Source of the DNA: a virus
Taxonomy: Duplodnaviria > Heunggongvirae > Uroviricota > Caudoviricetes
Virus record (IMG/VR): IMGVR_UViG_3300031867_000007
Location: 1-64,000 of that record
Length of the DNA stretch: 64,000 bases
Strand: one strand, 5' to 3'
Below are positions 1 to 64,000 of this stretch, one piece after another. The position numbers and the translations under genes were made by a program. Within the stretch, counting starts at the first letter, position 1; each line of letters opens with the position of its first letter. Under the pieces are notes generated by a model. It was not told the origin of the DNA. It saw nothing but the letters and a program-made list of their open reading frames with translations, and made no database searches.

Positions 1-9562: not shown

Positions 9563-10354
9563 ATGGATAATATATTTTTTAGTGTTATTATGCCTAATTA
9601 TAATAATGAAAAATATTTAGATAAAAGTATAAATTCAATATTAAAACAAGATTTTAAAAATTTTGAATTTATTTTTATAGATGATTTATCAACAGACAAT
9701 AGCGTGGAAAAAGCAAAAGAAATATGTAAAAATTATTCTAATACACATATTATAATTCCAAATCATAAGGTTTGAAATGGAGGAGGAAGAAATATTGGTG
9801 CGGCAGCCGCGAAAGGTCAGTATCTTATTTTTTTAGATTCAGATGATTGATTTGCAGATACACATTTCTTTTCAGTATTATATAATCACATTATTAATAA
9901 TAGCTATCCAGATTTAATTAGACTAACTTTTGATTTATTGACAAATACAAATGAAATATTACATATTCCGCTACAAGAAAAAACTATTAAAGAATTGGTG
10001 GATAGTTGTTTTGTAGCTTGCTGAACAAAGGTTTTAAAAAAAGAAAAATTTGTTCCATTTCCTGAAAATACTTTAATGGAAGATGTTGTTCAACATATAG
10101 CTATTTGTGATACAATATCTAATTTTACAATTTTAGATGATATTATTTCAGTAATTTATAATAAACAAAATGTTAATAGTTGTTCAGCTCAAGAGAACGA
10201 GCATTTGCAAAATGGAAAATGAAAATCTAGTATGTTTAGGTATTATGCAGATTTATATGATTTGCAATTAACTCATGACTATTGTGAAGACCATCGCCAA
10301 AGAAGATTAAGAGATGCAAAAGCAAATATAGATGCAGGATTAGCTATACAATAG
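9563..10354 (+). CDS. Family 2 glycosyltransferase
   Basis: Carries the motifs FSVIMPNYNNEKYL, FIFIDDLSTD and the DxD motif FLDSDD. Four TGA codons are read as Trp. AAGGAG RBS and ATG at 9563. Confidence 0.75.
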
Positions 10355-10363
10355 GAGATAAAT

Positions 10364-11470
10364 ATGGAAGAAGAATATTATACAAATATATTTTATTTTG
10401 ATAGAATAAATAAAATTGGCGGGGTTGAGACATTTTTTTATGAAATAGCAAAAAAATATTGCGATAATGATATTACAGTACTTTATTCTTATGGAGATAT
10501 GAATCAAATAAGAAGATTAAAAAAATTAATTAGGGTAAAAAAATATACTGGACAAATAATTAAATGTAAAAATGCTTTTTTTAATTATAGTCTAAAACCA
10601 ATAGATAATATACACGCAGAAAAATATTATGAAATTATTCATGCTAATTATGAACAAATACATATGAAACCTAATGTACATTCTAAAATTGATGAATATA
10701 TTGGAGTCAGTCAAGATGTTTGCGATGCTTTTACAAGAATTACTAATTTACCTTGTACATTATGTTATAATCCTATAACAATAGAAAAACCTAAAAAAGT
10801 TTTATATCTTATTTCTGCAACAAGATTAACAAAAGAAAAAGGAAAAGAAAGAATATTAAAATTTGCAAAAGCTTTAGATGATGCGGGGATACCATATATT
10901 TGAACTATATTCACTAATGATACTAAAGCCATTCAGCATCCTAGAATTATATTTATGGAACCGCAATTAAACATAAGAGATTATATAGCTAAATCAGATT
11001 ACACAGTACAATTAAGCGATACAGAAGCGTATTGTTACACAATGATAGAAAGTTTAATGCTAAAAGTTCCAATTATAGTAACACCATGACCTGTATTAAA
11101 AGAATTAAATATTGATGAAAAATGTGGCTTTATACTACCTTTTGATATGAGCAATATTCCTGCAAAAGAAATATATGACAAACAATTTAATATAGAATAT
11201 GAGTCTCCTAAAGATATTTGAAACAAATTTATTTATCATACAAAATCTACTTATAAAGAAGAATGTGAAGCATTATATTTAGTCGAAGCCTTAGATACAT
11301 ATCAAAAGAAAAATTTTATAGATATAGAATTGGGCTTTAAACCAAGTCCTGGTTCTAGATGAATTGTAACAAAAGATAGATTAGATATGCTATTAGGAGA
11401 AAATGACACTCAGGAAAAATATGCAAAACTTATTAAAAAATTAGATAAAAATGAAGCAGAGGTGATTTAA
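10364..11470 (+). CDS. Family 1 (GT4-like) glycosyltransferase
   Basis: The C-terminal EX7E-like motif EAYCYTMIESLMLKVPIIVT is present. The frame continues through the TGA at 10901 to the TAA at 11468-11470. Confidence 0.65.
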
Positions 11471-12225
11471 TGAATATATTAAGCTTAGATTTATCAACGA
11501 AAAGTGAAAAACAAATAACTGATAAAAAACAACTAGATGAATATAAAAATAAATTTGTAGTTTATTTACTTATTTTTCCCAATAATAAAATATATTGTGG
11601 ATATTCTTCAAATATAAAAAAAAGATGAAGGAATGAAGAAGGGTATAAAAATCAGTTAGTTTATAGAGCTATTAAAAAATATAAATGGATAAATATTCAA
11701 AAATATATTTATAAAAGTTTTAATAATAAACTAGAAGCTTTACAACTTGAATATAATATAATTAAAAAATATAATTTACAAAATCAAAATATTGGCTATA
11801 ATATAGCAGACGGCGGCGGAGACCCTCCGCATGGTAAAAAACATTTAACTGAAAAAGGTCGACAACAGTTAATACAAAATGGAAAGAAATTAGCTCAAGA
11901 AACTTGATTAAATCCAATTAGAAAACAATACGCAATTCAAAGAATGAAAGAAGAAACGCATAAAAAACGTATGTTACTATCAAAAACAGAACTAAAAGAA
12001 AAATACGGAAAACATAATATAGGTAGAATTCCTTCAAATGCTAAACAAATATTACAAATAGATTTACAAACTAATAAAGTATTAAATGAATATCCTAGCG
12101 CAAGACAGGCCGCTTTAGCATTAGGACTGGATGCAACTGCAGGAAGTAATATTCAAAGAACTGCTCGAGGGATTGGCAAAAGTGCTTATGGATATACTTG
12201 GAGGTGAAAAAATGAATGTACTTAG
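11470..12225 (+). CDS. GIY-YIG homing endonuclease with a C-terminal NUMOD/IENR-type DNA-binding motif
   Basis: Carries a GIY-YIG core (VVYLLIFPNNKIYCGYSSNIKKRW) and a C-terminal NEYPSARQAALALGLDATAGSNIQRTARGIGKSAYGYTW segment. The first 12 codons copy the ruvC start. Confidence 0.7.
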
Positions 12226-12718
12226 TCTAGATCTTTCAACCCATTCTAGTGGTTGAGCGTATTTTGAAAAAGAAGTGCTTAAAGATCATGGTTGTATTAC
12301 TTCTGCTTCAACAGATTTAATTAAAAGAATATATAAAATGACAGATGGAATTGCAGAAATTCTGAATAAATATAATGTGGATAAAATAATAGTAGAAGAA
12401 GTAAGACCTGAAGGCGGATATGGAGTAGGGAATACAAAAACGCATCGAGCTTTAATGTGATTACAAGCGGCAACCGCTTTTCTAATACATGATAAATATT
12501 CCAATATAGAAATAGAATATATATATCCAAGCTCTTGACGTGCTACGCTAGGTATAAAAAATGGAAGAGGAATAAAAAGAGTTTCTCTCAAAGAACAAGA
12601 CATAGAATATGTAAAAGAAAAATATAATATTATAGTTAATGATGATGAAGCAGATGCAATATGCATAGGTTTATCACAATATAAAGAAAAAGATAATAAT
12701 GAAATAAATTGAGAATAA
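12212..12718 (+). CDS. ruvC: RuvC-like Holliday junction resolvase
   Basis: Catalytic-pattern residues are present (LDLST, IIVEEV, NDDEADAICIG). Three TGA codons are read as Trp. GGAGG RBS. Confidence 0.65.
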
Positions 12719-12721
12719 AAA

Positions 12722-12750
12722 AAGAGATGGTGTTATTAACCATCTCTTTA
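12722..12750. terminator. Bidirectional hairpin terminator at the convergence of the plus and minus blocks
   Basis: The stem agagatgg is paired with ccatctct. Confidence 0.45.
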
Positions 12751-13323
12751 TATTTCTGATACTGTTTTAACTTCGGTTAATTGTGGAAATCTAGTTGTAA
12801 TTCATCTCTTTGCATTATTATCGGCAACTATAATTCTACAATTATCAGGAATCCCATTAAACATACTTGTAGATGTAGTAACATTATTAAAATTAAAATT
12901 GCGTATGTCTAAATTTAATAGAGCTCTACAATTTGCAAACATATAACTCATATCCGTAACTTTGGATGTGTTAAAATTGCTTAAATCTAAGCTTTTAAGT
13001 TGATTACAAGAGTAAAACATATATTTCATACTTGTAACATTACTTGTATTAAAATTAGATACATTTAATTCTTGTAATCCATTACAATAATAAAACATCA
13101 TATCCATTATAGTTAATTTAGAAGTATCTAAAGATGTCAACTCTTCATTTAGTTCAGCCCCTTTATACTCTCTAAAAGATATAAATCTAGGAGCATATAA
13201 GGTAGAAATTGCATCTATTGCTTCACTCATATCTTCAGGTTTATATTTAGCAGTACCACCAATCTTATTACGAATACTATTTGCAATATTAGTTAAATAA
13301 TCTTTTGTTACTAATACTTTCAT
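12748..13323 (-). CDS. BspA-type leucine-rich repeat (DUF285-like) protein
   Basis: Repeats of MxxMFxxCxxLxxLDLSNFNTSxVT are visible. The frame reads through the TGA at 12802 to the TAA at 12748. Confidence 0.55.
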
Positions 13324-13853
13324 TAAAATTCCACCTCATCTCCATTAATAATACTATCAATTGCTGCATTAATCGCACTATTCATTTCACTAGTAGTAGG
13401 ATAATCTGATAAATCTACAGTTTGTGTTCCTAACTTTTCCCATTGTGTTGTATAAATATATTCATCATATAAATTACTTGTTTCACCACTATTATTAGGT
13501 ACTAAGTATACAGTAGTTGTACTTATATCAGAAACAGGTAATGTTTCTACAACAGCAATAGCAAACTTAGGGATAACACTAATCATATTATCTATTTCTT
13601 CTTTTGTATATCTGTCATCAATTTCTTCTCTTAATTCAGTATCATCATATTCAACTGAGTCTCCCTTTGGACCTTTTAATACGGGAGATGTATATATATT
13701 TCCATTTGTTAAAGTTATTATTAATTCATACTCCGCATTCATAGTGATTGATGCAACACCTACACCATCTTCACCTTTAGGACCTGTAACATGCAAGTTG
13801 TTAATAGTTAAACCTTTTATTTTATTTTGTGCTTTACCTACTATATCTGCCAT
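13323..13853 (-). CDS. Hypothetical protein with short collagen-like GPKGEDG/GPKGDS triplets
   Basis: GGAGG RBS and ATG at 13853. Confidence 0.5.
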   Translation of the reverse strand: MADIVGKAQNKIKGLTINNLHVTGPKGEDGVGVASITMNAEYELIITLTNGNIYTSPVLKGPKGDSVEYDDTELREEIDDRYTKEEIDNMISVIPKFAIAVVETLPVSDISTTTVYLVPNNSGETSNLYDEYIYTTQWEKLGTQTVDLSDYPTTSEMNSAINAAIDSIINGDEVEF

Positions 13854-14240
13854 TTAAGATTCCTCCTTTACACTTTCAGGATACAATTTAAAAATTTTTG
13901 GTCCATTATCATCAAAACCTAATAGCATTTGAGCAATAGATGAATCTGGGTTTAATTCTATATCATATCAATAATCAGTGATTTTATTTATTACAGTTCC
14001 TATTTTTGAATCAAAGCTAGTTATAGAAATAGTTACTTCCTCAGTATCTTCTTGTACTATTGTATCAACAGACATTACTACCATATTTTCTTTATTAACT
14101 TTTGTAACATTCAATCTCACTACATCCCCAGCTAAAAAAGTATATGGATTTCCTTCTGGAGTTAAAGCACCAAAAGTAATTGAACCAGATTGTCCTCTAG
14201 TTACTTTTAGAGTTGTACCATCTTCGTCTATATCAAACAT
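13854..14240 (-). CDS. Hypothetical protein
   Basis: GGAGG RBS and ATG at 14240. The frame reads through the TGA at 13968 to the TAA at 13854. Confidence 0.45.
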
Positions 14241-14317
14241 TATATCTAGCCTCCTTTAAAAACTTTCTAATATAAATAAAAAATATGAATAAAATATTTT
14301 TTATTTATGTCCAACAA

Positions 14318-14352
14318 AAAAAAGCTACAACTATAATTGTTGTAGCTTTTTA
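14318..14352 (-). terminator. Rho-independent terminator
   Basis: The hairpin aaagctacaac...gttgtagcttt has a T-run on the minus strand. Confidence 0.55.
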
Positions 14353-14645
14353 AACACTTTATTTGTTATATTAATTATCTCTTCTCCATATGTTGCTATG
14401 ATATCAGCAATTATCTCCTCCTGCTCAAGAGAAAGATAAACATTATAAGAAAACATTGCAGCATGTACTAATTCATGGCAAAGTACTTTCTTTAGCATAC
14501 TTCCTTCTAAATTTTCTGCAAGATATATGGTATTATTATTTCTATCACACATACCTAATGTAGGTGTGCCATCCTCATATCGTAATACTGTATCTAGAGG
14601 ATGGACAAATTTAATTTTCCATGATATTCCATTAATTGTAATCAT
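14331..14645 (-). CDS. Small HExxH protein (ImmA/IrrE-like metallopeptidase motif)
   Basis: Carries the motif KVLCHELVHAAMF. Confidence 0.45.
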   Translation of the reverse strand: MITINGISWKIKFVHPLDTVLRYEDGTPTLGMCDRNNNTIYLAENLEGSMLKKVLCHELVHAAMFSYNVYLSLEQEEIIADIIATYGEEIINITNKVFKKLQQL

Positions 14646-15238
14646 TATTTAACTTTTTCTGCTAAAGTCATTAATTTTTGAGAAAGAATTTGTTTTTCTT
14701 CTGGAGTTGCTTCATTAATCATTTCCATAACATCTCCACTTAATTCTTGCATATATTTTTCTAACTCTGCCATTTGCTTTTCTTTTCCTTCATGCATTTC
14801 TTTAGATTCCATATACATACGTCTTGAACTTCCGCTTCTTCCTTCGCGGTAATCTCTTAATTCTCTAGGGTATACATTATTATAGTCTCTCATTCCGCGG
14901 CTATATGCATCTCCATAGTAGTAAGGTTCTCATTCTCTCATTGGATAATAATATTTTCCGTCTGAGTATCCTCTTCCATTACCACGTGCGTTATTACCTC
15001 CAGAGTTATTTCCGTCTCCATTATAATACATAACAGGATAATACATCATTTCACGACTAGGTTCTTTTTCTTTTTCTTCCATTGCTTCAACTACTGTGCA
15101 ATAATAGATTGTTTCTTCTAAATCTTTTATCATATCAACTACTTCGCCTAGTTCTTCTGCATCTGCATTGTGTAAATCATTTAATTGTCCTTCTACACAA
15201 CTTATTAGTCTTTCTTTCATTGCTTTTAATCTTTCCAT
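14645..15238 (-). CDS. Tyr/Gly-rich low-complexity protein
   Basis: Track ORFs 14930-15238 and 14645-14893 are in one frame joined by the TGA at 14930. The protein contains the segment YYPVMYYNGDG...GKYYYPMREWEPYYYGDAY. Confidence 0.5.
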
Positions 15239-15239
15239 A

Positions 15240-15665
15240 CTATGCCACCCTTTCTACGATTAAATTAGCATTTTCTACTAATATATCGTCCTCACTTGTA
15301 TTTTCTACACTTATTTGGGTGCAGCATCCAGCAGGAACATCAATGTTAACATCTCTACTTACATTAAAAAATTCTTCTACTGCAGCAGGTGTTACAATCA
15401 TTCTTGTACTAGCAACAGGCTCACCATCAATTGCAATAGCAACTGAAATTGGTCCTACTGTTCCTCCAGTAGGAACTGCAATATTTGCTCCAAAAGATAC
15501 TCTAAATCTAGCACGAGGTTGGCAAGTGGTTAAGCCACGTAAAGTAACTAAACCACTTCCAGATCTATGCATTATGGAGCTATTGCCGCGAACTGCGACA
15601 TTAGTAAATAAAACTACTTGATTTGGCTCTACTGTTTGTTGAGCCACAGCTGTAAATTCCGCCAT
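15240..15665 (-). CDS. Hypothetical beta-rich protein
   Basis: It is 141 aa with a TAG stop. Confidence 0.4.
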   Translation of the reverse strand: MAEFTAVAQQTVEPNQVVLFTNVAVRGNSSIMHRSGSGLVTLRGLTTCQPRARFRVSFGANIAVPTGGTVGPISVAIAIDGEPVASTRMIVTPAAVEEFFNVSRDVNIDVPAGCCTQISVENTSEDDILVENANLIVERVA

Positions 15666-15695
15666 CTTTTTATTACCTCCATTAATTATTTTTGA

Positions 15696-16574
15696 CTAGA
15701 AATTTCCGCATCCGCATCCATTATATCCAGTATTGCAGCAATATGGATTTGGTACTGTGTATGCTGGAATTGGACAAGGTCTTAATTGATCAACTAGATA
15801 AGTATTTTGTGCAGCTTGAGATGCAGCAAATTTTAATGCCTGATTTTCATCTCTTAAGTCAGCCATTTTATCGCTAGTTAATCTATCTAAGATTGCTCTT
15901 GTGTTTGCATTTTGACTATCAATTATATCTCTAGTTGAATCACAAATAGCTTGTCTTGTAGCACAATCAGATGTTGCGATATTATAATTTAAATCTGAGA
16001 AACCTCTTTCTACTTGGTATCTCATATCGCAGCAACAGCTACTTAATTGATTTCCTAATGCTGTAATTTGGCTTCCAATAGCATAAGTATTTTGCATACC
16101 ATTTACATTAACATCATTAATTCCTGATTGTAATTGATATCCAAGGTTATTTAAGTTAGTATTAATTCCATTACCTACACTATTAATTGTAGCATTTGTT
16201 GTAGCAAAATTATTACATAGTGTACCTTGTAAATCACATACTCCTTGTAAAATATTTGTGCTTAAATCATGATAATCACTGCTTAAGTCTTCTCTTGTGT
16301 TTCTCATAGTGTGTTGTAAATCAGAGAAACCTAACTCTTGATTTAAATCAGCTCTTGTTAAAGCGCCTTGCATTGCTGCACCATTAAATCCAGCTCCTCC
16401 ATTTCCACCAAAGAATCCACCATTTCCTCATCCACCAAAAGCGAATAAGAATAAAAGAATAACTCACCAACCATCTCCTCCTCAGCCATTTCCACCAAAA
16501 AGTCCTCCGTTGTGGTTATTTCCAGTTGCGGCAGCTATATCCGCTAAGCTGTAACCATTGTTTGAGCTAAACAT
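15696..16574 (-). CDS. Secreted-type protein with an N-terminal Gly/Trp/Phe-rich region and C-terminal CCC/CC/CGCG clusters
   Basis: The frame extends upstream of the track start through three TGA codons to the ATG at 16572-16574, which has an AGGAGAG RBS. Confidence 0.45.
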
Positions 16575-16606
16575 ATAAACTCTCCTTTCCTATAAAATAT
16601 ATATCT

Positions 16607-16858
16607 TTAAAGTTTAAAGGTATCCCTAAAAGCTTTAAATTCTTTATCATAATCCAATCCACGTTCTTTAGCAACATTACGAACAATACCTTCTATTTCA
16701 TCAGTTCTTCCTTCTTTAATTAAATTTGCTAAATTTTGCATAATTGGATTTCCTTGACTTGCAGCCTCATTAACCATATTAGTTACGATTGCTGATGGGT
16801 CTTGATTTTTAAAACTATTAATTATTTTAAATATATCTTGTTGATTTCTAATAAGCAT
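16607..16858 (-). CDS. Hypothetical protein
   Basis: AGGAAG RBS and a TAA stop. Confidence 0.45.
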   Translation of the reverse strand: MLIRNQQDIFKIINSFKNQDPSAIVTNMVNEAASQGNPIMQNLANLIKEGRTDEIEGIVRNVAKERGLDYDKEFKAFRDTFKL

Positions 16859-17264
16859 TTATTTTCACTTCCTTTGCGGCATCCGACGTAGCTTGGTTTT
16901 GAACCTGCTGTTGTGGAGTAGTATTCATTAATAAATCTAATTTTTGATTAAGAGCATTAATTTTTTCTAATAATTCATTTTTTGAAGAACTTTCTTTTGC
17001 TTCTCTTGTTTCTTCTGCTGGAACTAATTTATAAGTATTTATTTGAGTAGTTCCATTATTATTTCATGATTTTATATAAACTTCAGTTAAATCTCCTTTT
17101 GGAAAAACACCAAATCCTCCGAAAGGAACTTCATTTACTCTAACCATTTCTATACTATCTACTACTTTTCCCTGTAAAACTCCTATCATTTGCTGTTGAA
17201 TTTGTTGTTGAGGTTGATAGTTATAATTTGGATAATAACTATTATTATTTGGATAATAATTCAT
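16848..17264 (-). CDS. Hypothetical protein with a Tyr/Asn/Gln-rich N-terminus
   Basis: The frame reads through the TGA at 17064 to the TAG at 16848. Confidence 0.4.
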
Positions 17265-17322
17265 ATTTATATTTTATACTCCTTTCTTTTTTTTTCTTAC
17301 CCTTCCATTATTATATAAATTT

Positions 17323-17362
17323 TTATTAAAACTTGTTTATCAATTTTGACAAGTTTTAATAA
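17323..17362. repeat. 13-bp perfect inverted repeat (TTATTAAAACTTG / CAAGTTTTAATAA) with a 14-nt spacer
   Basis: It lies in the intergenic region upstream of the gene starting at 17264. Confidence 0.3.
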
Positions 17363-17479
17363 AAATTTAATAAATTTAGCAGGTAGTAATTTTATTTTAC
17401 AATTCTAATATAAAAATATTTTTAAAAAAGAAAAATGCTCAGAAAATAGAAATGAATCTAAATTCTGAGCATAAAAAAA

Positions 17480-17515
17480 GAGAGGATAACTTATTATTTA
17501 TAAGTTATCCTCTTC
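17480..17515 (-). terminator. Rho-independent terminator
   Basis: The stem agaggataactta is paired with taagttatcctct. Confidence 0.5.
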
Positions 17516-17791
17516 ATTAATAACAATAGTATAATCTATAATACTATTCTCATCTGTGTCTTGAGCAAAATATATTGAAGTAATTTCAGTATTTCCTATT
17601 TCATAAATACCGGTTTTACCAATTTCATATTCTTTGCCGTTTATATAAATATAATTTCTTACATCAGTTTGTATTCCAATATGATTAACATAATTAATTG
17701 GTTGAGCGGCAGCCGCAATTATTTTATCATAAAGTTCTTCATTTGCTTTAAAAGGTCCGATTAATTGACCTGTATAGCCATTAACACCCAT
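17498..17791 (-). CDS. Hypothetical tail-module protein sharing the INGxxxxIGxxGxYEI motif with the 19078 gene
   Basis: Its start overlaps the upstream stop as TAATG. Confidence 0.45.
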   Translation of the reverse strand: MGVNGYTGQLIGPFKANEELYDKIIAAAAQPINYVNHIGIQTDVRNYIYINGKEYEIGKTGIYEIGNTEITSIYFAQDTDENSIIDYTIVINEEDNL

Positions 17792-19065
17792 TAAATACTA
17801 CCTGGCTCCCCATCATCTTCAACAATTAATCAAGCACTATAAGGTGGCATTGTATTAGCAACTGAGGCTACTCCGCTATCATTTTCTTCTCCTGCAATAG
17901 CTCCAACTCCAGTACCATTTCCAATATAACCTAAATCCGCCCAATCATTTTTATTATCATAAGTGGCTGGATTAATTAAAGAATTTCTTTTTTCTGGATC
18001 AGCATAATAAACTAATAAATGGTATCTATTATCAATAGCAGTTGCTATGATATAATTTAATGGTTGACCAATTTCTTCAGTATCTCCATTAGCATATGTA
18101 ATAACTACCTTTTGAGTTCCTGTCCCTTCAATAGAACCCGTATTAATGCTAACGTTACTAGGAATTCTTAATTGATAAGTATCATTATCATCATGAGTAT
18201 ACTCAATAGTAATCATACCTGTGGCGGAAACTGTAATATTGCTAATTTTATTATAATCTCCTACATAATAGGTTTTCATATCACCATTTTCTTTTTCATC
18301 GTAATGGTAATAATCATATACTAATATCTGCCTATGATTAGCAATATCATCTGCTTGTCCTACATAACTTTGAACAGTATTATCTGCAACCATTACTCTA
18401 AAATTTTTAAAAGCATCTCCTTTAATACCTTCAGGAATTGAGATATTTCATTTTTCATAAAATGGGTGAGTACCATCATCTATTCTTGTTGCTTCTAATG
18501 TATCTGTATAATTTCCATTTTTGTATGGCTTAACTGAAGTTGTTATATAATCAATTACTGTATAAGGAAATTTAAATCCAATATGCGCAGTTGATTCATG
18601 TGAATTTAAATCTCTTACTGAACAATAAGCTCATTTAATCTCATCATTATATTTAATAATTCCAGAACCTGCTTCAATATATTTTCCTGGAACTAAATTT
18701 TCATCTGTTTTACTATAAGAGCCACTTCCACGTCTATATGTAAAATCTTCTCTTTCTTGGATTTGCTCTACTTCATCAATAGTATGCATTTCCGTATGAG
18801 GCGCCATTCCTGCTGGTCCAACTATTTGGCCTTCATACACAGCTCCTCCCATAGAGTTATTATATTCATAACCTCTACGATATATTTTACCATTATCTTT
18901 ATCATTTTTATTTTCAGTATCAATTAAAACATATTCATCATAATTGACAGTTTTATAATCTCCGCCTTGGCTAAAGGCAGCAATCATTTCCGCAATTGTT
19001 GAATATCTTTTGGCTATAACGAAGGAAGCACCTCTTCTTCCTCCATAAAAACTATTATATTCCAT
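17791..19065 (-). CDS. Putative baseplate/tail protein (424 aa)
   Basis: Track ORFs 18631-19065 and 17830-18393 plus their gap form one frame across TGA codons at 18631, 18448 and 17830. GGAGG RBS. Confidence 0.5.
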
Positions 19066-19077
19066 GTGCTATCCTCC

Positions 19078-19782
19078 TTAATATTGATAATCTAGAATAA
19101 AATATTTTTCATTAGCTTCAACTATAAAGCCAATAAAAGTTGTATTTATTCCATTGTTTATCTCATATAGTCCACTTCTACCAATTCTAATAGGTTCTCC
19201 ATTGATGCTCATTAATAATCCTGGAGGCCCCTGAACACCAATTTGTTTTAATGTACCTTTATTTTCGATAGAAGTATTTAAATAATTTATAACATTATAT
19301 ATTTCATCTAGTCTATCTATTGAAATATTCATTTCTCGTCCATAGGTTCCATCTGGTTTTAAAGTATTATAATCAATTAATTCTCTATTTAATTGAAAAT
19401 AGATTTGATTATAAGTGTGATTATCATTAGGGCTTAACACTAATTCAAATATATCATAATCAGTTGGATTTCCTGCTGGTATTTCAATATCTTCAATTTT
19501 TTGAACATTATCTATTATTTTTTCAGTATTAACAAGTCTTATAGTTATTTTTTGAACAGTATCTAGTTTATATATCTTAAATCTTATATAATAACTTCTT
19601 TGTTTTCCATCACTTGTTAATGCTTGTAATATATTATCTCCTTCTAAGTCAATACCTTTATCTATAAAAACTACACCTGTAGAAAGACTTGATTCAACTC
19701 TTAAATCATTAAGAGTATAGTCTAAAGGTGATAAATAATCAGAGTATTGACTCTTACGGAATTGTCCAAATTTGTAACTCAT
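19078..19782 (-). CDS. Putative baseplate/tail protein
   Basis: The ATG at 19780-19782 has an AAAGGAG RBS. Confidence 0.45.
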   Translation of the reverse strand: MSYKFGQFRKSQYSDYLSPLDYTLNDLRVESSLSTGVVFIDKGIDLEGDNILQALTSDGKQRSYYIRFKIYKLDTVQKITIRLVNTEKIIDNVQKIEDIEIPAGNPTDYDIFELVLSPNDNHTYNQIYFQLNRELIDYNTLKPDGTYGREMNISIDRLDEIYNVINYLNTSIENKGTLKQIGVQGPPGLLMSINGEPIRIGRSGLYEINNGINTTFIGFIVEANEKYFILDYQY

Positions 19783-19801
19783 TCTAAACACTCCTTTTTA
19801 T

Positions 19802-21886
19802 CTAAAATCTTTCTAAAGCTCTTGTAGCTGATATTGACATCGTACTACTTATATCAAGAGGAATAGAAATACTTGAAATCATATAATCTCCATAAATATC
19901 ACTTTCAATATCCCTAACCCCAATTCTTGTATTCGGTTCTAAATGATAGATTGGAATACTTTGAATAGTAATACTTTCATTATAACTTGTATATTCATGC
20001 AACATCATTTTTATTTCATTAAATGCTGAATTGGATGTTCCACCAAGAGCAAGTAAGTTAAATATTCCTGTAGTTACTTGAATATAATTTTGACCTTTAG
20101 CTTCACATTCTGCACGCTTTTCATCAGTATCAGGTTGACCTAATTCTATAATAATAAAGTCAGGTATATCTGGTTCAAATACACAGTTTATATCATTTCT
20201 ATTAACAACTTGACTGCGGCGACCGATATTGCGAACATTGAACTGCGATATTGCCGCAGCAGAGTCTATAAAATCTAAATAGTAATTTATATCACTAGGT
20301 GTTTTTAATACCTCATCATAAAAGCCACCTGTATAAATAGTTTCACCTTTATCATCTATGTAAAAATCCTTTTGTAGATTATACAGCTTTGGCCACTCAT
20401 TCATTAATTCAGTATAATAGTAATTAGAATCTGTTCCCAATGGTTCAGCTTGAACTCCTTGTAAATATAATTCACTTCTTCAATCTGTTGTTTTAACTTT
20501 TACAAATTGAGTTGTTTCACTATCTACTTTAATATATTGTTTTAAATCTCCATCTCAATAGTAAATAGTTCCTGTGCTGGTATCTTTGTAGTATACGCCT
20601 GCTGCGCCATTAGTTTTAACTATTTCCGCATAATTACTATACAATATAGGCATTTTCGCTTTTGTTAATCCATCGTCTGGATCTTCATAGAAAAATACAT
20701 CATATATATTTCCAATAGCAGGTTTAGTATCAATAGCTAAATGATATCTAATAGGAACATCATTTCCATTAGCATTTTTTCTAATACCCCAAACTACAAA
20801 ATCATTTTTAATTTTATTAAATTGAGGGCTATTAGAAAATGATGTAACTAAATTACTATTATTAAATTCATATACTGTTTTACCTTTGCTAGCATCAATT
20901 AAATAATCATTTTTATTCATTGTTTCTAAATCTAATGTTGCTTTTGTTGTATTTAAATAATTTTTAATTTCTTGTCAATGGAAATTTCCTTCTGTATCAT
21001 AGAAATATTCATAATTTCCAAGCATATTTTTAATTTTATCTAAAATAGTACACACACTATCTCCAGCATTGCCAATTAATTCATTAGGACAAGTAAAATC
21101 TGTAAATATATATCCAACATCTTCACCATATTCAAACATTTGATAAGTATGACCTGCGGCATCCGCATAATTAGTTGACATTTCATATGTAATTTGTTTG
21201 TTACCTTCTTCATCTTCACTAACAATAGTAATTAAATATAGTGGTGTATTTCCAATTCATTTCATTACTTTTTTTATTCTTGAAGGTACATCAGATATAA
21301 TTATTTTTCCTAATTGCTCTCCTCCAAAATGGTTAACTACCTCCCTAATAATTTGTTCAAAAGTAGGTTTTGATATAACTCAATTTCCATCTTCATCAAT
21401 GGTTTCATATTGATCAAATTGCGTTGATGCAGGAATTATACCTCCGCATTCTCCATTTAATAGACACATCTTATCTCGTAATGAAACTTGTAATGAAACT
21501 CCTCCAGTCGAATGACTTAATGAAGGAGCTATCATAACAAATGTTCCTTGTGGAAATCAAATCTTTTCATATTTAATATATTGGTCTGTTGTATTAACAT
21601 AACCAATTTCTAAATACATTTTTTTATTTATTGAGAACAAGTTATCTAAACTTGTTATATTTGCATTTTCTTCTTTATCTATATAGCAAGATAAATTAAC
21701 AGTTCTTCTTACATTTGAGTTACCATCTAAATTAAGATTGCCACCTGTTACAATTCCTTGAACTTCTTGTATAGGTCTCTCTTCTCAATCTAATATAGTA
21801 ATTTTAACAAACTGCTCTTTTAAATGTTCATTATCTATTAGTTTTAAAAAATTTTTATCACTAGAATATTCATATACTTTTTTCAT
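19802..21886 (-). CDS. Tail-associated (Tal/prophage-tail-like) protein, 694 aa
   Basis: One frame fuses track ORFs 20975-21181, 20555-20920 and 19802-20440 plus upstream sequence across about 9 TGA codons. The ATG at 21884-21886 overlaps the previous stop. Confidence 0.5.
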
Positions 21887-24800
21887 TACTCTGCATACCT
21901 ACCTTTCATGATTTCACAATGATAATCAATCAAGGCTTCAACAGGACAAAGTAAATCATCATTATTTGTAAATAACCACCATTGGTTATTATGCCAAATA
22001 AATCTACTATTTGCTTCATCTATTAATCTTTGTAATATTAAAGCATATTGTCTATCTATTTCTTTATTTAATACTAAATGATAATAATCATCATAAGCTC
22101 TATTTAAACTAATAGTATATGTTGAACCTGATTTTGACAATTGACCTGAATTTGCGGAAGCAGTTGCTTCATCAGGTCACTGTTCACGAGATCTCATTGT
22201 ATAAACTCCATTTCTATATTGTCTATCACCTGTTGGTATTAAATCTTCTTCATGATTTAAATTATTTTGAGTTTCAATTTCCTCATCTTTAATTCCATCA
22301 ACATATAATGAACCTGTTCATATATCTCCACCAACTTGTTCAATTCATTCTTCATCTACTGTTAATCCACCATCATTATCAATAGGTTGTAATACTCTAT
22401 CAAATAATAATGTATAGTTTGATGAAGGATGTTCTATATTATCCTGATTAACTGATGCAGTATATTGTTCTGGTCATTGTTCTTTAGATTTAATACTATA
22501 CCATCCAGCAAATTGACTTTCGGCTGATTCTAAATAATCATCTGCAAGAGTATAAACACCATTCTTAACTAATTGAGATGTATCACTTACATATTTATCT
22601 AATATTATATTTGTTTCAATATATTTATTATCAGGTAGCGTTTCTCTTTCTTGTTCCGCGGCAGTAGCAGGTTCAAGATGTATACCAGCAAAGTATAGTC
22701 CTTCTATAGCAGAGTCTTCTGCATCAAGAGCTAAAGTATGAGTAGGCCCAATAACGTGTCTTTCGAAGTCTGTATCTGCAGACTCTTTAACAAATACAAC
22801 TGTCCCTGGTTCAGCTTCAATTTTTACTCCATCTAAAGATAACATCATTTGTTGATAATTTGAATATTTTTCAAAATATTTATTCCATATATTTTGATAT
22901 ATTGAATCATTTGGTTTAAATGCTCCTCATCTTTGTCCAACTCTTCTATAAAAACTATTAGTTTGAAAAACTTTACTAGTGTCTTCCGTTTGTTGTAAAT
23001 TAACATGATATTCTAAATTAATTTGAGTATCAACAGGGAAAGATAATGAAGTAATTTCCACATTCTCACCTTTTAATTCATATATACCTTCTGGATTTAT
23101 TATAATAGGTTTATTATTAACATAAGCTAAATAACCTAAGATGGCGGAATCTGGATTTTCTTTATCATCACCAAAATCGTCTACTACATAAGGGCCATCT
23201 TCACCCTCTTTAATTAGGTATGGGTCACTTTCAAATTCTAATCTTAAGAAATCTAAATTTTGAACTGCAATTTTATAATTTTCTTTTGCATATTTTTCAT
23301 ATTTCTTTTGAATTAAACTTAAAGTTTCTGTATTTGCAGGTATTACTTCATTATATTGTCCTATATAATCACTAGCAAATTGTAATTGAGTGTCATAAGT
23401 TCCTAATGGAGAAATACCATATTTGTCATAATTTTTAATTGTTGCCGCATCTACTTCATAAGCAGTTGCTGTAAATGAATATATCCTTCTACCCAATGTT
23501 GAATTAGGTGTTAAATTAATATCCATAATTTTAACGAGTATATTTCCTTCAGTAGCTGACCTAAATAATCTAACTTTATTTGCATACAAGAAATCCATAA
23601 CTTTTTCTCTAAATTCACGTTCGTAAGTTCAATCATTAAAGTCATCTATTCTTATATTCTCATTTTTATTAAATTCAGTATAATAATTTAAACTATCTTT
23701 AAACACTTCTTCTCTTGAAGTAATTAAATGATTTGGATCCATTAAATGAGTTATAGTGCCTCCAATAGGAAATTGTCTATATTCAACATACCCATTCCTT
23801 TTAATATATGGGTATTTACTTCCTATTGTATCTGTGCGGGATTCACTTACTGTGCGTTTAAATGAACTTACTGATGGATCAAACCTAATATTAAGTTGCC
23901 CATCTCCGCCAGTTAAATACATATCATCAAATAACATCATAAAGGGTTCTCCAGGTGGATGAATTGCAATTCCCCTAATCCCCATACTTGTTCTTTTTTG
24001 TGCTATATATTTGTAATATACTCCGCTCTTAATAGTATAATCATATCAAGTATAATCTAATTTACTATTTTCTTCAAAAGATTCAGTGTGAACATCTTCT
24101 CATATAGTAAAATTACTTTCACTAGACGTTCTTCTAATAGTAATATTTCCAACAAAATTTTCTTGACCCACATTATTTACAATATTTATTCCAATACATC
24201 CATTAACATTATCAAGAATTGCGGTCATTGTAGCATCTAATTTCTCTGCTCCTTCTTGAAGAACCATAAATTCATATGTATTACTTTCAATATACATATT
24301 AGCAGTTTCATATTCAAAAGTAAAATAATAATTTTCTCCTTCGTTGAATTGATATTCAAAAGTGTAATTAAATTCATTAATATTTGAATAAGTATTTGAA
24401 TATAATAACCCGCTATCAGACAATAGCTGGTTATCAGCATTATAAACTTTTATTTGATAACTTTTTAAAGTATCTGTCTCTGCGGGGTCTAAAAAAATTA
24501 ATTTCCCAACTATATCAACATTATTTAATGACCACAGTGTCACATCTGCATTAGAATCAAAACCTAAAATATTTAAACTAGGCACACTAATGCCTCTAAT
24601 TAAACATGCTGTAGATCATTCAGAAAAGTTTGATAGATTTGAGGCAAGCCAACTATCAATCGCTTGAGGCGTGTCTAGAGATACATCAGCGGCAGGTGCC
24701 GCAGTAAATCTAATTTGAACTTTATAATATTGATTTATTTGAAAACCTTCTTCAATATCACTAGTTTTTATCTCAATATAATATTTATCATCTGATACTC

Positions 24801-25047
24801 TTGTTAAATCAGTTTTAATGTCAGTTAACATAATTTCACAAGGATATTTACTTTTATTTAAAACAGATAGATTAGTATTTTGATTAGCAACTGTTACTTG
24901 TGCATTTTTTATATCATTTAAACTATTATATAAAGAAATAGAGAAATATACTCTACAAGTATTTTTTTGTATATCACTACTTCCCACTAGAAACGCAGGC
25001 ATATAGGTATCCACAATTGGTGGATATAAATTAATATTAACTGCCAT
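21886..25047 (-). CDS. Large (1,053 aa) distal-tail/baseplate protein
   Basis: Track ORFs 24616-25047, 24100-24585, 23629-23985, 22927-23598, 22474-22848 and 21886-22140 are all in one frame separated by TGA. AAGGAGAG RBS. Confidence 0.5.
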
Positions 25048-25077
25048 ATCATCTCTCTCCTTTTTCTCTTTATTTTA

Positions 25078-25527
25078 TTACTTACTTTCTTCTTTTTTAT
25101 GAATTACTGATACTATTGGTAATGCTCTTATATCTTTCATAAAACCATCTATAAAAGTATTCCCATCTTCTTCTTTATAGTGTTTGTATCTAGCTTCTAC
25201 ACATTGAAGATTATAGTCATCAATATAGCCTAAATCATAACAAAAATAATGATGTTTTTCAGTAATCCAAGCCTTAATATCGTCTTTATCTGACTCTGTT
25301 AAAATATTAATTGATTTAGCCATTTTATCAATTTGTTTATTGTGTGATTCTAATGTATCTATTATCTTTTGATGTAATTCTTCTACTGATTGTTGTTTAC
25401 TTGTTGTTTTTGTTATTCTGTTTTTTGCTCAATCATAAAAATCAACAACACCTTTAATAGCAAATGCTAACATTACAATAAAAATAGCTATATCAGTTAA
25501 TGAATAATTTTTAAGTAAATCTAACAT
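25078..25527 (-). CDS. Small membrane protein with an N-terminal TM helix
   Basis: The frame extends upstream of the track start across TGA to the ATG at 25525-25527, which has a GGGGAGAG RBS. Confidence 0.4.
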
Positions 25528-25605
25528 TCTATATCTCTCCCCTATAATTCTCATAATTTTATCTAATAATATATAAGAGTTTAAGGAAGAAGATTAGATA
25601 AATTA

Positions 25606-25640
25606 GACCAAAATAAAAAAGGTCAAAGTTTTTATCTTTG
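25606..25640 (-). terminator. Rho-independent terminator
   Basis: The hairpin aaaggtcaaag...ctttgacctttt has a T-run. Confidence 0.5.
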
Positions 25641-25766
25641 ACCTTTTATAAATACTATATTAAAAAGTTATATTTCTTCTAAAGTTATATATATCCAAAA
25701 ATATATCATTATATTTTTGATTTGTATAAGTCCACCCTTCTGCAGGAGGCTCAATTACTAAACAAT

Positions 25767-26249
25767 CTATCTTTCAATTACATATAGCAAAATATTTATA
25801 TTAGGATCTGCATAAATAACTGGTAACATCATAAGACGTATATTAGCAAATTCGCTATTTATATCAGTTACATCAGAAAGTGTCGCAAATGGATTTAAAT
25901 CACTTGTAGCACTATTTAAATAATCTAATGCATCATTACAATCTTTATCTACTACATAATTATCTTCAATTAAATAATTTTTACTATCATAAAATACATG
26001 ATATGCTTTTACTTTTATTTTTGTTCTTGTATTTTCTACATTTGTTATTCTAAATGCTTGTTCTTCTTGTGATATATTAGCTACTAATATTCTATTAGAA
26101 ACTAAATCTTTAATATAAGAAAGTGAAGTTTCTAAATTAAGATAGAAGTCTCCGTTATCTTCTTTATGAATTTTAGCTTTTAAAGGTAATATAATTTTAT
26201 CTCCATTTGAAGAATAAATTTTATCTGTTATATCATATAACTTTATCAT
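25767..26249 (-). CDS. Hypothetical protein downstream of fibre gene 3
   Basis: GGAGG RBS. Confidence 0.45.
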   Translation of the reverse strand: MIKLYDITDKIYSSNGDKIILPLKAKIHKEDNGDFYLNLETSLSYIKDLVSNRILVANISQEEQAFRITNVENTRTKIKVKAYHVFYDSKNYLIEDNYVVDKDCNDALDYLNSATSDLNPFATLSDVTDINSEFANIRLMMLPVIYADPNINILLYVIER

Positions 26250-26266
26250 TTAATTACCTCCTTTTT

Positions 26267-28126
26267 TTACGAACTATAGCTATTATAAACTTCCCAGCTA
26301 GTACCGTTAAATATCCAACCTGCTCCTGTATTTGTACTCTTAGGTGATGAATAAACAATATCACCTTTTACTGCATCATTTGTATTTGTTGGAATAGTAG
26401 GTGTTATCATAATATCTTGGTCTTCATAACAAGATAAAAAATCTTTATATTTATATTCTTTTAGTACCATACCTGCTATTAATGAAGATGTTGTTGTACT
26501 TGGGTCATTCCAATGTATAAATGTCCATATTGCACCTATTTCTGTTGTTGGTGTTACTTCTATTCTTATCATTCTAGGCTTTGTTCTATCACTGTTAGTT
26601 CCTATTTGGAAATTATAATATGAAGTTGCAACACCTAAGTCATCAGAACGAACTGCTAAATATCCATTACTGCACCATGCATATATTTCTAATACCATTT
26701 TTTTGCCTACTAAATGTTTTGGAACTTTGTAATAGAAATATGAATAACCAGCTTGTTCTGTAGCAGTTCTCGTAAATGTAAGAACTTTACCACCAAAAGG
26801 ATTAGTTAAACTGCTATCAAATTCCATATGGTCAGCAGGGCTAGATATAATATAATCATTCATAATTGGATTTTTTAACGTTCCATTAATAACATAGTTT
26901 TTAATAGGCTTTAAACTCCTTAGTGGACTATAACCTTCCAATAAAACATAAGGGAATTGATTATGATTAGTATTTGCGGTTGAAGGTACAAATTTAACAT
27001 TATCTAAATAAATTTCATTTAAGTTACTATCACTATCGTAAATAGAAGATAAAGAATTTGTAATAGCATTATTAGATATAACTAATACTCCACCATTAAC
27101 AAATACTTTTGAACCTTTAGTATTACTTTTTAAATTAAATATTGATATTTTATTACCTGCCTGTTCATAATTTTGTGCAATTAATCCTATTGTACAATTC
27201 TCAAAATATGTTGTACTACCATCATTAGCATCTAATATTGATACATCTTCAGTCGTTGTTTTTGTATCACCAAAATATGTATTTTTAAAATACATTGTTC
27301 CTGAATTTTCAATACATTTTACATTATTTTCAAGACTGCATTTATCAAAACAAATAGTATTTGTATCAGTTGCAACCTCTTTGATTGCTAAATTACAAGC
27401 ATTAAAATGACAAGCATTGAAGTCTAATACACCTATCCAGTTGCTTGGAGATGAAGGATTTCCAATTTCAATTCCAGTTTCACCTGCTACCCATACGTCT
27501 ATAAACTCTGAATAATAAGCTGTTGGTAATTTCATTCCATACTTAAAACCATTTTGTATAAATACACTTGTTAATCTTTGTCTTTGACCTGGTGATAAAA
27601 TTCTTATAGCTGTTTTGTCAGAATAATTATTAGGATTTGCAATATTAATATTTTCTATTGTGCATTCATTATACATAACATCAATACAACTATCTTTATT
27701 TTCTTCTTGATTTATTGGTTTTGCACTATTTTTAGTTATTCCTGATAATTTAGTACTATAAACTTGAAAATAATTTGTAGTAGGTAGTTTTTCTCTTTGT
27801 ATTCCATTGCTAATAATTAAATTTGCATATAAACCATTACTTAAAGTTTCGTAGTAAGTACTTGAAGTTGATGCAATATCATATATTGCTCCGCCGTTAT
27901 CTCCTACTGTTGAATAATATTTTGTTAATACCATATCTCCAACTTTTAATTTTGTATCAGCTTTCATATCCACAACAGAGTTATAATAATAAGGTTTTTT
28001 ATTTAATTTATAAGCAACACTTTCACCATCTACATCAACATTTTGAGCTTCAGCGCCAATAGGAATATAGTCAGTAAAAGTTCCATCTTGCTTTTTAATT
28101 TTAATCTTTTTTATTAAATTTGCCAT
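26267..28126 (-). CDS. Tail fibre/tailspike paralogue 3 (shared N-terminal anchor, beta-helix-like C-terminus)
   Basis: The N-terminus MANLIKKIKIKKQDG...KKPYYYNSVVDMKADTKLKVGDMV is homologous to the genes at 29983 and 32094. AAAGGAGA RBS and ATG at 28124-28126. Confidence 0.55.
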   Translation of the reverse strand: MANLIKKIKIKKQDGTFTDYIPIGAEAQNVDVDGESVAYKLNKKPYYYNSVVDMKADTKLKVGDMVLTKYYSTVGDNGGAIYDIASTSSTYYETLSNGLYANLIISNGIQREKLPTTNYFQVYSTKLSGITKNSAKPINQEENKDSCIDVMYNECTIENINIANPNNYSDKTAIRILSPGQRQRLTSVFIQNGFKYGMKLPTAYYSEFIDVWVAGETGIEIGNPSSPSNWIGVLDFNACHFNACNLAIKEVATDTNTICFDKCSLENNVKCIENSGTMYFKNTYFGDTKTTTEDVSILDANDGSTTYFENCTIGLIAQNYEQAGNKISIFNLKSNTKGSKVFVNGGVLVISNNAITNSLSSIYDSDSNLNEIYLDNVKFVPSTANTNHNQFPYVLLEGYSPLRSLKPIKNYVINGTLKNPIMNDYIISSPADHMEFDSSLTNPFGGKVLTFTRTATEQAGYSYFYYKVPKHLVGKKMVLEIYAWCSNGYLAVRSDDLGVATSYYNFQIGTNSDRTKPRMIRIEVTPTTEIGAIWTFIHWNDPSTTTSSLIAGMVLKEYKYKDFLSCYEDQDIMITPTIPTNTNDAVKGDIVYSSPKSTNTGAGWIFNGTSWEVYNSYSS

Positions 28127-28230
28127 AGAGCATCTCCTTTCATTCATAAATAAAATTATCTGATTTTATTTCTAATACTATATAAAAAAAAGGGTAAATT
28201 AATTATATTAATCTACCCTTCTCATTATTT

Positions 28231-28635
28231 TTATTCTTTATTATTATCTGTATTTGAACTAATATTTGCCAAATTAGTAATTCCTTCAATTGCTTTTTTA
28301 GCTTGTATAGTAATAGTAGAAATAACTATTCCTAATATTCCAACACTTGAAAATGTATTCAAAACTTGATTTGAAATTAATTCAGTACCAAAAGAATTTG
28401 TAATCATTATATTGATAAAAGGTAATATGGTAAATGCTATTGATACAAAAGTAGCACTAATAAAAAATATCAAAACCTTAATAATACCTTTTATCATCTT
28501 TTTTCAATCAAATTTTTCTTTATTATTTCATATATTAACTAATGTTTGTGTTGTAATATTAACAATAGCAAGGATACCTAATACTATACCTAATCAGCCC
28601 ATTATTGTTAATGTATTTAAAATTGCTTCTCACAT
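28231..28635 (-). CDS. Holin (predicted multi-TM protein)
   Basis: The frame extends upstream of the track start across TGA to the ATG at 28633-28635, which has a GGAGG RBS. The product is hydrophobic with a charged C-terminus. Confidence 0.55.
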
Positions 28636-28709
28636 ATTTATACCTCCATTGCGGTGACTCGATTACCAATTTTTAGTCCAATTCTCTATCCGGTGACCGA
28701 GCTTCCGCA

Positions 28710-29651
28710 TTATCTAAATAAAGATTCGAATGTATTTTTTCCTACGATTCCATCTACACTTAATTTATTATCTGCTTGATAATTTTTAACTACATTCATA
28801 GTCTCATTTCCAAATATTCCATCAATTCCTAAATAATATTTTTTACAATATAGTATTGATTGAATAATTTTTGTTATATTTCCTTCTGCGCCTTGCTTAA
28901 CATTTCTGCAAGCCGCTTTTGTTTGATTTCCAAATATACCATCTACTACTAGTTCAGTTCCAAATTGTATATTTAATTCAGTTTGTAAGCCTTTTACAAG
29001 TGCTTTTTTAGTTTGACTACCATACAATCCATCTTCTGCAATATTTGTATTATAATTATTATTTAATCAATTTTGTACTGATCTTATTTTATCATCTCCA
29101 GTAGATGGCTGAGGCGTAGGCTGTGGTTGAGGTGCTCCGCCATCCAAAATAGTATTAACTGTATCAGCTAGTTCGTTCATTCTACTTAATAAATATGGAC
29201 CTGGACAATCTGTATTAGCAAACATATTATGTGTAGTTAAACTGCCGTTTGGTGTTCCATCATAATATAATCTGAAATTATATCTTCTACATACATCTAC
29301 TGCTAAATTAACTAATGTATTCCATGCCTTATCTGAAACTCTCCACTGTCCGCCTATTTCACAATTTGATACTTCTACTGTTATAGCTTGAAAATCATTA
29401 TTTCTACTTGATGACGTTCATGCCCTGTTTTCTTCTTCTACATTGCAAACTAAATCTCCTGCATTGCCTATACAATAATTAGCTGAAGCATTTCTGTTTG
29501 GATTTTGAAATTCATTAACAGCACATTGTTCACCAGACAATATCCCCGCCATCATATGTGGCGTAAATTTACATATTTTATAACCGTTTCTGCCTTTTGT
29601 ATAATTATTAAAGTGTGCTAAATACACGCTATTACATAAACTAGAATACAT
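28710..29651 (-). CDS. Endolysin: N-acetylmuramoyl-L-alanine amidase (Amidase_2/PGRP) plus three PG_binding_1 repeats
   Basis: Track ORFs 29418-29651 and 28710-29027 are in the same frame across seven TGA codons. Carries ASANYCIG...VEE..RAW...AITVEV amidase_2 motifs and GIFGNQT, GIFGNET and GIVGKNT repeats. Strong GGAGG RBS. Confidence 0.8.
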
Positions 29652-29654
29652 AAT

Positions 29655-29902
29655 TATCCTCCTTCTTTTTCTTTTAAAGCTTTTAATCTTATATATATTT
29701 TCTTTAGTTGTTGAGTAATACTTCTCTCGCTCTCTAAATTTATATTTCCTATGATATCTTGAACACTTCTAACATTTTCCATATCAATATTTCTGGCGTC
29801 TGCAGAAATGAAGAATGACTCTTCACTAAGGAAGCCATCTTGGTTTTTTATCTTTATTACTTTAATTTTATCTATAAGTTCATCCCTTTCTAAAACTTTT
29901 AT
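29655..29902 (-). pseudogene. Start-less remnant of the conserved tail-fibre N-terminal module
   Basis: The frame encodes ELIDKIKVIKIKNQDGFLSEESFFISADARNIDMENVRSVQDIIGNINLE..QQLKKIY, which is homologous to the N-terminus of the 29983-32064 protein. No ATG, GTG or TTG start is present, and its TAA lies inside the endolysin RBS. Confidence 0.45.
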
Positions 29903-29955
29903 CTAATAAGATATAAAAGTTTTAGAAAATAAATTAGATAATTTAGTCCAAAATA

Positions 29956-29988
29956 AAAAAGCTTATTCATTAAAGAATAAGCTTATAC
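29956..29988 (-). terminator. Rho-independent terminator after fibre gene 2
   Basis: The hairpin aagcttattc...gaataagctt has a T-run. Confidence 0.5.
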
Positions 29989-32064
29989 TTGAACACCAGT
30001 TGCATCAACCCACTTTGAACCAGTATACCAGATTGGTTTACCTAGGGTTGTATCAAAAAACATAATACCTTTACTCCAATTTGATAATACTGTAGGTCTT
30101 TCGCTTGTTGTTCCTAATAAAACTTGTTGTATTACTCCATAATGAACATCTCTCATATATTTAACTTTAGAACTATATATTGTATCACCTTTAGCAAAAG
30201 TACCTTGAATTGTCGTAACTGTTAGACTCGTTGATGTAATTGCTGTTATCGTTCCTGTTGCTCCATTATTGTTCGTTATTGTATCGCCTACATTGAATAC
30301 AAAACCACATTTTGTAGCCTCATTATCATATAAAATACTTTCAAATATTAAATTATTATTTGAAATATTACTAACTGGATTAACTATATAAATTTGATTT
30401 TCTAAATCTCTTTGCTGAAACATCGCAATACCTGTTTTATTATTGCCCTGATTTACAAATAAATCGCCAACTTTTCCATTTTTACTATAACTGTTATCGC
30501 TGTCAATGCCACTCATTGGTGAGTTGTAAGAATTAAATCAAATATTACCTTCTTTTACATTTTTGCCATTCAATGAGTAATCAGATAAATCGTAAAAATA
30601 ATCTGTAGAGTAAATTGGCGCCAGCGAGTATCTGTTTTGCGTATATGTGCCTCCTTTGTTATCATTATTGACAGTTAAAGTACACTCGCTTGAACCACTA
30701 TTTTTTGTTAAGAATTTATATTTTGAAGGTCTACAGCTGTTTAATATAATATTTGAATTTGTTCCAAAAGCTATAAATTTTCCAGGAAGATCGGCGTTTG
30801 CATTTCTTCCTAAGGAAACGGCAGTTAAATTTACCTTAGAACCATTTGAAACGATTAATGTAGCATTTGAATCTGTTGTATTTGCGTATAGGTATCCACT
30901 ATTTATATTAATTGTTGAATTCATAAAATATAGTATATTTAATGCTTTAGGACTCTCTGAACCCAACGAGCCAATATTGAAATTTGAACCCTCAAAATAA
31001 TATGCCGTATCTGTTGCGAAATCACAAGCAAGATTTCCTATATTAGAATAAACAACACCCACAAATTTAAATCCATTTTTACAACCAAGACAATATATCT
31101 CATTAATAAATAATGTTGTAGCATTCGTTCCACATATAAAACCAATTTCTGAACAATTATATATAAGTATTTTATTGAAAGTACATACTCAAATATTATT
31201 TGTTTTTATACCATATTTACAAGTCGATATACTAACATCTTCAATAACTGTTCTAGTACCTCCCACTTCATAATAAATGCCATAATCAGTTAACGAATTT
31301 CCATATAATTTAATATTATATACTTTTATATCTTCACAATAATTAAAATTTGAATTATAAGTCTTAAAATATAAGATAGTGTTTATATTATTATATTTAG
31401 AATTATTAGTTTTTATTAGTCTTGATCGGCTGCCTTCTAACTCTAATCCATTAAATAACACGATTGGGCCTTTAATATTATATTCATCTTGCTTATAAAT
31501 TTTTAGTTTTGAAATATTATTATTTAATGCATATTCTATCGCCTTGTTAAATATTGGAGTGTTATCTTCCAAATCACTAGATAATCCGATAGCATTCAAA
31601 TTTATTTCATTATCAATGATTAAAGTAGCATATAATTGATTTTCAAGCTCCTCTTGATAATCGGTTTGACTTTCAATACTTACTATCTTATATTCAGCTC
31701 CGCCGCCATCATTTGGCTCATAGTATCCAAGTGTAGTTACCATATCACCATTTTTTAATCTAGTGTCTGCTTTCATTTCTGCAACAGTATTAAAAAAATA
31801 GGTTTTCTTTTTGATATCTGTATTCAGAGTAATTACCTCTTCTTTTAAATCATCTACATCGCTATATAAACTGTCATATTTTTTATATTTCTTTAATTGT
31901 TCAGCTATGTTACCATCTTCATCAATATTAATATCTCCAATTGTATCTTGTAAATCTCTACCATTTTCCATATCAACATTTATCGAATCAACAGAAATAG
32001 TATAGGTTTCTTCACTAATTGAACCATCTGGATTTTTTATCTTAACAGTTTTAATTTTATCCAT
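29983..32064 (-). CDS. Tail fibre/tailspike paralogue 2 (693 aa)
   Basis: Track ORFs 31189-32064, 30538-31062 and 29983-30516 are in one frame across TGA. It carries the shared N-terminal module. GGAGG RBS. Confidence 0.55.
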
Positions 32065-32093
32065 AAATTAAACCTCCTTTTCTATTTTATAAT

Positions 32094-33644
32094 TTAAAAG
32101 TAATTTGTGTCTAAGACTATTAATTGATATGCATTTCCCGAACTAATTGTGTATCTTATACACATATATAATTTATGTGCTGTTAATTCTGAGTCACCTA
32201 TAATAATATTATTTTCACCATCTACAAAATTAATTGTACCACCTTTATACAAAACTCCTATGAAAAAATAAGTTAGGTAAGGTGATAAACTACCAGAAAC
32301 ACTAGAATCATTAGACATTATATCAGGTAGAATAACTGTTAATGTTTTATTATCATCAACACCAGCTCTAATAAATAAACCATTATAACAACTGTCTATT
32401 GTTCTGTCATTATTATACAGACTAAGTTGTGGTTGATATAAAGGTTTTATATCAAACCAACCATTTTTTTGATAAACGGCTTCTTCTGATATGATTACTC
32501 CTCCTGCTCGCATAAACCCTATAAAATGAATAAATTCATTTGTACCAATAAATTCAAATAATGTTCTAGTTAAACCAGGCCTTACACTTTCCCATTTGAT
32601 AACATCTTCACAACAATTATTAAAGCTAAACCAATGCGAACCTGTAAAACTTTCTGTTGCTCTAAAATTTTTAAAAATATTACATTGTGTGTAATTTAGT
32701 TTAATACCAATACTTGAAATTCCTTCTAAACCAAAATTGAAGAATTTATTACCATTAAACCTGTCTGTTTGTTCTGTTCCCTTTTGTGTTTCGATTCCAA
32801 TAGCAGATGATATTCGACCACCATAAAATTGATTTTCGTTAATCCATGGGTTGCCATTATTACCGCATTTTAATAAAATTCCATGTTCCGTTGTATACAT
32901 GCTATTCCAGCTTATTTTGTTGTATTGTATACCTTTTGTATTATTTGATTCTAATATAATACCCTTTTTAGTATTTAAAATTGAACCCACGTTTAAATTC
33001 AAACTAGCTACTATATTCGTATCTGCTAATATATGAATACCATTTCCTATATTTGTAGATGTTATATGATTAATGTTAATATTAGCACCAGAAATATTAT
33101 CAATTTTAAAAGCATCAATATCATTTAATAATATAATATCTCCACAACTTTCAAAATTACATAGTGAGGTTCCAAACACCAAAGTAGAAGATATTGCATG
33201 GTTACCGTTACAAATTACTTTATATTTATTACTAGCTAAATTAATAGCTTTTTGAATAAAAGTACTATCATTAGTAATTCCATCTGCTTTAGCCCCCAAC
33301 TGTTTTGGATTTATTGTTTCATTAAGCAAAAGAGTAGCATAAAAGCCATTATTTAATAATTCTTGATGTTTAGATGTGTCCTGTGTGCTAACAATTACAT
33401 ACTCTCCTGAACCACTATCATTTGGCTCATAGTACCCTTCTGTAATTGCCATGTCTCCAGCTTTCAACTTTGTATCTGCTTTCATATCTGCAACACTATT
33501 ATAATAATATGGTTTTTTATTTATTTTATTAACCAAAGTTTCTCCATCTTCCATATCTATATGTTCAGCATCAACAGATAATGGAATAGAAGCGCTATAT
33601 GAACCATCTTGCTGTTCTAATTTTATATATTTTAATTTATCCAT
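32094..33644 (-). CDS. Tailspike with right-handed beta-helix (pectate-lyase-like) domain, paralogue 1
   Basis: Carries the shared N-terminal module plus NGNHAISSTLVF-type beta-helix repeats. GGAGG RBS. Confidence 0.6.
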   Translation of the reverse strand: MDKLKYIKLEQQDGSYSASIPLSVDAEHIDMEDGETLVNKINKKPYYYNSVADMKADTKLKAGDMAITEGYYEPNDSGSGEYVIVSTQDTSKHQELLNNGFYATLLLNETINPKQLGAKADGITNDSTFIQKAINLASNKYKVICNGNHAISSTLVFGTSLCNFESCGDIILLNDIDAFKIDNISGANININHITSTNIGNGIHILADTNIVASLNLNVGSILNTKKGIILESNNTKGIQYNKISWNSMYTTEHGILLKCGNNGNPWINENQFYGGRISSAIGIETQKGTEQTDRFNGNKFFNFGLEGISSIGIKLNYTQCNIFKNFRATESFTGSHWFSFNNCCEDVIKWESVRPGLTRTLFEFIGTNEFIHFIGFMRAGGVIISEEAVYQKNGWFDIKPLYQPQLSLYNNDRTIDSCYNGLFIRAGVDDNKTLTVILPDIMSNDSSVSGSLSPYLTYFFIGVLYKGGTINFVDGENNIIIGDSELTAHKLYMCIRYTISSGNAYQLIVLDTNYF

Positions 33645-33717
33645 TTTTTTCCTCCTTTATTTCAAAATTTTTCATTCAATTCTAATACTATATAAAAAGA
33701 GGGACAAATTGTTTATC

Positions 33718-33936
33718 CTAATTTGTCCCTTCTTCGTTATCATTTGCGGCAGCCGGTTCTTCATCCTCAGAGTTAGATTTTTGTGCGGTTGTCGCATCTT
33801 CTATTCTACAATATTCAAAATATTTTTCTTCAATCTCTTGCATAATACTTTTCATAATAAAATATACTGCATCAATTGACATTCCACTTTCATTAATTGT
33901 TTTTACAATTTTTTGTTCAAAATCTCTAAAAATCAT
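33718..33936 (-). CDS. Small acidic protein (possible fibre assembly factor)
   Basis: AAAGGAGA RBS. It is followed by a hairpin terminator at 33699-33730. Confidence 0.4.
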   Translation of the reverse strand: MIFRDFEQKIVKTINESGMSIDAVYFIMKSIMQEIEEKYFEYCRIEDATTAQKSNSEDEEPAAANDNEEGTN

Positions 33937-33951
33937 ATCCTTTTGTCTCCT

Positions 33952-36900
33952 TTAACTCTCTTTATAGTCTACTAATATACCTCTACTAAAATATAAACTT
34001 ATATTTTTCCCATTTCTATCAGTCCAAGAAAAAGATATATTAGTTAACCCGCTATCTTTATTAGGTTTTCCTGTATATAATAAGTCTCCTGTGCTAGTAA
34101 GAATTTTTAAATCCCCTTTAAATTCCATAGAAGCTTGATTAACTATTCCGCCATCTCCAACATTCAAGCCAGAAACTGCAGGATGTTTTGGGTACCTCTC
34201 TCATTGTGAGCCCGCTCCCATCTGCAAATATCCACCATTCGCGGAAACATCTATCGTACTACCAGTAATAGCAGAACTGCTTATACTACCAGAAAAATTT
34301 CCTCCACTAGCATGCAAAGTACCATTATTTTCTACTCTAAAATTATTTCCATAATCTATTAAATCCCCTCTACCGCTATTATATCCAGTACTAGTAATTT
34401 TAATGTTACTAAAAGTTGCATTTCCATTAGCATCAATCTCTCAGTTTGGACCTTTTAAACGACCTGTCGCATAAATATGTGTATTTCCATTACTACTTTT
34501 TAATTCTTCAGAAGTAATAGTTCAACCACCTATTTTTCCACTCTCTGCAGTTAAAGCTCCAGCATTAGTTACCTTAAAATCCTCACCTATTTGTAGAGAA
34601 CCACCTGTAATAGATACATTACTTGCGGTTAAAGCTCCATTTTTAGTAACTTTAAATGTAGAATTTGCTCCAAGAGATATTCCATTAGTTCCAATATAAA
34701 CTCCGGCATTTTCTGAATCTATAGTATCTTTATTATTGTAAATAGCTGAACTACCAATGGTAAATCCACCAATTTTTCCGCTATCAGCAGTAATTTCACC
34801 TTTTATAATAGCATCTTTTGCATATAATTTACCATCTTTATCAACAGCAAATCTATTATTTATTGCTAAATTTAAATTTTCTCTACTAGTTCCATTAATA
34901 GTTCTAGTAAATACACCATCACTACTTGAAAATCTAACATTAGTAGTACTACTTTTAGTTCCTGTAAAAATTGAATCGTCATCTATGTTAAAACCAGCTA
35001 TTGTACCTCCGCCTTTTGCAGTAATATGACCATTAACATCAACTTTAAAATTTCCATTTCCTCATTCGATTAAAGGAGTTGTTAAATCAATAAGCATACC
35101 ACTATTATTTTTATTAGCAGAACCATAGCTAGTAGGCTTTCCATCATCTTTATAATTTTTTCAATAACCATTACTATATAACATAGCTTTACTTGCGGAA
35201 GGGTCTATAATAATCTGTCCTGGGCCGCTTTTCCCAAATATCGCAGAACCATCTTTAGAATTTAAAAATAAACTTCTTTCTCCAGCGCTATATCCGAATA
35301 TTCCAATATCAATTGTATTTTTACCAGCTTCTTTAACGCTTCCCATTAATACACCGGTAAAACTATTATCACTTTCTTTCTGACCAGCACCTATCTGAGG
35401 AGCTAATATAACTCCATTCCCATTTTTATCTATACTAACACTATTGCCATCTCATCCATTAATTGCAGCATGCCCATATTTATTTAATAATAAATGAATT
35501 GGAATGTGTATTCGCGCAACTTCAGTATTACTATTATTTTTTATAATACATTCAAGACCATTAGTTACACACTCTCCATTAAAATTATCTAATGGCTTGT
35601 AAGAGGCTTGATTACGTGCTAATATCATATCTTGTCTATTATATAATCCTAAATGTAAACTATTTACTCAACTTGAATTTACTGAATCATATATTCTTCC
35701 TCTAATATTTCAGTTATAAGTAACCGCATTAGACTGAGTCAATGTACTTATATCTTCAGTCACATTATTTATAATTTTTGTAACCTTTAACTCAAAAGGA
35801 TTAGAATTATCATATTGCGGTTTGCGACCGTCTGCACTATAAGTTGCATATCTAAAACCAGTCCCTTCATTTAAAGAGACTCCATATCCATTTGAAGCCG
35901 TCGCAGTAATAACTGGTATTGTGCAATAATACTGCACATTATCATACGTAACTGTTGCTTTTACTATATTTGCAGGTGAGTTTACACCTTCATAATTTAA
36001 ATAAGTAAATACTCCTGCAGTAGTAACACTTAAGCTTGTAGTATCATAAAGATTAGTTGTATATTTATTTTTTAAAATACTTCATTGAACAACTGCACTT
36101 TTATTTTCGCTAGTATTTCCAGTCGTACTGCCTTCAAAAATTTTAGTTCCATTATGCCATAATTGAACATTAAATCATCTACCACTTTGTCTAGGTGTAT
36201 AATTAATATTTCCATTTAATATCATTGGATATCCAAAATCAGTATTTTGAGTATTAGGAACTATTCTACAAACAAATTCAGTACCATTAGTTCCAGGTTC
36301 TCCCTCTTTTACAAAAGTAAAATCAGTTTCTGTAACTAAATTCATACCTTTATAATTTACAGTTAATTGAATTGTATTATTTGTTTTTCTTACATCATAT
36401 TTATCGTTAATATTATAATAAATTACCTTCTTATCTTTAATCATTAAAGAATTATTATATGGTAGTCATGGATAATCTTGATTTTGTGTTACTTTTATTA
36501 ATGTATTCTCAGAAGGCGCTATTCATTTTATCTCACAGTTAGAAATTATATCATCATCAAGAGCATTTCCTAAATTATCATATACTGTAAAACTCAATGG
36601 TAATATAATTTGTGGATTATCTAAACTATTACTTGCTGGTGAAACTCCTGATTCATTATATTTAAAAGTTTGTGAACCATTGTTTAAAACTAAACTATAA
36701 GCATCTTTTTTATCTAAACTATTTTTAATAACAATAGAAGAAGTGCCAATATAGACACCATTATGATAGACAGAACATTTATAAGTTGCAAAATTTGTTA
36801 TTGTATTTATTTGTAAATGATGTATTTTTCTTCCTTCTATTCTCATGATTTTATCATAACTATTAATCGTTGTCAAATACGTATTTAATTGATCTTGACT

Positions 36901-38388
36901 AGCTGCAGCCATTGCTGTTTCTGCGGCAATTTTTGCTTTAAGGCTTGTATAACCAGCAACCGCATTATTATAAGTATTATTATCTACTGTTGTTTCAGCT
37001 AAAGAATAAAAATTATTATTATTATCTATCTCCGCCCATTGATAAGTATAACTATTACTAGTTGATTCTTGTCCATTTATTAAACAAGTTAATGTAGGGT
37101 TACCAATATCATAATAAAATTGTTCTCCTTTGTCAGAAATAATAGAAATTTCATAAGTAGATGAATAGTTAGTTATAGTAAAAGTTTTACTTAATATAAT
37201 ATCATTATAAATAACTACACATTTATACTTGGTTTCTTTTGCTGCGCTATCACTTTTTCTTACTGTATATTTATAATTTGCGGGAATTCATTCTACTACT
37301 GGAGCAATTCCATTACCACCACTTTTAACTACATTTTTTGAATTTAAACACTTTCAGCCTTGCCCGCCATAAGCATTAAAATTTTCGCTTAAACTTGTAA
37401 TTCCATTATTTTCAACAAATCAATAATATGGTAATTTTTGTGTATCTGGATTTATATATTTTCCTTTAACTCTAACCTGTGCTTGAATAGCTCTAGTAGC
37501 ACTAGCTAAATCATTTTCATCAAAATAAACACCTTGAGGTGTTATAAAACTTAAGCTACATGATTCTAAATCAGATTCGCTTAAGGCTTGACTTCCACAT
37601 ATTTCAAAATTTTTAATAAAAATATCATTTGGTTTAGCAGAGTCTTGATTAGGAAAATCATAACAAAATAAAGATATTTTATTTATATATTGAAAATTAA
37701 TACCATCTATATCAAATATTCCAACTTGTCTTTTAAAATTAGGCATTTTATAAGGATTGCCTTCAAATTGATTTACATCTAATACATAATTTCTAGTAAC
37801 TAATTCTTCACTACCATTATCTTTAAAAACCATTTCATATAAAATTCCATAGTTTCCTCTAAATTGTTGCTCAGTAGGTAAGCTAGTTTTTATTGTAGCT
37901 GCTAAGATAATAGAAGTTGATGATTTTATATATTCATAAATACTTTTTAAATTAAGTCTTAAATGATTAGCAGAACTGCTATTTTTATTATATATTATAT
38001 ATTCATTTGTTGTTTTATAACTACATAAATTATAACTTTTATTGCTTTCAACACAATTATTCCCAATTACTTCAAAAGCCTCTTCACCTTCTGCGGAAAC
38101 TGCATAATTCTTACCCAGTTTACTCACAGAACCTAAAATAGTTTTATCTCTACTCATATCATTACTAGGAACTAAAATATAGACTTCAGAACCATTATTG
38201 TAAGTAACTTCAGAACTTCCTGAGTAGGCATAGAATACGCTATCTTGATACTGAACTTTATATTTTCCAATAGTTTGATCTTCGCAGTTAATAATTTTTG
38301 CTTGAATTGTTTTATCATATCCAGCTTTCTTAACTGCACTATTTACAATAGTTTCAATAGCATCAAGTATTTGATTTTCATACTTCAC
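33952..38388 (-). CDS. Giant tail fibre (about 1,478 aa) with a Met-free Gly/Ser/Thr/Asn repeat region
   Basis: Track ORFs 37420-38388, 36523-36912, 36175-36444, 35710-35937, 35161-35346 and 33952-34167 share one frame. All gaps were translated and contain TGA but no TAA or TAG. GTG start with an AAGGAG RBS. Confidence 0.55.
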
Positions 38389-38471
38389 TCCTTGTCATCT
38401 CCTTTTTTCTCAAACTCTCTTATTTTTTCTCAAAGTCTTATTAAAAATATTATATATATTTACCCAAAATA

Positions 38472-38499
38472 AAAAAGGCGATTAATTTAATCGCCTTAT
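38472..38499 (-). terminator. Hairpin terminator downstream of the tape measure gene
   Basis: The stem aaggcgatta is paired with taatcgcctt. Confidence 0.45.
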
Positions 38500-38502
38500 T
38501 AT

Positions 38503-41500
38503 CTATTTTCTTTTATTTGCTCTCATACTCGCCATATTTACTAAATTATTGAGAGCTTCTTCTATCTCTCTTGAATCTTTTACATTAGGGAATTGTGCAT
38601 CTATATGAACATTTTGTTCTAATACATCATTTCCAACATTAGCTCCAAAATTACCTGCGGTTACCGTAGCTAATTTTCCTAACATTGAGCTTCCTAATAA
38701 TCCAGTAATATTTCTTATAATATTTACTGCATTTAACATATTTGAGGTATCTTCTTTATTTAACACTAATTCTTTTTCATCAAGTAGTGCTAAACGACCT
38801 TCGCTACCTCACATTCCAGTATAACCACCAGTATCATATCTAGACAATTGAGATTTTTTAATCCAACCTAAATCTCTATATTTACCATCTGCACTATGAA
38901 TATGAATTCCATATGGGTTTCCATTAATTGTATCAACAACAATTCCATTTGCAACTCCAGAATATAGACTTCCTGCAGGAGTTGTTCCATAAGAATCATA
39001 ATAATATCTTCCATTATAAGTAGCTGTTTCTCCCAGTACAAGATTTCCATCACCACTTCCAGAACCAGCGCCACCGCCTCTATTATTTCCTGATCCAGAG
39101 CTAGAACCGCTACTTGAATTTGTATTTTGATTTCCTGTACCAGATTTTGCATTTTCTTTACTTGCGGCTGCAGCAGCTTGTCTTTGTTGTCCTGACCAAT
39201 ATTCATAAGCAGCTTTAGTTGCAGCTATTGCCGCATTTCTAGCAGAATTATATTTCTCAACTAATTCATCTAATTGATTTATTACATTTCCAATAGCAGT
39301 TAATTCATCTTCATAAGCATTAATTAATTCTTCATTATTACGTGTTAACTCTTGAGTTTTATCTATATTCGAATCAATACCTTCTCCAAGACTTTCAAAA
39401 TTAACTCTACCAGTTTCTTCTAATTCACTTAATCCATCTTCATAATCTTTAGTTGCTTCATGCAATTGTTCAAAAGATTGTTGACATACTTCTAAGAATC
39501 CACCTTCTCCAGCAAATACATCTGTCATATGTTGAACTCCAGATTCCCAATATGGTAATAAATCTCCCATAATTATTTCTTTTTCTTGGTCTGACATATT
39601 TTGGAAATTAGATGCATCTGTTTCATATAGTATAGCTAAATCATCAAATGCAGATTCAGTTAGATTGTTTCTAATTGTAGCATTTTGCTCTACTAATCCA
39701 TTAATTAATTCTCCATATTGTGTTTGTAATAATAATTCTTTTTCTGCTCTTAGTTCTGGATCATTAATTTGCGCAGCTTCCGCCATTTTTTCTTGGAATT
39801 CAACTCAAACTTCATACATTTGATTTAAATTATCTTGATATCTAGCTTTATCAAAATTATATAATGAATTATACATATCATTTAATTCATCTTGTAATTG
39901 ACCAATCTGATCTTCATCTGCAGTGTATTCATATCTATAATTACCTTGGCTATCTCTTCTTAATCTCATTTTTGTTTTATTTTGTTGAGCTTCTTGAAGA
40001 GCAATTTGTTTTAGAGCAATTTCATATTTTTTATTAGCTCTTTCAATATCATATTCAGTAAGTTTATCACGTTCACGTAAATCCGCAAGCTCTTCGTCCA
40101 TAATCTTTTTAAGTTGTCTTTGTGCGGAAATACTATCTGTATTATCAAGAGCATCTAGATATTTATTTTCAAGCTTTTGAACCTCGTATAATGAATTAAT
40201 TGTATCTAAATATTGGTCTGCATTTTTATTAATTAAGGTCCATTCTTCTTCTATATAATCAAGTCCTAAACCATCAGTAACTTTATTATTCAAATTTTGG
40301 AATATTAAATTAATTGCATTTAAATATTTATCTTGCAAGTTCTCAATAGAACTTTCAATTAAATCATTAAGTTCTCCAACAGCATCTTGTCATTTTTCTT
40401 TTGCATTTTCTCATGCATCAGAACCTTCATCAAGAGCATCTAATTGAGCTCTCCAAAAATCTACTTGTTGTCTTTGGAAATCTAATTGATTATTAAAATT
40501 TTGTTGTTGTTTATCATAGTATTTAGCTAATTGTCCATAAGATTCTTCTCCATAAACTAATGAAACAACTTGCATATCATGGTCTATTAAATCACTAATC
40601 ATTTCGTAAGACTTAATTTGTTCATCGAATTTTTCTTGAGCTTCATCCATCATGTCTAAATAAGATTCATGGATTTCTTTTTGTAATTCTAATACATCTT
40701 CAAGGTTACTCATTAACTCTTCATAATATTTCTTTAAATCATCTAATGCAGCAGTTCTGTTGTCTCCATATACACTAGACCATCCGCTATTATCCATTTG
40801 ATTTAATTCAGCTAATGTATTATCTACTTGTTTTCTTAATGCTTGGACTATACCAGTATTATCATCTTTATAGTAAGAAGAAAAGTCTACTAATCTAGCC
40901 ATTGCATTTCCAAGTATATCATCATCTTCAATTTCATCAATAATTTTCTTTTTGAAATCATTTCAATCTCTTTCAGCTTCAGCAAGATCTAATCTAATTT
41001 CAATTTCCATATCAAATTTTTCAATTTGAAGATCTATTTTTTCATCAATAGCATCTTGGATATCTTTTTCGAGTCCTGGAATTAAATCAGTTACAACTTC
41101 GTCATATCTATCTAAGTCTTTTGTAAATTTATCAAAATCTTTTTTTGCTTGTTCAATAGTGTCTTTATAACTTTCTTGAGCTTCTGCGCTCATATGATTA
41201 TATTCATTTATTAAACCGTTTACATAATTTAATTGTGAAGCATATACTTGAGCATAATTAGCAATAGTTCCATCAGCATTAAAAGACACTCCTTTTCCAG
41301 ACAACTTGTTTTTTAATTCAACTGCTTCCTCTTTAGCTATACCAATTTTTGTTGATGTTGTTCCAATTTGTTTATTTAATAAATCAAGGCGTTTATTTAA
41401 ATTAGAAATTAAATCTTTACCAAAAAGTTTCTTTTTCTGCTTATCTATTTTATCTAATTCAGTTTCAATACCTTTTAATTGAATATCAACGTCATGATAA

Positions 41501-44500
41501 CGATTAATTTCTTTTTCTAGCGGATCCATTTTATTTGGTTTTTTGGCGCTTCCGCCTCCACCGCCGCCCTTTTTTCCGCCTCCACCGCCACTAGACTTTC
41601 CTGGAGCTTTTCCACCTGAATTTTTTGAAGAATAGTTGTTAAAAGATCCACCAGGAGCTTTTTTAATTCCACTAATTTTAGGTTGTTTTCCATTGGTAGC
41701 TAAAGCCATAACAGGAACAGTAACATCTGTCTCTACTGGAGCTAAAGGTGTAACTGTATCTATTGCAGTATACTCAGGAACTTCAGTAACAGTTCCATCA
41801 CTAGATGTGAATTTTTTAGTTGATGCTGCAATTACTTCATGTTTTGTTTGAGTAGGAGTAATTGATTGTTTTTGTTGTATAGTATCTGTCTCATAAGTAG
41901 GTTCAATTCCTAAAGCACTAAATACTGCATTAGCTTGTTCAACTGTCATTTGACAATCTGTAATTAATTTATTTAATGCTTCTATAAAATGAGTATCATC
42001 AACAACAATATCTTGACCTATTACAAAGCCATTCATAGCCTCTTGAGCTTGTTCTCTTAAAGATATAAAATCAGCTAATAAACTCTCTTTTTGTTCACCT
42101 AGCTTATTATTTATAATGATATTAGTTATTATATCTTCACTTAAAGCATCTCTTAATCCTTCAATAGCATCTTCACTACCATTAGCTATCTCTTGAATAT
42201 CACTCAAATGCTCTTTAATAAAGCTATGAGAAATATAATCTGCTTCAGTGTCATAAACATCAGCTAATGCATTTTTCATATTATACATCGCTTCTGCATA
42301 TTCTTGACTAGCTACAGAACTTTCTTGAATTATATCAGTTCAATCTTCCATGTTATCAGCTAATGTTTCAATAGCTTTATTCATTTTAATAACTCTAAAG
42401 GCAAACTCTACCGCTGTATCTGAATCATATTTTAAATTGTCTCCAACAGACTGTTCAGACTCTGCAATTTCCATTAGATTTTTTGCATAAACTCTAATAT
42501 CATCTTCGTATTCTGCAAATTTTTTCTTACTTAAATCACTACCATATTCTTCAATATCAGATTTTTTTAATTCCATAGAACTAGCGATAGCATCATTAAT
42601 ATCTCATTTATAACTAGATAATGCATTTTGAAAATTTTCTGCAAACTGAGTTCCAGAATCAAAACCTAATTCTACAATTGCTTTATCATCTAACCCAAAT
42701 AAATTTTTAATACCTTCTTCATCTAAATTTTGTAACTCTTTTGCTTCATCTGGATTTAATCTACTAAATAAGCTTGATAAATCAAATTCTTTAGTTTTAC
42801 TTGATATTGCATTTGTAAGAGCTTGTGAAAAATCTGTTCCATATTTAGCTCCTGCTTTTGCAGCGTCTATTCTTGCCTGATTAAAAGTATCTAAAAAGCT
42901 TTGAGTATCAGTCTCCGCCTCAGCCTGAATTCTTGAATTTTCATAATCTCTTGCTAAATCTGAATATATTTGAGCACGCATTTTTGCTCTAGCATCTTTA
43001 TTAGATGCATCTAAAACTGCTTCTCCAGAATCATCTAAGAATTTATCACCTTTTCAAGTCTTTCCAGTAACATCAATACCCATTAATTGTGCATAAGCTT
43101 CTGCTAAATCCTTATTGCTATCTAGATTAGAACGACCTAAACGTTTATTTAGCTCTTCATCAGAAAGACCCTTTCTCTTTAAAGCATCTGTAACCTCTTT
43201 ATTTAAATTCTTATTAACTCCAGCAATCGCACCCATTAAACTTGAACCAGCAGCCCATTGACTGAACTCGTGGCTTCAAGCTTCTTGAGAAGTCAACTTA
43301 TCTCCTTTTAGATTTGCAGATTGATTATTTCTTCTTTCCTCAGCTTCTCTTTCTTTTCTAGTTATTTCTTCTTGAACTTTAGAACTATTTACTATATCTA
43401 ATATTTGTTGATATAAACCTTGATCTATCTGACCTGTTTTTGCATTAGTAGCCATACGCGCAATCTGACTACCATATTTCTCTTCTACAAAAATTTTATT
43501 TATTTCTGAATAATACCTTTTATTAGCTTCTGCTGCTTGTGTAGTACTTTCTGCTAAATCAATAAAAGCATTTCTATTCTCTGCAATTTGTTTGGCAAGA
43601 ATTTCTAAACCATGATTACCTTCATAAGTTTTTTTAACTCATTCTTCCATAGCTTCATTGCTATTTCTTACTTTATCGTATTGAATTTCATCTTCTTCTT
43701 TTAATTTTTGTAAAGATGATGTAATATCTGTAACTTGACTATTTGTAACACCAATATTTGCATTTAATACGGCTATTGGATCTTGAAGAGATTTAATATT
43801 TCTTATTAAATCTATTGGAGTAGCTTTTCCAACTTCTCGTCCAGTATCTGTTGTTTCAGATCTAATATTTGCTTCATTAGATTGTATTTTTGCAGCATAC
43901 ATTCTTTTTGCAGCTTCTTGTGCGTCAGCATTAATTTGACCTTGTAATTCTTCTAATGTACCTTTTTGAAAAGTTAATAAACCATTTTTATATTCAGCCT
44001 TGTCATATAAATTATATGTCTCCATTAATTCTTTTGCGGTTGCATTAGCTTTTTCTAAAGCCTCATTATATTCTTCTGTGCCTTGTTTCAAATCTTTTAA
44101 TTCATTTTTTGCATCATTATAGTCACTAATAGTTTTCTTTAATTCTTCAGCTTTATTTTTTAATTCCTCATATTGTTTAGTTAACTCTGCGGCATTTTTA
44201 GCAGCTTCTTTTGCGGCGTCTGCATCTTTATTATAAGCTTTATATAATGATATTCCAACTGCTACAACTGCAGCTATTGCTGCGGCTATTGCTAATAAAA
44301 CTAACCATAATGGGCCTAATGCAGTTTTGAAAGTTAATACTGAAATAGTAGCTTGTTTAAAGCTTAAGTCTGCTGCAGTTGTACCTGCTGTAACCGCACC
44401 CATGCCAACAGCTAAACTAGGCATTAAAGTTTTTATCGCTCCAAAACTTGTAATTAATATTGGTAATGTTGCTACTAATGTTGTTAATATTCTTTTAAAC

Positions 44501-46878
44501 TTTTCTCAACCAGTAAGATTATCATCAAAAATAGTAGAAACAATACCTGATAAAGAAGTAAATAAACTAACTAAAGCTGTTACTCCTCGAACTACATCAG
44601 AAATCGCTTTTTGTCTTTCAGCTTGAGCTTGCATTGTTTGTAGATTTTTTTCTCTTAAAGCTTGTTCATTTTGCAAATCTACTAATAAACCTGCTTCTTC
44701 ATCTGCTGCTCCTTTAGCAGCAATTTTTAAATTATTTACTTTATTATTTATTTCATCTCTAGTATTCTTTTGATTGTCTAAAATGAATTGTATTTCTTCT
44801 TCAGTAAGTTTTTCACCTTCTGCTACTTTTTCTGTTATCTCAGACAACTGAGCCATTTTTTCTTTACTCAATGTCATACCTTCTATGGCATCTATTAAGT
44901 CGATTTGAACTTGTAATTGTTGCTCATCTGTTTCAAAGGCATGCTCAGTTCCTTCTACATAGTCATCAATACCATTTTTAAGATTTTTATATCTTAGTGT
45001 TTCTTGAGTTTGTAATTCAGACTGCTTTGCTATTTCTTTTTCCAAAGCTTCTTGAGTATCTGCAGCAGTTTCTTTTACTTCTATTCCATATTGTTTTGCT
45101 ATATCTTTGTATTGTAAAATACCTTGAATACGTTGTTCTAATAGTCCAATTTCTGCAGTTTCATTCGTAAATTGTTTAGCTTGTTCTTCTGTTAAATATT
45201 TTTGTAATTCTAAAGTTTTTTCAGCATAAGGAATTTCTTTTTCTAGTGCCGCTGCATTTGTAACGCCTTCTCCAGCAACTCCTCCTTGAGCAATAATTTG
45301 TTTTTGGAGTTCCTCTCTACTTATATTAGCTCTCATTGCTTCTAAGTTTTCTATTTGTCTTTCAATAGAAGCGCCTATTTGTTTATTAAAAATATTTGCA
45401 ATTGTAGAACCAAAAAATGCAAAATCTTTTAGTCCTCCTCCAAGACCGGCTAACAAATCATTAAAAATACTTAATAATCCTGTTACAGCATCTGTCATAC
45501 CATTAACTGCTTTTTGATCAAATAATATATCATAAGTTCTTTCTGCTTCAGTACTTAATTGCTCTAAATGAGCTTTGGTACTCTCCATATATATATCTTG
45601 TTGTTTTTGTAATGTTCCTGCAGCATTAGCAGACATTTTTAAAGATTCTGTATACATATCTCAATTATCAAATAACGATAATAAATTATTATACTGTCTA
45701 GTACCAGCCATTGTTTGAGATAAAGCAATTTGTTGTTCTCTAGACATAGTTGTTCATTTTGCACCTATCTCTTCAATAACATCACCCATGTCACGAAGTT
45801 GATTATTTGCATCAAGAACATTTACTCCATATTGAGCCATTTTTTCAGTATAGTTTCCAAGAGTAGTTTCATCATCTAATCCAGATTTAATATCTGACAT
45901 ACGAGCATAAATTGTTTTTAATGCAACACCAACTGATTCTGGTGCCTGTCTAGTTACAGATACAATAGTAGCTAACTGCGCATTTAATTGATCAACATCT
46001 ACTCCCATTAAATTAGCGGCAGATGCAACTTTACTCATACCAGTAGATAGTTCTTCTAGATCTGCGGCTGTTCCTGCAGCTACCGCTGCTAATTTATCTA
46101 CATATAATTCTGCTTCATCAGCAGTAACCTTATAACCATTTCATACAGCAGTTAATTGTTCAGAAACTTCTCGTCCAGATTGACCAGTAACATTTGCTGC
46201 TTTCATAGTAACTTCAGCTCTAGCTTGAGCTTCTTCATCCCCTAAACCTTGTTGATAGTAAATTAAAGAAGCTTCAGTAAAATCTTTTGTTGAACGACCT
46301 AAATCTTTTGCAACTCTATTTGCTCTAGTTGCAAATTTATCCATTTCATCAGCTGATTTTTCTGTTACTATTCTAATATCATTTAAAGAAGTATCTAATT
46401 TAACTGTATAATCATAAGCTTTTTGAATATTGTTAGTCAAGTTATTAAAAACACTTGAAGAAATTCCATATCTAACAGTATTTTTAAAAGTAGTTGCCAT
46501 TTTATCTAATGTTGAGCTTGCTTGTTTTAACTGAACATTAGTATTTAAAACTTGCATAGCAAAATTATTATAAGCAGTTGCTCCAGAACTTCCACTTTTT
46601 ACTAATGCTTGTTGTAAATTTTGAACATTTCCATATGTATTTTTAATTCCTGTATTAACTTTACTTAAATCTAATTGATTAAGTTTATTATTTCAAGCAC
46701 TATTTAATATATCTTCTAATTGGTCCGCTGCTTTACTAGCTTCCTTTAAATCTTCCGTAAGATGTCCAGACATTTTTGCTTGTGCAGCTTCTAATCTTAT
46801 ATCTGTTAATTGACGTTTTATTTCATTTAAACTAGCTTTATCAATAGTATAACCAACTTTAATATTAACATTAGCCAT
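38503..46878 (-). CDS. Tail tape measure protein, 2,790 aa
   Basis: Thirteen track ORFs from 46693-46878 down to 38503-38766 are all in one frame, and every junction is TGA. The protein has extensive coiled-coil, a hydrophobic TM segment (LAVGMGAVTAG...LWLVLLAIAAAIAAVVAV) and a C-terminal SH3/peptidase-like region. GGAGG RBS. Confidence 0.75.
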
Positions 46879-46902
46879 AATTCCTTTTTCCTCCTTTTTT
46901 GT

Positions 46903-46950
46903 TTAACAAAAAAAATCCTTTATTTACTATCTTTGTAAATAAAGGATTTT
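46903..46950 (-). terminator. Hairpin plus T-run immediately upstream of the tape measure RBS (possible attenuator)
   Basis: The hairpin aatcctttatttac...gtaaataaaggatt is followed by TTTTTTTG on the minus strand. Confidence 0.45.
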
Positions 46951-46968
46951 ATATTAATTTATTTTGGC

Positions 46969-47499
46969 CTACTCTATTTCTCTTCCGCCATTTGCAGCTT
47001 TAGCAAAATTAATTACTTCTTGATATTTTTCAGGATTAAAATTATCCATAATATCTTTCATAGCTTCTGCTTGTTTAGGTAAATCATTTATAAAGCTTTG
47101 AATTAATGAAGATACTGAACGTTTGTAAGATATAATTTCTTCCTTAACTTCTGTCATCCAATAATATAATTCATTATATTCATCTTCACTAAATTGTTCA
47201 ATAAAAGCATCAATTAAACCATTACTTTTTAAACTATCATAAAGTTTATTTTCATCTTCTCTTTGTTTATCTGTGAAATTAATATTAGTATACATATAAA
47301 TTAAATGTAAATGGAAAAATTGATCAATTTTAATTGGATTATAATATCCATCTTCTAATGATTTTTGTAAAGTAATCATAATTAAATCATATTTATCTTC
47401 AATAGGTAAATAATCTAATACTTCTATTTCATTTCCTTCTCATTTCATTGTATGAGTAGAAGTTTTAGGTTTTAATTTCATATTTGCATAACTTATCAT
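46969..47499 (-). CDS. Putative tail assembly chaperone (acidic, helical)
   Basis: The frame extends upstream across the TGA at 47440 to the ATG at 47497-47499, which has an AAGGAGAG RBS. Its position immediately upstream of the tape measure supports the call. Confidence 0.4.
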
Positions 47500-47565
47500 A
47501 ATACTTTTTCTCTCCTTTTTCTCTCTTTTCTATATTATAAAACTTTTTTTAATTTTTGTCAAGTT

Positions 47566-49029
47566 TTATTCATGAACATATTGAATTTGTGTAACTAATT
47601 CATTTAAAGTTTTAAAAGTTTGTCTAGAGCGTACTCAAGCTACTAAACTTTTTGACTCTGGGGTTAAATCAGTATATCCCTCTGTTTTTAATAATTCATT
47701 TAATTTATCTCCTCGTCTAGTTACAAAATCATTGCTTGTTTTTATTTTATTAGCTCCAATAACACTTAAAACAGGTAATTGATTTTTTGAAGCTCCAGCT
47801 AATGATTCAAAAAACTCATCTAATTTAACTAAGCTATCTAAATATTGTAAAAATAATACATTCTCTCCTTGATTAGAACCTGTAATTGCATCTAACAAAG
47901 CCATTGCTGCATATTTTCTTCTTAAATATTGCATTTCTGCAGTACTTGTTAATCCATGATATAAATTATTATAAAAAATATATTTTTCAAAATTATCCGC
48001 TTGAATATATTTATCAAAAAATGTTTTTAATTTTGTTGTTTCAAAAGTTGTTGTAACTTTTCTTCCTTTATTGATAGCTTGGGCTTTAGCACTTATTCCA
48101 AATGATAAATTAATACTTCCATTTTCATTATCAACAGAAATTGTATAATCAGCTTTCTTTGTGCTTCCGCCTTCTATTTTTTCAGTACCAGTTCCTTCAA
48201 TATCAACAGTCATATCTTCATTTTCTAACGTCTGTAAAAATTCATTTAAAGATTTAATTGCAAAACTTGCGCCTAATCCTTCTCCTAGTCCACCTAATAT
48301 ATTTGAAAACAAATAATGCATTGGGTATATTAAAGAATCATAGCTAAAAGTTTTATTTTTATATTGCACCCTTTCTGGTTTTGAACCTGCTTTTAATGAA
48401 TTTTTTGCTGCTTCTAATTGACTAACCCTCTCTTTTAATGTTTGAAAAGAGGTTATTGCTGTTTTATTTATTGCTAATAAATTTAATTTATTCCCCATTG
48501 AAAATAAACTATTTATGTTTGCTAATGCTTTTGCATCTCCTTGATATTGATCTAAAATATATTTCATATAATCCTCATTTCCCTTTTCAAAAGTAGAAAT
48601 TACTTCATGAATATATTTTATATAATTATCCAATATTCCTATTTGCTGCTGTGCGGTTGCCGCTTGTTTTAAAGCATAACTCGTTGATGTACTCTCACCG
48701 ATTCCCTTTCTAATTAATTCTGTCACATCTATTGCAACTTTCTTTTCTATTTCATTTAATGCACTAGAATTTCCATTTAAATCATTAATAGTTCCAAGCG
48801 CTTCAACTAAAGATTTACCATCTTTATTAGTAATATTTTCAATTGCTCCCATACGTTTTCTAAGTATTGCAGCATCTTGTCCATATATACTAGAAATTAA
48901 ACCTCAATTCATGTCTATCTTGATGTTTTTATTTTTATAATCTAAATAACTTTGTTTATGGTAATGAATATATAATTCTTGTGCCAAATTAATTTCTTTT
49001 TGATTTACTTCTTGTACTGTTTTTGCCAT
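47566..49029 (-). CDS. Hypothetical tail-module protein (487 aa)
   Basis: The frame extends upstream across TGA (48904, 49036 region) to the ATG at 49027-49029, which has an AGGGAG RBS. It continues downstream through the TGA at 47635 to the TAA at 47566. Confidence 0.45.
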
Positions 49030-49039
49030 AATTCTTCAA

Positions 49040-49088
49040 CTCCCTAAACTAAAAAAAGAGAGGGATAATCCCTCTCTTAATTATTATT
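49040..49088 (-). terminator. Strong rho-independent terminator after the putative major tail protein gene
   Basis: The hairpin agagagggat...atccctctct is followed by TTTTTTT on the minus strand. Confidence 0.65.
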
Positions 49089-49090
49089 TC

Positions 49091-50020
49091 CTAGAAAGAA
49101 CCAGCTTCTCCGCTATCAACATTAGAATCATCTTCAGATTCTGGAATATCGAATCCTGCTGGGTGACCCATTACAGATCCTCTAGTTTCAGCACCAGCTT
49201 TTGCATCTTCAACAATTTGAATTACACATAATACTTTTTTAGTTCTATCGAACATTGTGTATCCTGGGAAAGCATCCATAGTAAATGAGAATGTACTTGG
49301 ATCTCCAGTAGCAGCCATATTAAATGTAAAGTTAGATTGAATTTTAACATTTGGTAATGTAATTTCAGCTGGCATATCAACACCGTCAGATTCTCTTCTG
49401 AATAATGTACTAGCTTCAACATAATAATTTCCAGCAAAATGATCTGCGTCAATTTGTAATTCAGATACATCTTTAGAATTTTTTACTACATAGAAATCAA
49501 CAAAAACTGTTTTTCCATGATATTTACTATCAGCACCTGTTAAAGTTTTTCCTGAAGTAGTTAATCCAGTAATTAAATCTCCTGTGATTGAACCATCTGA
49601 CTCAGTAACCATAACAAATACTGGAGCATGAGCATCAATCTCTTCTTCTGTTTCTAAAGCATCTGTTAAATCAATTACACCTGTATCACTTACATAAGCT
49701 TGAGATGTAACATGAACATGAACTTGTTTTTGTTCATCTTTAAATAAACCAGCACCAGATAAGATTGAGAAACCAATTGGAGATAATAATGCATCTTCAA
49801 CTGTGAAAGTTAATGTTTTTTCACCTTCCCAAGCAATTAATCTTGTATTTCCTCTACCACCTTGTGCATAAACAGTTGTTGCTGCACCTTCAATAGTAGA
49901 AGTTGTTGCTGTATCAATATATAATACTGGTTGACCTTTTTTGAAAGTAGATGTACCGATTGTAGTATCAGCTTTTGCTTTAAATACTACGTTAGCAATT
50001 TCTCTTACACCGAACTTCAT
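49091..50020 (-). CDS. Putative major tail protein (309 aa)
   Basis: GGAGG RBS. The gene shows relatively GC-rich, biased codon usage and is followed by the strongest terminator in the window. Confidence 0.45.
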   Translation of the reverse strand: MKFGVREIANVVFKAKADTTIGTSTFKKGQPVLYIDTATTSTIEGAATTVYAQGGRGNTRLIAWEGEKTLTFTVEDALLSPIGFSILSGAGLFKDEQKQVHVHVTSQAYVSDTGVIDLTDALETEEEIDAHAPVFVMVTESDGSITGDLITGLTTSGKTLTGADSKYHGKTVFVDFYVVKNSKDVSELQIDADHFAGNYYVEASTLFRRESDGVDMPAEITLPNVKIQSNFTFNMAATGDPSTFSFTMDAFPGYTMFDRTKKVLCVIQIVEDAKAGAETRGSVMGHPAGFDIPESEDDSNVDSGEAGSF

Positions 50021-50051
50021 ATCTTCATATCCTCCTTATTTTATTTATGTT

Positions 50052-50786
50052 CTATGACGAATGAATGTCTTTCATTCAGTCTTCAATTTCCTTTAAATCC
50101 TTTGCTCCAGCCATTTTAGCTTGAATATAATTGTCATAACTCATTTTTAATTTAAATCTCTCAAATTCATCAAATAATTGATAAACAGTTAAATTTAGCA
50201 ATGAATTCATATCTTTATATTCTCCAACAGCTAAAATAGAAACATAACGGCTTAATATGTCAATTTTTTTCTTTTCTTGTTTTAACTCTGCTAATTTTTG
50301 ATGTCTTTTTTTCAGTTTTTCAGCAATCTTTTTTGCAAGATCTCCACTAGGATTATAATCTCTAGTTTCTTCTCTACTAAAAGAAAACATTTGATTAAAA
50401 ATTAACTTGAAAGATTCAAAATTGTCATTATTAATTGAATGGCTTTCTTCATCTTTTTCTAATATAATACTATCGTTAGAAATTTCTATTGTATAATATG
50501 GAAAAATAAGGGCTAGAACCATTTCAACGCAATTCCTATTTTTTTGCATTACCGCATTACGCTCTTTTAGTATTGCTATTAATATATCAAAATTTGTTTT
50601 GTTCTCTAAATTCACTTTGTCCTCTTCTGGTAAAATGTTTTTAGAAAAATTAATTAATTCACATCCTGTAAAAAATATTTCCTCCCCAATATATGCAATT
50701 TCTTTAATAGTAGGCTGATGTATAGTAATTTGAGCTTCCATAAATGGAATATCATTACCAGATAATAATAATAAATCATTATCCAT
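50052..50786 (-). CDS. Hypothetical head-tail joining region protein
   Basis: The frame reads through the TGA at 50076. Its start overlaps the upstream stop as TAATG. Confidence 0.45.
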
Positions 50787-51376
50787 TATTTATTATCTTG
50801 CGGAGGTAATCGGTCATCATTACCATGAATTGCTCTATAAGATAAACTGTATCCAGCTAAATCTTCATTTAAAATTAATTCATTGCAACCTAAAAAATTT
50901 AATTCACCTATTCCGCTTAATTTTGCATTGTTCAATAAACCATCAATAAATCCAGCTATCTTTAATGGTCTCAATCTATAATCACCAATATCCCAATAGT
51001 CTAAATGACATATTATATCAAAAGTAATTGTACAATCTCTATAATATGGATTTTCTTTATTTGAAGTAAAGTTATCGCATGACATAATTATATAAGATTT
51101 AATCTCTTCATGTTCTGGCATTCTAATTTTAGGGTTTAATTTAATATATCCTTCTTTAATTAATTTAGGTAAAGTCATTTCTTCAAGTTTGTCTTTATAA
51201 ACTTGACTTGTTTCATTATCTAAACAATCTTTAGTTCCTAACACAAGTAATCTTTTTAATCCATCGCTATGTGGATAACTTTGTACAAACAAAGCTTTTA
51301 ATATTGTTTCTATATCTTTTTCAAAAGATAAGAATGATGATTTTAGCGGAATCGTACTTCTAGTATCTCTTTTCAT
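50786..51376 (-). CDS. Hypothetical head-tail region protein
   Basis: The ATG at 51374-51376 has an AAAGGAG RBS. Confidence 0.45.
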   Translation of the reverse strand: MKRDTRSTIPLKSSFLSFEKDIETILKALFVQSYPHSDGLKRLLVLGTKDCLDNETSQVYKDKLEEMTLPKLIKEGYIKLNPKIRMPEHEEIKSYIIMSCDNFTSNKENPYYRDCTITFDIICHLDYWDIGDYRLRPLKIAGFIDGLLNNAKLSGIGELNFLGCNELILNEDLAGYSLSYRAIHGNDDRLPPQDNK

Positions 51377-51394
51377 AATCCGCACTCCTTTTTT

Positions 51395-52366
51395 CTATAA
51401 TGATTGAATTGTAATATTTAATACAATATCTTCTTCATTTTGTCTTATATATCTTAACTCAAAATTACCACTTCTACCAGTTATAATTTCTATATACACT
51501 GTAGAATCATCTTGTTCCAAAATTTTTGCTTTTGAACTACCTATAACCCAGCTTCCGCCATCAGCATTTTTAATTGTATAAGTCTTTTTATCATATGGAT
51601 AAACCATAGAAGGTCCTTCTATTATAGGTTCATCTTTATTTACAACACTTACTACTTCAGCGGCAGCATCTTCTTTAACTTTTGCATCTGCAATACTATT
51701 TTGATACCATTCTTTTAAATATAATATAATAATACCATCAGAACTCATATTATCTATGGCTTGAACTTCTCAAGGTTTTCCATTAATTTTTAATACAGAA
51801 AATCTATGGAAAAAAGCTTCAGTATTTTCATCTTTTGTAATATACATTTGTAATGTATAATCAATATCATTTCAAAGTTTTTCTTCTTGATGACGCCAAT
51901 CTATTTCATTTACAGAAGTTCTAGCTACATAACATTTATAATCAGTGTCATTAATTGTAACAGTATATTTACATCTGCGGATTTCCGCCCTAAAATAAGC
52001 TGTTTCTTCTAATCTTCTCAAATATACTAATCAATCAGTATTATTTTCCACTCATGTAAATACGTCTCCAGGTTTCATACCAATTTCTTGTAATCCTTCT
52101 GAAGTTTTTTTATCATACTCTCTTTTATTTAAACATATATCCTTAAAAGGTATAGATATAAATTTATTATCAAAAGTATTTTTTATATGATCTGGATTAA
52201 TTAAACATTTAAACTCTCTTCCATCATTTAAACGAGCAGTTGCACTTTGATAAGAATATAAAAGTGCCTTTCTCAAACTTCTTAATTTATCATCATTCAT
52301 TCGATCAACTTGTTTATTTCCGCCATAATATTGAAGTCTTGTTGCTAAAGAATCTAATCCTGACAT
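51395..52366 (-). CDS. Hypothetical head-tail region protein (324 aa)
   Basis: Track ORFs 52052-52408 and 51395-51748 are in one frame. The gap was translated and is open across five TGA codons. Confidence 0.45.
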
Positions 52367-52452
52367 GATAAAACACCTTCTTTCAAAGAAGATAATAAAT
52401 TTAAACATTCAAAAATAGTTCTTCTATATGAAAAAAAATCTTCTTCTTTTGT

Positions 52453-52680
52453 TAAAGTATACAATCCTTCTAATTTACATAATAAAGGAAATAATATTTC
52501 ATGATAATTATTTAAAAGCTTATCCATTCCAGATATTTCCTCTATAATAGTATTTAAAGGTGTTTGTCAATCAATATTTTCTTCTCTATTAGGTAATAAT
52601 TTATATATTTGATTAATTAATTTTTTTAAATTTTCTGCAATAGCATTATTATTAATATTTGCACCAGTACTTAAAACCAT
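52453..52680 (-). CDS. Small hypothetical protein (76 aa)
   Basis: The ORF is visible only after reading through TGA and is not in the track. Confidence 0.35.
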
Positions 52681-53252
52681 CTACTATTCTCCTTTCTACT
52701 ATCAGGGGATTTTTGCATAATAGTATCAAAAGTAGAACGCATAATACCATCTTCATCTTTTAATCTTCTTTTATACAATCTTTGAAGATGAAAACCTTCT
52801 CTTTCATAATCTTTTTTAAGAGTAAGTAATTTAGACATATGATTAGCTTGTGAAGTAAACTTAAAATCGCTACCACTATATTTCATTCTTGTATTTTCTA
52901 CACTTGCTAATTGTTGTCCAAGTCACTCTACTATCATATACGTTGAAAGAATATTTATTTCTTCTAAAGTTAATACGCTATTAAAATAGCCTCCGCCATA
53001 TATTGTAGCAATAACTTCCTCATCATTACTTTCAACACCTTCATAAGTATCTACATCATCTATATAATTTTCCTCAAAATCTGTAATATCAAAACGCGGA
53101 AACTCAAATTTATGCATTGCCGCTTTTAATAATTCTTCTAACATCCTAAAAGTATCTAATTCAGTAAGTTCCATATACATATCATCTGTGATTTTGCTAA
53201 GAAAATTATCATAAATAATAGAAAAAGGTGTAGTAGTTATATTATTTTCCAT
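52671..53252 (-). CDS. Hypothetical head-tail connector candidate
   Basis: Track ORFs 52923-53252 and 52671-52886 are in one frame across the TGA at 52923. GGGAGGTG RBS. Confidence 0.45.
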
Positions 53253-53271
53253 ATTACACCTCCCAAAATTA

Positions 53272-53859
53272 TTATTTTACAATCTTATATTTATCAGGAT
53301 CAATAAAACTATTTACCGCAGTTCTTCTTCCTGCAGGTTTAGTATTTTCATTTTTAGTCTCACTAACTCTTCTTACCATAGTTTCATTTTTATTATTATC
53401 TTCTTTTGTTTCTTCATTAACCATGATAGCACTATCCACATTAAAACCAGTCATATCTAAAATAGCTTTTCTTTTAGCTACATCATTTAAAGGTAACTCT
53501 ACAGCAACTTTTTTAACTAAATCTATAGTTCCAACTGGTGCATAATCTAAACAATCTTTTAATGCATCTAATGAACCAATTGTTAATAAATTTTTTACAT
53601 CTTCTTCAGTATAAAAATATTCTGGTTCTACTCCATTTAATAACTCTTCAATGGCATCTTTATTATCAAGAACTAAATAATCTCTTAATATCATTTTTCC
53701 TCCTGGAATATAAGATAACTTTCTTAATTCTATCATAGGAATTTCTTTTGTTTCATTTGCAGTAAATGTACGTGTTAAATTATTTAAATCTGGGATTGTA
53801 TATCCAACATGTCCATTATCTCTATTTGTAACCTTAATCATAGTATTATTATCTATCAT
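53272..53859 (-). CDS. Hypothetical protein
   Basis: The internal ATG at 53857-53859 has an AAGGAGAT RBS. Confidence 0.45.
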   Translation of the reverse strand: MIDNNTMIKVTNRDNGHVGYTIPDLNNLTRTFTANETKEIPMIELRKLSYIPGGKMILRDYLVLDNKDAIEELLNGVEPEYFYTEEDVKNLLTIGSLDALKDCLDYAPVGTIDLVKKVAVELPLNDVAKRKAILDMTGFNVDSAIMVNEETKEDNNKNETMVRRVSETKNENTKPAGRRTAVNSFIDPDKYKIVK

Positions 53860-53987
53860 AACTTTTATCTCCTTTTTCTCCTTAATAAAAAAAAGGAAGG
53901 TTAATAAATCTCTTGTTTCCAAGAAACTTCTTTAACCTTCCTCAAATAATTTTGTTATTAGTTTTAAATATTATAAACTAAATTAAA

Positions 53988-55049
53988 TTAGAATGATCCG
54001 CCTTCAGCAACATCTTTTGTTAAAGAAGTGTTTCTGTAAACACAGATGTTGTTTGTAATTAACGCACCAACACCAAGTTTTCTATAAACTTGAATCTCTT
54101 TTGACCAATCATCATTTTTTCTATCGTCAACTAATGTTTGACCTTCAAAAGCAATTTTAACTGGTTTTTCATTTGATCCTGCTGGAATAATTCAAGCATA
54201 AGCTGGATCAATAACTTTCTCAGCATTAGTCTCATCAACTAATGATTGATTTAATACGATTACATTATGTCCTTTGTAGTTTGCTAAGTAACCATTATTC
54301 CATTTTTGGTCTTTCATTGCATCTGAAATCCATCCTTCTGATGGAACCATAGTTGCAGCAAATTCATAAGTACAATAAATAGTTGCTTTTCCATAGCTAT
54401 CTGCTACTGAAATTAATCTATCCATAGCTGTTTCATTAAATCCTGCACCAGCATATTTATTGTTTGTTCCTAAACTATCAACAGCACCAATTAATGCTTT
54501 TTCAATTTCTAGGTAGATAGCTTCATCTAATCCTTCCATAACAATATCAACTAATGTATTGAAATCTACTCTTCCATCTAAGAACTCTTCAATAGAAACT
54601 TGAGCAGCTCCACCAAAAGCTGTTGTTGGAACTTCATAACTTCTTCCATCTAGTTTAAACACTTCATAAACACCTGCTAAACCTACTTTAGTAATAAATT
54701 GTTTAGCTCTTCTTCTTGAAGCTGCGCTTACTTTTTGTCTGAATATAGCCTTATCACCTTGAGCAACAGTAGTTATTTCAGCAAACATACCATATTCTTC
54801 TAATACTCTTTGTGGAAGAATATCATCAATTGTTTCTTCTACTAAAGAGAAAATTATATGTTTATTTTGTTCATACTTGTGATAATTAATATTTCCTTTA
54901 TTATCACAAATCATATTTTTAAATTCATTTCTTAATGTTTCATTAATTTCTTTACCTGTAAAACTCTCTCCTCCTTCAAAAGAATAAGATGTAGAAGGTT
55001 TTGCAGTACTAGCAATTTTAGCTAATTTTAATAAATCTTTTAATTCCAT
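53988..55049 (-). CDS. Putative major capsid protein (353 aa)
   Basis: The gene follows the protease/scaffold gene. GGAGG RBS. The frame reads through the TGA at 54192 to the TAA at 53988. Confidence 0.5.
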
Positions 55050-55068
55050 AGTCTTTTTTCCTCCTAAA

Positions 55069-55596
55069 TTAATTTATTCTTTGAAGTTTAACACCTGGTT
55101 GACCATCTGGCATAGTGTATTCTTTTACTACTTTCCAGATCATTCCTGTGTTAACTGTATTATCTTTTACTAGATATCCTGTTGCAGTATCAACTTTTAA
55201 TTTATCTCCAACAGCTAAAGCGATTCCTGCATATTCTGCATCTTTAGATGAATTTGCAGCACCTACACAATTTGTTGTATAAATATCTCCAACATTTGTT
55301 TTAAATAATCTTGGATAAATTTCTCCACCAACATAATTTTTCTTAATCATAGCGAAGTCTTTATATGAATCTCTTTCATCATAAATTTTTACTTCGTTAA
55401 GAACTAACATATATTCTCCATCACCAGTTAAATTAACTTCGTTGTTAGCATAGTCATATTTCATAAATTGACCATTTTCAAGAATATTAATATTACTTTT
55501 TAATGGTAATTGAGCATATATTTGTCTATTTCCTTGAGCTGATAAATGATTAGGCTCTACTTGTCCAAAACCAACTCTTTTAATAGTTGTAGCCAT
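55069..55596 (-). CDS. Hypothetical head protein (decoration or scaffold candidate)
   Basis: Assigned by position only. Confidence 0.4.
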   Translation of the reverse strand: MATTIKRVGFGQVEPNHLSAQGNRQIYAQLPLKSNINILENGQFMKYDYANNEVNLTGDGEYMLVLNEVKIYDERDSYKDFAMIKKNYVGGEIYPRLFKTNVGDIYTTNCVGAANSSKDAEYAGIALAVGDKLKVDTATGYLVKDNTVNTGMIWKVVKEYTMPDGQPGVKLQRIN

Positions 55597-55619
55597 ATTT
55601 TGTATCCTCCTTATTAAAA

Positions 55620-56960
55620 TTATTCTTTACTATCTCTAGTATGTCTTAAAGCTTTTACTAAATCTGAAGTTGTAGCTGTTTCTATTGCTTTATTTAAATT
55701 GTATGTAACAGCAGTTTCTTTTTTTTCTACATTAACTTCATTTTTATTTAAATCGCTTTCATCAAAATTAACCTTTTTTCTAAAACAAATTACAGATAAT
55801 TTTGCTTCTATTTCATCTAAAGAATAGTTTGATTTATTTTCAATAACATCCTTTTTATCTTCATCAGATAACATATAGAAACTATTGATTAAAGCGTCTT
55901 TCTTTTCGTTATCTACAGCTTCCTTAAATGTTACTAATTCTTGATATTTCTTCTCCATATCTGCATATTGAACTTTTAATTCTTCCAATTCTTTTTCTAA
56001 TAAAGTATAATCTTTTTCTGTTTCTACTTCTACTTGAGTTTCTACATTTGTAGACTCTTCTAATTGTTCTTCATTAGATTGTTCAGCGTCAATGGAATCA
56101 ATAGTGCTTTCTGTTGAAATAGATTCTTCAGTAGTAACTTCTGTTTCTTCATTAACAACTGTTTCTTCAACAGTCTCAGGAGTTTCTACAGTTTCTTCTA
56201 CAGGAGCTACTTCTGTAATAACTTCAGTTTCAACATTTTTATTCTCTAGTTCCATTTTGTATCCTCCTTCTAATGTATGTTTTAATTCATCCATCATTGA
56301 AAACAATGTTTTTACAAAACCATTATCCATTTTTGTGAATGTTGTACTTACTTCTGGTGCGGTAATGCTTGAGCCTTCAAAGCAAGGTTCAACATCTTCA
56401 CCTAAAATGCAAAGCTTAGAAAAAATTGCATCATTTATAATGAAAAAATCCATACCTGTATTACTATTTGTTGACCAGCGTCCGTCTAAAGTTTCTTCAT
56501 CTAGTTCCATAGATTGAGGTCTTCCTTCATCTATAGCTAGTTTAGCTTCTTCATATTGACCTGTCCAAAGATACCCAGTTGTCATAAGATACTCTCTAGT
56601 AACCTTATTTCCAAAATCATCAGTATCTTCAAATTTTTGAAACCATACTTTGGCATCAGGAGCAACAAACCCATAAGGTTTAGTTAAGCACTCAAATTTA
56701 ACGCCTTCATCATCAAAGATAATCTTTTCACCGTGGTCTCTAAAATCTTCTTTTTCATCTTTATAATATCCAACAATAGGCGCTCCACGTAGAGTTTTTG
56801 CCATTTCTGTCGCAACTTCTTTAGTTATATAACTGTGGTTTCTATTTTCACCTAGATATAAAACTTTTATTTCACAGCTGCTCATTAGTGGGTTAATCTC
56901 TAAAGGTTGTAGATTAATAAACTCTGGAGAGTCTATGGTTGCAATTGATTGATGCATCAT
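55620..56960 (-). CDS. Putative prohead protease fused to an acidic coiled-coil scaffold-like C-terminus
   Basis: The gene sits between portal and capsid. The C-terminal half is a Glu/Thr/Val-rich repeat region. Confidence 0.45.
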   Translation of the reverse strand: MMHQSIATIDSPEFINLQPLEINPLMSSCEIKVLYLGENRNHSYITKEVATEMAKTLRGAPIVGYYKDEKEDFRDHGEKIIFDDEGVKFECLTKPYGFVAPDAKVWFQKFEDTDDFGNKVTREYLMTTGYLWTGQYEEAKLAIDEGRPQSMELDEETLDGRWSTNSNTGMDFFIINDAIFSKLCILGEDVEPCFEGSSITAPEVSTTFTKMDNGFVKTLFSMMDELKHTLEGGYKMELENKNVETEVITEVAPVEETVETPETVEETVVNEETEVTTEESISTESTIDSIDAEQSNEEQLEESTNVETQVEVETEKDYTLLEKELEELKVQYADMEKKYQELVTFKEAVDNEKKDALINSFYMLSDEDKKDVIENKSNYSLDEIEAKLSVICFRKKVNFDESDLNKNEVNVEKKETAVTYNLNKAIETATTSDLVKALRHTRDSKE

Positions 56961-57049
56961 AATTATCTATTCCTTTCTTATATTATTCTCCACTTAATTA
57001 TATATAAATAAAGTAGATAATATTTTTTCTTTTTTTGTCCTAAAAATTT

Positions 57050-64000: not shown

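Follow-up and report, generated by a model that had tools for sequence, protein, structure and literature searches.

It is likely that the 5′ end of a ruvC-like gene in the phage DNA analysed here (a stretch of 64,000 nt, hereafter the window) has received a mobile cassette, inserted in ruvC codon 13, in which a GIY-YIG homing endonuclease gene precedes a substitute ruvC 5′ end made up of a Shine-Dalgarno (SD) sequence, a start codon and the first 13 codons. Upstream of the insertion, the 12 resident codons remain in place, still preceded by the native SD and coupled to the gene before them; fused in frame to the endonuclease, they contain its only start codon. Because the replacement start comes with its own SD, a full-length resolvase is still encoded and splicing is unneeded.

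The duplicated ruvC start and its empty site

Genetic code 4 (TGA = Trp) is used by the phage, as ORFs of at least 100 aa make up 22,314 aa under table 4 versus 14,019 aa under table 11. MAG bin labels name Bacilli, Clostridia, Anaeroplasmatales and Acholeplasmatales, labels of a kind that is unreliable for phage contigs. Downstream of a promoter-like site, one operon comprises two glycosyltransferase genes, the endonuclease gene and ruvC, in that order (Table 1). The endonuclease ORF contains three in-frame TGA codons and ends with a TAG at 12223-12225, which places its stop inside ruvC, as a preliminary description of this DNA had noted; the two ORFs overlap by 14 nt.

Table 1. Coordinates of the features discussed in the text (window positions)
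Feature	Position	Strand	Basis or remark
Promoter-like site, TTGACA-17-TATAAT with TG	9511..9539	+	12/12 consensus match; consensus match only
Glycosyltransferase-like gene, 5′ neighbour	10364..11470	+	TAA stop overlaps ATG at 11470 (TAATG)
Resident ruvC SD GAGGTGA, now predicted to serve the endonuclease ORF	11459..11465	+	Identical in L001
Resident ruvC stub, codons 1-12 MNILSLDLSTKS, in-frame fusion to endonuclease	11470..11505	+	Identity to L001, L105
GIY-YIG homing endonuclease ORF, 251 aa, code 4	11470..12225	+	Pfam, PHROGs, family-invariant residues
Putative inserted cassette, 745 nt: endonuclease body plus replacement ruvC SD, start and codons 1-13	11506..12250	+	blastn breakpoints versus L001
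GIY-YIG catalytic domain, residues 29-105	11554..11784	+	Pfam PF01541, E 4.8e-8, 33.6 bits (cut-off 22.6)
Putative C-terminal NUMOD/I-HmuI-like DNA-binding module, residues 206-244	12085..12201	+	Weak: PF22083, 19.6 bits (cut-off 27)
Trp-Arg-Trp codons TGG AGG TGA, endonuclease C-terminus and ruvC SD	12199..12207	+	Conserved in family
Replacement ruvC 5′ end, putatively cassette-borne, codons 1-13 MNVLSLDLSTHSS	12212..12250	+	24/36 identical to L001
RuvC-like Holliday junction resolvase gene, intact, 168 aa	12212..12718	+	Pfam, PHROGs
Terminator-like hairpin, bidirectional, closing the operon	12721..12749	.	–

The preliminary description had also proposed that the endonuclease opens with a copy of the first 12 codons of ruvC, and alignment bears this out: with the two ATGs in register, the coding 36 nt match at 24 positions and the peptides (MNILSLDLSTKS versus MNVLSLDLSTHS) at 10 of 12 residues. 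The differences are mostly synonymous (TTA/CTT, AGC/AGT, TTA/CTA, ACG/ACC and AGT/TCT). The 5′ edge of the duplicated block is the SD, which reads GAGGTGA in both the stub and the downstream copy, and beyond the block identity is at background level (20/54 after codon 12 and 15/46 upstream of the SD). Local alignment of a ruvC 5′ probe with the 400 nt upstream of the endonuclease core gave a score of 30, against a maximum of 24 in 200 shuffles. Ahead of the GIY-YIG domain, no in-frame start codon other than that of the stub is present. A full tandem duplicate of ruvC, later disrupted, was rejected as the source of the repeat, since only 33-36 nt are duplicated.

L001 and L105 are two relatives without the endonuclease; both are collinear with the window at about 95% identity, and both lack positions 11506-12250. 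The blastn breakpoints are sharp to the nucleotide (L001 up to 5996 corresponds to the window up to 11505, and L001 from 6001 to the window from 12251), so that the cassette stands in place of 4 nt, TCGC, within L001 ruvC codon 13. The adjoining flanks show no excess divergence: mismatches per 60 nt are 1, 0 and 2 on the left and 2, 1 and 5 on the right, not above those of the farther flanks. The same TAATG junction precedes the intact ruvC start of both relatives, and by this comparison the TAATG at 11470 is the native translational-coupling junction of ruvC. Three further lineages have counterparts without the insertion (L018 versus L147; L010 versus L002 and L067; L013 versus L167). Two earlier expectations, namely that only one ruvC start is present in relatives lacking the endonuclease and that the insertion left an intact ruvC, thus hold in L001, L105 and these three pairs, and comparison with endonuclease-less relatives places a clean insertion within the first 13 codons. 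Taken together, the alignments point to a precise presence/absence polymorphism with an intact empty site among close relatives. The closest pair is L018 and L147, whose flanks are 98-99% identical around an insert of about 670 nt; 33 nt of L147 (2500-2532) match either side of this insert, and the difference between the two would be a recent event.

Origin of the two copies

The upstream copy is identical to the ruvC start of L001 at 36 of 36 positions (35/36 for L105), which makes it the resident one. The duplication suggested by the preliminary description therefore stands, but its assignment of the divergence to the copy on the endonuclease does not. In all five lineages with a comparison, the stub is closer than the downstream copy to the ruvC start of the endonuclease-less relative (36 versus 24, 31 versus 28, 32 versus 21, 29 versus 24 and 27 versus 22 identical positions), and the stub peptide of each lineage follows that lineage's own ruvC start. 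Recoding of the downstream start is heaviest at codons 11-13, where AAA AGT TCG has become CAT TCT AGT. Moreover, a 20-mer covering codons 10-16, ACCCATTCTAGTGGTTGAGC, is common to the downstream copies of the window and of the related cassette of L010, a phage whose RuvC is only 73% identical to that of the window. The diverged, functional downstream start most likely arrived with the cassette; as the nearest sampled endonuclease is 75% identical and no close donor is at hand, its import is argued from parsimony.

The alternative that the resident 33-36 nt were duplicated on the spot by a repair or replication error, with the downstream copy then diverging where it lay because change protected it from self-cleavage and from deletion between the repeats, seems improbable. 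It would account for L018, in which the two copies are identical at 30 of 33 positions and both near the endonuclease-less L147 (31/33 and 28/33), as in a fresh duplication, and also for flanks that show no co-conversion. Against it, the downstream copy of the window differs from L001 at 12 of 36 positions next to flanks that differ by only 4-6%, which is too much change in place for the time available, and 20 nt of it are shared with a cassette from so different a phage. In addition, GIY-YIG enzymes leave 2-nt overhangs, not the stagger of about 33 nt that such a duplication needs. A passage on SegB (PMC2330249) supports this overhang length. For the scar as a whole, for which the preliminary description had offered two origins, co-conversion in the sense of break repair with capture of a donor segment fits better, and target-site duplication as known from transposons is unlikely.

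A further alternative, to which we give rather little credence, is that the arrangement is ancestral and vertically inherited, and that endonuclease-less relatives such as L001 are secondary losses. Divergence between lineages is similar for the endonuclease (65-75% aa identity) and RuvC (61-73%), which also fits long vertical co-inheritance within some lineages, and L107 and L112 resemble losses that retained a cassette-type start. On the other side, L001 and L105 carry stub-type sequence to codon 12 and then TCGC-GGG, which is absent from the window, and they therefore cannot derive from recombination between its two repeats. Nor does loss sit well with the near-identity of L018 and L147 outside the insert, or with the rarity of the endonuclease: among 116 distinct ruvC loci collected by way of RuvC, about 1-3 carry it, and it is scattered over lineages.

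The endonuclease and the resolvase

The window endonuclease is 100% identical to database protein P0001. It keeps all the family-invariant residues (Y32, Y42, G44, R52, E94 and N111), and the conservation of the catalytic Tyr, Arg, Glu and Asn supports its prediction as a GIY-YIG enzyme. PHROGs label it 'homing endonuclease', with a profile match that starts at residue 26. In an AF2 model, long helices (128-183) lead into a small beta/helix module (194-246), and residues 1-11 have a pLDDT below 50, i.e., predicted disorder. Foldseek matches were all weak, to the DNA-binding part of I-HmuI (best match 1u3e_M, E 5.9e-3) and to Hpy188I, and a profile search against PDB sequences gave no match. 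Relatives in deposited phages are at most 33% identical, and at the DNA level the 3-kb region had only short and distant matches among deposited phages. A single-protein IMG/VR scan gave no match; an alignment-based scan retrieved only relatives at 45% identity or below.

The downstream gene encodes a predicted resolvase. Its product scores 23.1 with Pfam DUF3882 (cut-off 22.1) and 20.6 with RuvC, just under the cut-off of 22.2, and PHROGs annotate it as 'Holliday junction resolvase' (PHROG 827 and 159, E 1e-19 and 1e-17). D7, D144/D145 and D148 are invariant in alignment A1, in keeping with the acidic residues of the RNase H-like RuvC fold. Residues 14-168 are 97% identical to L001.

An endonuclease clade linked to ruvC

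Four other phage lineages have the same layout of stub, endonuclease and ruvC, and every homologue looked up lies directly upstream of ruvC, touching or overlapping it, including the IMG/VR relatives at 40-45% identity. The whole clade is thus specialised on ruvC, either free-standing just upstream (L020, L022, L023 and L185-L193) or fused to a stub. The TGGAGGTK SD is conserved across the family: the last endonuclease codons, Trp-Arg-Trp (TGGAGGTGA), form the SD of the replacement ruvC start, and the spacing between TGGAGGTGR or TGGAGGTTT and the ruvC ATG is constant in all fused and free-standing members examined. The fusion point varies by clade, after codon 7, 11 or 12. In a simple neighbour-joining tree without support values, the junction classes STKS|xE, STK|FLYQP and STK|xYVVY and the protein P0049 fall in separate parts, among free-standing forms, which suggests that stub fusion arose at least four times. 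L185 retains an unfused 7-codon stub. A nucleotide search for stubs upstream of the free-standing L020, L022, L023 and L187-L189 found nothing significant; these would be either true intergenic insertions or cases of decayed stubs.

The preliminary description had reasoned that the same peptide on unrelated endonucleases would indicate a shared domain. The peptide recurs only on homologous endonucleases, all directly upstream of ruvC. It is very unlikely that it is a functional N-terminal module of the enzyme (such as a RuvC-like strand on which activity or regulation depends) and no scar at all. Such a role would fit the start M-x-I-L-S/A-L-D-L-S-T-K of about 20 of 53 homologues and the conservation of the peptide despite synonymous change. 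Since each copy evolved in a genome of its own as a working ruvC start, conservation at the protein level is to be expected in any case. The free-standing members lack the peptide with all invariant catalytic residues intact, and the shifting fusion point and the match to each host phage's own ruvC speak against a module, as do the predicted disorder of the peptide and its position outside the endonuclease profiles of Pfam and PHROGs.

Intron-encoded enzymes are commonly continuous in frame with the upstream exon, as the endonuclease here is with the 12 upstream codons. Even so, a self-splicing intron or intein-like insertion with these codons as exon 1 is the account we consider least credible. 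The downstream gene comes complete with an SD, an ATG and all of codons 1-13, a set that would be redundant under splicing; there are no intein motifs, and the endonuclease stop codon is in a frame other than that of ruvC. A group I intron-encoded endonuclease was rejected, as no Rfam family matched 11000-12900 even at E<=1.

Target site and proposed mechanism

The cassette reading also draws on the ruvC codons next to the insertion. RuvC residue 11 is not Lys at 9 of 10 endonuclease-plus loci, a set that includes two near-duplicates, versus 10 of 116 endonuclease-less ones (Fisher 5e-8, kinship ignored); beside an endonuclease it is His or Arg. Positions 1-2 of codon 11 are the best discriminator between the two kinds of allele, and insertion junctions cluster at codons 11-13. 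The endonuclease-less L107 joins a native 5′UTR (14/17) to a cassette-type coding start (31/36) and may represent a footprint allele. It is proposed that the enzyme would cut endonuclease-less ruvC alleles at or next to codons 11-13, and that repair of the break would be templated by an endonuclease-plus genome. If the upstream gene is not homologous, microhomology may serve to join the left end to the endonuclease 5′ region, which would result in the stub fusion. Once formed, the stub would provide ruvC homology on both sides of the cassette, much as in introns and inteins, and this two-sided homology would permit homing into phages with different upstream genes. The replacement start would escape self-cleavage because codon 11 has changed from Lys (AAA) to His/Arg (CAT or CGN) and the neighbouring Ser codons are recoded; His/Arg at residue 11 is accordingly read as a putative mark of self-immunity. 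The downstream copy of L018 retains Lys11, and for its endonuclease a precomputed Pfam GIY-YIG hit is lacking; either this enzyme can do without recoding, or it may be decaying.

In six endonuclease-less ruvC alleles, a single additional C at the junction gives rise to CGG, which is the codon least used in these genomes. The extra C lies at codon 13/14 (AGT TCG C GGN TGA or AGT TCT C GGT TGA), the position of the inferred endonuclease cut site. The downstream frame is under purifying selection. These alleles probably use a programmed +1 frameshift, for which the candidate stretch is ACGAAAAGTTCGCGGGTGAGCG. An IMG/VR pattern scan for further +1 alleles found only two, both already known, and the window has 0 tRNA genes, hence no phage-borne frameshift or suppressor tRNA. 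A tentative and rather doubtful suggestion is that the extra C is a 'savior indel', by which the target is destroyed and ruvC is kept by programmed +1 frameshifting at CGG.

Relation to known systems and significance

The closest precedent is the 'gene hybrids' of fungal mitochondria, in which an endonuclease gene (mORF) is accompanied by a duplicated C-terminus (Allomyces macrogynus atp6; Glomus atp6, atp9, cox2 and nad3; PMC3630166), and of which the phage case would be the 5′ mirror image. In both, an endonuclease ORF inside a conserved gene brings a foreign terminal segment that keeps the gene complete, the displaced native segment remains adjacent, and the reading frame of the endonuclease can continue that of the host gene. 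Both also have a native copy that is near-identical to a close relative and an inserted copy diverged in DNA and conserved in protein, and by its sequence the window arrangement qualifies as such a hybrid. Unlike the mORFs, it duplicates the 5′ and not the 3′ end, the promoter-proximal SD and start of the displaced piece have become the endonuclease's translation start, the endonuclease 3′ end supplies the SD of the host gene, and the setting is a bacteriophage with a reassigned stop codon instead of a mitochondrion. No phage description of this layout was found in the literature searched.

Passages on the free-standing T4 endonucleases SegB, SegF, SegG and MobE describe intronless homing (PMC2330249, PMC2790892, PMC2988022). 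As in the T4 Seg case, a GIY-YIG (Seg-type) gene adjoins a conserved target gene and is sporadic among relatives, and break repair with co-conversion is presumed; the free-standing clade members listed above fit this pattern directly. The T4 Seg/Mob genes lie between genes with their own starts, whereas the window endonuclease lies inside its target's coding sequence, is fused to the target's first codons and supplies a replacement start; moreover, the window flanks show no co-conversion tract. In the T4 mobA/gene 60 cassette, an endonuclease accompanies a 50-nt translational bypass element in a topoisomerase gene (bioRxiv 10.1101/2022.08.31.505936). There too, the endonuclease travels with a sequence that allows expression of the interrupted gene and also alters the carrier's target site, but the T4 gene is divided between two ORFs and depends on ribosomal bypassing, whereas ruvC remains whole thanks to its duplicated, recoded 5′ end. 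The +1 alleles, with their putative link to the endonuclease, would be a closer analogy to gene 60 bypass than the recoded duplicate start is. Regarding the protein, I-TevI and I-BmoI share the N-terminal GIY-YIG domain, the long helical linker and the size of about 250 aa; their small C-terminal DNA-binding module and their targets in conserved catalytic-site codons of a DNA-metabolism gene would have putative counterparts here; the window enzyme differs in having no intron and no solved structure detectable by sequence.

By such an arrangement, a free-standing homing endonuclease would be able to reside within an essential coding sequence with neither intron nor intein, by taking over the start of that gene and providing it with a recoded spare. 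The endonuclease could then do without a conserved gene order, and its presence in phages with two different reassigned stop codons could be accounted for in this way. For this new family of compact GIY-YIG enzymes, the predicted recognition/cleavage site is ruvC codons 10-14. On the practical side, the 'chimeras' at endonuclease N-termini are a potential source of error in gene calling and phylogeny, as are the foreign codons with which ruvC begins. The putative +1 frameshift site is recurrent at the same position as the insertion. If the savior indel proves true, it would be the phage counterpart of the relationship between T4 gene 60 bypass and MobA, and the same codons would have met with two solutions, an endonuclease-borne recoded duplicate start and a recoding site in resisting genomes; if linked to the endonuclease, it would provide a second natural case of translational recoding evolving in a homing-endonuclease arms race.

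Insertion of the Endonuclease at the ruvC Start

At 28.5% GC the window is AT-rich, and it has the gene content of a tailed phage. Counting ORFs no shorter than 100 aa, table 4 yields a total of 22,314 aa and table 11 one of 14,019 aa, and TGA, read as Trp, outnumbers TGG in the long ORFs (127 versus 71 codons). In the structural gene block, two adjoining minus-strand ORFs are presumed to encode tape-measure or tail proteins.

Features of the window, and equivalent or extra-C sites in related loci (handles beginning with L)
Feature	Position	Remark
Promoter-like site	9511-9539	operon head; consensus match
Two glycosyltransferase-like genes		follow the promoter-like site
Endonuclease ORF	11470-12225	GIY-YIG domain at residues 29-105
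Endonuclease C-terminal module		NUMOD/I-HmuI-like, weak match
Trp-Arg-Trp/Phe codons, ruvC SD	12199-12207	equivalents in L010, L013, L015, L018, L020, L022, L023, L185-L189
ruvC-like gene	12212-12718	RuvC-like resolvase
Hairpin	12721-12749	operon end
ORF of 1,493 aa	33952-38433 (-)	structural block
ORF of 2,791 aa	38503-46878 (-)	structural block
Extra C, L001	5997-6003
Extra C, L105	~296-303
Extra C, L044/L155 and L153	2497-2503
Extra C, L126	827-833
Extra C, L267	2497-2503

The preliminary description held that the endonuclease opens with a diverged copy of the first 12 ruvC codons, and alignment of the two 36-nt segments bears this out: 11470-11505 and 12212-12247, aligned at their ATGs, have 24 of 36 nt and 10 of 12 amino acids in common, with mostly synonymous differences. 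The match score of 30 exceeds that of all 200 shuffles (maximum 24). The common block includes the Shine-Dalgarno (SD) sequence GAGGTGA, and the likeness ends after codon 12. Since residues 1-11 are disordered in the predicted structure (pLDDT 88) and the family profiles begin at about residue 26-29, the RuvC-like peptide is not a domain of the enzyme.

Endonuclease-less relatives, proposed earlier as the place to look for a single ruvC start, revealed a clean insertion. Both L001, an IMG/VR contig, and L105, a metagenome contig, are collinear with the window at ~94-96% identity. The breakpoints place L001 5996 at window 11505 and L001 6001 at window 12251, so that 745 nt of the window stand for 4 nt of L001. 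The L001 ruvC start matches the endonuclease-fused copy at 36/36 positions versus 24/36 for the copy on the window's ruvC, so the upstream copy is the resident start, which has stayed where it was and retains both the native SD and the TAATG coupling to the gene before it. In the window, a diverged replacement has become the start of the functional ruvC. Because mismatch density beside both junctions is no greater than farther off, the foreign tract is the cassette itself (11506-12250).

Recurrence across Lineages

The same clean insertion is seen in three more endonuclease-plus/minus pairs, the clearest being L018 versus L147, whose flanks are 98-99% identical and in which 33 nt of L147 match either side of the insert. 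In five of five lineages, the fused stub is nearer than the downstream copy to the start of the endonuclease-less relative. A protein search returned 55 homologues of the endonuclease, ~20 of which begin with a RuvC-like peptide joined after STKS, STK or LSLD; the remainder have ordinary short N-termini. Fused or not, the endonuclease lies directly upstream of ruvC in every homologue contig fetched, and likewise in IMG/VR relatives at 40-45% identity; ruvC linkage was looked for among more distant GIY-YIG genes and none was seen. In a neighbour-joining tree of endonuclease cores, built without support values, the fusion classes occupy separate places among free-standing forms, which implies at least four independent fusions. 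In addition, L185, of a distant lineage, carries an independent stub: seven unfused ruvC codons (ATGACAATTTTAGCTCTTGAT, MTILALD; ~1900-1925) precede, by ~90 nt, a free-standing endonuclease with its own SD, and the ruvC downstream of it also begins MTILALD (~2659-2680).

Carriers L015-L017, L022, L023 and L007 have another reassigned stop codon, TAG (Gln) in place of TGA (Trp); since these and the window all have the endonuclease-ruvC module, it crosses phages that differ in stop-codon reassignment. Within the TAG=Gln lineage, the ruvC body of L015 (3752-4240) is ~70% identical to that of its endonuclease-less relative L096 versus 75-82% for the upstream genes, a hint that co-conversion extended farther there than in the window. 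Separately, in L064 (1150-2500) ruvC is preceded by a tandem pair of different GIY-YIG genes, and in L053/L159 (1600-2370) a GIY-YIG gene of another family (~28% identical) lies ~150 nt upstream of a ruvC with Lys at residue 11. The ruvC 5' region seems to draw more than one endonuclease lineage.

The endonuclease is rare among 126 distinct ruvC 5' regions (116 endonuclease-less, 10 endonuclease-plus). Residue 11 is Lys in 106 of the 116 endonuclease-less alleles versus His or Arg in 9 of the 10 endonuclease-plus ones (Fisher 5e-8, counting loci regardless of phylogeny), and positions 1-2 of codon 11 are the best discriminators; the contrast may reflect immunity to self-cleavage. In four endonuclease-less loci, L107 (2484-2540), L112, L074 and L270, a native 5'UTR is followed by a start of the cassette type (STHS; ...CATTCTAGTGG...); L107 matches the native 5'UTR at 14/17 positions and the cassette-type coding start at 31/36. 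Such alleles resemble footprints left either when recombination between the repeats removes the endonuclease or when break repair copies the recoded start alone.

Extra-C Alleles of ruvC

A single extra C separates Ser13 from Gly14 (TCG C GGN TGA or TCT C GGT TGA) in six endonuclease-less alleles drawn from different datasets; the site is equivalent to the window junction 11505/12251. The 13 N-terminal codons and the 155 codons past the shift are both intact, and where pairs have the insertion in common, their divergence shows strong purifying selection (L001-L105: dS 0.14, dN/dS 0.02; L044-L153: dS 0.42, dN/dS 0.14), which excludes sequencing error and pseudogene decay. No in-frame start could yield a protein with the catalytic Asp7. 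In the 0 frame the extra base creates CGG, which the window uses less than any other codon (2/18,017), and these alleles probably use programmed +1 ribosomal frameshifting at a 'hungry' codon. They closely parallel the +1 sites of glass-sponge mitochondria, where a rare CGG or UGG stands directly 5' of GGA (PMC5009743). The extra base falls among the 4 nt for which the cassette is substituted, and it may plausibly be connected with endonuclease cleavage or resistance.

Proposed Mechanism, Precedents and Dual-Use Shine-Dalgarno

It is proposed that the enzyme would cut naive ruvC at about codons 11-13 and that the right end would pair with homology in the donor's ruvC body. Where the gene upstream is not the same, the left end would keep resident codons 1-11 or 1-12 and be joined near the endonuclease 5' end, in-frame joins supplying the resident SD and ATG to the endonuclease. 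After fusion, ruvC homology would flank the cassette on both sides and it could home whatever the upstream synteny, which would explain why the STKS|xE junction is common to several lineages, with a resident stub particular to each.

The nearest precedent is found in fungal mitochondrial mobile ORFs, which bring in a foreign copy of the gene's C-terminal segment when they insert and leave the native C-terminus beside them (Allomyces atp6; Glomus atp6, atp9, cox2 and nad3; PMC3630166). The window shows the mirror image of this layout, at the 5' end, with two added consequences for translation signals. Intronless homing as in T4 accounts for the free-standing clade members (PMC2330249, PMC2790892, PMC2988022), and the other example of an endonuclease accompanied by a device to keep its target gene expressible is the T4 mobA/gene 60 cassette (bioRxiv 10.1101/2022.08.31.505936). 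The literature searched contained no phage account in which the 5' end of a gene is duplicated and an endonuclease is fused in frame, and no close homologue of the endonuclease was found among deposited phages.

The SD position of ruvC is occupied, in every family member examined, by the codons for the endonuclease's C-terminal Trp-Arg-Trp/Phe (TGGAGGTGR or TGGAGGTTT). This sequence is dual-use, serving as both conserved endonuclease C-terminus and ruvC SD, and it links the endonuclease to ruvC even where the endonuclease is free-standing.

Follow-up and report, generated by a model that had tools for sequence, protein, structure and literature searches.

The analysed window is a 64-kb stretch of a 142.5-kb contig from an uncultivated gut or rumen phage, with a GC content of ~28% in the window. 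The region of interest contains three genes for tailspike-like receptor-binding proteins (RBPs), P1, P2 and P3, all present as ORFs on the minus strand, with an endolysin gene and a holin-like gene between P2 and P3, as the preliminary description had stated (Table 1). P2 lies directly upstream of the lysin. For comparison, six related phage contigs were available, five of them 110-137 kb long and the sixth a 46-kb contig from IMG/VR.

Table 1. Features of the receptor-binding and lysis region, in the order of the minus strand
Feature	Position	Strand	Basis
1478-aa tail protein, after tape-measure gene	33952..38388	-	gene call
72-aa acidic ORF, upstream border of variable block	33718..33936	-	conserved in relatives
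P1, tailspike-like RBP, type I, 516 aa	32094..33644	-	ORF and gene call
P1 adaptor peptide, residues 1-42, subtype I (MDKLKYIKLE..DGSYS.SIPL)	33519..33644	-	module HMM
P1 cap domain, residues 43-111, PYYYNSVADMKADTKLKAGDMAITEGYYEPND...	33312..33518	-	conservation in homologues
P2, tailspike-like RBP, type II, 693 aa	29983..32064	-	intact only with TGA = Trp
P2 adaptor peptide, residues 1-42, subtype II (MDKIKTVKIKN.DGS.SEE.Y.ISVD)	31939..32064	-	subtype comparison
P2 44-aa insertion between adaptor and cap, residues 43-86	31807..31938	-	BLAST gap
P2 cap domain, residues 87-154	31603..31806	-	HMM positions 24-111 matched at residues 67-154
Terminator-like hairpin after P2	29959..29984	-	hairpin scan
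Endolysin, 313 aa, Amidase_2 and two PG_binding_1 repeats	28710..29651	-	Pfam, PHROG
Holin-like membrane protein, 134 aa, multi-TM	28231..28635	-	relatives' gene after lysin
Terminator-like hairpin after holin	28187..28223	-	hairpin scan
P3, tailspike-like RBP, type III, 619 aa	26267..28126	-	ORF and source-contig gene call
P3 adaptor peptide, residues 1-43, subtype III (MA[DN]LIKKIKIKKQDGTFTDYIPIGAEA)	27998..28126	-	subtype comparison
P3 cap domain, residues 44-110	27797..27997	-	model and homology breakpoint
160-aa ORF, N-terminal ~135 aa only of a Tal/antireceptor-type tail protein	25767..26249	-	phrog_1067
Terminator-like hairpin after 160-aa ORF, closes variable block	25617..25647	-	hairpin scan
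149-aa membrane/coiled-coil protein, downstream border of variable block	25078..25527	-	conserved in relatives

Genetic code and gene content of the region

TGA encodes tryptophan (code 4) across the whole window. ORF coverage increases from 51 to 80 kb once TGA is counted as a sense codon, the coding density under code 4 is 93%, and in comparisons with orthologues the TGA codons of the window were aligned to TGA (115) or TGG (46). Under the standard bacterial code (table 11), P2 and the lysin each fall apart into three ORFs and the holin is truncated; thus, only with TGA as Trp do these three genes stay open throughout. P2 has two in-frame TGA codons (31189-31191 and 30538-30540), as does the endolysin, and all four Trp codons of the holin-like ORF are TGA; P1 and P3 have none. 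Gene calls on the source contig include proteins of 693, 2791 and 1478 aa. The preliminary description depended on this reading of TGA without stating it. No tRNA was found in the 64-kb window of the 142.5-kb contig, and an Rfam search of the window also gave no match. The most likely start of P3 is MANLIKK (28126), which is also used in the gene call of the source contig (619 aa); the upstream ATG at 28147 is a less likely start.

The assignment of the endolysin is based on Pfam (4.3e-12 and 2.4e-23) and on phrog_7698 (endolysin, 1.4e-46). The holin-like ORF itself has no direct family match in Pfam or PHROGs, and it is 63-83% identical to the gene that follows the lysin in all relatives; in four of these (L006, L007, L008 and L011) the counterpart is weakly called Phage_holin_4_1, with 63-65% identity to the present ORF. 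Five terminator-like sites were found in the region, compared to 1.7 expected.

The proteins at the borders of the region are conserved. The 72-aa ORF always directly precedes the type I RBP gene and is 32-85% identical in all relatives; it is also found ahead of an RBP gene in a distant contig, L009 (38% identity). Similarly, the 1478-aa protein is 58-74% identical in the relatives and 46% identical in L009, where it again adjoins anchor-bearing RBPs; by synteny, it might be regarded as a candidate platform on which the adaptors dock. At the other border, the 149-aa protein is 72-96% identical in the relatives and has weak matches to the ATP-synt_B, holin and spanin families. The neighbouring 160-aa ORF matches phrog_1067 (3.9e-27) over profile positions 7-145 of 991 and, in blastn, the antireceptor of Lactobacillus phage Ld25A/PMBT4. 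It has a counterpart in none of the relatives and occupies the place of their second slot-B RBP, and it is probably a truncated remnant.

The shared N-terminal module consists of an adaptor and a cap domain

In pairwise, composition-adjusted BLASTP comparisons, P1 and P2 matched with E=7e-28 (36% identity, P1 residues 1-139, with the 44-aa insertion in P2), P1 and P3 with E=7e-27 (44% identity, residues 12-140), and P2 and P3 with E=4e-15 (54% identity across 71 aa). Smith-Waterman scores of the N-termini against 500 shuffles gave z=33, 41 and 25 for the three pairs, and z=13, 16 and 7 for the first ~42 aa alone. The C-terminal parts of the three proteins showed no sequence similarity (z=0.1-0.9). 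Therefore, the similarity is far above the low-complexity background and is restricted to the N-terminus, in agreement with the earlier proposal of three paralogues with a common anchor and different C-terminal domains. The proposed anchor length of ~85 aa did not hold, because the shared region spans ~110 aa in each of P1 and P3 (154 aa in P2) and consists of two parts. A GC content of ~28% and the double interruption of P2 under table 11 might be taken to indicate that the N-terminal likeness merely reflects the base composition of an AT-rich genome, and that P2 is a decayed pseudogene. This explanation is refuted by the z-scores of 25-41 and composition-adjusted E-values down to 7e-28, by the use of TGA as Trp throughout the window, and by the existence of an identical intact 693-aa protein on record (P0121) as well as of a 56% identical orthologue elsewhere.

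The two parts are an adaptor of ~42 aa (sub-module A) and a cap domain of ~65 aa (sub-module B). Only the first ~42 aa represent the phage-specific anchor, and the cap domain belongs to, and travels with, the beta-helix bodies. The cap domain is kept in 275 of the 289 collected homologues, is missing from the non-beta-helix cassettes, and is also found in unrelated phages, for example in SPO1 gp17.2 and in proteins of the pre-neck-appendage type. In tblastn, P1 matched a pre-neck appendage protein (2e-7) as well as SPO1 gp17.2 (3e-5), the matches covering its residues 24-163. The adaptors are disordered in the AlphaFold2 (AF2) monomer models of P2 and P3 (residues 1-42 in the latter), which fits a segment that becomes ordered only upon assembly. 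In P2, the pLDDT reaches ~90 from residue 88 onwards, and the preceding insertion, in the low-confidence part of the model, contains helices at 53-58 and 70-83. Homologues have the Phage_fiber_rpt repeat at this position (PF22337 in P0099), and the insertion is probably a stalk extension.

In the P3 model a small beta-domain is found at residues 46-104, and homology breaks sharply at residues 100-119 in 203 of 264 matches. Homologues of the P3 body in other phages, one of them a standard-code phage with 43% GC, match from residues 33-48. As the P3 body is found behind at least four unrelated N-termini, the boundary between adaptor and body is a genuine joint of recombination.

Among ORFs of 60 aa or more, the 64-kb window contains just three copies of the module. 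The module is carried by at least 305 cluster representatives (E<=1e-10) with many different C-termini, and starts within the first five residues in 149 of the 150 representatives listed. The first ~105 aa are 60-73% identical in hundreds of proteins with differing C-termini, and 242 anchor-bearing proteins fell into 134 C-terminal clusters. The C-terminal domains of the homologues include pectate-lyase, beta-helix, GH39, GH43, NAGPA, metallo-beta-lactamase-fold, metallophosphoesterase and GDSL domains.

The three bodies are tailspike-type beta-helices

The bodies of P1, P2 and P3 are all right-handed beta-helices of the tailspike type, as judged for P2 and P3 from comparisons of the AF2 models with the PDB, together with a profile of P2, and for P1 from its family profile only. 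The P1 sequence alone gave no significant match in the PDB or Pfam, so that its fold rests on a strict profile of 14 family sequences, which matched 7chu (1.2e-8, over residues 109-495) and the phiAB6 tailspike (5.1e-6). This pectin-lyase fold bears out the earlier assignment of a pectate-lyase-type beta-helix to P1. The N-terminal part of P1 matches PHROG tail fibre and tailspike families, and the protein appears to be built of adaptor, cap domain and pectin-lyase-fold beta-helix.

For P2, the family profile matched the phiAB6 tailspike (1.1e-15) and phi29 gp12 (1.8e-11). The model is confident for the core at residues 88-440 (pLDDT ~90 over 88-330) and poor outside of it. In Foldseek searches this core retrieved tailspike depolymerases, including AS12 gp42 (1.1e-11), and it superimposed on Belisarius gp86 with an rmsd of 4.0 A over 441 columns. 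In addition, a C-terminal motif of 45 aa resembles Gp49 of PDB 9d83 (1.9e-7) and, weakly, the C-terminus of TSP3 (E 0.28). The P3 sequence has no match in Pfam, PHROGs or the PDB. Its model (pLDDT 83.9) matched CBA120 TSP4 (8.9e-11), Klebsiella K2-2 TSP (1.4e-10) and CBA120 TSP2 (about 1e-10), and its C-terminal domain matched CBM4/16/61. P3 is thus predicted to end in a CBM-like beta-sandwich (jelly-roll), which follows adaptor, cap and beta-helix. The beta-helical nature of P2 and P3 had also been anticipated; the Foldseek TM-scores are modest (0.3-0.46), though the probabilities are 1.0.

None of the three proteins itself reaches a Pfam family at E<=0.1, and all remain below the curated thresholds of PF12708 and PF13229. 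P1-P3 are divergent members of the pectin-lyase fold by fold, not by Pfam model; a full-length homologue of P2 (P0109) reaches PF12708 with 4.7e-16 and 59.7 bits, versus a cut-off of 27. The missing match to any Pfam glycosidase or lyase family, together with the presence of PfbA, a non-enzymatic beta-helix adhesin, among the Foldseek matches of P2, would be compatible with bodies that bind without depolymerase activity. We consider this unlikely, because tailspikes and depolymerases with enzymatic activity head the list of matches, and because sister cassettes carry unambiguous hydrolase domains (GH39, GH43, NAGPA, metallophosphoesterase and GDSL). The folds point to putative depolymerases, and by analogy the sister cassettes also suggest a glycan-cleaving activity. 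The spikes are presumably trimeric.

RBP bodies and lysins are exchanged between related phages

All six related loci have the same gene order, that is, tape-measure gene, genes for ~1400 aa and ~75 aa, RBP(s), lysin and holin, RBP(s), and genes for 149, 1053 and 685 aa. The flanking tail genes are 87-97% identical across these loci, and the RBP genes, with one exception, are shared over only 5-34% of their length. Lysins of different types also take each other's place: a CHAP lysin with a GIY-YIG ORF replaces the endolysin in L006, L007, L008 and L011, the last of which stems from a cattle sample. Exchange of RBP bodies and of the lysin type between relatives is thus seen directly, as cassette swapping would lead one to expect, and folds, synteny and swapping together uphold the earlier view of a modular multi-tailspike set around a lysis cassette.

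The adaptors form three subtypes, represented by P1 (I), P2 (II) and P3 (III). In each of seven genomes, all from a single lineage, types I and II are represented by a single protein each and type III by one or two, and in 7/7 the type I gene leads the RBP genes that follow the ~75-aa ORF. Adaptor identity is 66-79% within types (I 66%, II 79%) and 32-42% between types. Because each related genome keeps this set, the pattern suggests three separate docking positions on the tail. Alternatively, all adaptors could share a single docking site for which the spikes compete or mix stochastically, the subtypes reflecting gene-position ancestry; virions would then bear heterogeneous spike sets. The clear mutual homology of the adaptors (z 7-16 for the first 42 aa) and the occurrence of two type III copies in a genome fit this alternative, but the strict conservation of one type I and one type II and the fixed position of type I make it improbable. 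Moreover, identity within types far exceeds that between types despite completely exchanged bodies, which argues for selection on subtype-specific contacts.

Taken together, the region probably represents a block for host recognition and lysis, in which P1-P3 are tailspike-type RBPs of exchangeable parts with adaptors I, II and III. The adaptor peptide would plug the spike into the tail tip, most likely at three different sites for the three subtypes. In type II a short helical or fibre-repeat stalk would follow, the cap domain would precede the body, and the beta-helix would bind and probably cleave a glycopolymer of the host surface. Distal modules, such as the CBM-like jelly-roll of P3 and the conserved C-terminal motif of P2, would be optional. 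Host range would evolve by recombination that replaces everything downstream of adaptor or cap; the lysin, inside the same block, is replaced too, with the flanking tail genes near constant.

Attachment to the virion via the adaptor is itself deduced. In all relatives, and likewise in the distant L009, RBP genes lie on both sides of the lysis cassette, and terminators separate the units; one might thus envisage soluble glycan-degrading enzymes that are freed at lysis and use the N-terminus for oligomerisation or regulation. This is very unlikely, as the block is enclosed in the tail module, with the tape-measure and 1478-aa genes on one side and highly conserved tail genes on the other, as virion tailspikes give the best matches in structure, and as the PHROG matches are tail fibre and tailspike families. 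Furthermore, the sequences, read directly, have no signal-peptide-like N-terminus, and a conserved N-terminal peptide with a variable body is a hallmark of particle-attached RBPs (PMC6872550).

Comparison with known systems

In Klebsiella phages, RBPs consist of a group-conserved N-terminus followed by exchangeable beta-helix depolymerase bodies, secondary RBPs have short conserved N-terminal peptides of about 29-70 aa, and the conserved synteny of structural genes is broken by divergent RBP genes (Latka et al., 2019, PMC6872550). The present region resembles these anchor systems and the T7/K1F fibres in its conserved N-terminus, swapped bodies and interrupted synteny; a conserved N-terminus is joined to an unrelated remainder, and flanks of 87-97% identity contrast with RBPs that share N-terminal coverage only. 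However, the host of the present phage appears to be Gram-positive-like, given the CHAP, Amidase_2, CW_7 and PG_binding lysins, and presumably Clostridia-like. In addition, there are three mutually homologous adaptor subtypes instead of one anchor with branching domains, and the RBP genes enclose a lysis cassette. A T7-fibre or T4gp10-like domain was not found in P1-P3 by Pfam or PHROGs. A conserved attachment peptide with a swapped body is a familiar phage route to host-range change, here in an undescribed family.

Phages CBA120 (TSP1-4) and G7C carry several different beta-helix tailspikes per virion, each at a defined position, and the CBA120 spikes attach to one another via T4gp10-like domains in long N-terminal regions. 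Structures 5w6h, 6w4q, 5w6p and 6nw9, which represent these sets, were among the PDB matches obtained here. TSP2 and TSP4 of CBA120 are among the matches of the P2 and P3 models; in contrast to that phage, the conserved part comprises only ~42 aa, with no branching domain by Pfam or PHROGs. The phi29 gp12 pre-neck appendage and the SPO1 gp17.2 tail fibre, both from Gram-positive phages, have the same combination of cap and pectin-lyase-fold beta-helix, but lack sub-module A, have unrelated attachment regions, and are each encoded by a single gene, not by an array with three slots.

The 'Agate' gut phages have been described as recoding TGA to Trp, with genomes of ~127-154 kb from animal guts (Borges et al., bioRxiv 10.1101/2021.08.26.457843). 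The passages of that preprint consulted here do not mention an RBP adaptor/cassette system, and the term 'tail fiber' is absent from its main text. As far as these passages go, the present phage is similar in its use of TGA as Trp, in the 142.5-kb size of its source contig, with five of the six relatives at 110-137 kb and one from cattle, and in the location of the recoded P2 directly upstream of the lysin and the exclusive use of TGA for Trp in the holin. A difference is that early-type genes are recoded here as well (11/17).

A shared N-terminal module on different bodies

The preliminary description had proposed that three tailspike-like receptor-binding protein (RBP) genes flanking the endolysin and holin genes, here designated P1, P2 and P3, encode a common N-terminal anchor of about 85 aa followed by different C-terminal domains. 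Pairwise alignment confirmed that the N-termini are related: composition-adjusted BLASTP yielded E values of 7e-28 (P1-P2), 7e-27 (P1-P3) and 4e-15 (P2-P3), and comparison with 500 shuffles resulted in z scores of 33, 41 and 25, respectively, which places the similarity above the low-complexity background. The C-terminal parts do differ (z = 0.1–0.9). The length of the anchor, however, had to be revised. In P1 and P3 the shared stretch has a length of about 110 aa; in P2 it extends over 154 aa, because P2 contains a 44-aa insertion after residue 42. It consists of an anchor of about 42 aa and a separable cap. In the window, the module is present in three ORFs only, P1, P2 and P3.

The two separable parts were resolved with an HMM of the module as sub-module A (positions 1–42) and sub-module B (positions 42–111). 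A heads all RBP genes of the block, also where the body is not a beta-helix, whereas B accompanies beta-helix bodies only and also occurs outside the family, in SPO1 gp17.2, in a "pre-neck appendage protein" of a Cobetia phage and at two other loci (L004 and L005). Because A is found on all bodies, and B with beta-helices and elsewhere, A (~42 aa) is most probably the phage-specific anchor, and B, as part of the spike body, its neck. In other phages, the match of full-length P3 homologues begins at P3 residues 33–48, with at least four unrelated N-termini among them. A and B are set apart by a helical stretch in P2-type proteins, where homologues have the Pfam Phage_fiber_rpt repeat. A search of the PDB with the module profile retrieved only a non-significant tailspike match (8oq0, E 0.29).

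Features of the RBP/lysis block, of the window and of related loci
Feature	Location	Strand	Remarks
P1	32094-33644	-	516 aa under code 4; adaptor type I, MDKLKYIKLE..DGSYS.SIPL
P2	29983-32064	-	693 aa under code 4; adaptor type II, MDKIKTVKIKN.DGS.SEE.Y.ISVD, then insertion
P2 as read with the bacterial code	31189-32064, 30538-31062, 29983-30516	-	three ORFs
Internal stops of P2	31189-31191, 30538-30540	-	both TGA
Endolysin	28710-29651	-	Amidase_2 + PG_binding_1; between P2 and P3
Holin-like membrane protein	28231-28635	-	134 aa; 4/4 Trp codons are TGA
P3	26267-28126	-	619 aa under code 4; adaptor type III, M[AS]DLIKKIKIKKQDGTFTDYIPIGAEA
160-aa ORF	25767-26249	-	Tal-like; own RBS and downstream terminator
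Membrane/coiled-coil protein	25078-25554	-	149 aa (158 aa from upstream ATG); block border
Conserved tail genes	17791-25047, 33952-38388
Tape-measure protein	38503-46878	-	PhageMin_Tail, 2791 aa; 15 in-frame TGA
Early-type module	537-12718	+	to about 12.7 kb
GIY-YIG-like ORF, L006	9096-9476		126 aa
GIY-YIG-like ORF, L007	7138-7518		126 aa
GIY-YIG-like ORF, L008	9075-9455		126 aa
GIY-YIG-like ORF, L011	4490-4870		126 aa
Non-beta-helix cassette, L007	2287-4164
Non-beta-helix cassette, L008	3366-5741
Non-beta-helix cassettes, L011	5424-12244
Block of the distant relative, L009	6203-20017		contig k141_913668 (142 kb)

Predicted structures of the bodies

Pfam searches gave no match in P1, P2 or P3 themselves, and PDB sequence searches gave no significant match for P1 alone or for the P3 family. 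PHROGs linked the N-terminal part of P1 to tail-fibre and tailspike families and P2 to an unannotated family, with a "virion structural protein" motif at the C-terminus. A first P1 profile (A3) included partial homologues as a possible source of the beta-helix signal; a strict profile, built from 14 sequences that each cover more than half of P1, confirmed the result with matches to the pectin-lyase-fold structure 7chu (1.2e-8, residues 109–495) and the phiAB6 tailspike (5.1e-6). The P2 family profile matched the phiAB6 tailspike (1.1e-15), mannuronan epimerases and phi29 gp12 (1.8e-11), and a full-length P2 homologue (P0109) contains PF12708 at 4.7e-16. The AlphaFold model of P2 was confident for residues 88–440 only; in Foldseek searches this core resembled Acinetobacter AS12 gp42 (1.1e-11) and other depolymerase tailspikes, and the last 45 residues contain a motif common to PDB 9d83 Gp49 (1.9e-7). 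The P3 model (pLDDT 83.9) has a disordered stretch (residues 1–42), a small beta-domain (46–104), a long beta-helix and, at the C-terminus, a beta-sandwich. Foldseek matched it with CBA120 TSP4 (8.9e-11), the K2-2 tailspike, Kp7 gp52 and CBA120 TSP2, and matched its last domain with carbohydrate-binding modules. The family profiles and models thus bear out the proposed beta-helical C-termini and indicate that all three are tailspike-type beta-helix proteins, as predicted from the sequence profile for P1, from profile and modelled structure for P2 and from the modelled structure for P3. Presumably, they are enzymatically active.

Exchange of cassettes among related phages

Six related loci were compared, five of them on 110–137 kb contigs, one of which is from a cattle sample, and the sixth on a 46-kb IMG/VR contig. 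Their common gene order begins with the tape-measure gene, a ~1400-aa protein and a ~75-aa ORF. One or two RBP genes then precede lysin and holin, and one to three follow, before the 149-aa membrane protein and proteins of 1053, 685, 234 and 424 aa. The tail genes downstream of the block are 87–97% identical to those of the window, whereas the RBP genes match their counterparts in the window over only 5–34% of the length, always at the N-terminus. The sole exception is a P2 orthologue with 56% identity over 88% of the length. These near-constant flanking genes combined with RBP matches restricted to the N-terminus reveal the cassette swapping that was to be checked for in related genomes.

As described before, the endolysin and holin genes, both of which need code 4 (TGA read as Trp), lie between P2 and P3. 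The lysin is of the Amidase_2 type in the window and in two relatives, and the four others have a CHAP lysin and, between lysin and holin, a GIY-YIG-like ORF that is absent from the Amidase_2 cassette of the window. Judged from these sequences, the lysis enzyme is exchanged within the variable island that also holds the RBPs. A modular receptor-binding set around the lysis genes is therefore well supported by shared N-termini, swapped bodies and synteny. The more distant relative L009, in which a homologue of 1506 aa is 46% identical, carries a GH25/CW_7/LysM lysin between anchor-bearing RBP genes; its block is located upstream of the 1506-aa gene, a position that differs from that in the six loci. 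The source gene calls of L009 use the standard code, and the genes are fragmented there.

The repertoire of bodies is large. Sub-module A is present at the N-terminus of 242 of the 289 collected homologues, and the C-termini of these 242 form 134 clusters by sequence. When 1.84 billion cluster representatives were searched exhaustively with P3 residues 1–112, 305 proteins passed E≤1e-10 and 868 passed E≤1e-3, and the module starts within residues 1–5 in all but one of the best 150 matches listed. In IMG/VR, only three loci with the module were found. The attached domains include PF12708, PF13229, GH39, GH43, NAGPA phosphodiester glycosidase, metallo-beta-lactamase and metallophosphoesterase; the non-beta-helix bodies on the same adaptors are a GDSL esterase, a metallo-beta-lactamase fold and a metallophosphoesterase. 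Together with the NAGPA, GH39 and GH43 domains, these bodies suggest phosphodiester-linked or acylated wall polymers as targets.

Each of seven genomes has exactly one type I adaptor, always in the gene that directly follows the ~75-aa ORF, exactly one type II adaptor, and one or two of type III. The identity of the first 40 aa is 66–79% within types and 32–42% between types. P1, P2 and P3 are therefore old paralogues, with N-termini that have orthologues in all relatives and bodies that have been replaced. The simplest reading of this pattern is that each of the three adaptor types docks at a position of its own on the tail tip. One docking site common to all three would be at odds with the strict copy numbers of the subtypes, and this alternative is weakened accordingly. 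With three positions, the tail tip would form a platform with an own socket for each of the adaptors I, II and III, on which several hundred interchangeable bodies could be mounted, and the non-beta-helix heads (phosphoesterase, esterase, glycosidase) would be aimed at Gram-positive wall polymers.

Genetic code and possible origin of the cassettes

With the bacterial code, both P2 and the lysin gene are split into three ORFs each; translated in one frame, P2 has 693 continuous codons with two internal stops. With TGA read as a sense codon, long ORFs in the window cover 80 instead of 51 kb, and the coding density under code 4 is 93%. In-frame TGA codons occur in 25 of the 40 genes on the minus strand and 11 of the 17 on the plus strand. 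In the conserved tail genes, TGA codons of the window are opposite TGA (115 times) or TGG (46 times) in the orthologues from five related phages. Hence, TGA encodes Trp throughout the window. A 142,554-bp metagenomic contig that carries the exact P1 sequence has gene calls equal to the code-4 reading (516, 693, 313, 134, 619, 160, 149 and 1053 aa). Neither a tRNA, suppressor or other, nor an Rfam family was found within the 64-kb window. Standard-code annotation badly fragments RBP genes of this kind.

The usage of Trp codons differs between the RBP genes and their surroundings. P1 and P3 together use TGG at 12 of 12 positions and P2 has three TGG and two TGA, versus 14 TGG and 35 TGA (71% TGA) in the conserved tail genes of the window (Fisher p = 2.8e-5). 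A general TGA depletion of the RBP genes of the family was rejected, as these contain 66% TGA, versus 59% in conserved genes (p=0.24); the TGA-free state is confined to this window (p=2.8e-5) and to individual cassettes. Across the relatives the cassettes are bimodal, some without TGA and others with nearly only TGA, e.g., seven TGG and no TGA in a 732-aa protein of L011, and one TGG and 12 TGA in a 627-aa protein of L008. One phage with a P3-type body uses the standard code and has 43% GC. The TGG-only P1 and P3 and the occurrence of P3-type bodies in standard-code phages suggest recent import from standard-code donors, and the data fit, but do not prove, a mixed ancestry of the cassettes. 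Cassettes thus appear to cross genetic-code boundaries. Any cassette could enter a recoded phage freely, but TGA-laden cassettes would be unable to leave, so that recoding would be a one-way valve for the flow of host-range genes. The joint reading, with a three-socket tail tip, hundreds of interchangeable bodies, code-crossing cassettes and a one-way valve, is tentative and in its entirety rather doubtful.

Host and relation to known systems

The lysins of the family are of the CHAP type, Amidase_2 with CW_7 or PG_binding_1, or GH25 with LysM. Amidase domains 70–80% identical to that of the window occur on contigs of low GC content that are binned with Clostridia MAGs. Neither adaptor nor holin is present at these loci, so that a Clostridia host is only weakly hinted at. 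Lysin types and Clostridia-binned amidase domains together point faintly to a Gram-positive host.

In Klebsiella phages and in T7/K1F, the N-terminus is a conserved anchor or a short "conserved peptide", followed by a variable depolymerase body, and the RBP genes interrupt otherwise syntenic structural genes (PMC6872550). The principle of an anchor with swappable depolymerase bodies is thus well established, and our result extends known biology and overturns nothing. New is a well-resolved system of this type in an uncultivated phage family. The Agate phages are described as TGA-recoded, ~127–154 kb in size and present in cattle and pig guts (Borges et al., bioRxiv 10.1101/2021.08.26.457843); the present phage fits this description in size, recoding and gut origin and is a candidate member. 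The analysis defines host-range determinants for a widespread, uncultivated family of large code-4 animal-gut phages and places the recombination joint precisely, behind either ~42 or ~110 aa. This joint and the catalogue, which comprises at least 300 natural cassettes, could help in engineering RBPs or in predicting hosts among Gram-positive anaerobes.

Organization of the block and its surroundings

All genes of the block are on the minus strand. Terminator-like hairpins are located 3' of P2, of the holin gene and of the 160-aa ORF, suggesting three transcription units (P1-P2, lysin-holin, P3-160 aa). A promoter scan stayed at chance level (75 found, 70 expected). The holin-like ORF is 63–83% identical to the gene after the lysin in every relative, which in four of them is called (weakly) Phage_holin_4_1. 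Its exclusive use of TGA for Trp fits the idea that lysis regulators are preferentially recoded, as put forward by Borges et al. (10.1101/2021.08.26.457843).

The 160-aa ORF matches only the first ~135 residues of Tal/antireceptor-type tail proteins of 600–1360 aa (phrog_1067, 3.9e-27). In a blastn comparison of the block with 50,697 phage genomes, the sole match covered 2%, lay beneath this ORF and belonged to a Lactobacillus phage antireceptor. The ORF has no counterpart in any relative, where a second slot-B RBP stands instead; in this fourth slot it is probably the remnant of an imported or truncated gene. The 149-aa protein is 93–96% conserved in four relatives and 72–74% in two, and has weak matches to mitochondrial ATP-synthase B, holin and Rz-like spanin families. 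The same mixed annotations are mentioned for a recoded lysis-cassette TM protein (Borges et al., 10.1101/2021.08.26.457843).

The first two ORFs of the plus-strand early-type module look, by their motifs, like genes for NrdD (anaerobic ribonucleotide reductase) and its activase NrdG. The length of a tape-measure protein gives the length of the tail, and 2791 aa would imply an unusually long one. A strand switch and a sign change of the GC skew both lie near 12–13 kb of the window.

Follow-up and report, generated by a model that had tools for sequence, protein, structure and literature searches.

Gut phages in which TGA or TAG is recoded infect Firmicutes and Bacteroidetes that themselves use the standard genetic code (Borges et al., bioRxiv 10.1101/2021.08.26.457843; Nat Microbiol 2022). 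In these phages the recoding is concentrated in the structural and lysis genes while the replication genes are often standard, suppressor tRNAs are present in 35-40% of the genomes, TGA stops are depleted, and recoded prophages are found inside standard-code genomes (10.1101/2021.08.26.457843). The TGA-recoded members of the Agate clade, with genomes of ~127-154 kb from cattle, pig and tortoise, have intron endonucleases in their early genes, and their lysis cassettes include a recoded transmembrane protein annotated 'ATP synthetase B chain precursor' (10.1101/2021.08.26.457843).

The 64,000-nucleotide stretch of DNA analysed here (the window; positions 1 to 64,000 of IMG/VR record IMGVR_UViG_3300031867_000007) has a GC content of 28.5% and covers the middle and late regions of an SPbeta-like siphovirus genome of ~143 kb known from gut and rumen metagenomes. 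It is a further example of the phenomenon described by Borges et al. and not an open puzzle. The phage resembles the Agate clade in its size, gut or rumen origin and predicted Firmicutes hosts, in structural and lysis genes that use TGA for tryptophan alongside standard-code replication genes, and in having homing endonucleases in its early genes, a recoded transmembrane protein in the lysis region, a tRNA(UCA) (seen in its relatives) and stop codons that are nearly all TAA or TAG; this likeness is one of size, code pattern and habitat. It differs in that genes for nucleotide metabolism and glycosyltransferases are recoded as well. With the SPbeta-like siphoviruses (Bacillus subtilis SPbeta, H1/EF1 and E3) it shares the Yon/Yom virion families, a giant tape measure protein, a DNA polymerase III alpha of its own, a genome of ~135-143 kb and a TerL at 43-45% identity, but those phages use the standard code throughout. 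The uncultured human-gut siphovirus phAss-1 (proposed Phassvirus), of ~136 kb, also combines stop-codon recoding with suppressor tRNAs and a 3149-aa tape measure protein (PMC10607447), and its TerL is 43% identical to the window terminase; it recodes TAG (code 15) at 39% GC, however, whereas the window phage recodes TGA at 28.5% GC.

IMG/VR contains more than 100 related contigs, 100-144 kb long, and several gut metagenomes of ENA and Logan contain contigs that are almost identical. Among GenBank phages, megablast returned a single match, a fragment of 12 kb from human faeces with 73% identity. An Rfam search of the window found nothing, and no integrase or other evidence of lysogeny was seen in the window phage.

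The gene at 28710-29651, on the minus strand, encodes a 313-aa endolysin, identified by Pfam, PHROGs, its zinc triad and an AlphaFold model compared by Foldseek. Its frame, read from 29651 to 28710, contains only two interruptions, both TGA, and ends with a TAA stop. The first is at codon 78 ('NRA-W-TSS'; 29418-29420, minus strand) and the second at codon 195 ('VQN-W-LNN'; 29067-29069, minus strand), where the first peptidoglycan-binding repeat starts, and a table 11 reading splits the ORF into three pieces at these codons; a predicted endolysin peptide spanning a TGA codon is '...EEENRAWTSSSR'. The N-terminal Amidase_2 domain (aa ~12-175; PF01510, E=4.3e-12, 46.9 bits against a cutoff of 26), with predicted zinc MurNAc-L-Ala amidase activity, is followed by a Pro/Gln-rich linker (aa 176-184) and two PG_binding_1 repeats (aa ~185-313; PF01471 in two stretches, E=2.4e-23, 82.5 bits against a cutoff of 23). 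The best PHROGs match is phrog_7698 'endolysin' (E=1.4e-46). All 129 aligned homologues keep the zinc ligands H32, H141 and C149, and the H-x7-C spacing is that of T7 lysozyme. This protein (P0001) is also encoded, unchanged, on contigs of 142,554 and 143,829 bp, and it belongs to a family of 1922 homologues, many of them on recoded contigs.

The AlphaFold model, built with 24 homologues, has a mean pLDDT of 90.1 with disorder in linker residues 176-184 only, and adopts the PGRP/T7-lysozyme alpha/beta fold. Its best PDB matches by Foldseek are LysCS/LysC, AmiA, PlyL, XlyA and LysGH15 (target-normalised TM-scores of 0.60-0.77, with a probability of 1.00 for LysCS, PlyL, XlyA and AmiA), all of them endolysins or autolysins of the MurNAc-L-Ala amidase type from Gram-positive bacteria and their phages. 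The C-terminal half of the model resembles peptidoglycan-binding domains, and PDB sequence matches of the PG_binding_1 part include phiKZ gp144 and the N-terminal domain of SleB. The window endolysin thus has the fold, the His-His-Cys zinc site and the C-terminal wall-binding domain of PlyL, XlyA, LysCS/LysC, LysGH15 and S. aureus AmiA, but is only 11-19% identical to these solved amidases in sequence, carries two PG_binding_1 repeats where they have SH3, CW_7 or amidase-associated domains, and, unlike them, needs read-through of TGA. On sequence and modelled structure the product is a predicted cell-wall-cutting enzyme of the MurNAc-L-Ala amidase type.

Directly downstream, at 28231-28635 on the minus strand, lies a gene for a 134-aa candidate holin with four TGA and no TGG codons. 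It has hydrophobic segments at aa 9-27, 54-72 and 92-110 and a polar, charged C-terminus, and it fits the holin layout of a small protein with at least one transmembrane segment, a charged C-terminus and an endolysin neighbour; searches of Pfam and PHROGs matched it to no family. Its position and topology suggest that it acts as the holin. An earlier note on this DNA had named both an Amidase_2 plus PG_binding_1 endolysin and a holin; Pfam, PHROGs, the zinc triad and the fold all uphold the former, and the latter stands as regards position and topology but not as a member of a described holin family. A 158-aa protein encoded at 25078-25554 (minus strand) has one N-terminal transmembrane segment and a weak Pfam match to Mt_ATP-synt_B (E=6.7e-4, below cutoff), and by analogy with the transmembrane protein of the Agate lysis cassettes it may be a lysis regulator. 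The large tail proteins of the window have no Pfam domain, and no virion-associated lysin was found in them. Elsewhere in the genome of the window's own phage there are further wall-directed genes, encoding a 340-aa membrane-anchored Peptidase_M23 protein and a 259-aa SH3_3 protein (locus L202, 6234-7256 and 319-1098, respectively).

When TGA is left open, ORFs fill 94% of the window and include genes of 2791 and 1493 aa; with table 11 the window ORFs are fragmented and these two genes are broken up. There are 123 TGA and 77 TGG codons in frame, such that TGA makes up 61% of the tryptophan codons, and the two together account for ~1% of codons, a normal tryptophan frequency. TGA is the majority codon in both the plus-strand and the minus-strand modules, ~70% of the window genes hold an in-frame TGA, and no TGA stop was seen among the called genes. 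Codon 40 of NrdG, a TGA, sits in 'HNPETW' and aligns with the W of 'HNRDTWD' in E. coli PflA. The alignment column at endolysin codon 78 has W in 99, Y in 29 and F in one of 129 homologues, and that at codon 195 has 70 W, the remainder being A, V, T or Y. The codons of relatives aligned with window TGA codons are TGA (115), TGG (38) and others (seven), a further 20 window TGG codons align with TGA in relatives, and in these aligned codons the exchanges between TGA and TGG number 58, against about 15 other changes. Judged from these alignments TGA is a tryptophan codon in the window, and it is taken as tryptophan and not glycine because of NrdG codon 40, the column at endolysin codon 78 and the TGA-TGG swaps.

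The region beyond the window was reached through TGA-free proteins and IMG/VR scans, and ~110 kb was inspected. Contig k141_233169 (ENA ERZ27256863) is 99.5% identical to the window, and NODE_20 (ERZ28436065; L066, also L207) is a 96%-identical relative; locus L202, on k141_233169, was found through a DUF2828 homologue (P0192), and L207, of the 96% relative, through P0235. Two DNA polymerase III alpha genes just to the left of the window (k141_233169) contain no TGA and 18 TGG codons, the small early genes beyond its right end (NODE_20, L066) contain two TGA and 20 TGG, and an early-like block of ~10 kb (L202 10001-19923, k141_233169) contains one TGA and 41 TGG. The polymerase and early genes outside the window, with 3 TGA/41 TGG, differ from the window with 123/77 at p=5e-12 (Fisher's test). 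A block of ~25 kb in an 86% relative, encoding gyrase/topoisomerase, ligase, helicase, primase and polymerase, has about four TGA and 57 TGG codons, and the PolIIIalpha genes of about 90 family members together have 19 TGA and 1559 TGG; TGA makes up 39% in TerL across the family.

TGA as a tryptophan codon is therefore absent or rare in the early and replication blocks, which is not the picture of a native, genome-wide code 4, and the arrangement is that reported by Borges et al., in which structural and lysis genes are recoded but early and replication genes can be read with the standard code. In this phage TGA stands for tryptophan in the middle and late genes alone, and recoding is partial, module by module. 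The earlier note's view of the window as code 4 agrees with the 94% ORF coverage and the 123 in-frame TGA codons, but its suggestion of a 'fully' TGA-recoded phage fails on the nearly TGA-free replication and early blocks. Long-term exclusion of TGA from the early genes implies that these are translated while TGA still terminates.

The anaerobic ribonucleotide reductase gene nrdD (537-2819, plus strand; PF13597, E=2.9e-149, with ATP-cone and Gly_radical domains; one TGA, three TGG) is the last gene of a nearly TGA-free block, and is followed by the gene for the NrdG activase (2812-3309, plus strand; Fer4_12, E=3.6e-38; three TGA, one TGG); these Pfam matches corroborate the anaerobic ribonucleotide reductase noted earlier. 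The recoded 'middle' module (2812-12718, plus strand) has 26 TGA and 12 TGG codons and encodes NrdG, a dUTPase, a ThyX-like protein, peptide deformylase, a Band_7/flotillin protein, GT2 and GT1 glycosyltransferases, a GIY-YIG endonuclease and a RuvC-like protein. Within it, the segment 7524-11470 groups the peptide deformylase (E=6e-36), a 507-aa Band_7/flotillin-like membrane protein and the GT2 and GT1 enzymes, all TGA-recoded. A DUF285/LRR_5 (BspA-like) repeat protein is encoded at 12748-13323, where both gene orientation and GC skew switch.

The genes of the late block are on the minus strand. The 583-aa large terminase (59202-60953; four TGA, one TGG), identified by tblastn, shares 43-45% identity with the terminases of Enterococcus phages H1/EF1, Geobacillus E3 and phAss-1 and with that of a large Alicyclobacillus siphovirus. 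The major capsid protein (53988-55049) is of the SPbeta-like YonB family (PF27364 YonB; phrog_4088, E=3.9e-66), and the 2791-aa tape measure protein (38503-46878; 15 TGA, eight TGG) matches PF10145 PhageMin_Tail on a near-identical contig. Pfam searches of contigs 96-99.5% identical to the window recovered the SPbeta virion families YonB, YonD_N, YonG_N, YomU, YomV, YomW and YomO. Three tail fibre paralogues, the first two of them fibre or spike proteins, flank the endolysin and candidate holin genes: a 626-aa product at 26267-28147 (no TGA, seven TGG), a 693-aa product at 29983-32064 (two TGA, three TGG) and a 516-aa product at 32094-33644 (no TGA, five TGG; PHROG tail fibre matches). The N-terminus of the first is common to the other two. 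At 61% TGA the chance of finding no TGA is about 0.001 for the gene at 26267-28147 and 0.009 for that at 32094-33644, and the presence of TGA-free paralogues in a TGA-rich late block suggests recent acquisition from a standard-code source.

A tRNA search found none in the window or its 10 kb flanks, nor up to 10 kb from the polymerase gene in 50 relatives. Relatives do carry a cluster of ~27 tRNAs and a tmRNA, and in at least ten family members, including the closest IMG/VR relative, this contains a 96-nt tRNA(UCA) directly beside tRNA-Trp(CCA) (copies at L201 13290-13385, L236 290-385, L244 533-629, L253 1245-1340, L257 8971-9066, L266 1638-1733, L230 13002-13098 and L329 6465-6560). It is 99% identical in two relatives whose flanks are ~72% identical. 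Its acceptor has A1-U72 and G73, as in tRNA-Trp, and its variable region forms a conserved, covarying hairpin whose 7-nt loop, CUCCAAA, is that of the tRNA-Trp anticodon loop. This extra hairpin copying the tRNA-Trp anticodon loop, seen in relatives and outside the window, may be new. ARAGORN labels the molecule 'tRNA-SeC', a label we reject because Rfam scores it as an ordinary tRNA and its acceptor features are those of tRNA-Trp.

In the window's own phage the tail of the cluster is present (L202), with tRNAs for His, Met, Pro, Asn, Gly and Tyr. Synteny with L329 places the expected tRNA(UCA) site ~2 kb upstream of the start of L207, and L202 likewise starts ~2 kb downstream of it; a search with a Pyr_excise fragment and a scan of JGI metagenomes did not recover this region of the window's phage. 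The synteny suggests that the window's own genome also encodes the tRNA(UCA). Inspection of ~110 kb revealed neither an RF1 nor a TrpRS gene. The inventory of tRNAs and release factors proposed in the earlier note thus yields a suppressor in the relatives, but no tRNA in the window or its 10 kb flanks and neither RF1 nor TrpRS. It is conceivable, although we think it rather unlikely, that this unusual suppressor itself performs the code switch, with the extra arm either mimicking the lost CCA identity element for the host TrpRS or allowing an alternative fold; if so, it would be a new route to a tryptophan-charged stop suppressor without a phage-encoded synthetase.

To relate the endolysin to possible hosts, we scanned one genome per GTDB species for endolysin relatives, which gave 60 loci. 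The 45 closest are 50-80% identical and lie in prophage-like loci of gut MAGs of 26-30% GC (rabbit, mouse and human), labelled coarsely as uncultured Clostridia, Clostridium or Bacilli, and some of the matches are on short, possibly mis-binned contigs. In these 45 loci the longest ORFs do not differ between codes 11 and 4, TGA is the stop of 12% of the long ORFs, tryptophan is encoded by 1405 TGG codons, and the endolysin homologues have no in-frame TGA. A prophage on a 281 kb contig (L004), in which the catalytic domain is 80% identical to that of the window endolysin, also uses the standard code. Isolated phages with related endolysins are all on Gram-positive hosts, and the phage GC content of 28.5% matches the 26-30% of the MAGs with endolysin relatives. 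Beyond the endolysin the MAG loci have nothing in common with the window, and no prophage copy, CRISPR spacer match or other direct link to a host was obtained. The L004 prophage ends beside a 133-aa MutS_I fragment (10982-11383) and may have inserted in or beside mutS.

On present evidence the most probable host is a low-GC Firmicute that is anaerobic, has a peptidoglycan wall and uses the standard code. The earlier view that the host has peptidoglycan and is not a wall-less mollicute is supported by the zinc amidase, the PG-binding repeats and the M23 and SH3_3 genes. Of the two explanations then offered, a recoded phage of a standard-code Firmicute is strongly favoured, and a walled code-4 lineage is unsupported.

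We regard it as highly probable that the window derives from an 'Agate'-like phage of a walled, standard-code Firmicute, with the code being switched during infection. The early and replication genes, using TGG, would be translated by the unmodified host ribosome. The phage tRNA(UCA), lying beside tRNA-Trp(CCA) in the cluster of ~27 tRNAs, would then suppress termination at TGA, and only after this suppression would the middle and late genes, including the lysis cassette, become translatable. The timing of the switch is presumptive; as NrdG, the deformylase (Def) and the glycosyltransferases are already recoded, it would come early in infection. At the end the holin-like protein would permeabilise the membrane, and the endolysin would attach to the wall through its two PG_binding_1 repeats while its zinc amidase cuts the MurNAc-L-Ala bond.

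An improbable alternative is that the host is an uncultured, walled, low-GC bacterium that natively reads TGA as tryptophan and whose code the phage simply shares. This would account for the TGA codons in ~70% of the window genes, for the 61% share of TGA in both strand modules and for the lack of TGA stops in the called genes, and it sits well with the lack of tRNAs in the window and 10 kb to either side; moreover, a tRNA(UCA) could be part of a large phage tRNA set even in a code-4 host. However, under a native code 4 at 28% GC mutation pressure would put TGA in every gene, so that its avoidance in the early and replication genes (19/1559 in PolIIIalpha, 3/41 in the early blocks) is left unexplained and argues against such a host. 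The bacterial-genome relatives of the endolysin are standard-code in 45/45 cases, and a screen of 250,000 genomes found reassignment of UGA to tryptophan only in Mycoplasmatales/Entomoplasmatales and insect endosymbionts (PMC8629427).

A wall-less mollicute host of the Mycoplasma or Spiroplasma type, in which the amidase would act on something else, is more improbable still. Phages of these bacteria also use TGA for tryptophan, but there TGA is expected genome-wide. The hosts have no peptidoglycan, and an endolysin combining a peptidoglycan amidase with peptidoglycan-binding repeats is unexpected in their phages. Code 4, the 28.5% GC content, the DUF285 protein (12748-13323) and one short homologue-bearing MAG contig labelled 'uncultured Mycoplasma sp.' would all be consistent with a mollicute; the gene on that contig, however, has eight TGG codons and no TGA, and the early genes of the phage are nearly TGA-free. 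The lysis cassette is of the Gram-positive type, with an intact zinc triad and two PG-binding repeats, and is accompanied by the M23 and SH3_3 genes, and the virion module is SPbeta-like, with all cultured relatives infecting walled Bacillota. The least likely reading, that TGA encodes glycine (code 25) and the host belongs to the Absconditabacteria/Gracilibacteria (CPR), whose phages do occur in gut and oral samples with about 90% of their genes recoded, is very improbable given the TGA codons at conserved tryptophan or aromatic columns, their exchange with TGG and not GGN, a TGA plus TGG total of ~1% of codons, and a suppressor with the A1-U72/G73 of tRNA-Trp.

If the phage is Agate-like and its host a standard-code Firmicute, an enzyme that degrades cell walls in a 'mycoplasma-code' genome is no longer a paradox: the code belongs to the late programme of the phage and not to the host. 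Lysis genes of a Firmicute phage are locked behind TGA, and the host can still read the replication genes. For such phages a host predicted from the genetic code alone would be wrong, and their contigs need two-code annotation, without which the endolysin is called as three fragments. The endolysin family is also a possible source of lysins active against uncultured gut Clostridia and Bacilli of low GC content.

Several genes of the window's phage and its near-identical contigs are interrupted. The nrdD gene is whole in the window, but in the 99.5% identical ENA contig is split (L070 5417-8664) by an insert of ~1 kb encoding a NUMOD/I-HmuI-like homing endonuclease. On the 99.5% identical contig the DNA polymerase III alpha gene is split by a GIY-YIG gene (L070 2118-2972), and a GIY-YIG endonuclease also splits the serine hydroxymethyltransferase gene of the window's own phage (L202).

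Structured RNAs were also found outside the window. Rfam matches in the window's own phage are a 'skipping-rope' RNA (59 bits) and an HDV-like ribozyme of the F. prausnitzii type (49.7 bits, gathering threshold 44), the sites of these two RNAs being L202 4700-4814, L202 18199-18272 and L207 4543-4657. The tmRNA of the family tRNA cluster (L201 8018-8426, L244 5530-5937, L257 987-1411 and L329 2636-3058) has tag peptides ANKVKSLFSFNRVSFA or GNLF..KVKSLFAFNCVAFA. Finally, phage tRNA clusters contain matches to the Rfam OLE RNA (RF01071; L201 17763-18155, L257 5822-6158 and L200 2387-2591), which score 85-109 bits against a gathering threshold of 50 and cover mainly the conserved 3' core; to our knowledge, OLE RNA is known from anaerobic Firmicutes and not from phages.
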